A stretch of 64,000 nt of DNA from Cenococcum geophilum. Lineage: Eukaryota. The stretch is from the NCBI GenBank assembly GCA_050273025.1, contig CP158635.1:10726001-10790000 (forward strand). The letters are read 5' to 3'. Positions within the stretch are counted from its first letter, which is position 1. Every line of letters begins with the position of its first letter. Positions 1-64,000 of this stretch are shown piece after piece. The notes under the pieces are model-generated. The model saw nothing but the letters and a program-made list of their open reading frames with translations, was not told the origin of the DNA and ran no database searches. The position numbers were made by a program, and so were the translations under genes.

Positions 1-910
1 GGGCCCGGTTTTAAGATCGGGCAGTACTCTTTTAGCCTATTTTTAATTGCTACCTAGATCCTTTCTAGTCTTTGGTCGATTTCCTTGGGGGTGGCCAATA
101 AGCCTTACTCGTTTGGTATTAGGTGGATTTCTTCTAGGTTTTAGAGTTGTTATTTAACTATATTAAGGAAACTATTTATCTTAAGCTTCCTTATTACATA
201 TCTTTTTTTATTTAATTACGCTTTAGTATCTAGGTCTAGCTGTATCTAGATAGGGATATAGTCTAAGGTAAGTGCCTATTCTTCTTTAGGGTTACACCTT
301 TCAAGTCTCTAGTATAGGCCTTCGTCTATAAATGTAAGGTTAATTATGCTTCTGGCGGTGCCTTATTACCATATAATTGCTCCTAGGGGGGTGGCTAGCT
401 TAAGGCCCTAGATATCTATAGCTCTTAGTAGGCACTTTAACTGTTAATCTATAGCAATATAAATACCCTCCTACTGTAGGTAGTGGAGGTTTATGTCTCC
501 TAGTAGGATAGACTCTATACCTTTAGTTTCTAGTAAGCTTATTACTAATATAATATTCTCTATTTATGGGACCCCTTTAACCCTAGGGTTATATACATTA
601 ATAATTTATACCAGTTCCCTATATGTTTGGATTGTTATAACTATAATATCTAGGTTAACTACCTGCTATAACTATAAGAATAGGCTAATAGCCTTACTAA
701 TTATAAAGCACACGCGTATAGCTGCTTTTAGTTTATATAGGAGCTAGAATCCTTAGGGGCAGTATATTAATTGTATAAAGGTATTATAATACGGTTCTTA
801 TATAGCAAGGATATAATATTTCTCTAGGTCTAGACTGTCTAGTAGGGGCCTTATAAGGCGGTGGTTTATGTTGCTGTAGTTATACTGTATAATAGATAAG
901 TAGCGGACCC
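1..910 (-). pseudogene. Tad1-like LINE (family G) ORF2, N-terminal APE endonuclease, RIP-degraded; continues off the left edge
   Basis: Minus strand from ~905 reads LSIIQYN(C)SNINHRLIRPLLDSLDLEKY(H)ILAI(Q)EPYYN, the typical start of a LINE APE domain (QYN...ILAIQEP); many TAA/TAG stops revert to CAA/CAG/TGG. Confidence 0.85.
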
Positions 911-939
911 CCGGCAAGGGTCCTTCAACTCTCCTTTAT

Positions 940-2411
940 TCCTCGCTTTTTCTATTTCTACTTTCTCTAGAATATTTAGAGCTTCTATCTCTTATGTCTA
1001 CACCCTAGTTACTACTTATTTTATATAGAGCTTTCTATTCCCATATCTTATGTTCCTATTAGCGCTTCTATATCTAAATCTGTTATTATTACCGGTTCTT
1101 CCCCTATTCTTACTAGTCGGCTATATGCCCTTTATGGGTTAGCTGCGAATATTATATTTGCCGTATTAAGTCTAATTCTTAATTGTCCTGGTTTTAAGCC
1201 TGCTGTCGCTATTTATAGGGGTCTTCCTACGGGGCGTCCTCTCCCTTATATCCCCTGTAACCCTTATATCCCTAATCGGTCTGGTAATATTATATAGCGT
1301 TACTTCTGGCCCGTTAAGGCTTGGGATGGCTGGCCTAGCCCTCTAGTGTTAAAGGTAGGAAACGCTAAAAAGGCGTTTACGTCCCCCTGGCTTATCGCCT
1401 ATTGTTTCCATTCATATAACCTAGCGTATAGTTATTCCCGCAGCTATTAAGCCCTTGCCTTCCGTCTCCTATATTTAATGCAGTTTTCTCTCTCCTACGC
1501 CTTATATGTGCTTTAGTGGCAGTTTATGCATTTTATTTAGTTTTAATTTAAGTAATATCTTATATTGTGGGGGCCTATATAGTGGCCGCAGCACACCTGT
1601 GCTGCGTATATAGATTAGGTGTGTCCCTATTATATATAGTAATAGTATTATTCTAGGCGTAGTCTGTAGTTATAGAGCCTTATATTATATATAAGGCCAT
1701 TTATAATTATTTCTTTTTAGATAAGGAGTTTTTGCATTTCTGGTGTATATATACTAATAATAAGGGAGCCATACGTTCGTCTGGCGTCTCCCTAGCAAGT
1801 CTTCGGCGACCCTTATATCCTCTTATTATTCTTATTATATACTTAGTTTATATTTTCCTATTAAAGCTATTAGATTTGGGTAATTTTAAGTCCTAGTATA
1901 AGGCGTTCCATTTGTCTTACTATCTCCTATATAATTGCTATGTTGTTTGCCTAGCGTCCCTTTTCTACCCTAAGGCTTATAGGAACCGCTAGGACTTTAA
2001 CTAGGTAATCCTTACGGAGTACTTTTATGCCAATACGTTCTCCTAGCCTATCCCCTACCCTTATGGCTCGTTCCTTTGCCTATTAGTCCTTTAGGGTAAC
2101 TCTAATATCTCCGCTCTTAAGGTGTTGGACTATAATAGCGTTATAAACCTCTTTGCGTATCTTTATAAGGACTTCTGTTTCTAATTATCCCCTAAGCCCC
2201 TTTGCTTATTCTATGTTTGGTTATATTATAATTATATACCCAGTTATTAACTTAAGGGGGGTAGGTTCCCTATACTATAAAAGCGCAGCTATAGCGGCCT
2301 AGGTGCGGTTCGCCGGTAAAGGGGGGTTATGCTTATTTTTAATTTTGCTTAGCCATTAGAGGATTTAATTAAGGGTTTACTAAAGAGGCGCCTAAAGTTC
2401 GCTAGACTGGC
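940..2411 (-). pseudogene. Tad1-like LINE (family G) ORF1 (gag-like), 3' part with CCHC zinc knuckles
   Basis: Minus strand 1480-1660 de-RIPs to CxxC...GH....C, CCGHC.GPH....C and KCINCH..H.AW....C, the triple knuckle of fungal Tad1 ORF1. Interrupted at 2411 by gypsy A1. Boundaries approximate. Confidence 0.8.
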
Positions 2412-2604
2412 TGTCACGGAGCGCGGGTAATGGCTACAAAGCGTATGTATTCGGGGAGTTTACAAGACGTTGCGCGATCGATTATAAGGGTTGAGGGCGT
2501 AAGGAGGTAATATACCTACGCGTAGCTAACGTAAGCTGTACGCGAGGTGTATGCAAGAGCACGGGGCTCTCCTATAGAGGCCCCTACGGTAGGGTTCCGT
2601 GATA
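2412..2604 (-). repeat. A1 3' LTR
   Basis: Direct repeat of 8630-8822, differing essentially by C>T/G>A transitions; next to the PPT. Confidence 0.97.
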
Positions 2605-2929
2605 CTACCCCCCCTCTTATAGAGGTGGAGCTTCGGTAACGCTGTGGTTGCTATATATATATAGAAGGGACATTTAAGGTATAGAGAAGGAAAAGTAAAG
2701 GGGGTATTGCTAAGGGCTTGAAATAACGTTATATAATAAGGCTTAGCACCTAAGAATCCGACTAATTAGATAACTTTAACCGCCGGTCAAAGTTCCTGGA
2801 CATCTTATTAATATTCTGGTCACGTGATCGCATTTTGCTATTATGTGATAGCAATCTACGGCAATCTGACGGTAATTTGCCCTTACGTGGCAATATATAA
2901 CGGTTTAACTCTATAAGGGCTCTTATAGA

Positions 2930-5900
2930 GGATTAGGTATAAAATCTCTGCTTAGGCCCGGTTTCTGTGGGTTCGCGTAGTAAAAGTCGCTAATTAGGTC
3001 CTTTGCATTTTTAAAGTCTTTCTATAGTTGCCATTCTGGCTAATCTATGTTGAATCCTGTGTAGACAGCTCTATAGTAGAGCCGTCGTCCTTTACCTTTG
3101 CTAAAGTATTTAGAGTTGATGATTTATTTAACGGTCCACTCCTCGTGGTTCTTGTCTTTATTCTTATCTTGGATTAGTACTAGCGGGGGTTTAAGCTATA
3201 TCTGTCCCGGTAAGGGGTTAGGCTAGTAAAGGTGTAGTAGCTATAGGTAAAATATAGGCTATATCCCGTGGGTGGCTAGGGCAGGCGGGAGCTCTAGTTT
3301 GTATACAGCTCCCCTATTAATAACTTGTTTAATTGGATAGGGGCCGAGGTTCTTATAATCGAGTGACTTTATAGGCCTCTATATAGAGATATTACGTATA
3401 TCTAGCTATACCTAGTCGCCGACACGCATCTCCGGTGGTGGTATTCTGTAGCAGTTAGCGAAGTAAGCTTGTTTTGCTTGGGCCTAGGCCATCTCTCCTT
3501 TATAGTAGTCGAGTAGGTCTTTTATACGGTCTATATGTTAATCGGCAAGTAGCATCTTAAGGCGTTTTCTATATAGCAGTTTTTTATTAATAGGCTCTAG
3601 TGGCTCTATACCGGATTGTAGGTAATATCCTTTATTTGTAAAGAACGGGGTAAGTCCTATAGTGGCTAAGACGTAGTTATTTACTGTAAATTTACCTAGC
3701 GGAAGGTAGTTTACCTAGTTGTCCTAACTATAGGCGACTACTTATCGTAAGTACGCCTTTATACTAGCGTTAGCGTTTTCCGGTTATCCCGTAGTTTTGT
3801 AGTAAAAGGATATAGACATCTTAACGGAGATACTAAGGCGTTGGCAGATCCGCCTCTATACGTTAGAGTTAAATTACATACCTTAGTTAGACGTAATAGA
3901 GTTGGGTAACCCGTGTAGTCGGTAAACTTCGCGGAGGAAGGCGTCGGCAACGTCGCTTACGGCTACGCCTTTAGTTAGGACGTAGTGGCGTTCTTTTATA
4001 AGTTGGTATATTATTATAAGGATGTTCTTATAGGTTCGGCCATATCGCTTATAAGGCGGTAGGTTAATAACGAAATCTATAGCGATATCTGCCCATCGTT
4101 ATATAGGTACTAATAGAGGGTATAGCAGTCCTTAGTATTTTATATAAAATGCTTTAGTACGTTTATAGCTGTAGCAGGCGCTTATAAAGCGTTTAACTAA
4201 GTCTATTATTTTGGGCTAGAAGTAGTATCGGCTAAGAAGCTTATAGGTTCCTTTTTTACCTAGGTGGCCGCTTAATTGGAGGTTATAGGCCATTTAGATT
4301 AGTTGCCGTTGTAGGTCTTTTAAGTTAGGGATAAATAGACGGCCTTTATAATAGAGCCTATTTTCTTTTACTTCTAAGGCTGCTATATTAATCTGGCCTA
4401 AACTTTGGAGGTTAATAGGCAGTATACGGGTGCCGGCGATCTTTGCGGTAATTAGTTAATACAGTAATGGGTTGATAGGGGTGTTATATACTGTAGTAAT
4501 AAGTTTGTTAATTTTAGGGGGTAACTTTAGTTCTGTGGTATAAAGCTAAGGGGCGGTTGGTTTTGTCTTAGGTAGTATACCTAGGGCTAAGTTTCGTGCT
4601 TTTAGGATTGTTTGTCGTTAGAATTAATTATAAGGGTTATCTTCTAACTAAGGAAGGTCTTGCGAACGGCGTGTTAGGCTATTAGGCTTAGTACCTTATA
4701 CTCCTAGCCTATATACAATTTTAAAGTTAAAATCGGAGAGGAACTCGTTCTAACGTGCTTGGCGTTAGTTTAGTTATTTTGTAGTTATAAAGTACTTAAG
4801 GTTACGATAATCCGTAAGGACCTTAGTTAGCTAGTCAGGTTCTGCTAAAGAGAGTTCTAGTTAGAATTCCTTAAACGCTTATATAATTGCGAGGAGTTCC
4901 TTATTATAGATCTTGTAGTTATATTCTTATAGTATAAGCTTAGACGAGTAGAATATAACTAGGTAGAGGAGACCGTTGTTACCCATCTAGGAGAGGACGC
5001 TCGCGTTAACGTAGTTTAAGGAGTTAGTCTTAAGATAGAGTTATCGTCCTAGTATAAAGTGAGCTAGGATAGGTACTTTAGTAAACGCATCTTTTAAGTC
5101 TTGGAACGCCTTTTCGCATTTAGGCGTCTAAATAAAACGTAGATATATTTTTCTTCCTTTCGCGAAAAGGCCCTTTGTTTGCATTATTGCTATAAATAGT
5201 ACTATAATACCTAAGAAGTTGTATATAAATTTCTAATAGAAGTTAGTAAAACTAAGGAAGGCTTATACGTCCTTAATGTAGGTAGGGGTTTACTATCTGG
5301 TAATTATGCATACTTTTTCGGGGTCTATACGGATACCCTTAGTAGTAATAATTAGTCTAAGGTATTTTACTTCTGTGACTGAGAATTCGCACTTCTTTAA
5401 ATTAATATAAAGTTCTATGTCTCTAAGGCGCTATAGGACCTTTTAAACGTGCTCGGTATGCTTAGAAGGGTTATTGTTATAAATAAGTATATCGTCCAGG
5501 TATGCGGAGTAGAAGTCGTTAAGGTAGTTCTGTAAGGTATTATTAATATAGCTTTAGAAGCTACCTAGGCTATTATATACGCCGAAAGGCATAATGGTGT
5601 ATTTAAATTGGCTAAAGCGCGATACAAATACGGTTTTCTATTCGTCACCTTCCCGTATTCGGAGGCGGTTAAAGGCGGCGATAATATTGAGTTTAGTATA
5701 GATTTTAGCTTAGCTAAGCTATTTAAGGGTCTCGCGTATAAGCGGTATAGGGTATTAGTTCTTAATTATAATAGCGTTAAGTCCTCTATAGTTAACGCAG
5801 AATTAAATACCTCCTTTTAGCTTTTTAGTAAGGAGGATAGGGGTGGCTGCTAGGGATATGCTAGGACGAATAAACCCTTTGTTAAGGTGCTCGTCAATAT

Positions 5901-6885
5901 ACTTTTTAACAACTAAGAGTTCGTCTTTTAATATTAGGTAGGGTCTCTTATAGGGTGGCGTTTTTCCTTATTTAATATTAATAGTATAGTCGTTAGGTTG
6001 ATATAGGGGGAGTATATCTACGCTCTTTTATAAGTATACGTCGATAAAGTTATAGTATCTCTTAGGGAGGAGCTTACGGAGTTCCTTATTAGTAAGTCCT
6101 TTTTTAAGCTTTATAAACTTCTTAAAGTCTAAAGGTAAAAGTCCGTAGAGTTTTGCGGGGGCATTGTTTTCTAGAAGGTTAACTATATTTATCCTGTTAC
6201 TATAGAGGACGTGGTTCTAATCTTTATTAAGCTTATATAGTCGTAATTAGGAGGCTACGGCAACGGTCTAGCCTTTCCTACGTACTATACGGTAGAAGGC
6301 CGCGGCGCTTATATGGTAGTAGTTGGTCGTAGGTAGGGTAATAAGGGTTTCCTTAGGTTAATGTCCTGGGGAGTAAATAGAGGCGGCTAGGCCGTGCCCT
6401 AGGCAAGTCTCTCTACAGTATTTAAAGTTAAAGGTTATTTCTTTCTTTTGCCAGTTAATGGCGGGGTTGTATTATTTAAGCTAGTTTATTCTAAGGATAA
6501 TAGGGTAGTTTGTAAGTGGTATAATATAGGCCCAGAGCTCCTCCTGGTGTCCGTTTATATTTAGGTAGAGTTATGCTATATAGGTAATCTTTTATACAGT
6601 ATAACTACCATTAGCGAGTTATAGGGCGCGGGCTTTAGTGAGGGGTAAGGTAGGTAGGTTATAAGTACGCACAAATTAGGTATCTATAAATTTATTAGTA
6701 GCTCCGCAGTTAATTATAAAACGGGTTTTATATTATTTCTTAGCGGTAGTTCCCTCTATAGGTAAAACTATTTACTTCTATTCTTTTATTCTTACTAAGC
6801 TATCTATTAAGTAAGCTAATATATAGATCCCTTTATTGTTAGAGTGTCCTAACCTATAACTTAAGGCTGGGACTTTACGTTTTCC
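2930..6885 (-). pseudogene. pol: A1 pol (protease, RT, RNase H, integrase, chromodomain), RIP-inactivated
   Basis: De-RIP motifs: RFII(D)CGATNKFID (~6700-6730), SAYLDDILIY (~5480-5510), (E)TDS(SD)YV (~5010-5035), HHCC integrase finger (~4160-4290), chromodomain HEEWTV..II(D)SK...YYR (~3010-3150). Putative GGAAAAC -1 frameshift site at ~6878-6886. Confidence 0.9.
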
Positions 6886-8462
6886 GCTTCCGCGTCTAAT
6901 TCTACTACCGTTACTGCATCTTCGTCTTATATAGTAGCGGCGTGTAGTAACGTATTTAGTGTCCGGGGCATAGGGTTAGGTATTTAATAGCGGCTGCTAA
7001 ACCTAGCCATTAGGCAGTTTAGGCTATAGCTATAATAGCCTTCTTAACGGCATCTATAGCAACGCCTTAGTTTCTAGAGTAGCTCGCGCTCTCTATCTAG
7101 TAGCTTCTTTAGGAAGGCTAGTATAGAGAGGTTAATATTAGGACCAGTGGTATTACTTAGGGTAGTAGGCGTTAGTAGTTTAGTAGGTCCGGAGGGCTTC
7201 TATAGGGAGGTCTTTAGGCGGGGGTTTGCAGTAGTAATCTGGTTTAGCTGTTGTTTAATCTTCTATAGGGCTGCTACTATATCGTAAACGTTGTTATAGT
7301 TATGGCTAGCGGCTGCGTGACTAAGGCGATAAGTGACTTTTTTAAGGAGATCTTTCTGGTCTTTAGCGTTGTCTTAGGCGAGGACTCTGGTATATTCCTA
7401 GAATTTAATATAAAACTCGTTAAATAATTTAATAGGACTTATTTTTAGGGCGCGTAGTTTAGCTTGACTAGTGGCCACTAGGTTATAGTCGCGGTATATT
7501 TAGTTAAGGTTATTAAGGATTTTTTAGTAGAACTACCACTTCCGGGGATTGCTAGTCTCCTATTAAGCGAAAAGCCTATTAAATAGGATACCCTTTATTT
7601 GTCCGATAATATAGCTAATCTTAGTATCTTCTATAAGGAAAAGGTAGGCGCTCTAGGTTAGTTTCTCGCGGGTTTATATCTTCTAGTGGCTGTATTCCTT
7701 ATAGTTATCCTTAAAGATTAGGGGATCGGGGTAGCGTGTATTAGACCCTATAGTAGTAGTTTAGGTTTAATTATTATAGCTTTCGTCGTCGCCGCTACTA
7801 TAGTAGGGGTTCCTATTAGGTAAAGCTGCTTAGCGCTAACCTTCCGTTAAGCATTAAGTAGGTAAGGTTGCTAAGGGCGTAGAGACTTAAGTGGCGTTAT
7901 ATGTAGTAAAGAGGTATCTAGTATTATTACGAATATGCTTGTTAAGCTAAGATTATAGGTATTTAATTATACCCTCTCTTTTGGTAACTGTAGCAATAAG
8001 TATAATCTTGGCCTTCTTTAATTGTTAGACGTCGCGTTTAGACGCATAGAGGTCGTCTTTAATCTCTTAGCGTGTATTATTAGCGAGCGCCTTATAAGCT
8101 TATAGGTCTTAGATAATATCATAATCTTAGGTAGTACGCATCTTAGCTTATATAAGCTTTAGATAGTAGTTCTATAGAAGGCGGTAGTATTTGTCAGGTT
8201 CTCGTGCTACCATTTTTATAAACATCTCGGTGTCTCGTATCTTAATCTTAATAGGTAGTAGCCCTTCGGCTTATTTATCCGTGGTTATATAGTCAATAAA
8301 GGATAAGACATTATTAATATCCCCCTTATAGTCGTTGTAGTCTTTTAAGCCACTAGGCTTTCCTTTAGGGGTTAAGGCTAGGGCTAATAAATTAAATCCT
8401 TCTAAGACTAATTGGTGTCGTGGTTTCGATGTAGGTATTAGGTTATTCTTTAAGTTTAACAT
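6860..8462 (-). pseudogene. gag: A1 gag, RIP-inactivated
   Basis: Starts at ORF-track 8271-8462; later YPDPLIF.D...EY..W and a terminal RCYRC...GH knuckle at ~7030-7070; colinear with A2 gag. Confidence 0.8.
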
Positions 8463-8629
8463 AGTAGCTAGTAAGGAATTTCGTCTTACTATTATTAATT
8501 CTTTAGGAGTACGAAGTAAGGTAACTTATAGACACGCTGCTTCTGGCAGCGTCTACGGTATCATAGAGACGTAAAATTAGTCGTAGGCTAAGCGTCGGTA
8601 AAGAAGAAAAAAAAAAAGGCGCAACGTAA

Positions 8630-8822
8630 TGTCACGGAGCGCGGGCAATGGCTACAAAGCGTATATATTCGGGGAGTCTACAAGACGTTGCGCGATCGAT
8701 CGTAAGGGTCGAGGGCGTAAGGAGGTGATATACCTACGCGTAGCTGACGTAAGCTGTACGCGAGGTGTACGCGAGAGCACGGGGCTCTCCTATGGAGGCC
8801 CCTACGGTGGGGTTCCGTGACA
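8630..8822 (-). repeat. A1 5' LTR
   Basis: TGTCACGG...CCGTGACA perfect terminal inverted ends; followed by TSD CTGGC. Confidence 0.97.
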
Positions 8823-9152
8823 CTGGCGGAGCCATTCTACTAGCTACATTAGTTCATTATAGCTAACGGTTACTCCCCCGCAATTTTGGATACTAGACGC
8901 GTCTAATAGGCTTTATATTTTATCAGATGCCTTCTTAATAGAGGTATTTCCGCTTTGTAGTGTGGTATTCGCCCGTCTTTGTTATGGAGGGCCATTGTTG
9001 GGCGTAGTTCTAGCAGTCGCGCGCGAGTGCGAGCCACCGTCGTTCGACGTATGCCTTCCCTGCGATGCATACATCTCAGGGGGATTCTCTGGGTGTTTTT
9101 CAGGGTTCTTTTGGTTGGTTTTGGTCTTTTTTGGGCCGGGTGCAGCAAGAGC
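8823..9152 (-). mobile_element. 5' end of LINE G (5' UTR and ORF1 start)
   Basis: Continues across the CTGGC TSD from 2411; ATG at ~8995 (MALHNKDGRIPHYKAEIP); GC-rich UTR ends where gypsy B sequence resumes at ~9153 (boundary +/-10 bp). Confidence 0.75.
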
Positions 9153-10449
9153 TCCTAGATAGATATATATAAGAACTGAGAAGCAAAGTATATCCTAAAA
9201 AGCACAGCAGAGCACCTTACAGAAGACCCCTATAAGGGAATAACTTAAGGACACAACGGAGTAATAGGCTTAGTGTTAAGGCTTTAAGAAGAATATATTA
9301 TTAACGGAATTTAGAGTATAGTTAGGAAGGTAATAAGAAAGTATCTAAATTACTAAAGAAATAAACTAATAAGGCATAAGCTATATAGAGGGCTATAACC
9401 TATTAAAATACTAGAAAGATTATCGGAGGTTATATTATAGGACTTTATTATTAAGTTACTAAAGTTAAGAGATCCTATTACCAAATAGGAATATAACGTA
9501 ATCCTAGTAATAGTAAATAAGTTAACTAAATAGGGCTACTTTATAGCATATATAGAAGAAATCTTAGCAGAAGATATAGCTAGAATCTATATTAAAGAAG
9601 TATTTATAAGGCACGGAGCACTAAGTAAGATTATATTAGATAGGGACCTAAGATTTATAGCAGCATTCTAAAAGGTATTCTTAGCGGAATAGGGAGTAAG
9701 AGCAGCAACTTCTACTATATATTATCTACAGACGGATAGATAAATAAAAAGATTAAATTAGACGCTAGAACAGTATCTAAGATATTATATTAATTACGTA
9801 TAGAATAATTAGGTATTATTATTACTAGTTATATAGTTTATATATAATATAACACCACAGGAAGGGGTAGGTATATTACTATAATAAGTAAAGAAAATAA
9901 GTGGTATAGCTAAAGAAAGAATAAAGAGATTAATAAATCTTTATATAGACCTTATAGAATTAGTAAAAAAGGTATAAAAAATAATAATAAGGTACTATAA
10001 CGCTAAGAGATCTAAGGGACCAGATCTTAAAGAGGGGGACAAAGTATAGCTACTACATAAAAATTTTAAGAGTTGACGACTAAGTAAAAAATTAGACTAT
10101 ATTAGACTAGGACCCTTTAAACTTATATAGAGGATTTTACCGGTTATATTTAAGTTAAACTTACTAGCTAAGATAAAGATCTACCCTATATAATATATTA
10201 TAATACTAAAGCTAGCACACGGGAATATTAAGCCACTAATTTATAAAGTAAACATGTATAAAGAATAAGAGGAAGATAAATAGTAAGTTTTAAAAATTAT
10301 TAGTTATAAGGATATTAATAATAAAATATAATATAAGGTTAAGTAGATAGGCTATAATAAGACTACCTAGAAACTACTATAGAACCTAAAAAACGCTATA
10401 GGAAAGGTATAGGAGTATTAAAAGAGAATAGGTTAGGCAATATTAAGAA

Positions 10450-11057
10450 AGAGCTAAAGATAAAAGGATTAGTTAAAGGTAATAAACAAGCCGGATTATC
10501 TAAGGGATCTACTACTAGTATATTAGCTGTTTCCGCCTCTTCCTAATTAGAATCCTTTTTAGCCTTCTTAGCCTTAAGCTTAGACAGACCTTACTCTACT
10601 AAACGTAACTCCTTTAAGCGCACCTTTTTATAAACCTTTACTAGACGGCTTAGGCGAGTATAAGTATTAAGTTAAGCTTTTAGAGCCTAAGACACCTTAT
10701 TAAAAATAACGCTAAACCTTAATAAGGGCCTTAGCTAGCTTACTCTCTAGTTTTTCGGCTACTACTAATATATAAGACCTTAAAACAAATTAGATAAGAA
10801 ACCAGACGGTTATAAAAAACAATAAAACGTGTATATTTAGCATTAGAGATAGATTAAATATTGTAAAATAATCGCATATTTACTTGCGTATACTTAGTAT
10901 ATAAAGAAGGTTAGTAACTAGATGAAGCCGCGATTGTAATATATACTAACTTCTTCTCCATATAACGAGAATAGGACGGCATAACTTCACTAAGTAAAAG
11001 AATAAATATTACCAGCTGATTATGATAATTAGACGCAGAGGATTTAATAAAAGGTAT
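10450..11057 (-). pseudogene. Antisense Zn2Cys6-like/coiled-coil gene of B1 (RIP-degraded)
   Basis: Minus strand de-RIPs to MP..KSSASN..NQLV.FIL.L.EVMPS(C)SR(C).EKKLV(C)...AASSS..PS.(C).(E)(C)TQ.NMR..(C); homologous to 26145-26850 and 42920-43527. 3' end approximate. Confidence 0.65.
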
Positions 11058-11165
11058 TAAGAATAATAAAGGTTATTAAATTAAAAATGGGAATGTTATA
11101 CCTTTAATAGATAACTTAGAGATAGGAGATATCTTTAAGGACAAAGATAAAGAGGAGGGGGATAG

Positions 11166-11566
11166 TGTTACGGACCTTATATTAGCAGTAGTATAGCTAC
11201 TAAAAAGAGATATAAATAGGTTAGTTAAAATAGTACGGGAGGTGCTAGAACTAGTTAAGCTATAGGATAAAAGGTAGCTAAGTTACGTAGTTAGTTATAT
11301 TATAAGTTTGGAATATAGGAACGTAACGTACCGATATATTAATATACTAACGCACTTAGTATATTTCTTAGACGTAGTATTATATATTTAAAGGACTACA
11401 GTCCCTACCTAGATAGTTCTCTTCTTTATAGTAAATCTTAGAATATAATTAGAGTTAATCTGTTAGGTAACTACTCTAGTTATATTTACGTTGTTAACTA
11501 TTCTATACCTATATACCCAGCCCATTAACAAGTCTATCGTAGTATTTCCTATAAGGCTTTATTATA
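11166..11566 (+). repeat. B1 3' LTR (~401 bp)
   Basis: TGTTACGGACC start after the PPT; matches 34142-34547 and 43636-44016. Confidence 0.93.
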
Positions 11567-12219
11567 AGCTTTGCTTTAGTAGTTAAATAAGTTACTAATT
11601 ATTATAGGGTTACCTTCTAATTGATTAGTCCTCTAAATAGTATAAATAGGTATCCTTAAGAGCTCCGTCTAGTCTCTTTATAGTCTATAAATGCTATATT
11701 AGATACTCTATAAAAGGTAATATCTTTTCCTTTTAGGTTTCTAAAGTAAATATATACTCTAAATACTTCGCTAGAGTATTTAATACCTGTTAATTTTGTT
11801 TTAAGGTAATAGGTAATAGCTTAGTTTAATACGTCGAGATGTTTTTAATTTAGATTAGTAAGAAATTCGGCTAGTTTTAAATGTGTCTTAGTAATACTAG
11901 GCCTTTTAAATACAGCTAGGTAAGCTAGTAAGCCAACCTATTACTAGTAGGCTAGTGTTCTTTAAGGGTTTATCTACTAATTAGATAGAATTAGTTTATT
12001 AGGTAGTAGTATTTTAAGGAACCTTTCTAGTTAGATATTAAATTAACTGGCTATCTTTTTAATATAGGAATCTTAGTGGAGCTAGAGCTTTCTACTTGCC
12101 TAGTTTTATTTAATTTAAATTCCTAGAAACTACTATAGGTCTCCTAATACACGGATCTTATATTAGTGCAGTAGTTTAGCTTTAAATTCTTCTAGTTTTA
12201 AAAGGTCCTTTTTAGTAAA

Positions 12220-12818
12220 TGTTAGGTAATTCGTTACCTCGCCTATATATATTATTCCGCACAGCCGTGCCTGGCATTAAGCCAGTTACTCGTTTACCTT
12301 TTATAGGTTTATATAGCTAAGTAGTGCGGAGCTTATTACCTTATATAGTGACTGGCTTAATACCCGGGGCCTTATAGGTTTAAACCTTGTTTATACCCTA
12401 GGCTGACTTAAGGACAGCCTGCTAATTGTATAATTAAAGGAGCTGGTTACGTAACTAAGCCTTAGCTTAGTTGGGTTAATACCATAACCAAAGACACCGG
12501 TCCCTACGATTAAAGCGTAAGGCGGCCTCTTTAGGCGCCGTGCTGTAGCTGCTAGAGGTCTAGTATATTAAGCGTGACAACCCCTAAGGTATAATAACGT
12601 ATTAGCGACCGTAGCCTAGCCTAATCCTGCGCCCCTAAGCCTATGGGACAAGAAGTTATACCTAAGGACAGTCGCCATTAGAAGGGATACATTGTTAGGT
12701 AATTCGTTACCTCGCCTATATATATTGTTCCGTACAGCTATGCCTAGCATTAAGCTAGTTACTCGTTTACCTTTTATAGGTTTGTGTGGCTAAGTGGTGC
12801 GGAGCTTATTACCTTATA
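12220..12818 (+). mobile_element. TRIM (terminal-repeat retrotransposon in miniature), TRIM1, 599 bp
   Basis: 126-bp direct repeats at 12220-12345 and 12693-12818 starting TGTTAGGTAAT; 347-bp non-coding interior; purine run AGAAGGGA before the second LTR; TSD GTAAA at 12215-12219 and 12819-12823. Confidence 0.93.
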
Positions 12819-14019
12819 GTAAATAAAATAGTAATATTATTTATATAGAAGAAGATAATAAATTGTCTATTAGTAAATGGGCAATTAATACCTAGGATAG
12901 GCTTTAATCCAAATTTGGCTAGTATATTAGTAAGCTCTTTATACTATAGTAGTAGTAAGATTTTTAATCTATATAGCGCTATAAGTAGCTCTAGGATATA
13001 TCTATTTTAACTAAATCCTTCTAGGCAGTAGCAGTAGACTAGTTTACTGAGCTTGGCGTTTATAAATACGTTTATAGCGTTATACTATTAAATTTCCAAA
13101 TTAAATACGGCTGCTATAGCTATAAGGGCACGGAATATTTAAGTAGCTAGGGTTGCTATATAGGTCTCTTTTTTGGTAATCTAAAGGTCTCTACGGACGT
13201 ATAGTCTAGCTTTAAGCTTTTATAGGTAGCCGTTGCTATTAAGCTTATATTTAAAGACCTATTTTAGTAAAAGGATCTGCTCATTATATGCTTCTACTTT
13301 TAGTATAGTCTCAAATATCCCTCGGCGTTTTAGGTCGTTATATTCTTTTTCTATAGCCTTTTAAAAGCTAGTAGTTAAAGGATACTTTTTTAGTTCTTTA
13401 AGATTCTTTAGTTTAAAAGGAAGATTATCCTAATATAGAGATAAGGATTTAGTTTGGTCGATATCTTTTACTAATCCTGTAGTAAATCTAGCGTAGTAAC
13501 CAAATAGGGTAGATAGATTGGCTAGTGCTACTATATACGCTTAATATTAAATTTATTTTAATCTTTCTAGTTAAATAAGGTTAGCAGAAGGTTTAGCTAA
13601 GACTTTATTAGCTTATAGAGCTATATTTAATAGTTCTAATAAACTACTTAGCTAGGTAGGACTTGCTTTAATTATATCTAGGATATTATCTTAAAGTTCT
13701 TATAGTAAGGTATTTAATTCTAGTAGATCTAGAGATACCGTCCTACTTAGTATTAGTAACTGCTTAGTATCCTTTATAGAAGGCTCTGCCGAATTATTTA
13801 ATTTAGATATAATTGTCGGAACGTTAATCATGTAACGTGGTCACGAGACCACGAAGTAAGACTAACTAATCTGACCTTGGAGCAACCCCTGGAAAAAGAC
13901 AATAATTAACTACCAACTTTAACACCGCATACGTACCACTATAAGTGATATTTGTGCACGTTAATAAAGCGAGTATACCGACACTAATCAGTAGATATAT
14001 AGATTAGGAAATACGCAAT

Positions 14020-14330
14020 AGCAAAGCTTAAAACTACGCATTAGCTTAACTGCTAACGCGTTAGATTGTAGAGCTATCGCCCTATTTTAGTTAAAGGAGA
14101 AAACTACGTTACCCTCAAAGCTCGAGACCACGTATTAGCTTGCTGATGCGTTAGATCGCCTAGAGAATCGTATCTTTACTTAGAGAGAGCTACGTTATCC
14201 TTAAAGCTCAAAACCACGTATTAGCTTAACTGTTAACGCGTTAGATTGCCTGGAGGACCCTTAAAGCTTAAAACCACGTATCAACTTAACTGTTGACGCG
14301 TTAGATCGCCTAGAGGACCGTATCTTTACT
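14020..14330 (+). repeat. D1 5' UTR, about four dispersed/tandem copies of a ~55-bp motif
   Basis: Repeated AAAGCTYRARACCACGTATTAGCTTAACTGYTRACGCGTTAGATYGCCTAGAG. Confidence 0.8.
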
Positions 14331-14509
14331 AAGAATCGTCTACAGTGTCCAAGAACTGTAGATTCGTCGATAGGACACGTACACACCTTTATACCCTCAC
14401 CTTAAACCCCAACTTCTTTGAACTGACGACTACCCTTATACCTACCCTTATATATAAAGACACGACAATATAGAAATTAACTAAAAGGAAAGAATTACTA
14501 AATACGGCT

Positions 14510-17500
14510 ACGGAATCGACTTGGAGACGGCTATGGATAATAACCTAACGGAGTATGTGGAGACTAAGATGCACCTATATACATAATCTAACCTTACAGA
14601 CTTTGCATTATAGATAGTATTTTAGGAAGACTTTAAGAGCTTTACGCTAGAGACCTTTAAACGAGTATAATCTAATACTAAAATGGGAATCCGTTAATAC
14701 CTAGTTAAGAAAGGAGTATATATTGTTAAGTAAGATAAGAGATACTCCCTTAGCAAGGTGCTAACGGACGTCGCTAATAAAGAAGAGTTTTATAAATAGA
14801 CGGATAAGGAGCTTATCGCGGCCCTTGCAGAGGTAAAGCCAATAATTACAACAACTTTGCAAGACTGACTTAATTCGACCTTAGATAAGCTTGCTACACC
14901 TTTAGCCCCACTACCAGCTACTCTACTAACTCCACCAGCTACTCCGGTTACTGCACCACCAGCTATTCTAGCTGCTGTACCACTAGCTACTCCGGTTACT
15001 GCACCGCCAGCTACTCCAGCTGCTGTACCACCAGCTACTCCAGTTACTGCACCGCCAACTACTCCGACTGCTACCCCCGCTACCCCTACTACCCCTCCCG
15101 GTCCTTAATCCTCCAATTACAACCAAATCTACGCTCTTATTAACCAACTACTATGGCTAAGAGAGCAGTAACTGCAGTAGCTATAGCAACCGCAGCAGCT
15201 ATATATATATATACTACCTAAACTAGCCGTACCTAGTGTAGAGTAAGGACCTAGGTAAGGACCTAGATATAGTAAGGAGGTAGCTATAATTGCAAAGATC
15301 TACATAGATAACTAAAAGTACGATAGAGTTAGTGACAGCTTTAACTTCAAGTTAACTATCTTCTATAACATCTATAAGAGATCTGGCTTACTACTAGAAG
15401 GCTATATAGTGGCATTCCCTAGTATACTAAAGGGGCTTACTTAGGACCACTACTACAATAGCAACCTTAAGTTGGGGCCTTTTACCGAAGCCTGTAACCA
15501 TATATAACAATTCTTTAAAGGGCCGGAATACTACCGTAAGAACCTTATAGAGTGGAATAGTATAACCCTCTAAGGAGTTATAGACGAGAACCCTAATAAG
15601 TTAATCTATTAGAACTTTTAACTGCTAGTAGATAAGCTACTAAAATAACGTTATAGACTATACCTAGACTTCCGTATAAACCGTATTCTTATAAATAAGT
15701 TAGTTACTACTTATTAGGGAGTACTAGCATGCCGTATCGCTGTCTCTAACCCTTTAGAAGATCTCTCTTAGTTAATTAGTAAGCTATAATCCTCTATTAT
15801 TATATAGGAAAAAAAAACACCCCTTATAGGCCTTAATGAGATTATCTTACTAAGCCTTTTTTACGGATTAACGCTATTACCGAAATAACCAGAATCGAGA
15901 CTGAAATACTAATCGCTATAGTAGCAATCGCCCCTATAGAACTAATGGCAGACTAAAGGCCAAGTGCTATATCTGTAAGAAGGAGAACTGCCATTTATAG
16001 AAACACATAGAGGAGGAGCGTAATCGGTCTAGAGACGACTATAAGAGACGTTTTATTAATATTAAGGGCCGTAATAAGGGCAACTTTAATAACCACTTTA
16101 AGCAATATATTGCCGCCTGTGAAAGAGATAAAGAGGATAACTTAGACTTCAAAGCCTATATATACGACACTAATAACTTTAAAAGCGATGCCGGAGAATC
16201 TAATAATAGTTTTACCTATATTACTACCTTCGGAACACTTACTATAGAGGAAGTAACCTCTATAAGCGTAGAGCTAGCTAATAAGGCTTGTATATATCTT
16301 TTTACGGCTTTAGAACTTACTACGGAATCTACCACGGAACCTCGTATAAAGACCGACCCATTTACCTATAGCACGGCCATAACTACAGCGTCACGGTATA
16401 CCTTAACGGTCTTTATAGGAATTATAATTAATACGGGTGCTTTAAGTAAGTCTATAGCTAGCTACAGCCAATTCTAAGCCCTATAGGCCGTAGATAAGTC
16501 TGTAAATCTTAATACGTTAACTAAGGGCTAAGTAACTATCTAATTTAGAATTGGAGCCTCTACGTCTATTAGAACTATAGACGTTAACAGCCCTATAGGA
16601 AAGGTATAATTCCATATTATTAAAGCAGATACTTCTTTCCTACTTTGCTTAGCAGATATAGATAGACTCTATATTAAATATAATAACCTAAAGAACGTCA
16701 TTATTACTCGCACTAAAAAGGTGCCAGTAGTTAGACGATTTTGCCACCCATTTCTCTTATAGAGCTTCTTCTTATAATCTTATTTAGTTAAGTCTTTTAA
16801 TACAAACCCGTGCTACTTAACTAACGTAAAACTACAACGTCTATACCGTTAATTTAGTTACCTATTAGTTAATAAATTGCAAAAGCTTCTTAATAAGGCT
16901 GGCTATGGCTATAATACTAATAGATTTGCTATTGAAGAGCTAACTAGACTCTACTACCACTGCCAAAAGTTTAGTAAATCTTTTGGTAGATTTCGCTTTA
17001 CCTTACAAGATAACGTTAATTTTAATTATAATATTATTATTAACATTATATATATTAGCGGCTCCCCCCTACTATATATAGTTGATAAAGTAACTCGATT
17101 TTAAGCTAGTAGATAGCTATAAGATATTAGCTCTAAGTACACTTAGGACATTCTACAAATGTGCTAGATTAATAGCTATTTAGGACTACTAGACTTAATT
17201 ACTACAGACGCTAAAAAGAACTTCGTTAGTAAGGAGTTTAAGCACTATGCTGCTACTATAGGAGCAACTATAAAGTTAGTTCTAGTCGAATCACACAATT
17301 CTATTAGAATAGTAGAACGCTACTACGGTCCACTACGACGATTCTACTAAATTATTACGACTAAAATCCCTAAAATTAGCAAGGAGATGGCCCTATAAAT
17401 AGCCTTCAAAGCTATTAATAACACGGCTGGCCTAAAAGGCCTAGTCTCTATACTTTTAGTCTTTAGAGCCTACCCCTGAATGGTTAAATTGGACGCACTA

Positions 17501-19645
17501 TTACCTTTAGTTACACAGCGAGCTACGGCTATTAAGAAAGTAATAGTGGAAATCTAGAAACTATAAGCTAAATAATAGATCGCTAACGCTCTTAATATGC
17601 GAAATAGACTACAAACTAACGCTATTTACGGCCTCCTACCTAGTTCGCCTATCTTAGTCTAGAGAGAAGGTAATACCGGCTAAAGTAGTTATTGGGATGG
17701 ACTATATATACTGCTTGCCGTTAACAGTAAGACCTATACTATAAAGCTACTAAATAGGCCTATAACCTTCTGCTTTATAGTTATAAAACCTTATTTACCG
17801 GACCTATAAGACCCAGTTAAACTATAAAAGTCTATTAAATTAAATAAACTAGTACCTTTACCAGCTAAACCTTAATTGTTACCTAAGGCTGAACCATAGC
17901 TACCGCTAAAGCGAGGTAGAGGTTGCCCCCATAAATACCTATTGCTTACGGCCGTTATAGACGTAGCTGTTACGGATGCTATAATAGATATAGGTGCTTT
18001 TACGGGTGATATTGCGGATATCGCTAATATCGCTATCTACTTATAGGACGATAATACCGTAGATACGGCTAACACTACTATTTACTTATAGAACGATAGC
18101 AACACCTAATTTAGCGCTTTACGATAAAAGGAGGTTATAGGCCTACTTAAGAAAGGCGTCTTTAAGATTATTAAGCTATATAATATACTAAAGGGGGTTA
18201 GACTCTTTAATTTACAGTTTATTAACAAGATTAAGAATAAGGGAACTAATAAAGCCTTTAAGAAATCACAACTTATTATATAGGCCTATAACGATTTAGA
18301 GAAAGAGCTAGTCCTTACTTAGTTACTAACAATTTAACAAGTTAGCTAGCGGCTAATTCTTAGTATCGCTGCTATACTACTATAGATATAACTCTACCTC
18401 CGAGACATCTTATAAGCCTACGTCTAGTCTACTACGAACCTAAACCGCGAGTTCTATATATAACTACTACACAAGCTAAATATATAATTGGGAATTAATA
18501 CGGACTCCATTCTAAAGGTTATAAAGCCACTTTATAAAGTACCTAAAGCTAGAAACCACTGGTTTAAGACCTACTATTTACACTACGTTAATTAGCTGCG
18601 AATAGACTAGTCTACATACAACCCTTGCTTACTTTAGAGCGATAAACCTTTCGGAATTATTGGCCTATAGACTAATAATACACTATTTCTCGCAGATAAC
18701 ACCTTTATAGAGGCTGAATAAAGCGAACTATATAAGGCTAAATTTATAGCTAAGAAGTGAGAGCAACTAACCGCTAATACACCAATTAAATTTAATAGAG
18801 GACTTATTTAATTAATATAAGATAGGAGTATTATACTAACGTAAAGGCGCTAGTGTAAAAACCTTAGCGTGGTTAACACTACGCTAGCAGATAGTATTAG
18901 CTCTAGGGGAGTTACGCGTGGCCTACTTACACTAAAGGACTAGTATATCGCTTAACGCGCTAGAGGAGCCTATATCGCCTTAGTTTATTAGCTAGAGGCT
19001 TTATTTAACTTATCCTTTACTGCCTAGGTAATTAATTCTAAGGAGATAGATATAAAGGAGTTAAATAAGCGCCTAAGTTAGCAGATTTAGAACTTATGTA
19101 GAGGTTTTAAGTTTATCAAATTGGAGGCTAAGACCCTATAGCTCTTAGTCTTTATAAACGCTTCCTTTACTAATAATAAGGACCTCTCTTCGTAAATTAG
19201 CTATATTATTATACTAGCTAACGCAACTAAGAAGGCCAATATTGTCTATTAGAGCTTAATTAAGTGTAAAAGAGTCACTAGAAGCGTCCTGGCTTCTAAA
19301 CTCTATAGAATGGCTTACGGCTTTAATATCGCCGTCGCCATCAAGTCTACGGTAGACAAGGTCCTACAGATTAACCTCCCACTTATACTTTGCACCAATT
19401 CTAAGTCGCTATATAACTGTCTTGTATAACTTGGAACCACATAAGAGAAGCGATTAATAATTAATATAATATGCCTATAACAAGCCTATAAACATCAGCA
19501 GATCATAGAGGTTAAATAGATCGATAGTGAAGCTAACCCTGCGGACGCGATGACTAAGGGGAAGCCTTGTGTCGCTTTACAGCGACTTATTAACACAAAC
19601 CAAGTCGATATACAGGCTGTAGGTTGGGTAGAACGTAAGGAGTAA
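14510..19645 (+). pseudogene. D1 gag-pol polyprotein, RIP-inactivated
   Basis: De-RIP motifs: CYICKKENC (15964), GIII(D)TGA (16418-16440), integrase LITTDA.KNF (17194-17224), RT KSRL.IQAYND, LRDI.QAYV.S, KPLY.VPEA.NHWF, GL(Q)T(DD)TL (18660-18690), RNase H LVF.(D)ASF.NNKDLSS.I.Y and NPADAMTK. Start approximate. Confidence 0.9.
14905..15105 (+). repeat. 24-bp coding minisatellite in D1 gag (PPATPVTA/PPATPAAV-like, ~8 units)
   Basis: Repeated CCACCAGCTACTCCRGYTRCTGYA. Confidence 0.85.
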
Positions 19646-19663
19646 TAGAAGGGGGTTTGCGGG

Positions 19664-19905
19664 TTATGTAACTGGTAGAAGATAGCAGAAAGTTATATAA
19701 CTAGCAGAAGATAGCAGAAAGTTATATAACTGGCAGAAGATGGCAGAAAGTTATATAACTGGCAGAAGATGGTAGAAAGTTATATAACTGGCAGAAGATA
19801 GCAGAAAGTTATATAACTGGCAGAAGATAGTAGAAAGTTATATAACTGGTAGAAGATAGTAGAAAGTTATATAACTGGCAGAAGATGGTAGGAAGTTATA
19901 TAACT
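19664..19905 (+). repeat. 29-bp tandem array in D1 3' UTR (~8 units)
   Basis: Unit GTTATATAACTGGCAGAAGATRGCAGAAA repeated head to tail. Confidence 0.95.
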
Positions 19906-22900
19906 TATATTATTATATTACGGACCTATAAAAGGAGCGTAGAAGCTATTGCGTATACGCTATAAATAGTCTAGAAGTAGACTTAACTTTGGAGTGTAGA
20001 TTAGCCTTCTTTTTAGAGTTGCTCCAGTGTCGGAACGTTAATCATGTAACGTGGTTACGAGACCACGAAGTAAGACTAACTAATCTGACCTTGGAGCAAC
20101 CCCTGGAAAAAGACAACAATTAACTACCAACTTCAACACCGTATACATACCACTACAAGTGATATTCGTGCACGTTGATAAAGCGAGTATACCGACAATA
20201 ATTGTTTAATTTATATTTAAGGTAGGTCTATATAGGATAGATTTATTCTTAGATTTATCTTTAATAGGCTTTAGTAGACTAATTATCTAAATAATATCCT
20301 CTAATACTTCCCTTAACAAGTAGTTAATATTCTAACCCTTAGGGTTATAGAACAAGGTCTCGTTAAATATAACGTCTTTAGTTTAAACAACTTTGCGGAG
20401 ACTTAGAATCTAGATATAATAGATATTAGTTAAATCGTAGCTAACTAGATGTTTAATTACTGCATAAGGAGCTAGTTTATCTCCCCTTTTAATTTATTTA
20501 TCGAGTATATAGGTTTTATAGCCATATATATATATATAGGTAAGTAATAGCAGCTTTCCGTAAGCTATCTTGTACGGAATTTTCCATCCTAGTTACTTAT
20601 TTAGTGTTTAATTAAGTGTATATTTAGTAGTAAGGAAAGCTTCTGGTCCTAGAGATAATAGTAAAAAAGCTTCTAGCTGTATAGCCCTTAATTATTCTAT
20701 AAGGGTTCGTCTAGATTATTTAGCTTTACTATTTTATTCTTTAGTATACAGTGCTTAATATTTAAAAGTAATACCTTTATCTACGCACTATATCTATAAG
20801 GTATCTCCCGTCTGTCTAAAAGCTTATTTATTATTACTCTGGAAGAAGATAATGTCTTAATAGAATTATAATTTAATTAATTAATGTGTCTTATAAATGG
20901 TAGGTAGGACGGTAGCTTTATTTTTATTCTTAGCGGTAAATATAAAATTAAATTTAGAATACGTGCAATAGAAGTATATTACGTATCTATTACCGTTATA
21001 CCCTAGTTCTCTAAGGGTAATAATATTAAATACTAGCCGTTTAAATGGTTAAGTAGCTGGAAATTTATATTCTTGTTTTTAAGAGATCTGCTATATATGC
21101 TTTGCTAATAAGTAAACTTTATATTTAACTTTAAGCGGTGCTTGTTCGTTAATTAGCTCTTTAAGCTCTGCGCTATTAACGTGCTTAGGAAGCTGCTTAA
21201 TAGCATTAGGTCCTGTATAGCTAAGTATTTTATGCTATTTTATAGCTATAGCTCTAATTAGTTTATAGGCTATTCTGCTTAGTTAATGTCTTCTTATTAA
21301 AAAGGTCGATTAAGTTATTAAATCTAGGGTAGGCTCTCTGTGTATTAGTGCCTGGTGGCCCCTATATCGTTTTATATAGTAGACTATTTCGCTAGTTACT
21401 AGACAGTATAGTAAGTTTTATTCTAAGTTAAAATAAATATTGTTATTAGTAGCTCTTAAAAGCGCTACGATATTTATAAATATGGTAGGTACTAGCGCTA
21501 TATAGGATAGCTTTATTTTTAAGTTCCTAGTAGGTGTATTAATAATAATAGTTACTATTTAATAAGCTTATATTTTCTTAAAATTTCCGCTAGTAATTAG
21601 GTAGTTGTTTTCTATAGCTAGTTATAAGAATATAAAATCTTCTTTGTTATTGTAGACGTAGGTATCTATACTAGGGTTAAGTATCTAGGTATTCTAGAGT
21701 TTAAATAAAATTTAACTAGCACTAAATACGGCAGTATAGCTAGTTAGGGTTTTGGAAGGTAGGGTTTTAAAATTAAAATTAATTATAGATTTTATATTCT
21801 TCTAATTATTCTTCTTTACTTCCTATTCTCTTTTTAGAATAAGGTTAACGATGCGTTTAATTTAAGGTGTAAATAAGATCTTTTTATCTACTTTCTTCTA
21901 AATATCTGGGTTTGGTTTCTATTCTTAAGGGCGCTTATACTTAGTAATATAGTAGTAGTTACCGAATTAATGTATAAGGCCGCATATATATATTTTATTC
22001 TACTTAAAATTAGAATTAAAATTGCCGTTAAAATCAAATTAGAATTTAAATTATTTTAAAGGGTTATAAACGCGGAGTTATTAGCAGTAAAGGTAGAAAA
22101 TGCTTACTATATACGGTAGTGCTCCTTAAATTCCTTAATAAGATTAATAATAGATAGGGCGTTTTTATCCTTCCGTTCTTTCCTAATAAGGTCTACTTTT
22201 AGTGCTCTTATAAAACTAGAAGAGATAAGTTTAATTGCTTAAATAAAATTATAGTGTGGCCTAAATCCCTATATATTTGGTAGCTCTAATTACTCTATAA
22301 GCTTATAGACGTTCCACTAGCTGTTTAACTATTTATTAATACTCTGCTTTTTATTATAGGCTTTTAAAGCTGTATATTAATTAAGAACGTTTATACTTTT
22401 AACCTAAAAAGGTAAAGATAAGTGTAGTCTTTAATACTTAAAGCCGTTTGTGTACTGTGTTAAGGCCGTTAATAAGTAAAAGGTAGGCTACTAATATAGT
22501 GCAAACGATGTAGTTGCTAATATTATTTATAGCCTATTTTTGCTTCTTATATACGTATAAATCGTCCTTATATTTGGCGTAGAGCTAATTATAGGCAGTA
22601 AGCTTAATTTGGTCTAGTTAAGCTATTAATATAGTATTAGGAAGTACGTCCGCTAGTATAGGTTAATGCGGTAGTTTTAGCTTTAGAAGCTCGTCTTTTA
22701 TAGATAGGTCGATATACTACTATACCTTATTAGTTATAGCTATATTTTAGATAATAAAGAACTATTAAATCTAATTAGATAGCTAGTTAAGGATAAGGTT
22801 AACTTTTAATTTATTTATAGTTGTTATTTTTAGAATTTATAGGGTTAAGTAGGATCTAATTAGTATTTTAGTAAAAACCTTAGTTTAACGTTCCGAACTT

Positions 22901-23085
22901 TTGATTTAATTTATTAGTTCGTTTGTTAGTTAGGTACGGTTATTAGTTAAGGTTAATTATCCGTTTATTTAATAGATAAAGAAGCTCGAGATACTGCAAA
23001 GGTAGTAGAAGTAGTAACTTCTTAATTAAGGTAGTAGATTAATTTGATTAATTGCTTAGTAGGTAGTATAATCCGGGCTTATAAC

Positions 23086-23309
23086 TGTAAGGTTTTATAG
23101 TATAGGAAATAAATAAGCGACTTAATTGTAAATGTAGCTCTAAAGTATCTATATATACACAAATAAAGGTAAGTTACTAGTACCCCTTAATCTTATCCTT
23201 AATATAGCCGTAATTAACACTTTAGGCTAATTAAAGCCGGCTGTAACTATTACGGCCCACAGTACGTAATATAGCAGTGTTTTTAATATAGTACTGGTAG
23301 TCGGTTACA
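23086..23309 (-). repeat. Copia C 5' LTR (224 bp) with adjacent PBS
   Basis: Minus strand TGTAACCG...CCTTACA followed by GTTAT(G)AGCCCGG (23073-23085), a usual fungal copia PBS-type sequence; LINE E sequence resumes at 23310. Confidence 0.82.
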
Positions 23310-25076
23310 GACTTTAAGGTATTTTACTACCTTAGTAGCTGTACCTGCAATTGATATTTCTTTCTACTTAAGGATTTTTTGTCTTTTTTCTTTATTCTCT
23401 ATAGTAAAAACTATAGAGCTAAATCTGGTCTATGGATTGTATCTTTTTATACTAGATAAGATCTATCTAAGTAGTCCTTATATCCTTATAGGATTAAAGG
23501 TCTTAATTTCTTCTTTTAGAAGCTTAGAGCCTCTTTCTTCTAGGAAAGGTAGGGTAGGAACTCTATAGGCTATAATTTAAACCCATAGTTTTAGTTTTTG
23601 TTCTCTTTAAAAGGTAAAGCAGTTATACCAGATTTCTTTATATTTAGCTAGGAAATCTGCATTATACTCTTCTGTAGTTATCAGGAGAATATTTTGTTTT
23701 CCTTTAGTTCTTACTATAGACGCTAAAACTAGCTTTTCTACTTACAGTTTTAATGTAAATAGTTAATTGACTTTGTTTCGTATAGAGAAGGTATCTAAAG
23801 GTTAGTCTTTTTGGTCTGTAATTAGGACTAGCTTCCTTTCTTATAGTTGCTTTTTCTTACTTCTAGTAGAAGTAGAAGGGGTAGGAGGTAGTAGTAATAA
23901 GGTAGGTAGGGAGGACGAAGAAGGGAGGTCCTTCTTTAGCCTCTCTACATAGGTTTCCTTAGTAGGGGCTACTTCCTTACGGAGAGCTCTTACTTCTTCG
24001 ACTAGTCCTTTTAGGACCTCTTTTGTTTTTCTTTTCCTTTTATAAAGGGATTTTCTCCTGCTAGGATACTACGTATATAGTCCTCTAGCTATTTAACTTA
24101 TTCCTTTTTGTCTTTTTCTTCTTCTCCTAGCCCTTTATAGGCCTAGGTTAGGCTCTCTAGAGCCTTTTATAGGTGTTATTCTAAAGAAAGGGGAGGGAAA
24201 GATATACTAGGTATACCAGCCGTAAAAGTTATTAGTTTAGTTGTTTTTTTTTTGCAGGTTTTTGGTTTTCTTTTTTAGAAGAAGACTAAGGATATCCTTT
24301 TTTTTCTCCTGTTCTAAATAGGCCAGGAGAAGGAGAAGGGGTAGAAAAAGTGAATGTAGATATAGACTTATTATCACTTATTTTTATAGGAGGTTTTTTT
24401 TAGGCCTGCTAGGCCTTAGCATTTTGTATCTTATAGGGGGGTTTCCTAGTTTTTATAGTAGATAATAACCTCCTTAGGTCTCTTATCTCCTAGTCCTAGA
24501 GGTAAAAAACTAGGCAAAAAGCCTTGCTAGTTTTTACTATCCTTCTACGCCCTTTCTTCTTACTAATCCTACTAGAATATTTCTAGGGAAATTAGGCTAA
24601 AAGATAGCAGAAAAACTAGCTAAAAAAGACTAGTATAGTTATTTTCTTTTCCTATTAGAAGTAGAAAAAACCACTAAAAAAAAGAACTTGTTAGGCTTTT
24701 ACTAGCAGAAAAGCCCTAAAGGCAATCTTCCTCTTATTAAAGAAAATCTGACTAAAGAAGATATAGAAAAGTACCTACACCCCCTATTTTATTAGGCTTT
24801 TACTTTCTATAGAAGAAAAACCTAGGAAAAGTCTATGTTTTGTAGTTTTTTTTAGTGTTCCTACCCCTACCTCGCTTATAAGCTAGGACCACCCCTAAGA
24901 AGAATATTTTCTTCAGATAAGGGGGGTAAAAAGGCAAATAGATCCGCCTCTAGCTTGCTAGGCAGTAGGAATTGGGTCTTAAAAGTTAGAAAATCGATTG
25001 TTTTTAATAGTAAGATGGATATGCATAAGTTTTAAGGTGCGGCGCTATCTTTTGGTAAGGTTGTATGTGTGGTAAA
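23310..25076 (-). mobile_element. LINE family E copy 1 (E1): 5' end and most of ORF1; cut by copia C
   Basis: Colinear with 57221-57729 plus 59227-60388 (E2); similarity to E2 stops at the same 5' end (GTGTGGTRAA). Confidence 0.88.
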
Positions 25077-26144
25077 AGGTCCTATTAGCTTAAAGTATAT
25101 TATTAAGAAATATATAAGTAGGAATTAGTTTTAGTAACTTAATTACTACTCTTAATATATAAAGCTACAGTTAAAGAATAGCTTTATATTTAGGTTTACT
25201 TTAAATAAAGTTATAACCCTTATTAAAATTATTTAGCTTACTTATAGAAAGATTTATACCTTTAATATATATATTATTGTTATAGAGTAAGTATAAGTAA
25301 TAATAATATATAACGAAGTAGATATTATTAAGCTACGTATATAAACTGCGTAGTAAAGTTTAAACGGTATATAAAGAAAGAAAGTAAGGAAATAGAAATG
25401 AATGGTATATATTATTAGCTTAGTTATTTAGTTAATAAGTATATAGAGTAGAATAGGTCCTAGTAGAATTACTAAACTTAGCCAAATTTGGTAGAAGTTA
25501 TAGATATTGCTAATATTACGAATATTGCGAATATAGGACAATCTTATAATAGTAGATAGGATATAGCAGAATATAGTAGACTAACTCGTCTATAAAGTAT
25601 ATACACTATATATGCCTAGGAAAAATATAACAAAGCCTTATAGTAGGTACTATGGTAGACTTATTAATGGGCTAAGTATATAGGTAAGAACAATAGTTAA
25701 TAACGTAAATATAACTGGTGGAGTAGTTACCCAATAAATTAACTCTAATTATATTCTAAGATTTACTACAAAGAAAGAAACTATCTAGGTAGGGACTAAG
25801 GTCCTTTAAATACACAAACTGCGCCTAAGAAAGTCCTTGCTCCGTTTACTCTATTTATTCTATCTACTCTACTATAGATTATATAGATTATATAGATTAT
25901 ATTATATAACCTTAGTTACTATTCCTTATTATATAGTTCTACTAGTTCTATTCTAGACCGTACCTATATTAACCAACTAGCTTCTTCCAACTCTTCTCCA
26001 AGTAGTTATAACATTGTACTTAAAGCGTCCGTAACACTATCTCCCTTCTCTTTATCTTTATCCTTAAAGATTCCTAATATCTCTAAGCCGTCTACTAGAG
26101 GTATAATATCCGTCTAATTAATTTAGTTAATATCTTTACTTATT

Positions 26145-26850
26145 ATACCTAAGACTCCTTCTTCTTCTTCTATAGCTCGTTGGTCTCGTACCATTACTGC
26201 AATATTATCTCTTAGTAAGATAATGCCATCTCCGTATTCTTGTTATGTGAAAGAGGGGTTAGTCTATATTATATTAGCGAGTCCCTTATCCTAATAACCC
26301 TCCTCTTATTTAGAGTATACTAGGGTAAACGCCCAATTGTCTTATAATGTTCGCTCTATTTCCAACGCTAAGTATACGCGTCCTATAACCCTTAATAGTC
26401 TTTAAGTTCCCTAAGTAATTTATTATAGGGTTTTATATTTAATCTGCCGCTGCAAAGCTTAATAATAAACTATTAGTGGCGCTGGCTGAACTTTGTCATT
26501 CTTGTAATACTAAGTAAGAGGCTACCGCTGCTTAATAACGGGCTCTTAACTCTTGTCTTACTGCCTCTACTTAGTTAATCCGTCTTAAAAAGGTTCGTAA
26601 GAAGGTGCGTTTTAAGGAGTGGAAACTTATAAAATAAGGTTTACAGGAACTTAGTAATAAAAGAATGGATTCTCTTCTAATAGAGAGGGAAATAGCTCTA
26701 AATACCTTGGCAGGTGCTCCTCTTAGGTCCCCCTTAGGTGACTTATTCTTTAGTAATCCTTCCTTATTAATGCTGCCTAACCCCTTTTCTTCCGATACTC
26801 CTGTACCTTTTTTATAGCATTCCCTAAATTGCCTAGTAGCTCCTAGGTAG
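26145..26850 (+). pseudogene. Antisense two-exon Zn2Cys6-like/coiled-coil gene of B2
   Basis: Six in-frame TAT codons (RIP of TGT) at 26235-26345 spaced C-x2-C-x6-C-x13-C-x2-C-x8-C; putative intron 26374-26428; exon 2 frame has only CAA/CAG-revertible stops and reads ...LIRL(E)KVRKKVRF(E)E.KL.(EQ)GLQEL. 3' end approximate. Confidence 0.7.
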
Positions 26851-29800
26851 TCTTATTATAGCCTATCTACTTTACTTTATACTATATTTTATTATTAATA
26901 TCCTTATAACTAATAATCTTTAAAATTTACTATTTATCTTCTTCTTGTCCTCTATACGTGTCTGCCTTATAGACTAGTGGCTTAATATTCCCGTGTGCTA
27001 GCTCTAGCATTACAATATACTATATAGGGTAGATTTTTATTTTGGCTAGTAAGTTTAACTTAAATATAACTAGTGAAATCCTTTATATAATTTTAAAAGG
27101 TCCTAGTCTAACATAGTCTAACTTCTTACTTAGTTATTAACTTTTAAATTTTTTGTATAGTAGCTATACTTTATCTCCCTCCTTAAGATCTGGTCCCTTA
27201 GATCTCTTAGCGTTATAGTATTTTTTTTATTCTTTACTATACTACCTTAGCTATATCCGTAAGGTGTATATAAAGATTTATTAATATCTCTATTCTTTAC
27301 TTAGCTGTGCTACTCGTTTTTTTTACTTAACGTAGTAATAATAATGTTCTTAGCTTGTATCTATAATTCGCCTTAAATAGTAATATACCTATTCCTTCTT
27401 AAGGTGTTGTATTATATATAAACTATATAACTAGTAATAACAATACCTAATTATTCTGTGTATAATTAATATAATACCTTAGGTACTGTTTTAGCGTCTA
27501 GTTTAATCTTTCTATTTATCCGTCTATCTGTGGATAATACGCTATTAATATTACTACGCGAACCCCTTATTTAGCTAAAAATACCTCCTAAAATACTACT
27601 ATAAATCTTAGGTCTCTATCTAATATAATCTTTATTAGTGCTCTATATCTTATAAACACTTCTTTAATATAGATTCTAGTAATATCTTCCACTAAGATTT
27701 CTTCTATGCATGCTATAAAGTAGCCCTATTTAGTTAACTTATCCACTATTACTAAGATTGCGTTATAATCTTATCCAGTAATAGGATCTCTTAACTTTAG
27801 TAACTTTATAATAAAGTCCTATAATATAACCTCCTATAGTCTCTCTGGTGTTTTAATAGGTTGTAGCCCTCTATATAGCTTATACCTTATTAATTTATTT
27901 CTCTAATAATCTAAACATTTTTTTATAACTTATCTTACTAGTCCCCAGATTCCTTAAATAATATACTCTTTTTAAAGTCTTAATACTAAGCCTATAGCTC
28001 CATTATGCCCTTATATTATTCCCTTATAGAATTCTTTAACAAATTCTTCTGTAATAGACCTTAAAACATAAGTTACTTCTCTATTCTCGTACTAGTCTAT
28101 ATTTGGATCCTTACTCTATACCTCTTAGATCTTCTATATCTAATCACTCTTTAGTAATTTGTAGATCTGGCTAATTTCTCTTATTACTACTATTTTAGGA
28201 TAATTGTATCTAATTAATCCGTCTTTATCCTTTCGTAATATTGCTCCTAATAATTTCTTGTTATTTTATAGTTTAGCTTTTCTACTAAGCGTGTCTGCTC
28301 TTACATTATCTGTACCCTTAGTATACTAAATCTTAAAATAGTATTCTGCAAGCATCTCTGCCCATCTAACTTGTCTTTAGTTAAGTTCTTTTATTATTAA
28401 GAACCCCGTTAGGTTCTTATAATCTATCTTAACTATAAATAGTTTCTCTATTTCTTATAAGAATGCTCTCTATTCCTTAAGTGCTGCAACTATACCTAAT
28501 AACTCTTTATTATAAATGTTATAGTTTAGTTTTAATAGTGTTATCTTTTAACTATAGTATGCTACTAAATGCTATACGTCCTGGTGCTTCTATAGCAAAT
28601 ATACTCCTAGTATAAAGTCTAATGCGTTTATTTCCACAACTGTATCTAACCCTAATTAGTAGATTTTAAGAATTAGTTCTTAGGTAAATAGCTCCTTAAG
28701 TTTTTGGAATAGCTTCTTTTACTTACTTCCCCATACCTATAGTTCCTCCTTCTTTGTAAGCCTAGTGAAGGGTTTAATATTCTTTAACCACTACGCTATA
28801 AACCTTCTATAGTAGTTGCAAAACCCTAAAAACGATCTTAACTACGTAACGTTCTCTAGTTCTTACCAACTAACTATAACTTCTATCTTCTTTAGGTCTA
28901 TACTAATATGACCTAGTTTAATAATAAATTCTATAAAATCGGTCTTCCTGGTAAAGAACTTGCATTTCTTAATTATTACTAGCATCTATTCTTCCTATAG
29001 TCTCTTTAAGACCTATTTAACGTGTTCTCTATATTCTTCCTTACTTATTAAGTATATAATAATATTATTAAGGTATACTATAACGAACTCATTAAGGTGT
29101 TCTTTTAATATACTATTAATCCGCTTCTAGAATGTCGCTAGTACGTTTATAAGCCCGAATTGCATAACTAATGGCTTATATAGTCCTTCCTTTAACCTAA
29201 AGGCTGCTTTCTATTCGTCGCCTTCCTTAATCCTAATCTAATAGTACGCCCACCTTAGATCTATCTTTATAAAGATTTGCGTATTACCTATTCTATCTTA
29301 GATCTTACTAATTAAGGGTAAAGGATACCTATCCTTTCTAGTAATGCTGTTTAACTATCTATAGTTAATGCATAGTCTTAGTTTTCTATTCTTCTTTAGT
29401 ACGAATAGTACTGGATATCCTACTAATAATTACGATGGTCGGATATATCCCTTTCGTAGATTTTCCTAGATAAACTCTTTTAAGGCTCTTAACTCCTCTT
29501 CAGTTAGCTTATAGATTAAAAAGAATTTTAGACTTGTTCCTAGTTCCAACTCTATTTTATAATCCTATACTATATACTCTAACAGCTTCTTACTTTCTAG
29601 TGACTATAACTTTTTACCATACTTATGGTATCTCTTTAGTATATAACTTAATCCTTAATTAGTCTCTTTATAAGTTACTCTAACTTAGCACCATACTATC
29701 TTAGTCTGTTATTATATCTTGCAATATTAAGTATCTTTAATATTAACCTGTCCTGTAACCCAATTAATTCTTAGATTATATTTCTGTAACTAAGGTATAC

Positions 29801-32555
29801 CTAATACTACCTTATCCCTTCCCAATGGTAGGATATTAAAAGACATCTTAATTCGTCTTCCTTTAATAGTTAATTAAATAGGTTCTGTTTTAAGATTAAT
29901 AATACCTCCTCTATAGGTTATTAGATCTCCTAAAATCGTAACTAATAGATAAGGGTGCTCTTTCTGTCTATGCGGTAGCCCTATCCTTTTAACTACTACT
30001 AGTAAGATATAGTTCCTTATTGCTCTACTATCTATTAGTGCTTTAAACTATTAATCTTACCATTTAACTCGTAAATTTAGGTATCGTCCTTAAATTCCTT
30101 TAAGGGTTTAAGGCTCTACCACTAGCTCCCTCTAGTCCCGTAGGCCTCTACTTTTCCTAACTATTAGCTACTAGATCCTATTGCGCTTAGCTTACTCTTT
30201 AGCCAATGCCTAGTTCGCTTTTTATCCTCTATATACTATAGACACGTATTCTCTAGGCATTCCTACTACTGTTATCCCTCTAGGCATTCTTCCGTAAGAA
30301 ATCTTCCTAGTTAAAGTACTAACGTTCCTTCTTTTTAACCTTTAATTAGATGCCATCTATATATGTACTTAGCATTCCTAAATCGCTTTTCGTCTGTTAC
30401 CTAATATATTCTTATTAAATATTTCCGATTCTTTTCTTTCGGATTCTTACATATGTTATATATATTATTTACGTATGCAATCTATACCATTATATAGTGC
30501 GCTAGGTGCTTTAGGTTAACTCTTAGTTTATTTTCTTCCTTAAGTTTAAACTTAACCTATAGTAATCTAAACGTTGCAAACTCTTTTGCTAAAACTTAGA
30601 TACGCTATATCTCTCTCTAGTTCTCTAATCGTTCTTCTAGATCCCGTAATGTTATAATTAGTGCTCCTCTAATATAACTTATATCTTTTTTAGTAATAGC
30701 CTTATCCGTAATAACTCTTTCGTCTAGCTACTTATAGAAGTTTTCCTATTTATTATTACGTCGCTACCTATACTACTTTTGGTACAGCTCCGTAAGTATA
30801 TATAACTTATATATAAGGAAGTACCTCTTTATTACTGCATCGTTACAACCTTTAGTATATCGTTCTGCAAACCTAGTTAGAATCCCTAGATCCTCTTTTT
30901 ATTCCAGTTCGTCTAACCATTTTACTCTTAGTGTGCCTACTCTTAGCCTATTAGTGATTTTCCGTACAAGTTCTCTGTCTCTTATACGTTCTAGTATACT
31001 AGATCTCTGGTTTAACTTGTGCTCTTACTATATAATAATTCTTGCTCTAAACTTATCCGTAGTTTCTTAGTATCTACGTCTTATAGCTAGATCCTTAAAG
31101 TCTTCTTACTTCTTAATTATAGTATTATTATTTTTAACTTTAAACACTTTGTTTATTTGGTAAGTCTTCTAAATCTATATATCTATCTCCTAGTCTAACT
31201 GCTATTTATATTACAGATTCTCTAATCCGTATAAAAGTCTCTTACTTCTTACTTATAGGTGTCCTTATTCGTTCTTTAAAATCTTAGTGCCCTAGGAATC
31301 TTTATCCCGTGCTTATTCGTTTATTTCTAAACTAAGCTGCTGCCCTTTCCCATTAGTTGTCGTCCATTATAGGTTCTTGGGTGTGCCTTATCTCATCTTA
31401 AGAATCTTAGTCATCTCTTATCTTATCCTAAGAATCTTAAGCCTGTGGCCTTTTGCCTTTATTAAGTGGTAAGCTAGCACTAGCTTCTGTCTTAAGCTTG
31501 CTTAATCTTATATAGATACTACTCCTGCCGTCTTATAAAGCGATAGACATCATATCTAACGGAGTCTCGATCCCCGCTACTGTCTTAGCTTCTATAGCTA
31601 ATTTAATCTCTACTTCTGGTGTAATTTCTCTAAGGTCTATATACTCCTAGTAAGCTACCCTTATTACCTTATTATTAGTAAACGCTTCACCTATGTTAAA
31701 TTTATTATCCTTAATGTCCGATCTACGTATTAGTTCGTTAGTTTCTTTAAGTCCTCTTAACTCTAGCTCTTATGGCCAATAGCTTGCGCCATACTTAACT
31801 TCCTTATAAATTAGGTATACGTTATTATAACAAAACGTAAAACTTCTAATTAAATATTCTTTTGTTCCTTATAGTACACTATCGTCCCTCTATACGTATG
31901 TGTCTTTTACTAGCCTAGTTCCCTTTACCGCATAATATCTCTAACTATCTTTGTAGTTTTTAGCAAAATAACCCTATTTTCCGCAATTTATGTAAGCTCT
32001 ATTTTTAAACCATTTGTTCTGCTATAGAGTCCGCTTAAACATCTTCTTTTACTAAGATCCTTAGTTTAGCCTCTGCTCCGTAGTCCTATAATTACTTAAT
32101 CCTTAACCTCTAGGTTTCCATAGTTGTTTCCATCTTTTAGATTCTTTAGTACCGCTTAGGTCCATTAGCTCTAGTCTGCCATTCTATAGTTTTTAACTCT
32201 ATATCGGTCGTTGCGTGCTCTATACCTTATATAACTATAGGACTCTATCTTGCCCTTTTTTAGCTAGCTCCCTTTAGTAGATCCTATTGTCGATCTTTAT
32301 CGCTTAATCTATTAATTCCTATAAGGTGTCCGCATCTTCCATTAGGATAATCGCGTCCTATACTTTTACCTTAAGCCCTTACTTATACTGTGCTATAAGC
32401 GCCTTATTATTCCATTTAACTTATATAGTAAATGTTTAAAACTATGTCGTGTACTCGATTACTAAAGTCCTTTATAGTAAGTTCTGTAACTTTCTTTCTG
32501 CTATAGTTGTTGCTTCTAAATCTCTAAACATTTATATTAGTTGCTCCGCGAATCC

Positions 32556-32812
32556 TGTAAGGGTTATTTTGGCCCTTACTCGGCTGCATCGCCTAGGGGC
32601 TCTAAGGGGTAGCCAAGGCCTAGCCGAAGGCTAGGCTTGGCACCTCCTTATAAGCACCTCGGGCTTGCAGCCCTTCCCTCCTCATCGGTTCGTCTCAGTA
32701 CGAGGCTATTGCCTACCCTCATTACCATATCGTCCTCTTCCATCGACTCCCTATGTGACTCATGCTCGGCTTGCCTACTCCCTACCATATACCCTAGTAA
32801 TACTGCCTTACA
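32556..32812. mobile_element. Solo LTR (257 bp) of a family not otherwise seen here, inserted in B2 gag
   Basis: TGTAAGG...CCTTACA inverted ends; TSD AATCC at 32551-32555 and 32813-32817; absent from the corresponding part of B3. Confidence 0.93.
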
Positions 32813-33888
32813 AATCCTCCCTAACTAGAGAATATAAATCACACTTCCTAATTAGTGGTGGCTATGCCGTTGGCCTATACCTCGGTAAGGTAAGGTTTAA
32901 ACCACTTAAGTGCTTATCCCGTTAGGAATAGTCCTATGTACGCTACTTAATCCATAAATATTAGTAGCTTTGCTACTTCTTATATAACCTTAAAATGTAT
33001 CTATATTAGAAATCCCTTAAGCTTTAACTTCTTACCTACAAATCTCTTAATTAATAGTAACTTAATCTTTGCTGCTTTAACCGCATTAAGTCTTTCTTTA
33101 AGTCTTTTGTTATTATCGTTTAATTAATTAACTATTTCCTATAACTATCCAACCGTAACTAGTTGCGAATTAGTGTCTTGCATACTTATATCGCCACTCG
33201 TTCTTAAGGTAGTTACTACTATTAACGGCGTTGTAACTGGTGCTTTCGGTAGCATATTGTTTAACTCTTTTTTATTAATACCGTAATTAGGTAGTAAATA
33301 TGTAATAAAGCCTTATAGTAGGTACTACGGTAAACTTGTTAATGGGCTAGGTATATAGGTAAGAATAATAGTTAATAACGTAAATATAACTAGTGGAGTG
33401 GTTACCTAACAGATTAACTCCAATTATATTCTAAGATTTACTATAAAGAAAGGAACTATCTAGGTAGGGACTAAGGTCCTTTAAATACACAAACTACGCC
33501 TAAGAAAGTCCTTACTCTATTTACTCTATCTATTCTATCTACTCCGCTATAGATTATATAGATTATATTATGTGACCTTAGTTACTATTCCTCGTTATAT
33601 AGTTCTACTAGTTCTATCCTAGACCGTGCCTGTATTAACTAACTAGCTTCTTCTAACTCTTCTCCAAGTAGTCGTAATATTGTACTTAAAGCGTCCGTAA
33701 TAAAAAACCCTTCCTTACCTTATATATAGACTCCTCCTTTCCTATAAGGATTTGTCTATATATATAATATACCCTATTATTCTATTAATTAGACTTCCTA
33801 TCTATATCTTTACCTTATATTTAAATCCTTATTAATTCCCTTAGAAGGATAGCCGGTTTAATTTTTCTATAATACCTCTTAAAAACCC

Positions 33889-34141
33889 TATAATAAAGCA
33901 TTATAGGAAATACTACGGTGAACTTATTAATAGGTTAGGTATATAGGTAAACAAATAATTAATATAAGGTATAGATTAAGTACCTAATAGATTAATTCTA
34001 ATTGTATTTTATAATTTACTATAAAAAGAGAACTAGCTCCCTTTAGTTCTATAGGCCTCTCCTTTTCCTAACTATTAGCTTAATTCTAACTATACTTAAT
34101 CCGCTTTCTGCTAATACTTTATTTATTTCTTTTTCTCTATA
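33889..34141 (-). mobile_element. Deleted family B relic (B4), left part: LTR end fused to pre-protease sequence
   Basis: 33889-~34035 resembles the LTR end at 33301; it then jumps to sequence matching 30121-30235; continues at 44017 after B3. Confidence 0.75.
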
Positions 34142-37100
34142 TATTACGGACCTTATATCGGCAGTAGTAGCACTACTAAGGAGAGATATAAACGGACTAG
34201 TGGTAGAAGTACAGGAGGTGCTGAAACCAGTTAAACTATGGGATAAGAGGTAACTAAGTTATATAGTTAGTTACGTTATAAGTTTAAAACATAGGAACGT
34301 AATATACCGACGTATTTAACGTACTAACGTATTTAGTATATTTCTTAGGCATAGTATTATATATTTAAAGGACTACAGTCCCTACTTAGATAGTTCTCTT
34401 CTTTATAGTAAATCTTAGAATATAAGTAGAGTTAATCTATTAGGCAACTACTCCACTAGTTATTATTACGTTATTAACTTCTTATTTACCTATATACCCA
34501 GCCCATTAATAAGTCTACCGTAGTTCTTACTATAAGGCTTTGTTATATATTTACTACTAAGGTTACAGTATTAACAAAGTTAAATAATATACCACTAAAA
34601 GCACTAGCCACGACGCCGTTAACGGCAGTAACTACTTTAAGATTAGGTAATAACACTAGTATAGTAGATACTAACTTATAACTAGTTATAGTTAGATAGT
34701 TATAGGAAATAGTTAATTAATTAATAGACAATAATAAGATACTTAAAGAAAGAATTAATAGAATCGGAGCAGCTAAGGTTAAGCTACTATTAATTAAGCG
34801 ATTCTTAGGGGAGAAGTTAAAACTTAATGGATTTCTTACGTAAATATACTTTAAGGTTATATAGGAGGGAATAAAGCTAGCAATATCTATAGACTAAGTA
34901 GCCTATGCAGGATTGTTCCTAATAGGGAGGGTACTTAAGTAATTTAAACCCTATCTTATAGAGGCATAAGAATATAGTATAGCAACTTCTAATTAAAAAG
35001 TATAATATATATTTGCTAGCTAAAATAGGTTTGCGGAATAATTAACGCAGATATTTAGAGACCTAAAAGTAACTACTATAGTAAAATAAAAGCTTTAAAA
35101 CCTAGTATAACAAACCTTAGCAATTAAGTATATAACGCAGTTTTAAATATTAGCTATATAGGTTAAATAGAATAATAAGGCGCTTATAGTATAGTATAAA
35201 TAAGGACTTAAAGCAAAAGTCTAGAACGTAATTATCCTAATAGAAGATATAGAAACCCTATAAGATCTAATTAATTAAGTAATTAAAATTAATAATAGAA
35301 TCTACTAGAGGGAATAGACTAAGAAAGGTTAGAATAGAGTTCTATAGTTATATAAGGCGTAAAGTACGCAATAATAAAGTTAAAGTTAAAAACTATAGTA
35401 TAGTGTAGAACTAATAGACCTAAGTAGTATTAAAGAATCTAGAAGATAGAATAAGAAACTATAAAAACCTAGAAGTTAAGGATTAAGTAATTATAAGACT
35501 GGGGGGTAGAGGCTAAACTAGGGATCTTAGTAGCAGAAAATATTTAGGCGGACTCTATAGCAAGAAAAATAGTTTAAAGAAGGAGCTTATATAAATTATA
35601 GAAAATAAGGTTATTTTTATTAAAGACTATAAAAGTAGTTAAAGTTACTATATAGTAAAAGAAATAAAACTAGTAGATAATATATACGTATAGAGGGATA
35701 ATAATATGCTATAAGGAATAAAGGAATGTTCGATTAAAAGTTTTACGTTTTATTATAATAACGCATACCAAATTTATAAGGACGCTAAGTATAGCGTAAG
35801 CTATTAGCTATAGGAGCTAAAATTATTAAAGTTTAAAGGAATCAATAAACTATCTCATAGATTAGATATTAAGGACGATAAATTTAATATAGGCGAAATA
35901 TTTAGCACTAATAAGGCAATAAAGGCAGCTTACTAGGAGTATATAAACTTTAGAGAAGTTGTAATAAAAGTAGAGACTAAGACTACTATAAAATGGGGGT
36001 TGGTAATAGAAATTATAATACTATGAAATATAGCATCCATCGCTTTATAAGAAGGAAGGAGAAACATTTAAGAAAAAGGATTAAGTAAGTAGATAACTGC
36101 TAGTGCTAGCTTACTACATAATAAAGGCAAAAGGCCACAGGCTTAAGATTCTTAAGAAGAGATAAGATATGCTTAAGGACCTATAATAGACGACAACCGA
36201 TAGAGCAGAGTAACGGCTTAGTTTAGTAATATATAAATAAGCTTAAGACGAAGTTTCCTAAAGGCATAAGATTCTTAAAACGAGATAAGTAAGATTTAAA
36301 ATTCTTAAGATAAGATAAGAATACTATAGAAGCCTAGTTAGACTAAGGCTAGAGCTAGGCTTAAAAAAAGCAAGCTTAGGATTAAGAGTTCTATAGGACT
36401 AAGATTTTAATATATAAATAAGGACTATTAAGAAAATTAACACTAAGATTAAGAAGTAGGAAAATTTTAAGGATCTACTTATAAGGCAAAAAACAAAAGA
36501 AACTATAGAGGAATTTAGATAAAGAATCCTTATATAGTAAGAATAGAAACTAAACTAGAGATCTAGTATACTAGGTCGTACTAGGGATAGAGTACCTATA
36601 TAAAGAATAACTAATAGGCCTAAGATAGGCACGCTAAGAGCAAAATAGCTTACTAAACTAAAATAAGAAGAGGATCTAAAAATCCCTACTAAATTTAAAG
36701 AATAATATATAAAGGGCTATTATAATATAGTAATAAGAAGATACTTCCTTATAGATAAGCCGTATATACTCTAATAGCTATACTAAAAGTAGTATAGGCA
36801 GCAATATAATAATAAGTGGGAAGATTTTTATATATAGTTAGATAAGCGAGTTATCTAGGACCACCCTATTATAGAAAAAGCTATAAGTTATATTAAGGGA
36901 GCCTTAATTATAACGTTAAAGGATCTAGAGGAATAATTAGAGGACTAAAAAAGCAAAAGGCATATCTTAGTACCCGCGAATAAAGTTATAATATTTAGAT
37001 TAATATAATAGAGGTTTAAACTTAAGGATAAAGACGAGTTAAGAATTAACCTAAAGCACCTAGTATATTATACGCTATTATAGATTATATACGTAGATAA

Positions 37101-37469
37101 TATATACAATATATATAAAAATAAAAAATAAAAAAATTAGAAGTACCCTACATCGGGAAAATATGGTACCCTTTCAATGGCCTTAATAGCTGGTGGTTGA
37201 CGCAATTGGCGCGCAGTTAAGGTCATTTGGCAACTTAACCGACTAGCCTATATCGTGTTTTTTTGACACGCAGCCTGCGCGCAGCCTACGTATAACCTAC
37301 GCGTAACCTACCAGCAATCTACGCATTTGGTAACTATAATTATATTTACCTCTTTTATACTAATAGCATATTTTAAATAAATAAAAGCTACTTTAAAGCT
37401 ATTTATAAGGCTAGCAAAATAAATATTATTATTTTAGATAATTTAATATAATATAGCGATGGTTCTCTT

Positions 37470-37735
37470 CTACCTATCTACCTATTAACTTACTTACCTA
37501 CCTATATTGCCTACCTATCTACATTGCCTACCTATCTGCATCGCCTACCTATTTATATCTACTTGCCTGTCTATATCTACTTACCTATCTATATCTACTT
37601 ACCTGTCTATATCTACCTACCTATCTATATCTGCTTGCCTGTCTACATTTACTTATCTATCTATATCTGCCTACCTATCTATATCTACCTACCCGTTAGT
37701 ATCTCCCTATTTATGCCTACCTATCTATGCTACCT
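37470..37735 (+). repeat. Degenerate 18-bp array in X1 (TACCTRTCTATATCTACY)
   Basis: Direct reading; produces the spurious ORFs at 37507 and 37524. Confidence 0.9.
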
Positions 37736-37784
37736 TAATTTAATTAATCGATTGAATCGTTTATAGTGTTCGCTGGCTAGTCGT

Positions 37785-38245
37785 TGTTGTCTGGCTCTGG
37801 TAATAGTCGTCTGGTTCTAGCGATAGTCGTCTAACTTTGGAGACGGTCGTCTGGTTTTAGCGACGGTCGTCTAGTTCTAGCGACGGTCGTCTGGCTCTGG
37901 CGACAGTCGTCTGGTTTTGGCGACAGTCGTCTAACTCTAGAGACGGTCGTCTGGTTTTGGCGACGGTCGTCTGGTTCTGGTAACGGTCGTCTAGTTCTAG
38001 TAACGGTCGTCTGGTTCTGGCGACGGTCGTCTAGTTCTAGCGACAGTTGTCTGGCTCTGGCGATAGTCGTCTGGCTCTAACGACGGTCGTCTGGTTCTGG
38101 CGACGGTCGTCTGGCTCTGGCGACGATCGTCTGGTTCTGGTAACGGTCGTCTGGTTCTGGTAACGGTCGTCTGGTTCTGGTAACGGTCGTCTAGTTCTGG
38201 CGACGGTCGTCTAGTTCTAGCGATAGTTATCTAGTTCTAGCAACG
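37785..38245 (+). repeat. 20-bp tandem array in X1 (~23 units, GGCGACGGTCGTCTGGTTCT)
   Basis: Head-to-tail units without spacers; variants are mostly C>T/G>A; same unit at 58610-58685. Confidence 0.95.
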
Positions 38246-38379
38246 GTCCTCTGCTGGCTGCCGTTCTAGTGCCTCCCTAGGTAGGGAGGATGTAAGGAAG
38301 GAAGGAAGGGTAAAAAATAAGGCGGCTATATAGGCAGAGACACGTGTAGACGCTATCGGGAATATAGCGGGGACCCGAT

Positions 38380-38882
38380 GCAGAGCTTCGTGTAGAGCCT
38401 CCGTACGCAGAGCTTTACGTAGAGCTTCGCGCAGAGCCTTGTGCAGAGCCTCTGTACGTAGAGCTTCGTATAGAGCTTCGTGTAGAGCTTCGTGTAGAGC
38501 CTCCGTATGCAGAGCTTCGCGCAGAGCCTCGTGCAGAGCTTCGTGTAGAGCCTCCGTACGCAGAGCTTCGCGCAGAGCCTCGTGCAGAGCTTCGTGCAGA
38601 GCTTCGTGCAGAGCCTCCGTACGCAGAGCCTCGCGCAGAGCCTCGTGCAGAGCCTCTGTACGTAGAGCTTCGTGCAGAGCTTCGTGCAGAGCTTCGTGCA
38701 GAGCTTCGTGCAGAGCTTCGTGCAGAGCTTCGTGCAGAGCTTCGTGCAGAGCTTCGTGCAGAGCTTCGTGCAGAGCTTCATGCAGAGCCTCTATGCGCAG
38801 AGCTTCGTGCAGAGCCTCTGTACGCAGAGCTTCGTGTAGAGCTTCGTGTAGAGCCTCATGCAGAGCCTCGTGCAGAGCCTCT
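38380..38882 (+). repeat. 12-bp array with 14-bp variant units in X1 (GCAGAGCTTCGT / GCAGAGCCTCCGTAC-type)
   Basis: Direct reading; produces the CTKL and RASC repeat ORFs. Confidence 0.95.
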
Positions 38883-39004
38883 AAGTAATAAGACTATATA
38901 AGATTGTATAAGATTATATTAGATAGTATATAATAGTTAAATATATAGCATATAACTTTACCTTAATTGCATATTAAGAAATATACAGTTACCTTTTAAA
39001 GTTG

Positions 39005-39250
39005 CTAAGTAGGTTAACTGCGTATTATTTAACTTTTAAATATATTAAGTTAGTTAATTGCGTGTTAATTACGTATTAAGTTAGTTAAATTGCGTGTTAA
39101 GTTAGTTAATTGCGTATTAAGTTGGTTAAATTACGTATTAAGTTAGTTAATTGCGTGTTAAGTTGGTTAAATTGCGTATTAAGTTAGTTAAATGCGTGTT
39201 AAGTTAGTTAATTGCGTGTCAAGTTAGTTAAATTGCATGTCAATTACGCG
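39005..39250 (+). repeat. Subterminal 20/21-bp array of X1 (AAGTTRGTTAA(A)TTGCGTRTY)
   Basis: About ten units next to the right TIR; inverted partial motifs (TTGACACGCA, AACTTAACCGAC) near the left TIR at 37195-37275. Confidence 0.88.
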
Positions 39251-42200
39251 AAACGCAAAAATTAAAGTCTACTTAAATCTTATCCTGCGAATATTTTCCC
39301 GATGAATAAGGATATATTAGGCGCTAGAAGAGCGGTAGTATAGGAATGCTAAGTATATATATAGATAGCATCTAATAGAAGTTTAGGAGTTAGGAGACTT
39401 AATACTTTAACTAAAAAAATTCCTTATAGAAAAATACTTAGATGGATAATAGTAGTAGAAATGTCTAGAGAATATATATCTATAGTATATAGAGAATAAA
39501 AAGTAAACTAGGTATTAGCTAAAGAATAAGCTAAGTATAATAGGATTAAGTAGCTAATAGTTAGGAAAAGTAGAGGCCTATAAAACTAAAGGAAACTAGT
39601 AGTAGAGCCTTAAACCCCTAAAGGAATTTAAGAATAATACCTAAATTTATAAATTAATTGGTAAAATTAACAGTTTAAAGCGCTAATAAATAGTGGAGTA
39701 ATAAAAAACTATATTTTACTAGTAGCAGTTAAGAGAATAGGATTGCCTTATAGATAGAAGGAGTAATTTTACCTATTAGTTATAGTTTTAGGAGATCTAA
39801 TAACCTATAGAGGAGGGATTATTAATCTTAAAATAAGACCTATTTAAATAACTATTAAAGGAAAATAAATTAAGATATCTTTTAATATCCTACTATTAGG
39901 ACGGGGTAAGGTAGTATTAGATATACCTTAGTTATAGGAGTATAATCTAAAGATTAATTAGGTTACAGGTTAAGTTAATATTAAAGATACTTAACGCTAT
40001 AAAATATAATAATAAACTAAAATAGTATAATACTAAGTTAGAGTAATATATAAAGAAACTAAGTAAGGCTTAAGTTATATACTAAAAAGATACTATAAGT
40101 ATAGTAAGAAACTATTAAGTCTAGAAAAAAAAAAGCTAGTAGATTATATAGTATAGGACTATAAAATAGAGTTAGAACTAGAAATAAGTTTAAGGTTTTT
40201 TCTAACCTATAAGCTTACTTAAGAAGAATTAAAAGCACTTAAAGAGTTCGTCTAAGAGAACTTATAAAAGGGATATATTAGACTATTATAATTATTAGTA
40301 GAATATCCAGTACTATTCGTACTAAAGAAAAATAGAAAACTTAGGCTATATATTAACTATAGATAGTTAAATAGTATTACTTAGAAGGATAGGTATCCTT
40401 TACCCTTAATTAGCAAAATCTAAGATAGGATAGGTAATGCGTAAATCTTTATAAAGATAGATCTAAGATAGGTATACCATTAGATTAGAATTAAGGAAGG
40501 ACTATATAAACTATTAGTTATATAATTTAGGTTAATAAATATACTAGCGATATTTTAAAAGAGAATTAATAGTATATTAGGAAAATACCTTAATAAGTTT
40601 ATTATGGCATACCTTAATAATATTATTATCTACTTAATAACTAAGAAAGAGTATAGGGAATACATTAAATAGGTCTTAAGGAGACTATAAAAAGAACAGA
40701 TACTAGTAGTAATTAAAAAAATATAAGTTTTTTACTAAGACCGATTTCGTTAGATTTATTATTAAACTAGGTTATATTAGTATGGACCTAAAGAAGATTA
40801 AAGCTATAGTAAGTTAGTAAGAACTAGAAAACGTAACGCAGTTAAGGTTATTTTTAGGGTTTTGCAACTACTATAAAAGGTTTATAGCATAATAGTTAAA
40901 GAATATTAAACTATTTACTAGGCTAATAAAGAAAGAAGAACTATAAACATAGGGAAATAAGTAGAAGAAGCTATTTAAGGAACTTAAGAAGTTATTTACC
41001 TAAAAGCTAGTCCTTAAGATCTATTAACTAGGACTAGATACGGTTATAAAAACAGACTTATTAGACTTTATACTAGGAGTATATTTACTATAAAAGTATA
41101 AGAATATATAGTACCTAGTAGCGTACTATAGTTAGAAGATAATACTACTAGAACTAAACTATAACATCTATAATAAGGAGTTATTAGGTATAGTTATAGT
41201 ATTTAAGGAATAAAGAGCATTCTTATAAGGCGTAGAAAAACTATTTATAGTTAAAATAGATTATAAAAACCTAATGGGGTTCCTAATAATAAAAGAACTT
41301 AACTAAAGATAAGTTAGATAGGTAGAGATGCTTAAAAAATACTATTTTAAGATTTAGTATACTAAAGGAACTAAGAATATAAAAATTAACGTACTTAGTA
41401 GAAAAGCCAAATTATAAAATAATGAAAAACTATTAGGAGTAATACTACGTAAAGATAAGGATAGATTAATTAGATATAATTACCCTAAGCTAGTAGCAAC
41501 TTAAGAGAATAATAAATTAAGAAGAGTCTATAAGATACCGGAAAGCTTTTAGGTATAAAGAATTCTAGAAATATAGCTAGAAAATCTATAGATGGATATA
41601 TATAAAAACTAAGAAGCAAAGTATATTCTAAGAAGTATTATAAAGTATTTTATAGAAGATTTCTATAGGGGAATAACTTAAGGATATAACGGGGTAATAG
41701 GCTTAGTGTTAAGACTTTAGAAAGAGTATATTATTAATAGAATATAGGGCATCGCTAAAAAGGTAATAAAAGAGTATCTAAATTGTTAGAGGAATAAACT
41801 AATAAGGTATAAGCTATATAGAGGGCTATAACCTATTAAAATACTAAAGAGACTATGGGAAGTTATATTATGGGACTTTATTATTAAGTTATTAAGGTTA
41901 AGATACCCTATTACTAAATAGGAGTACGACGTAATCCTTATAATAGTAGATAAGTTAACTAAATAGGGCTACTTTATAGCATATATAGAAGAAATCTTAG
42001 TAGAAGACGTCGCTAAAATCTATATTAAGGAAGTATTTATAAAATACAAAGCACTAAGTAAAATTATATCGGATAAAGATCTAAGATTTATAATAGTATT
42101 CTAGGAGGTATTTTTAGCGGAATAAGGGGTTTACGCAGTAATATTAATAGCATATTACCTACAGATAGATAGTTTAAATAGAAAGATTAAATTAGATGCT

Positions 42201-42919
42201 TGAATAGTATCTAAGATATTATATTAATTACGCATAAAATAATTAGGTATTATTATTACTAGTTATATAGTTTATATATAATACAATACCGCAGGAAAAA
42301 ATAGGTATATTACTATTTAAGGTAAATTACGGATATAAGCTAAGAATATTATTATTACTATAATAAGTAAAGAAAATAAGTAGTATAGCTAAGGAAAGGA
42401 TAAAGATATTAATAAATCTTTATATAGACCTTATGGAATTAGTAAAGACAGTATAAAAAAAAAAGTACTATAACGCTAAGAGATCTAAGGGACTAGATTT
42501 TAAGAAGGGGGATAAAGTATAGCTACTATACAAAAATTTCAAGAGTCGACAACTAAGTAAGAAGTTGGACTATATTAGGCTAGGACCTTTTAAAATTATA
42601 TAGAGGATTTTACCGGTTATATTTAAGTTAAACCTACTAGCTAAAATAAAAATCTACCCTATATAGTATATTATAATACTAGAACTAGTATATAGGAATA
42701 TTAAGCTATTAATCTATAAAGCAGATACGTAGGGAGGGTAAAAAAAAGATAAATAGTAAGTTTTATAGATTATTAGTTATAAGGACGTTAATAATAAAAT
42801 ATAGTATAAGGTTAAGTGGATAGGCTTTAATAAGACTACCTAGAAGCTACTATAGAACTTAAGAAATGCTATAGAAAAGATACGGGAATATTAGAAGAAA
42901 AAGGGTTAGGTAATATTAA

Positions 42920-43527
42920 GAAGGAGCTAAAAATAAAGAAATTAGTTAAAGGTAATAGACAAGCTACATTATCTAAGGGATCCACTACTAGCATATTTTA
43001 TTTCCACCTTATCTTAATTAGAATCCTTTTTAGCCTCCTTAGCCTTAAGCTTAAAAAGACCTTATTTAATAAGACGTAACTTTTTTAAGCGTACCTTTTT
43101 ATAAACCTTTACTAAATGGCTTAGATAAGTATAAGTATTTAGTTAAGCTTTTAGAGCCTAAGACGCCTTATTAAAACAATTTTAAACTTTAGTAAGGGCC
43201 TTAGCTAGTTTACTCTTTAGTCTTTTGGCTGCTACTAATATATAAAACCCTAAGATAAATTAAATAAGGAACTAGACGGTTATAAAGATTAATAAAATAC
43301 ATATATTTAGCGTTAGAGGCGGATTAAATATTATAGGATAATTATATATTCGCTTATGTATACTTAGTATATAAAGAAGGTTAGCAACTAGACGGAGCTA
43401 TAATTATAATATATACTAACTTCTTCTTCGTATAATAAGAATAGGACGGTATAACTTTACTAAAAGAAATAATAAACGTTACTAGCTAATTATAATAATT
43501 AGATATAGAGGATCTAATAGAAAGTAT
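42920..43527 (-). pseudogene. Antisense Zn2Cys6-like/coiled-coil gene of B3 (RIP-degraded)
   Basis: Colinear with 10450-11057; same TAT-for-TGT spacing. 3' end approximate. Confidence 0.62.
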
Positions 43528-44016
43528 TAGAAATAATAAAGGTTATTAAATTAAAGACGGGAATACTATACCTTTAATAAATAACTTAGAGATAGGAGAT
43601 ATCTTTAAAGATAAAGATAAAGAGGAGGGGGATGGTGTTATGGACCTTATATTAGTAGTAGTAGCACTATTAATGAGAGATATAAATGGACTAGTAGTAG
43701 AAGTATAGGAGGTATTAGAACTAGTTATATTATAAGTTTAGAATATAGGAACGTAGGAATATAGGAATACAGCGTACCAACGTACTAATATACTAACGTA
43801 CTTAGTACATTTCTTAGGCGTAGTATTATATATTTAAAGGACTACAGTCCCTACCTAAATAGTTCTCTTTTTTATAGTAAATCTTAGAATATAATTAGAG
43901 TTAATCTGTTAGGCAACTACTCCACCAGTTATTATTACGTTATTAACTTCTTATTTACCTATATACCCAGTCCATTAATAAGTTTACTATAGTTCTTTCT
44001 ATAAGGCTTCGTTACA

Positions 44017-44127
44017 CTATATACTATAAATATATATTTTTTAGGCATTTCTACTACTATTATCTGTTTAGGTATTTTTCTATAAGGAATCTTTTTAGTT
44101 AAAGTATTAAGTTATTTAACTCCTAGA
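44017..44127 (-). mobile_element. B4 relic, right part
   Basis: Matches 30229-30325 and continues 34141 across the CTATA TSD. Confidence 0.75.
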
Positions 44128-45686
44128 GCCCGCGAAGCCCTACTATACGCGCCTACGTTACTGTAGGTGGAAAGATTATCTAAAATCCGTTCCTCTTAAT
44201 GGCTAAGTATAAAGGCAATAGTAGAGAGCCATTGTAGTGCGTACAGCGCTATTATAGTAACTCTATAATATTAAGCCTATAACGCGTATAAGTATCGCCC
44301 TTAATAATACCAGGAGTCCTACTACCCCTACTTAAGGCTCCTATTATACCATTTAGGGGGGTTATTAAGGGAAACTAGATATAAAAACTACCTATTATAT
44401 AACTACCTAGCTTATAGCTAGGCCTAAAACTAGCCTTATTTAGCTAGTTAATATAGATACGCCCTAGGCATACAATAGAACACCCTTAGGCTTATACTAG
44501 CTCTAAGACTATAGGAATAAAGTAAGGGTATAGGGAACCTCCTTTTATAAGAACTTTTTAGGGTTAATATATTACAGATTTATACGAAACTTATTAAAGC
44601 CCTAAGACCCCTATAACATCTATAATAAAGAAATGCTAGATATTATCTTTAGCTTTTAGCATTAGCGTATATAGCTAAAAGGGACCCCTAAGCCTATTTA
44701 GGTAGTTTTAGATTATAAGGCCCTAGAATACTTTATAATAATTAAGGCCCTTATAGCGCGGTAAGTGTACTAGGTAGATACCCTATCCTAGTTCCACTTC
44801 CTAATTATATATAGGCTAGGTGCTACTAACTATATAGATGCTCTTATAACGCGTAAACAAGACCTAAATAATTAAATGGCCGTAAAGATCTTATTATAGA
44901 CCTAGACATTACTATAACTAAAGTATCTTAACCCTTAAATATAGGAAGAACTAAGTACTAAACCTTTAAGCGCTAAGATATATCCTATTAACCCTATAGA
45001 ATTTAACCTTATTAATAAACTACTATAAGTGAACTATACGAGCCCTTCTCTATAGGAGTACTGTAAAAAGGTAAAGAATATTACTAGCCTATAGTCTCTT
45101 AGAAATGGACTACTTAAGCACTAGAAATAGCTAGTAGTAGTAAAGAAATAGAACTTATAAACCTAGCTTATTGCTAAAGTACCTAAATCTCTACGGCCTA
45201 CCCTAGAAAAAATAAAACCTATAAGATTATTAGTAACCATTACTACTAGCCCAGAATAGTTATAGATATTAACCGTTATATACAGAACTACAATAACTAC
45301 TATAGTGTTATAACTTTGCGCTACTATATAATAGATATAGGCTAGAGAGCTTATAAGGTATTCTAACTAGCAGCATATTTAGTTATAAAACACTACTACT
45401 ACCTTTTTAGAGGTTTATATAGCTAAGTGGATTAGGCTTAGGTATAATAATATATCTTATAACTACCTAAAGGTTAGTATTTAATCTAGTATAGGGTTAA
45501 GCATTTATAAGTATAAAATAGCCTAAGTAACTATACTCTTTATAGTTAGTACGGAGTATTATATATACTTACTAGAGGTTACTTTATAAAAAGCTTAATA
45601 TACTAGCTAGGGTGCTAGCGGACGCCTCGCGATTAGCAGCTAGGGTACTATAAGTAGCTAAAGTGCTATATAGCTAAGATCACTTA

Positions 45687-46636
45687 GAGGCCGTTCGGTT
45701 GCAAATCAGCTCTATATCATATTTGTTCAATCCGTGCGCCTTTTAGTGTCGTCCGTTTTGTAATTAGTGGCGGCTACTACCGCGGCCCATTTGAATATGT
45801 AATTGAGTCGATCGTTCGGTAGCCTCCATATGAGGCTCCAGATTTGGCTTCGCATAATCCGTGATTGACGTCGGTGAGCGATTCGAGTGAGCCCCTCTCT
45901 GCCACCAGGCCTCTATCGCGACTCCCTACTTTGGTGTAGTAATGGAGCCTCCTCCTCGACCAACGCCCCCTCTGCGATTAACACTTGCTACACCTTCGCT
46001 TACCTCCCGTAGGAGCCGTAGCAGAGCTATAGCAACGCCCGCATCGCCCGCGACGCCCGCGACGCCCGTAGGGCACAGGAACGCGCGTATAAGATGGACA
46101 GGTGAGATGGAGGAGGCGATGTTAGAAGGCCTCGTTGAGGCCGTTAAGAAAGGATTTCGCGTAGATAGCTCTTATAAATCTGACGGCTGGAGGATTGCTC
46201 TTAATCGTACGCTTGCTGTTGCCTAGCAGCCTGTTACTCTTAAGCAAATCAAGAGCAAGCACGATAACCAGATTATGAAGGTCAAGATAATAACATCAGA
46301 TAAGGCTTGCAAATGCGATAGTAGTATCGCGGTTGGGGTGTGTGGAGTCGCCATATCACAAGAAGTTGTTACTTTGGCGCGTATATGAGAGCTCAAATTA
46401 ATATGGAATATGGAACGGAGGCTCAAGGGCAGCATATTGAAACGGTGCCAAGAACCTCATTTTAACTACCGTATATAGTATAGCTTGCAAATTTGACGCG
46501 CTTACCGATATGGAGGAGCTCCATATTCAAAAGTCGTCAGATTTACCGAACGACAGCCTCATATTCAGATTTGAGATCCATATCGGTTAAATATGGAGCC
46601 TCCATATTGAATATGAAGTTGTAACCGAACGGCCTC
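45687..46636 (+). mobile_element. PIF/Harbinger non-autonomous deletion derivative (950 bp)
   Basis: 18-bp TIR GAGGCCGTTCGGTTRCAA; TSD TTA at 45684-45686 and 46637-46639; empty site visible in the second TRIM2 interior (~47080); carries a Myb/SANT-like ORF. Confidence 0.93.
45942..46272 (+). pseudogene. Truncated Myb/SANT-like DNA-binding protein (Harbinger ORF1)
   Basis: RIRWTGEMEEAMLEGLVEAVKKGFRVDSSYKSDGW matches the Myb/SANT-like pattern; after the TAG at 46224 (likely CAG) the frame continues QPVTLKQIKSKHDN, the third helix, then breaks. Confidence 0.85.
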
Positions 46637-49260
46637 TTAGCAAAAGGCTAGCTATAAGTCGCGATTTAGGCGCCTAAGGATATACGCCCTAAGAGGGGGT
46701 ATAGTTATTACGACTTTGCACTACTTATATAGGATATATAGGCTAAAGAGCTTATAAGGCATTTTACCTAGCAGCCTATCTAGTTACAAGACACTATTAC
46801 TACCTTTTTAGTAGTTTATATAGTTAAGTAGGTTGGGCTTAGGTATAATAATATATCTTATAACTACTTAGAGGTTAGTGTTTAATTTAGTATAGGGTTA
46901 AGTATTTATAAGTATTAGACAGCCTAAGTAACTATACTCTCTATAATTAGTATAGGGTATTATATATACTTACTAAAGGTTACCTTATAGAGTTTAATAC
47001 GCTAGTTAAGGTACTAGTGGACGCCTTATATATAGCTAAGAGTGCTATAGGTAGCTAGAGTACTGCGTAGTTAAGACTACCTAGCAAGAGGCTAGCTATA
47101 AGTTGTAATTTAAGCGCCTAAGGATATACGCCCTAAAAGGGGGTGTAGTTGTTATAATATTGCGCTACCTATATAACAGATATAGGCTAGAGAGCTTATA
47201 AGGTATTCCAACCAGCAGCCTATCTAGTCGCGAGATACTACTACTGCCTTTTTAGTGGTTTATATAGTTAAGTGGATTAGGCTTAGGCATAATATATAGG
47301 TCTATAATTCTACGAGATAAAACCCTAGGACTATTAAAGCTACTTTTAATACTAGAGCGCCCCTAGTAATATATCTCTATAGACTTTTATAAACTACTAG
47401 TAAACCGTAACGGGTATAATATAGTTATAATCCTAGTTAACTGCTTTAGTAAACGCCCTTTTTTAATTTCCTATTATAAGAATATTAATGCTAAAGAGGC
47501 GGCCTAACTATATATTTACTATATCCACTAAATTTATAGACTACTAAATACTATTATATTGGACTATAGGCTAGAAGGACCATAGACTATATATAAAAAA
47601 CTATCTTATAAGGAAGCCTAGTAGTACGCTAAGCGCTTAAAGGAAGCCTAGATAGTAGCCTATATAAATTAAAAAAAGGTTTAGAAATTAATAGAATAGT
47701 AAGTAAATAAGTATAGGCGAGAGCCTAACTTTACCGTAAGTAATATGGTATAGGTTATAATAAAGAACTAAAGGATAGAACGGCCTAGCCATAAGCTAGA
47801 CTATTAAATAGCATGTCACGGAACCCTACCGCAGGGGCCTCCATAGGAGAGCCCCGTGCCCTCGCGTATACCTCGCGTACAGCTTATATTAGCTACGCAT
47901 AGGTATATTACCTCCTTACGCCCTCGACCCTTATAATCGATTGCGCAACGTCTTATAGACTCCTTAAATATATACGTTCTATAGCTGCTGCCTCTAACCT
48001 ATAACATTACGTTACGCCTTTTTATTACCGACGCTTAGCCTATAACTAATTCTACGTCTCTATAATACTATAGGCGCTGCTAAAAGCAGCGTATCTATAA
48101 GTTACCCTACTTTATACTTTTAAGGAACCCATAATAGTAAAACAATATCCTTTATTAGCCACTATATTAAACCTAAAGAACAATTTAATACCTATATTTA
48201 ACCTATAACGCCAATTAATCCTAGGAGAATTTAATTTATTAGCCCTAGCCTTAACCCCTAAGGGGAAGCCTAGTGGCTTAAAAGATTACAACGACCTTAA
48301 TAAGGTGGACACTAATAATGTCTTATCTTTTATTAACTATATAACTACGGATAAGTAAGCGGAAGGGCTACTACCTATTAAAATTAAAATATAAAACGCC
48401 GAGATATTTGTAAAAATGGTAGCATAAGAACCTAATTAATACTACCGCCTTCTATAGAACTACTACCTAAAGCTTATATAAGCTAAGATGCGTACTACCT
48501 AAGATCGCGATATTATCTAAGACCTATAAGCTTATAAGGCGCTCGCTAATAATACCCGCTAAAAAACTAAAGATAACCTTTATATATCTAAATGCGACAT
48601 CTAACGGTTAAAGAAGGCTAAGATTATACCTATTACTACGGTTACTAAAAGAGAAGGCATAATTAAATACCTATAATCTTAGCTTAATAAGCACATTTAT
48701 AATAACGCTAGACACCTCTTTACTATATATAACGCCACCTAAGTCTCTATACCCCCAGTAACCTTACCTACTTAATACTTAATAGAGGGTTAGCGCTAAG
48801 CAGCTTTACCTAATAGGAACCCCTACTAGAGCAATAATAATAAAATCTATAATAATTAAACCTAAGCTGCTATTGTAGGGTCTAATATACGTTACCCTAA
48901 TCCCCTAGTCTTTTAGGAAGACTGCAAGGAATATAGCTATTAAAAGATGCAAATCTATAAGAAACTAACTTTGAGCGCCTACCTTTTTCCTACGGAAGAT
49001 ACTAAAATTAGCTATATTATTGGATAAATAAAGGGTATACTATTTAATAGACTCTTCGCCTAATGGGGGACTAGTAGCCCCTAAAAGTAATAGTCTTACT
49101 AAAAAGTTCTTAATAATTTTAACTTAATATACCGCGACCACGACCTAGTGGCTACTAGATAAGCTAAACTATATACCTTAAAGATAAGCCCTACTAAATT
49201 ATTTAACGAGTTCTATATTAAATTTTAAGAATATATAGGAGCCCTCGCCTAAGACGATAC

Positions 49261-49427
49261 TGTTAGTAGGGGGGGGTACTTAGGCAGTCTCTTTGAGCTC
49301 AGCGACGTGTCACGTGATAGCGCGCGGGCCATCGTGTAGATATCTTCTCGGGGTCTTCGAGCCCCTGAGATTCTTCCTCATAGAGCATCATATGTATCAT
49401 TCCATTAACTTGCTCAGTGCCCTGACA
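49261..49427. mobile_element. Solo LTR (167 bp) in A2 gag
   Basis: TGTTAG...CTGACA; TSD GATAC at 49256-49260 and 49428-49432; absent from A1. Confidence 0.92.
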
Positions 49428-49544
49428 GATACTAAAGACTAAAAAGATCTTCTTAAAAAAGTTACTTATTGCCTTAGTTATACAGCCGCTAGCTATAACT
49501 ATAATAACGTTTATAATATAGTAGCAGCCCTACGGAAGATTAAA

Positions 49545-52500
49545 TGTCGGTATAACTCTCTTTATTAACGTGCACGAATATCACTTGTAGTGGTACGTAT
49601 GCGGTGTTAAAGTTTATAGTTGATTGTTGTCTAGAAGAAAGGGGTTGCTCTAAGGTTAGACAGTTAGTCTTGCTTTATAGTCCCGTGACTATATTATATA
49701 ATTAATGTTCCGACACTAGAGTAACTCTAAAAAGAAGGCTAATCTATACTCTAAAGTTAAGTTTTCTAGACTACTCGTAATGTATACGCAATAGCGACTT
49801 TCTGCCAAATTCTGCCATATTACCAAATTCTGCTAAATTCTGCCATGTTACCGAATTCTGCCAAATTCTGCCATAATACTAAATTCTGCTAAATTCTGCT
49901 ATATTACCGAATTCTGCTAAATTCTACCGAACCTAACTTCTGCTAACTAATTAGGATTTTCCATCCCCGGGATAGAAAATCGCTATTGGCTTGCTTAGTA
50001 CTAGCGCTAATACTAAACTAAAGTCGAATCCGTTCGCTTAACCTACCCTACAGCCCGTAATTCAACTTAATTCGTATTAATAAGCTGTAATAGTGCCGTA
50101 TAGGGCTTACCCTTTATTATAGCGTCCGCAGGGTTAGTATCTCTATTAATTTACTTAACTTTAGTAATCTGTTTTTGTTTATAAGCTTAGCGAAAGCATA
50201 TTATATTAATTATTAAGCGTTTCTCTTACGTAGTTCCTAGTTAGATAAGATAGTTATATAAAGACTTTAAATTAGTATAAAGAATAAATAGTAAGTTAAC
50301 CTATAAGACCTTGTCTAGCGTAGATTTAATTATAGCGCCTATATTAAAACTATGCGCTATGCCATACAACTCTAAGGCTAATACACTCCTAGTGACTCTT
50401 TTGCACTTAATTAAGGACTAATAGACAATATTTGCCTTATTTAAGGCGTCTGCTAGTATAAATACGTAGCCAATTTATAAAGATAAGTCCTTATTGTTGG
50501 CGAAGGAAGCGTCTGTAAATACTAGGAGTTATAAGGTATTAACGTCTAGCTTAACGAACTTTAGGCCTCTATTTATATTCTTAATCTACCAGCTTAATCG
50601 CTTATTAAGACTCTTTATATTATCTTTAATTAGGTTAATTACCTAGGTAGTAAAGGATAGGTTAAATAAGGCCTCTAGCTAATAGATTAAGGCGATATAG
50701 GCTCCTTTAGCGCGTTAAGCGATATATTGGTCCTTTAGCGTAAGTAGGCCACGCGTAACTCCTCTAGAGCTAGTGCTGTTTATTAGCGTAGTATTAACCA
50801 CACTAAGGTTTTTATACTAGCGCTTTTGCGTTAGCGTAATACTCCTATCTTATATTAATTAAATAAGTCCTCCGTTAAACTTAATTGGTATATTAGCGGT
50901 TAATTACTCTTACTTCTTAGCTATAAATTTAGCCTTATATAGTTCGCTTTGTTTAGCTTTTATAAAGGTATTATCTATAAGAAACAGTATATTGTTAGTC
51001 TATAGGCCGATAATTCTAAAAGGCTTATTGCTGTAGAGTAAGTAAGGGTTATACGTGGACTGGTCTATTTGCAGCTAATTAACGTAGTATAAATAGTAGG
51101 TCTTAAACTAGTAGTTTTTAGCTTTAGGTACTTCGTAAAGTGGCTTTATAACCTTTAGAACGGAGTCTATATTAATTCCTAATTATTTATTTAGCTTATA
51201 TAGTGGTCGTATATAGAACTTGCGGTTTAGGTTTATAGTAGACTAGATATAGGCTTATAAGATGTCTTAGAGGTAGAGTTATATTTATGGTAGCATAGCA
51301 GCGATATAGAGAATTAGCCGCTAGCTAACCCGTTAAATTATTGGTGACTAAGTAAGGACTAGCTCTTTCTCTAAATTATTATAGGCCTATATAATAAGTT
51401 GTAATTTCTTAAAGGCTCTATTGGTTCCCTTATTCTTAATCTTGTTAATAAACCATAAGTTAAAGAGTCTGACCCCCTTTAGTATATTGTGTAGCTTAAT
51501 GATCTTAAAGACACCTTTCTTAAGTAGGCCTATAACCTCCTTTTATTGTAAAGCGCTGAATTAGGTATTATTATCGTTCTATAAGTAGATAGCGATATTA
51601 GCGATATCTATAATATTACCTATAAAAGCACCTATATCTATTATAGCGTCTATAGTAGCTGTGTCTGCAACGGCTGTAAGTAATAGGTATTTACGGAGGC
51701 GACCTCTGCCTCGCTTTGGCGGTAGCTGTAGTTTAGCTTTAGGTAATGATTGAGGTTTAGCTAGTAAAGGTACTAGTTTAGCTGATTTAATAGGCTCTTG
51801 TGGTTTAACTAGGTCTTATAGGTCTAGTAGGTAAGGTTTTATAACTGTAGAGCGGAAGGTTGTAGGCCTATTTGGTAGCTTTACGGTATAAGTCTTACTG
51901 TTAACGGTAAGTAGTGTATATGGCCTATCCTAATAACTACTCTAGCCAGTATTGCCTTCTCTCTAGACTAAGACAGGCGAACTAGGTAGGAGGCCGTAAA
52001 TAGCATTAGTTTGTGGTCCGTTTTGTATATTAAGAGCGTTAGCAATTTATCGTTCAGCTTATAGCTTCTAAATTTCTACTATTGCTTTCTTAATAGCCGC
52101 AGCTTGCTATGTAACTAAAGGTAATAGCGTATCCGATTTAACCATTTGGGGGTAGGCTTTGAAGACTAGGAGTATAGGGACTAAGCCTTCTAGGCCAGCT
52201 GTGTTATTAATAGCTTTAAAGGCCATTTATAGGGCCATCTCCTTGCTAATTTTAGGGATTTTAGTTGTAATAATTTGGTAGGCTTGTTATAGCGGATTAT
52301 AGTAGCGCTCTACTATTCTAATAGAATTGTGTAATTTAACTAGAACTAACTTTATGGTTACTCCTATAGTAGTAGCATAGTGCTTAAACTCCTTATTAAT
52401 AAAGTTCTTTTTAGCGTCTGTGGTAATTAGGTTTAATAGTCCTAAGTAGCTATTAATCTAGCACATCTATAGAATGTCCTAAGTGTGCTTAGCGCTAATA

Positions 52501-55500
52501 TCTCGTAGCTATCTACTAGCTTAAAATTAAGTTGCTTTGTCAACTACGTGTAGTAGGGGGGAGCTGCTAATATATATAATATCAACGATAATATTATAAT
52601 TGAAATTAACGTTGTCTTATAGGGTGAAGTGAAATCTACCTAGAGATCTGCTATACTTCTAGCAATAGTAGTAAAGTCTAGTTAGCTCTTTAATAGCGGA
52701 TCTATTAGTATTATAGCCATAGCTAGCCTTATTAAAAAGCTTTTGTAGTCTATTAACTAATGGGTAACTAAATTAACGGTATAAACGTCGTAGTTCTATA
52801 TTAGTTAAGTAGTAAGGGTTTATATTAAAAGACTTAACTAAATAGAACTATAAGGAGAAGCTCTATAAGAGAAATGGGTGGCTAAATTATCTAACTACTA
52901 GTACCCTTTTAGTGCGAGTGATAATAACGTCCTTTAGGTTATTGTATTTAATATAAAGTCTATCTATATCTGCTAAGTAAAGTAGAAAAGGGGTATTTGC
53001 TTTAACGATATAGAATTATACCTTGCCTATAGGGCTGTTAATGTCTATAGTTCTAATAGACGTAGATGCTCTAATTCCGAATTAGATAGTTACTTAACCC
53101 TTAGTTAACATGTTAAGACTTACGGACTTATCTACAGCCTATAGAGCTTAGAATTGGCCGTAGCTAGCTATAGACTTACGCGAAGCACCTATATTAATCA
53201 TGATTCCTATAAAGACCGTTAAGGTATATTATAACGCTGTGGTTATAGCCGTACTATAGGCAAATAGGTCGGTCTCCGTGTAAGGTTTTGTAGTAGACTC
53301 TATAATAAGTTCTAAAGCCGTAAGTAAGTATATACAAGCCTTATTGGCTAGCTCTACGCTTATAGAGGTTGCTTCCTCCGTAGTAAGTATTCTAAAGGTG
53401 GTAATATAGGCAGAACTATCATTAGGTTCTCCGGTATCGTTCCTAGAGTTATTAGCGTCTTTAGCGTCTTATATATAGGCTTTAAAGTCTAAATTATTAT
53501 TTTTATCTTTTTCGCAAGCAGCGACGTATTACTTAAAGTGGTTATTAAAGTTACCCTTATTACGGCCCTTAATATTAGTAAAGCGTCTCTTATAATTATC
53601 TCTGGACCGATTACGCTCCTCCTCTATGTATTTCTATAAATGGCAGTCCTCCTTCTTATAGACGTAGCACTTGGCCTTTAGTCTGCCGTTAGTTTTATAG
53701 GGGCGATTGCTACTATAGCGGTTAGTGTTTTGGTCTCGATTCTGGTTATTTTAGTAGTAGTATTAATCCGTAAAAAAAGCTTAGTGAGACGATCTTATTA
53801 AGGCCTATAGGGGGTATTCTTTTTCCTACGTAATAATAGAGGATTATAGTTTACTAATTAACTAAGAGAGGTTTTTTAAAGGGTTGGAGATAGTAATATA
53901 GCATACTGGTACTCCCTAGTAAGTAGTAACTAGCTTATTTATAAGAATACAGTTTATATACAAGTCTAGGTATAGTCTATAATGTTATTTTAGTAGCTTA
54001 TCTATAAGCAGTTAGAAGTTCTAATAGATTAACTTATTAGGGTTCTCGTCTATAACTCCTTAGAGGGTTATACTGTTCCACTCTATAAGGTTCTTGCGGT
54101 AGTATTCTAGCCCTTTAAAGAACTATTATATATGGTTATAGGCTTCTATAAAAGGTCTTAACTTAAGGTTACTATTATAGTAGTGGTCCTAAGCAAGCCC
54201 TTTTAGTATGCTAGGGAATGCTACTATATAGCCTTCTGGTAGCAAGCTAGATCTCTTATAGATATTATAGAAGATGGTTAACTTAAAGTTAAAGCTGTCA
54301 CTAACTCTATTGTACTTTTGGTCGTCTATATAGATCTTTGTAATTATAGCCACCTCTTTGCTATATCTAGGCCCTTGCCTAGGTCCTTACTCCACACTAG
54401 GCATAACTAGTTTAGGTAGTATATATATAGGTAGCTGTTACGGCTGCTGTAGTTGCTGCGACTATAGCAATTGGTTAATAAGAGTGTGGATTTAGTTATA
54501 ATTGGAGGATTAAGGACCGGGAGGGGTAGCAGGGGTAGTAGGGGTAGTAATTGGAGTAGCTGGTGGTATAGCAATTGGAGTAGCTGGTGGTATAGTAATT
54601 GGAGTAGTTGGCGGTATAGCAGTTAGAATAGCTGGTAGAAGAGCTAGTAATGCTTATATAGCTGGTAAGGGACTATAGAAAGGTATTAACGCCGGTAGAG
54701 CTATAGTAAGCTTATTTAAGGTTGAATTAAGTTAGTCTTATAAAGCTATAGTAATTATTAGCTTAATATTATTAAGGGCTAGACCAATCTCTTCGTCTGT
54801 CCATTCGTGAAATTCTTCTTTTTAAAGGAGGTTGAATAGTGCTTCTAAGATTAAATATCTATTATTATGCTTTCCGACATATACTTCTCTCTTAAGTAGA
54901 TGGATGCGTAACTTTACTCTTATATTAGTTCGCATACGTTTAAAATCCTTAGTAGTAAAGCCTTTAAATTCCTCCTTAAATACTGTCTATAGTATATAGT
55001 CTGTGAAGTTCTCCTATATATGTACGTAGACCTTTATTACTACGTAGTTTCCTAGCTTATCTTTAGAAGCTATAGCAGCAGTAATTCTATTACTATGCTT
55101 CGATATCTTTTTTTACCACTCTATTATAGTGTAAAGTAGTATGCGTTTAGGTGGAGGTTGTAAAGGTTTAAGGTTTTAAGGTTTAAGGTTAAGGTTAAGG
55201 TTAAGGTTGAGGTTAAGGGTAGTATATACGTTCTCTATAGCCGTTGGGCCTATAAAGTGTTCTTAGTAAGATTACTATTCTCTTAGCAATCTGTTATATT
55301 AGCTGTAAAGCTAGTATAAATTCTCTTAAGCTTAAGGGAGGTTGTAATCTTCTCTAAGTAAAGATATAATTCTCTAGGCAATCTAACGCGTTAGTAGTTA
55401 AGTTAATATGTGGTCTTAAGCTTTAAGGGTAATATAGCTTTTTCCTTTAATAAAATAGATAAGAACTAGGCGATCGTAAAATATTTCTAGTACTACTTCT

Positions 55501-55719
55501 TAAGCGCTAGCTATTGCGTATTTCCTAATCTATACGTCTACTAATTAGTGTTAGTATAACTCTCTTTATCAACGTGCATAAATATTACTTATAGTAGTAC
55601 GTATGCGGTGTTAAAGTTTGTAGTTAATTGTTATCTAGAAGAAAGGGGTTGCTCCAAGGTCAGACAGTTAGTCTCGCTTCGTAGTCCCGTGACTACGTCA
55701 CGTGATTAATGTTCCGACA
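49545..55719 (-). mobile_element. Full-length Ty1/copia family D copy 2 (D2), 6175 bp
   Basis: 171-bp LTRs at 49545-49715 and 55549-55719; TSD TTAAA at 49540-49544 and 55720-55724; reverse complement of D1 over most of its length. Confidence 0.96.
49799..49945 (-). repeat. Tandem array in D2 3' UTR (TTCTGCCAAA-based, ~29-bp period)
   Basis: Repeated AATTCTGCCAAATTCTGCCATRTTACCRA. Confidence 0.85.
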
Positions 55720-57879
55720 TTAAACAATAACTAAATTAGATTACTACTGTTAACTTTTACCTAAAGACCTCCCTATAGAAGCCCCCTAGGCCTACTAAAC
55801 CTATATATACTAAGCTACTAACGCCTATTACCTTAAATACCACTAGAGCTAATATCGACCTTTTTATTCCAACCTTTCCGTAAAAACTCTTAGATAGAAA
55901 GCGCGAGCTACTTTAGAAACTAGGACGCTGCTATAAATGCCGTTAAGAAGGCTATTATTATAATAACCTAAACTACCTAATAGCTAGGTTTAGTAACCGC
56001 TGCCTAATACCTAACCTAATACCCTAAATACTAAATATATCGCTACGTGTTATTACTATATAAGACGAAGACGTAGTAATAATAGTAGAATTGGATATAG
56101 AAGTGGAAAACGCTAAGTCCTAGCCCTAAGTTGTGGGTTAGGACGCCCTAATAATAGAGGGATCTATATATTAGCCTACTTAATAGATAACTTAGTAAAA
56201 ATAAACGGACGGAAATAGATAGTTTTACCTATAATAGAAACTACTGCTAAAAAATAATATAAAAGCCGTTTTATAATTAACTGCAAAGCTATTAATAAAT
56301 TTATAGATACCTAATTTGTACGTATTTATAACCTACCTACCTTACCCCTTACTAAAGCCCGCGCCCTATAACTCGCTAACGGTAGTTATACTATATAGAA
56401 GATTACCTATATAGTATAACTCTACTTAGATATAAACGGGCACTAGGAAGGGCTCTAGCCCTATATTATACCACTTACTAACTACCCTATTATTCTTAGA
56501 ATAAGCTAGCTTAAATAATATAACCCCACTATTAACTAGGAAAAAAAAAGCAACCTTTAACTCTAAATACTGTAGAGAGACTTACCTAGAACATAGCCTA
56601 GCCGCCTCTATTTATTTATTTATTTTTATATCCGTTGTATTATACTACGTACAATACTACGTATGCAGCCTTAGGCTATAGCGCTATAGTTCTATATACA
56701 TGAATCCTTTCTAAGCATCTTAATATATACTCCTAGTAGTTTATAAACCTCTAAACTAGAAGTTTATAGTTCCTTAGTAAACTAAGTTACTGCAACTACT
56801 AGGGAATGAGAAAACGGTAGGAAAAACTATAAGAAATCCTAACACCTGTCCCTATCCTTTTGCAATTTATTTCTGTCCTTTTGCTCTCTATAGTCCTTTT
56901 AAGAGCCTAGTAGGAGTTGCCTCCTTCTAGAGTCCTATTTGTTTTATTTTTCTATAGAACCTTCTACGCTAATACTACGTACTATGTACTAGTTTCGCTG
57001 CTTGAAGAGTCTCGCAGTCTTTACTATTAGCAAAGCGGTTTTCCTTACAATTAATGCAAAAAGGGGTAGTATGCTTGCAAGGCCTGCCTGATATTAAACA
57101 GGTAGGACAGCAGTAGTCTTTAGATAAATATACAGCCGCACAGAATCTACAGGCTCTAGTAGAGCATCTATCTCCTATATGGCCAAATTTTTGGCAGCTA
57201 GTGCACTGCGTAGTAGAAGAGACTTCGAGGTATTTTACTACCTTAGTAGCTGTACCTGCAATTAATATCTCTTTTTGCTTAAGGATTTCTTGTCTTTTTT
57301 CCTTGTTCTCTATAGTAAAAACTATAAAGCCAAATCTGGTTTATGGATCGTGTCTTTTTACGCTAGATAAAATCCATCTAGGTAGTCCTTGTATCCGTAT
57401 AGGATTAAAGGTCTCAATTTCTTCTTTTAGAAGCTTAGAGCCTCCCTCTCCTAGAAAAGGTAGGGTAGGAACTCTATGGGCTATAATTTAAACCCAGGGT
57501 TCTAGTTTTTATTCTCTTTAAAAAGTAAAGCAGTTATGCCAGATATCCTTATATTTAATTAGGAAATCTGCATTATACTCTTCTGTAGTTATAAGGAAAA
57601 TATTTTGTTTTCCTTTAGTTCTAGCTATAGACGCTAGTACTGGCTTTTCTACTTACAGTTTTAATGCAAATAGTTAATTAACTTTGTTCCGTATAGAGAA
57701 GGTATTTAAAGATTGGTTTTTTTCGTCTGCGTCAGGAAAACGGGAGGGTGGTAGGGGCTAGCCAGGGGCTAGCCCGGGGCTGGCCCGGGGTCATTTTAGC
57801 TGGATCCGCTGATCTGCTTATGTACACTTATTTACGCTAGCCCGGGGCTAGCCCGGGGCCATATTAGCAACATTAACAC

Positions 57880-58030
57880 ATTTTATACGTTTTATACGTT
57901 TTATACATTTTATACGTTTTATACATTTTATACGTTTTATACATTTTATATAATATTTCCTATAGCTGCAATATGTATAATTATAATAAAATTCAAAATT
58001 CAAAATTCAAAATTCAAAAATTTAAAATTA
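57880..58030 (+). repeat. X2 microsatellites (TTTTATACR)n and (AAATTC)n
   Basis: Direct reading. Confidence 0.9.
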
Positions 58031-58132
58031 ATAGTAGCTATAAGGGATATCTCTCGCAGAGTCTCCAAATCGTCAATTGGCGGCGTTCCCGATGATCCGC
58101 TGGCCATGTACTGATTTCCTAACTAGGCCTAG

Positions 58133-58280
58133 TGCCTGTCCTGCCTGTCCTGCCTGTCCTACCTGTCCTACCTGTCCTACCTGTCCTACCTGTCCTACCT
58201 GTCCTACCTGTCCTACCTGTCCTACCTGTCCTACCTGTCCTACCTGTCCTACCTGTCCTACCTGTCCTACCTGTCCTACC
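58133..58280 (+). repeat. X2 9-bp array (CCTGTCCTA)n, ~16 units
   Basis: Direct reading; produces the CPT and PVL repeat ORFs. Confidence 0.95.
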
Positions 58281-61200
58281 GTCTGACCGTCCTACTTGTT
58301 CGTGCCTACCTGTCTGTGCCTGCCGGTCGTGCCTACTTGTCTATGCCTACCTGTCTGTATCTGTAATTCGGGGGAGAGGTCGGCCCGATCGAAGGCTCTG
58401 CTTGATTTGATTGCGATTGATTATATTGATTCGAATCGTTCTCTCTGGGCGTTCGCTGGCTGTACGTTTGAACAGTGGTCGTCTGGGGTGCCTCCCTAAG
58501 AGGCCTTGATTCGATTTGATTTGGTAATAGGATGATATCGAGGCTCTAGTTCGATTCGATCGATCGATTGAATTGATCGTGGTGTTTGCTGGCTGGTCGT
58601 TTAAACGATTATCGTCTGGCTCTGGCGACGGTCGTCTGGTTCTGGCGACGGTCGTCTGGTTCTGGCGACGGTCGTCTGGTTCTGGTCACAGTCCTCTGGC
58701 TACCGTTCTGGTGCCTCCCTAAGTAGGGAGGATGTAAGGAAGGAAGGGTAAAGGTGGCATTTAGGTGTACAAGGGGTATGCAAAGGCACGTGTAGAGGCT
58801 GTCGGGAATATAGCGGGGACCCGATGGTACTTCGGACGATTTAGATGATAAGGAAAATCAAAGTCCTGCTAGGAGCCTACTAGGAAGCCTGCTAGGAGCC
58901 TGCCCGGAGGCCTTTAGGATTTTAATACCCTAATAGCAATAAATATAATAATAGTAATAATATTTATTTTATAGCTATAAGCTAGCATAGTGCTAGCGTA
59001 TAGCTCTAGGGCTTAGCTAATATGGCTAAAAGCTAGCCCTAGGCTAGGGGGGGTTAGCTAATATAGCTAAAAGCTAGCCCTAGGCTAGGGGGGGTTAGCT
59101 AATATGGCTAAAAGCTGGCCCCGGGCCAGGGGGGGTTAGCTAATATGGCGGAAAGCTAGCCCCGGGCCCTAAAAACACTTTTAGCGAAACCAAATTTCCT
59201 ACGCCACTTCCCGTTTTCCTGATGTGTAATTAGGACTAGCTTCCTTTCTTATAGCTGCTTTTTCTTACTTCTAGTAGAAGTAGAACTCCTACTAGAAGGA
59301 GAAGGGGTAGAAGATGGTGGTGGTGATAGTAAAAAGGGTAGGGAGGACGAAGAAGGGAGGCCCTTCTTTAGCCTCTCTGCGTAAGTTTTCTTAGTAGGAG
59401 CTACCTCCTTACGGAGAGCCCTTACTTCTTCTACTAGTCCTTTTAGGACATTGTTTGCCTTTTCTTTTCCTTATATAAAGGGATTTTCTCCTACTAGAAT
59501 ACTCCGTATATAGTCCTTTAGCTGTTTAACTTGTTCTTTTTTTTCTTTTTCTTCTTCTCTTAGCCCTTTATAAGCCTGAGTTAGGCTTTCTAAAGCTTTT
59601 TATAGGTGTTGATTTAGAGAGAGAGAAGAGGGGAGTATACTAGCCGTAATAGGCCTGAAATCTATCCCCTCTCTTATTTAGCATTGGTTTTGGTATTAAT
59701 TTTTTCCTTCTTTCTTTTCTTTTTCTTTTTTGGAAAGTGATTAAGAGTAGCTTCTTTTTTTTCCTATATAGATTAGAGGGTTAAATAGGCAAGGGGAAGA
59801 TTGAAGAGAGGAGGTAGAGGTAGAGGTAGATAATATATTATTAATTATCTCTATAGTTTTGCTTTTGAATGGCTTTTTTTTTTAAACTTATAAGTCTTTA
59901 CCATTTTAAAGCTTATAGAAGCTTATAGGGGGGTTTCCTAGTTTTTATAGTAGATAATAACCTTCTTAGGTCTCTTATCTCCTAGTCCTAGAGGTAAAAA
60001 ACTAGGCAAAAAGCCTTGCTAGTTTTTACTATCCTTTTACGCCCTTTCTCCTTACTAATCCTACTAGAAGATTTCTAGGGAGACTAGGCTTAAAGGTAGT
60101 AGAAAAACTAGCTAAAAAAAGACTAGTATCGTTTTGGTATTGGTAGTAGTGGTAGTAGTAGTTTTGGTGTTCCTATCCATGCCTCGCTTACAAGCTAGGA
60201 CCACCCCTAAGAAGAATTTTCTGTTGGGGGAAAGGGGGTAAAACGACAAATAAATCCACCTCTAGCTCGCTAGGCAGGAGGAATTGGGTCTTGAAAGTCG
60301 GAAAATCGATTGTTTTTGATGGTAAGATAGGTATGCGTAAGTTTTGAAGTGTGGCGCTACCTTTTAGTAAGGTTGCATGTGTGGTGAATCTGCCGCCTCT
60401 ATTTACTTACTAGGATATTAACCTAAGAAATCCCTTATTATCCCACCTATAACTAACTACCACTATATAAGTACCGCGGCCTTTTACTATATAGTACGTA
60501 GGAAAGGCTAGATCGTTGCTATAGCTTCCTAATTATAACTATATAAGCTTAATAAAAATAGAATTATATCCTCTATAGTAATAGGATAGATATAGTTAAC
60601 CTTTTAGAAGACGACGCCCCTATAGAACTCTACGGACTTTTACCTTTAGACTTTAAGAAGTTTATAAAGCTTAAAAAAGGACTTACTAATAAGGAACTTC
60701 GTAAGCTTCTCCCTAAAAGGTACTACAACCTTATTAATATATGCTTATAAAATGGCGTAGATATACTCCCCCTACATTAACCTAATAACTATGCCATTAA
60801 TATTAAATAAGGAAAAATGCTATTTTATAAGAAACCCTACCTAATATTAAAAAATAAACTTTTAGTTATAAAAAAGTATATTAACGAGCACCTTAATAAA
60901 GGGTTTATTTATCCTAGCATATTACTAATAACCGCCCCTATTTTTCTTACTAAGAAGCTAGGAGGAGAAATCTAATTCTATATTAACTATAAAGGACTTA
61001 ACGCTATTATAATTAAAAACTAATACCTAGTACCGCTTATACGGGAGACCCTTAAGCGGCTTAGCTAAGCTAAAATCTATACTAAGCTTAATATTATTGC
61101 CGCCTTTAACTATCTTTGAATATAGAAAGGTAATAAATAGAAAACCGTATTTGTATCGCGCTTTAGCTAATTTAAATATACTATTATGCCCTTTAGCGTA

Positions 61201-63855
61201 TATAACGGCCTAGGCGCCTTCTAAAGCTATATTAATAACGCCTTACGGGACTACCTTAATAACTTCTACTCTGCGTACCTAGACAATATACTTATTTATA
61301 GTAATAACCCCTTTAAGTATACCGAGTATATTTAAAAGGTTATATAGCGCCTTAAGGACGTAGGACTTTATATTAATTTAAAGAAGTGTAAATTCTTAAT
61401 TATAGAAGTAAAATACCTTAAACTAATTGTTATTATTAAGGGTATCCGTATAGACCTTAAAAAGGTACGTATAATTGCTAAATAGTAAGCCCTTAACTGC
61501 ATTGAGAATATATAAGCCTTTCTTAGTTTTACTAACTTCTATTAGAAATTTATATATAACTTCTTAGGCGTAGTAGCACTATTTATAGCAATAATATAAA
61601 TAAAGGGCCTTTTTACGAAAGGAAGAAAAATGTATTTACGCTTTATCTAAACGCCTAAATATAAGAAGGCGTTCTAAGACCTTAAAAATGCTTTAACTAA
61701 AGTATCTATTCTAGCTTACTTTATACTAGGATAATAACTCTACCTTAAAACTAACTCCTTAGACTATATTAATATAGGCGTCCTTTTCTAGATAGGTAAC
61801 AACGGTCTCCTTTACCTAGTCGCGTTCTACTTATTTAAGCTTATACTATAAGAGTGTAACTATAAGATCTATAATAAGGAACTTCTCGCAATTATATAAG
61901 CGTTTAAGGAACTTTAACTAGAACTCTTCTTAGTAGAACCTAATTAGCCAACTAAAGTCCTTACGGATTATTATAACCTTAAGTACTTTATAACTATAAA
62001 GCAGCTAAACTAATGCTAAGTATACTAGAACGAGTTCCTCTCTAGTTTTAACTTTAAAATTATATATAGACTAGGAGTATAAGGTACTAAGCTTAATAGC
62101 CTAGTACACCGCTCGCAAGACCTCCCTTAGTTAAAAAAAGACCCTTAAAATTAGTTCCAATAATAAACAATCCTAAAAGCACGGAATTTAGCCTTAGGTA
62201 TACTACCTATAATAAAGTTAACAGTACCTGAGCTTTATACTATAGAACTAGAGTTACCTCCTAAAATTAATAAACTTATTACTACGGTATATAACACCTC
62301 TATTAACCTATTACTATATTAACTTATTACCGTAAAGACTGCTAGCGCCTATATGCTACCTACTAACCTCTAAAGCCTAGGCTAGATTAATATAGCAGCC
62401 TTAGAAGTAAAAGAGAATAGACTCTATTATAGAGGCCGCCTATTTATCCCTAACTTAGAAAACCTATAACGGCAACTAATTTAAATAGCCTATAACCTCC
62501 GGTTAAGCGGCTACCTAGGTAAAAAAGGAACCTATAAGCTCCTTAGCCAATACTACTTCTAGCCTAAGATAATAGACTTAGTTAAACGCTTTATAGGTGC
62601 CTACTACGGTTATAAGCGCGCTAAAGCCTTTAATATAAAGTACTAAGGACTATTATATCCTCTACTAGTACCTATACGACAATAGGCAGACATTATTATA
62701 GATTTTATTGTTAACCTACCACCCTATAAATAACACGGCCGTACCTATAAGAATATTCTTATAATAATATACCAACTTATAAAAGAGCGCTACTACGTCC
62801 TAATAGAAGGCGTAGCCGTTAGTAATATTACTAACGCCTTTTTCTGCAAAGTTTACCAATTATATAGGTTACCTAACTTAATTATATCCGACTAAGGTAT
62901 ATAGTTTAACTCCGATATATAGAGACAAATTTGCTAATACTTTAGCATCTCCGTTAAAATATCTATATCCTTTTACTATAAAACTGCTGGGTAACCGAAA
63001 AACGCGAATGCTAGTATAAAAGCGTACCTATAATAGGTAGTCGTCTATAGTTAAGATAACTAGGTAGATTACCTTCTACTAGGTAAATTCGCAGTAAATA
63101 ACTACGTCTTAACCACTATAGGACTTACCCCGTTCTTCGCGAATAAGGGCTATTACCCCTAATCTAGTATAGAGCCACTAGAACCTATTAATAAGAAACT
63201 GCTATATAGAAAACGCCTTAAGATGCTACTTGCCGACTAGTATGCAGACTGTATAAAAAATCTACTTAACTACTATAAGGGAGAAATGGCCTAGGCTTAA
63301 GTAAAGTAGGTTTACTTTACTAACTGCTATAGAACGCCACTACTGGAGATACGTGTTAATAATTGGGTATAGCTAGATATACGCAATATCTCCATATAAA
63401 GGCCTATAAAGTTACTTAATTATAAGAACCTTAGCCCCTATTAAATTAAATAAGTTATTAATAGAGGAGCCGTATATAAGCTAGAGCTCCTATCTACCTT
63501 AGCTACCCGTAGGATATAGCCTATATTTTACCTATAGCTACTATACCTTTACTAGCCTAACCCCTTACCGGGATAGATATAGCCTAAACCCCTATTAGTA
63601 CTAATCTGAGATAAGAACGAATATAAGAACCATAAGGAGTAGACCATTAAACAAATTATTAACTCTAAATACTTTGGTAAAGGTAGAGGACGGCGGCTCT
63701 ACTATAGAGTTATCTATATAGGATTTAATATAGACTAGCCAGAATAGTAACTATAGGAAGACTTTAAAAACACAAAGGATTTAATTAGCGATTTTTACTA
63801 TACGAACCCATAGAAACTAGGCCTAAGTAGAGATTTTGTACCTAATCCTCTATAG

Positions 63856-64000
63856 TGTTAGCGACTTAGTTAATTAAGGCACGAGCACGGTATAAGGGAC
63901 GCGCAAGCCTCTACGATTGGATTGTCTATAAACGAGAATCTAAAGCTAGAGAAAGGAAAGGAGAAGAAGAGCAGCGCCGATCGAAGTAGGGTTCTTTTAT
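63856..64000. mobile_element. Probable start of another LTR inserted at the end of A2 pol
   Basis: Similarity to A1 stops abruptly after CCTAATCCTCTATA; new sequence begins TGTTAGCG. The other end and TSD are outside the window. Confidence 0.6.

Follow-up and report, generated by a model that had tools for sequence, protein, structure and literature searches.

In the complex retrovirus HTLV-1, HBZ is an antisense, spliced, 3′-LTR-driven gene whose product is a coiled-coil (bZIP) regulator of viral transcription. In fungi, the Boty-like Ty3/gypsy elements of Botrytis cinerea and Sclerotinia carry an additional antisense gene, brtn (Zhao et al., 2011, Virology 417:248, as cited in PMC8365987, PMC7264820, PMC4227169, and PMC5987419), and the plant elements Grande, RIRE2, Retand, and PvRetro13 have extra antisense ORFs in the interval from pol to the 3′ LTR (PMC7264820). 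The initial annotation of the DNA analysed here, a stretch of 64,000 nt (the window) with three gypsy copies of family B (B1, B2, and B3), had named brtn as a precedent for an antisense gene in B2, and the passages citing Zhao et al. (2011) in PMC8365987 and PMC7264820 confirm that this precedent exists. As far as such citing passages describe brtn, the likeness is one of position and orientation: both genes sit in fungal Ty3/gypsy elements with a chromodomain, after pol and before the 3′ LTR, and run antisense to gag-pol. The plant ORFs, as presented in PMC7264820, share the position, the orientation and the conservation of the ORF across copies, but they belong to elements of other lineages, with no known protein relation in that account. 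The B2 locus resembles HBZ in being an antisense gene located at a retroelement's 3′ end, in splicing, and in a product that combines a predicted coiled coil with a putative nucleic-acid-binding module, whereas there is no sequence relation and the host is a fungal LTR retrotransposon. None of the matches in the searches for relatives carried the name brtn. A full-text literature search returned no paper joining an antisense gene of a fungal or Gypsy retrotransposon with Zn2Cys6 or a binuclear cluster, and the survey "LTR Retrotransposons in Fungi" (PMC3248453) has neither "antisense" nor "zinc" in its text.

B1, B2, and B3 all derive from a fungal Ty3/gypsy chromovirus and have been killed by RIP, and the window by itself is ordinary, with three dead copies inside a RIP-degraded repeat region. 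B2 lies on the minus strand between two LTRs of about 89% identity (coordinates of all features are collected in Table 1). Its pol is recognizable on the same strand by a Tf2-1-type integrase SH3 match and a chromodomain motif, both just upstream in the minus-strand frame; SH3_Tf2-1 is the sole pol domain matched in B2 itself, scoring 24 bits where the cut-off is 30. At the two stop columns of the chromodomain core, W stands in 30 and 4 of the 69 relatives, respectively. The RIP indices, read against the usual thresholds, point the same way in all 32 bins of 2 kb, with TA/AT of 1.55–2.09 and (CA+TG)/(AC+GT) of 0.17–0.76, and the direction of change is that of RIP: all eight stops and all six Tyr codons of the B2 antisense frame go back to CAR, CGG, TGG, or TGY in relatives. 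The protein discussed below cannot be made from any of the three copies. For the B2 stretch 25600–27400, one RNA-seq run (X1, about 12% of the run read) and three contig sets yielded eight reads, all from X1 and each only partly on the stretch; by read depth, six of them fell in LTR bins and two in the pol-side bin 27186–27246. Splice joints were absent from these reads and contig sets, as was any depth across 26088–26392, so the RNA data examined give no sign of expression of this dead copy.

Table 1. Features of the antisense gene and its host element in copies B1, B2, and B3 (window positions).
Feature	Position	Strand	Remarks
3′ LTR, B2	25617..26034	-	self-BLAST partner 33292-33700, 89.2% over 418 nt
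Probable polypurine tract adjoining the LTR, B2	26037..26053	-	purine run right before TGTTAC at the LTR edge; borders approximate, inferred
Exon 1, B2	26145..26373	+	start now ATA; codes for the N-terminal leader of ~30 aa and the six-Cys module
Six TAT codons, former Cys, B2	26235, 26244, 26265, 26307, 26316, 26343 (span 26235..26345)	+	C-x2-C-x6-C-x13-C-x2-C-x8-C
Intron of 55 nt, B2	26374..26428	+	5′ site now ATACGC (formerly GTGCGC or GTACGC); branch-like TAAC now TAAT; 3′ TAG
Exon 2, B2	26429..26817	+	stop TAG 26815-26817; codes for the long helix and the Pro/Ser/acidic-hydrophobic tail
Chromodomain core of pol, B2	26840..26880	-	KVK(stop)IGYNKTT(stop)E, formerly KVKWIGY..TTWE; minus-strand translation
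Exon 1, B1	10835..11057	-	start ATA 11057-11055; first TAT at 10973
Intron homologue, B1	10780..10834	-	3′ AG mutated to AA
Exon 2, B1	10396..10779	-	private +1 frameshift; 5 in-frame stops
Exon 1, B3	43305..43527	-	start ATA 43527-43525; internal Met now ATA at 43452; first TAT at 43443
Intron homologue, B3	43250..43304	-	
Exon 2, B3	42869..43249	-	private 2-nt deletion; 5 in-frame stops

Relatives were collected from two sources. A metagenome contig scan gave 615 pattern matches, 597 of them tblastn-confirmed relatives, from which 80 loci were kept; these come from three contig-name series only and, therefore, represent many copies from few genomes. The loci are themselves RIP-like, with TA/AT of 1.46–1.77 in the 23 loci with indices. 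On the strand opposite the match, loci L020 and L002 encode RVT_1, RT_RNaseH, and the Tf2-1 SH3 domain, and L020 also has Integrase_H2C2 and, at the homologous place, Chromo (E = 6.5e-4, below the Pfam cut-off). Among database proteins, a profile of the X-read exon 2 from the three copies matched 131 of 597 candidates at E ≤ 0.01. The exon-2 profile (87 positions) also gave 98 matches at E ≤ 0.001 in a representative library, all of them unnamed and at most 151 aa long, with no longer intact member, and a cluster look-up of 20 matches returned no informative name.

The antisense gene, on the strand opposite to gag-pol, occupies 26145–26817, with the chromodomain end of pol on one side and the polypurine tract and 3′ LTR on the other. 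In B2 it runs over 205 codons, from an ATA that was formerly ATG to the TAG stop. Its borders are established by alignment columns: the start column holds ATG in 18 and ATA in 50 of 69 aligned copies, the in-frame stop upstream at 26115 is TAA in 64 of the 69, and the terminal stop is TAG in 66 and TAA in the other 3. The initial annotation had placed such a gene on the element between pol and the 3′ LTR, and this is borne out by the conserved start and stops and by homologues. The X-read translation of B2 exon 1 aligns with the intact protein P0158 at 47% identity (BLASTP, E = 7e-20), and exon 2 with the intact P0299 at 37% (E = 2e-19). A conserved open frame was likewise found when looked for, with the antisense start and both stops conserved among the 69 aligned copies and with database ORFs free of internal stops. 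All eight stops of B2 are TAA or TAG, which is uninformative since the DNA is RIPped. The six internal stops of B2 exon 2 correspond, without exception, to CAA, CAG, CGG, or similar codons in relatives. A scripted de-RIP reconstruction gave a spliced frame of 205 codons with six Cys, one internal stop, and the terminal stop. Overall, the intact form of the element very probably carries a real protein-coding antisense gene of two exons with a single 55-nt GT-AG intron. Standard annotation misses the gene, which is antisense and spliced and in which, under RIP, Cys codons read as Tyr and Gln/Trp codons as stops.

The segment of about 55 bp that had been taken for an intron proved to be one, with GT-AG ends exactly at the proposed borders, as seen from the splice columns and from ORFs that lack it. 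At its 5′ site, position +1 is G in 15 and A in 55 of 70 copies and position +2 is T in all 70; the B2 copy has the mutant A in place of the 5′ G. The 3′ TAG is kept with T and A in 70 of 70 copies and G in 68. At the branch-like position 26419, 40 copies have C and 30 have T, so that TAAC stands 9 nt upstream of the 3′ end in 40 of 70. The intron shows no codon periodicity. The splice is demonstrated by six database ORFs (P0010, P0158, P0252, P0299, P0304, and P0306) from contigs of 921–1423 nt, RNA- or DNA-derived, which miss exactly the intron segment and read AEW-S(R/Q)V, where the hyphen marks the joint and the W is read from T-GG; this junction codon is T-GG in 69 of 69 aligned copies. 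Another 68 database ORFs run on into the intron. When the 80 loci were compared with P0010, the match mostly started at or after residue 16, the first post-junction residue, and five matches started earlier, at residues 1, 5, 13, and 15. By sound and established logic, an antisense intron survives retrotransposition, and the present one would be retained because the genomic RNA is the opposite strand.

The six in-frame TAT codons, with the spacing x2-x6-x13-x2-x8 of the initial annotation, can be read directly in one plus-strand frame of B2. Taken alone, this pattern is not beyond chance. The window contains seven Tyr-only matches to Y-x2-Y-x6-Y-x(5-16)-Y-x2-Y-x(6-8)-Y, four of them unrelated to family B, and at least one match occurred in 42 of 100 second-order Markov simulations of the window (mean 0.56). 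Such numbers would suit a view in which the codons are an accident of RIPped, TA-rich sequence and recur in B1 and B3 through homology alone; the case is, however, carried by outside sequences, which make this view extremely improbable. The six columns contain only TAT, TAC, TGT, and TGC in the 69 aligned copies, which fits the G>A direction of RIP. The pattern was found in 68 of the 80 metagenome loci (69 matches), with Cys at positions 1 to 6 in 28, 42, 15, 25, 61, and 33 of the 69 matches and Tyr in the remainder, and one copy (L031) has Cys at all six. The remaining 12 loci, read by eye, have Cys or Tyr alone at those positions that they keep. Moreover, intact proteins exist: P0158, P0171, and P0299, three database ORFs, each contain six Cys without a single stop. 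When examined for Tyr instead of Cys, the relatives thus show Cys for each of the six positions, which identifies the Tyr codons as RIP-mutated Cys codons, as had been supposed.

One question is whether the conservation serves the antisense frame or pol. The tail coding sequence of the antisense gene overlaps the chromodomain end on the opposite strand. In both exons, transversion diversity peaked at the third antisense codon position and was smallest at the second, with periodicity in the antisense frame only: 0.041/0.013/0.069 for positions 1/2/3 in exon 1 (p = 4e-4) and 0.075/0.069/0.179 in exon 2 (26431–26700, p = 6e-9), the shifted frames not being significant. Together with the length differences between B2 and B1/B3 given further below, these values demonstrate that the antisense frame has been under purifying selection. 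The pol frame lacks any ancestral stop from the chromodomain down to 26425 in the de-RIP reconstruction, and part of the exon 2 conservation could, therefore, in principle serve pol. Carried to its end, this would mean that there is no antisense gene at all, the conservation and open frames being by-products of a long C-terminal tail of pol whose mirror frame was taken by gene callers. The open pol frame fits such a reading, as does synonymous resampling of antisense exon 2, which expects 2.6–3.3 pol-frame stops, with P(none) of 0.014–0.06. However, variability is greatest at pol-frame codon position 2, the site class equivalent to antisense position 3, and exon 1 with all six Cys sits past the pol-frame stop. 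The six ORFs without the intron are joined at GT-AG borders that exist on the antisense strand only, and conservation extends to the start and stop codons of the antisense frame, so that a mere pol by-product appears very unlikely.

The protein encoded by the antisense gene consists of a leader of about 30 residues, the six-Cys module, an uninterrupted helix of about 75–100 residues with heptad-like hydrophobics, and a Pro/Ser/acidic-hydrophobic tail. The suggestion that exon 2 codes for a K/R/E-rich helical stretch agrees with AlphaFold2, which predicted a single helix at residues 77–151 of P0158 and 98–200 of P0299 (block pLDDT 94–99); in 28-residue windows, hydrophobic residues take a fraction of 0.5–0.75 of the a/d positions, compared with 0.2–0.35 elsewhere. 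Over the Cys module, pLDDT was 47–66 in both models. A structure search with the P0158 model against 48,161 chains found generic coiled coils only (residues 72–152, Z ≤ 7.5), and the Cys module was unmatched. Since P0158 and P0299 are intact environmental homologues, they provide sequences for direct tests of zinc binding, DNA binding, and oligomerisation.

Much less clear-cut is the identity of the six-Cys module. The Zn2Cys6 motif has the spacing C-x2-C-x6-C-x(5-12)-C-x2-C-x(6-8)-C, and the module has this spacing save for a loop of 13 residues, in the window as in relatives, one above the range. As in Gal4-type Zn(II)2Cys6 factors (PF00172), two C-x2-C-x(6-8)-C triads with a Pro-containing loop between them are followed by a short linker, a long coiled-coil-like helix, and an acidic-hydrophobic tail. 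Nevertheless, the membership in the Zn(II)2Cys6 family claimed at the outset was not upheld, given sub-threshold Pfam scores, half-motif matches, the lack of a Gal4-type PDB chain, and the low pLDDT of the module. Pfam assigned no family to any of the six X-read pieces of the window copies. Zn_clus stayed below its gathering score of 21 bits in every member tested (best 16.5 bits, P0171; 8.1 bits for the full-length intact P0299), matching 8 of the 27 members of alignment A8 at E ≤ 1, none of which reached 21 bits. Each match aligns one C-x2-C-x6-C triad and covers just the second half of the model, which both triads resemble. A profile search of PDB sequences returned 11 chains at E ≤ 10, of which most, the best (E = 0.021) included, were C2H2 fingers and none was of the Gal4 type, and the nearest ESM Atlas clusters were unnamed Ascomycota proteins with scores up to 0.88, not Zn_clus ones. 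Unlike Gal4-type factors, the protein is about 205–240 aa long, lacks the fungal-TF middle homology region, is encoded by a retrotransposon, and has a single basic residue, a Lys in the family consensus, between Cys2 and Cys3. The Pfam, PDB, and ESM Atlas results and the single Lys also fit a reading in which the gene is real but its module belongs to a different class of small zinc or disulfide modules, DUF3716 being one example. Such a module would bind protein or RNA, and the product would serve as an adaptor or chaperone, not as a transcription factor. Two members match DUF3716 (PF12511) across nearly its whole profile (P0171, 16.4 bits, positions 7–59 of 59; P0301, 15.4 bits, positions 3–59), but they are likewise below its threshold (22 bits). 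Zn_clus is also the most recurrent weak Pfam match, in 8 of 27 members at E ≤ 1 against 1 of 27 for DUF3716 or any other family, the spacing is that of the Zn2Cys6 motif except for the loop, which is one residue longer, and a Cys module followed by a short linker and a long predicted coiled coil is the arrangement of Gal4-type factors. With the evidence so divided, we give the non-Gal4 module slightly less than an even chance.

As to function, related elements elsewhere with an intact gene probably encode a factor of their own. By analogy with HBZ of HTLV-1, and with a layout resembling Gal4, the following mechanism can be proposed. The antisense transcript would start in or near the 3′ LTR and then be spliced; its product, a putative zinc-binding factor oligomerising via the predicted coiled coil, might act on the expression or copy number of the element itself. 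That the product is an element-specific nucleic-acid-binding regulator is possible, and we put it forward tentatively. If so, many fungal Ty3/gypsy elements would be more than gag-pol machines, bringing their own trans-acting factor, with a bearing on how fungal retrotransposons escape or tune silencing. A wider and rather doubtful extension is that a widespread ascomycete chromovirus lineage consists of "complex" retroelements, in which a spliced antisense gene, with exon 2 lying over the 3′ tail of pol, would supply a Gal4-like zinc-cluster/coiled-coil factor that binds the LTR or host chromatin and either sets transcription or shields from silencing, a fungal counterpart of HBZ.

The other two copies in the window follow the same layout. 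The TAT pattern, which had been reported to recur in B1 and B3, was found there on the minus strand, and the starts quoted for them, 11057 and 43527, are ATA codons homologous to that at 26145 in B2. Within the gene, B2 differs in length from B1 and B3 by 3, 3, 21, 6, 12, and 3 nt, besides one private frameshift each in B1 and B3.

Gypsy family B was found to carry a selected, spliced antisense gene of two exons on the strand opposite pol. The minus-strand frame of copy B2 gave an integrase SH3 match of the Tf2-1 type (24 bits; cut-off 30). This match and a chromodomain motif on one side, and a purine-rich tract and LTR on the other, place the gene between pol and the PPT/3' LTR, in agreement with the claim made from the sequence alone. 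The strand opposite the gene match in two related metagenome loci, L020 and L002, encodes RVT_1, RT_RNaseH and SH3_Tf2-1, and in L020 also Integrase_H2C2 plus Chromo at E 6.5e-4 (below the Pfam cut-off), which identifies the host element as a Ty3/gypsy chromovirus.

Coordinates of family B features in the window
Feature	Position	Strand	Basis or context
B2 LTRs	25617-26034 and 33292-33700	minus	self-comparison, 89% identical
B2 chromodomain motif KVK*IGYNKTT*E	26878-26840	minus	downstream of SH3 match in pol
B2 purine-rich tract	~26037-26053		adjoins LTR
B3 LTRs	34144-34556 and 43638-44026	plus	self-comparison; internal matches to B2 72-77%
B1, 3' fragment	9156-11566		self-comparison, 82% to B3, 73% to B2

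The initial annotation had read six in-frame TAT codons of B2 as mutated cysteine codons. They are present on the plus strand at 26235, 26244, 26265, 26307, 26316 and 26343, and because the copies are homologous, the pattern Y-x2-Y-x6-Y-x13-Y-x2-Y-x8-Y recurs on the minus strand from 10973 (B1) and 43443 (B3); the starts placed at 26145, ~11057 and ~43527 proved to be homologous ATA codons. Taken alone, the TAT pattern proves little: the relaxed motif has four more Tyr-only matches in the window, all of them unrelated, and at least one such match appeared in 42 of 100 second-order Markov simulations of it. The length differences among B1-B3 within the gene region (indels of 3, 3, 21, 6, 12 and 3 nt, B1 and B3 each having a single private frameshift besides) gave a first hint of coding.

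Relatives were collected in two ways. Of 597 candidate database proteins, 131 matched a profile of exon 2 from B1-B3 (stops read as X) at E<=0.01; these are ORFs of environmental assemblies, and none has a name. Metagenome contigs were scanned with a back-translated motif, which gave 615 stretches; tblastn confirmed 597 of them, and 80 were kept as loci. These loci belong to three contig-name series and are thus many copies drawn from few genomes. The loci, too, are RIP-like (marked by repeat-induced point mutation), with TA/AT of 1.46-1.77 in the 23 of 80 loci with reported indices. Exon 1 of B2 shared 47% identity (E 7e-20) with P0158, an intact N-terminal member of 152 aa, and exon 2 shared 37% (E 2e-19) with P0299, an intact full-length member of 239 aa.

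An exon-1 pattern admitting only Cys or Tyr at the six positions gave 69 hits, spread over 68 of the 80 loci, with Cys in 28, 42, 15, 25, 61 and 33 hits at the successive positions and Tyr in the remainder. Cys per copy ranges from 0 to 6, and L031 has all six, as do three database ORFs (P0158, P0171 and P0299). Since the pattern was restricted to Cys and Tyr, the 12 dropped loci were inspected by eye: each retained position held only Cys or Tyr, and what had made the pattern miss these loci was a flanking residue, the frameshift of L024 or the truncation of L035. His (CAT) is the other possible RIP precursor of TAT, but it was not seen as such, since only TGT, TGC, TAT and TAC occur in the six Cys columns of the aligned relatives. 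Contrary to what ancestral Tyr would predict for less-mutated copies, Cys occurs at all six positions among the relatives. All eight in-frame stops of B2 correspond to CAA, CAG, CGG or TGG in relatives, and the de-RIP reconstruction, proposed initially as a check, gave a frame that, once spliced, has 205 codons and six Cys, a single internal stop being left.

Diversity was calculated from transversions alone because RIP makes none. For exon 1 it was 0.041/0.013/0.069 at antisense codon positions 1/2/3 (p 4e-4), and for exon 2 (26431-26700) it was 0.075/0.069/0.179 (p 6e-9), a pattern absent from both shifted frames and from the intron. The start column (26145) holds ATG in 18 and ATA in 50 of 69 copies, an in-frame TAA is found at 26115 in 64, and the terminal stop column reads TAG in 66 copies and TAA in the other 3. 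The same periodicity (0.09/0.05/0.27) in the 60 nt upstream of an internal Met supports the upstream start. Two candidate starts were seen (26145-26222; P0158 residues 1-30 vs. P0299 residues 1-51): the column of the upstream ATG, 26145, is conserved in this family, but intact P0299 lacks a Met at that place and may instead begin with the internal Met, whose homologue in B2 is at 26223.

The predicted ~55-nt intron (26374-26428) was borne out by the splice-site columns of relatives and by six ORFs lacking exactly 55 nt. Among 70 aligned copies, its first base (26374) is G in 15 and A in the other 55, the second is T in all, the 3' TAG is retained in 68, and position 26419 is C in 40, creating a branch-like TAAC. 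The six ORFs (P0010, P0158, P0252, P0299, P0304 and P0306; contigs of 921-1423 nt, of RNA or DNA origin) have the junction ..SVS(D/N)(A/S)EW|S(R/Q)V.., and 68 other database ORFs continue into the intron. The codon of the junction Trp is divided by the intron (T|GG) and was seen in all 69 of 69 copies. With P0010 as tblastn query, the match begins at residue 16 at the least, right after this Trp, in most of the 80 genomic loci, and before residue 16 in five. Since GT-AG exists on the antisense strand only, an antisense transcript of the relatives has, judging from these sequences, been spliced. The intron (26374-26428 and homologous columns, 70 copies) is more conserved than exon 2, with transversions of 0.02-0.04 vs. 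0.07-0.18, which may reflect splice signals or pol-frame stop codons inside it. At the junction P0153 reads ..SDAECTFHVRSAAARL.. instead of ..AEWSRVQS.., and in P0286 the first Cys triad is joined straight to the coiled coil; both may be deletion derivatives or products of alternative processing.

The reconstructed pol frame (minus strand, 26425-26880) has no ancestral stop from the chromodomain to 26425 within the antisense intron, so that pol would nominally overlap all of antisense exon 2. Synonymous resampling of exon 2 put the chance of such a stop-free frame at 0.014-0.06, yet no site class varies more than pol-frame codon position 2; exon 2 may thus be dual-coding, or the open frame may be a compositional accident.

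Membership of the Zn2Cys6 family, also suggested initially, was not sustained by the Pfam check. Zn_clus (PF00172) was the commonest weak match, with E<=1 for 8 of 27 members, and no member reached its gathering score of 21 bits (best 16.5; P0299 8.1); a single triad is aligned, and only to the model's second half. DUF3716 (PF12511) matched two members over almost all of the profile, below threshold. Given these sub-threshold Zn_clus scores, a profile search of PDB sequences that found no Gal4-type chain, Atlas neighbours that are unnamed Ascomycota clusters, and a structure search that matched the coiled coil alone, the protein is not filed in that family. Its layout is Gal4-like, with the six Cys grouped as two triads and followed by a short linker, then a long helix and finally an acidic-hydrophobic tail. 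AlphaFold2 predicted a single unbroken helix for P0158 residues 77-151 and P0299 residues 98-200 (block pLDDT 94-99), and short helices beginning at each C-x2-C in the Cys module, where pLDDT was only 47-66. By a crude heptad count, 0.5-0.75 of a/d positions are hydrophobic, vs. 0.2-0.35 elsewhere; the conserved helix core is RL.RLEKVREKVRSKEW.LVEQGL. Our best guess is a putative zinc-dependent nucleic-acid-binding role.

An antisense promoter would be situated in or near the 3' LTR, because the ATG lies 110 nt inward from the edge of the LTR, and the intron would survive since the genomic RNA represents the other strand. The encoded protein might be a zinc-binding coiled-coil factor acting on the element itself, with HBZ of HTLV-1 presumably the nearest functional analogy. 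The nearest described arrangement, as passages citing it present it, is brtn of Boty, likened by gene layout and not by protein sequence; such arrangements were published for Boty (2011) and plant elements (PMC8365987, PMC7264820). Our literature search found no publication that connects a fungal antisense gene of this kind with a six-Cys/coiled-coil protein.

As a gene, the antisense reading frame is real and has good support; in the window it is dead. B1-B3 have 7 to 10 in-frame stops per copy, lost start codons and mutated splice sites, B1 and B3 being frameshifted as well. RNA-seq (one run, ~12 in 100 of it) gave no reads over the B2 antisense gene.

The entire window is a mosaic of RIPped elements, AT-rich (GC 0.25-0.44) and RIP-like throughout, with TA/AT of 1.55-2.09 and (CA+TG)/(AC+GT) of 0.17-0.76 in 32 of 32 two-kb bins. 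The 5' LTRs of B2 (33292-33700) and B3 (34144-34556) stand head to head, ~440 nt apart. B3 is interrupted, its matches to B2 ending at 37145 and restarting at 39305; the 2.2 kb in between (37146-39304) contains two direct-repeat arrays (37786-38253 and 38379-38881), visible as staggered self-matches. Further long repeat families form inverted pairs of 82-84% identity within 2924-8822, 14590-20197 and 47814-63854, for example 2924-6387 vs. 63854-60392 and 14590-19629 vs. 55010-50041.
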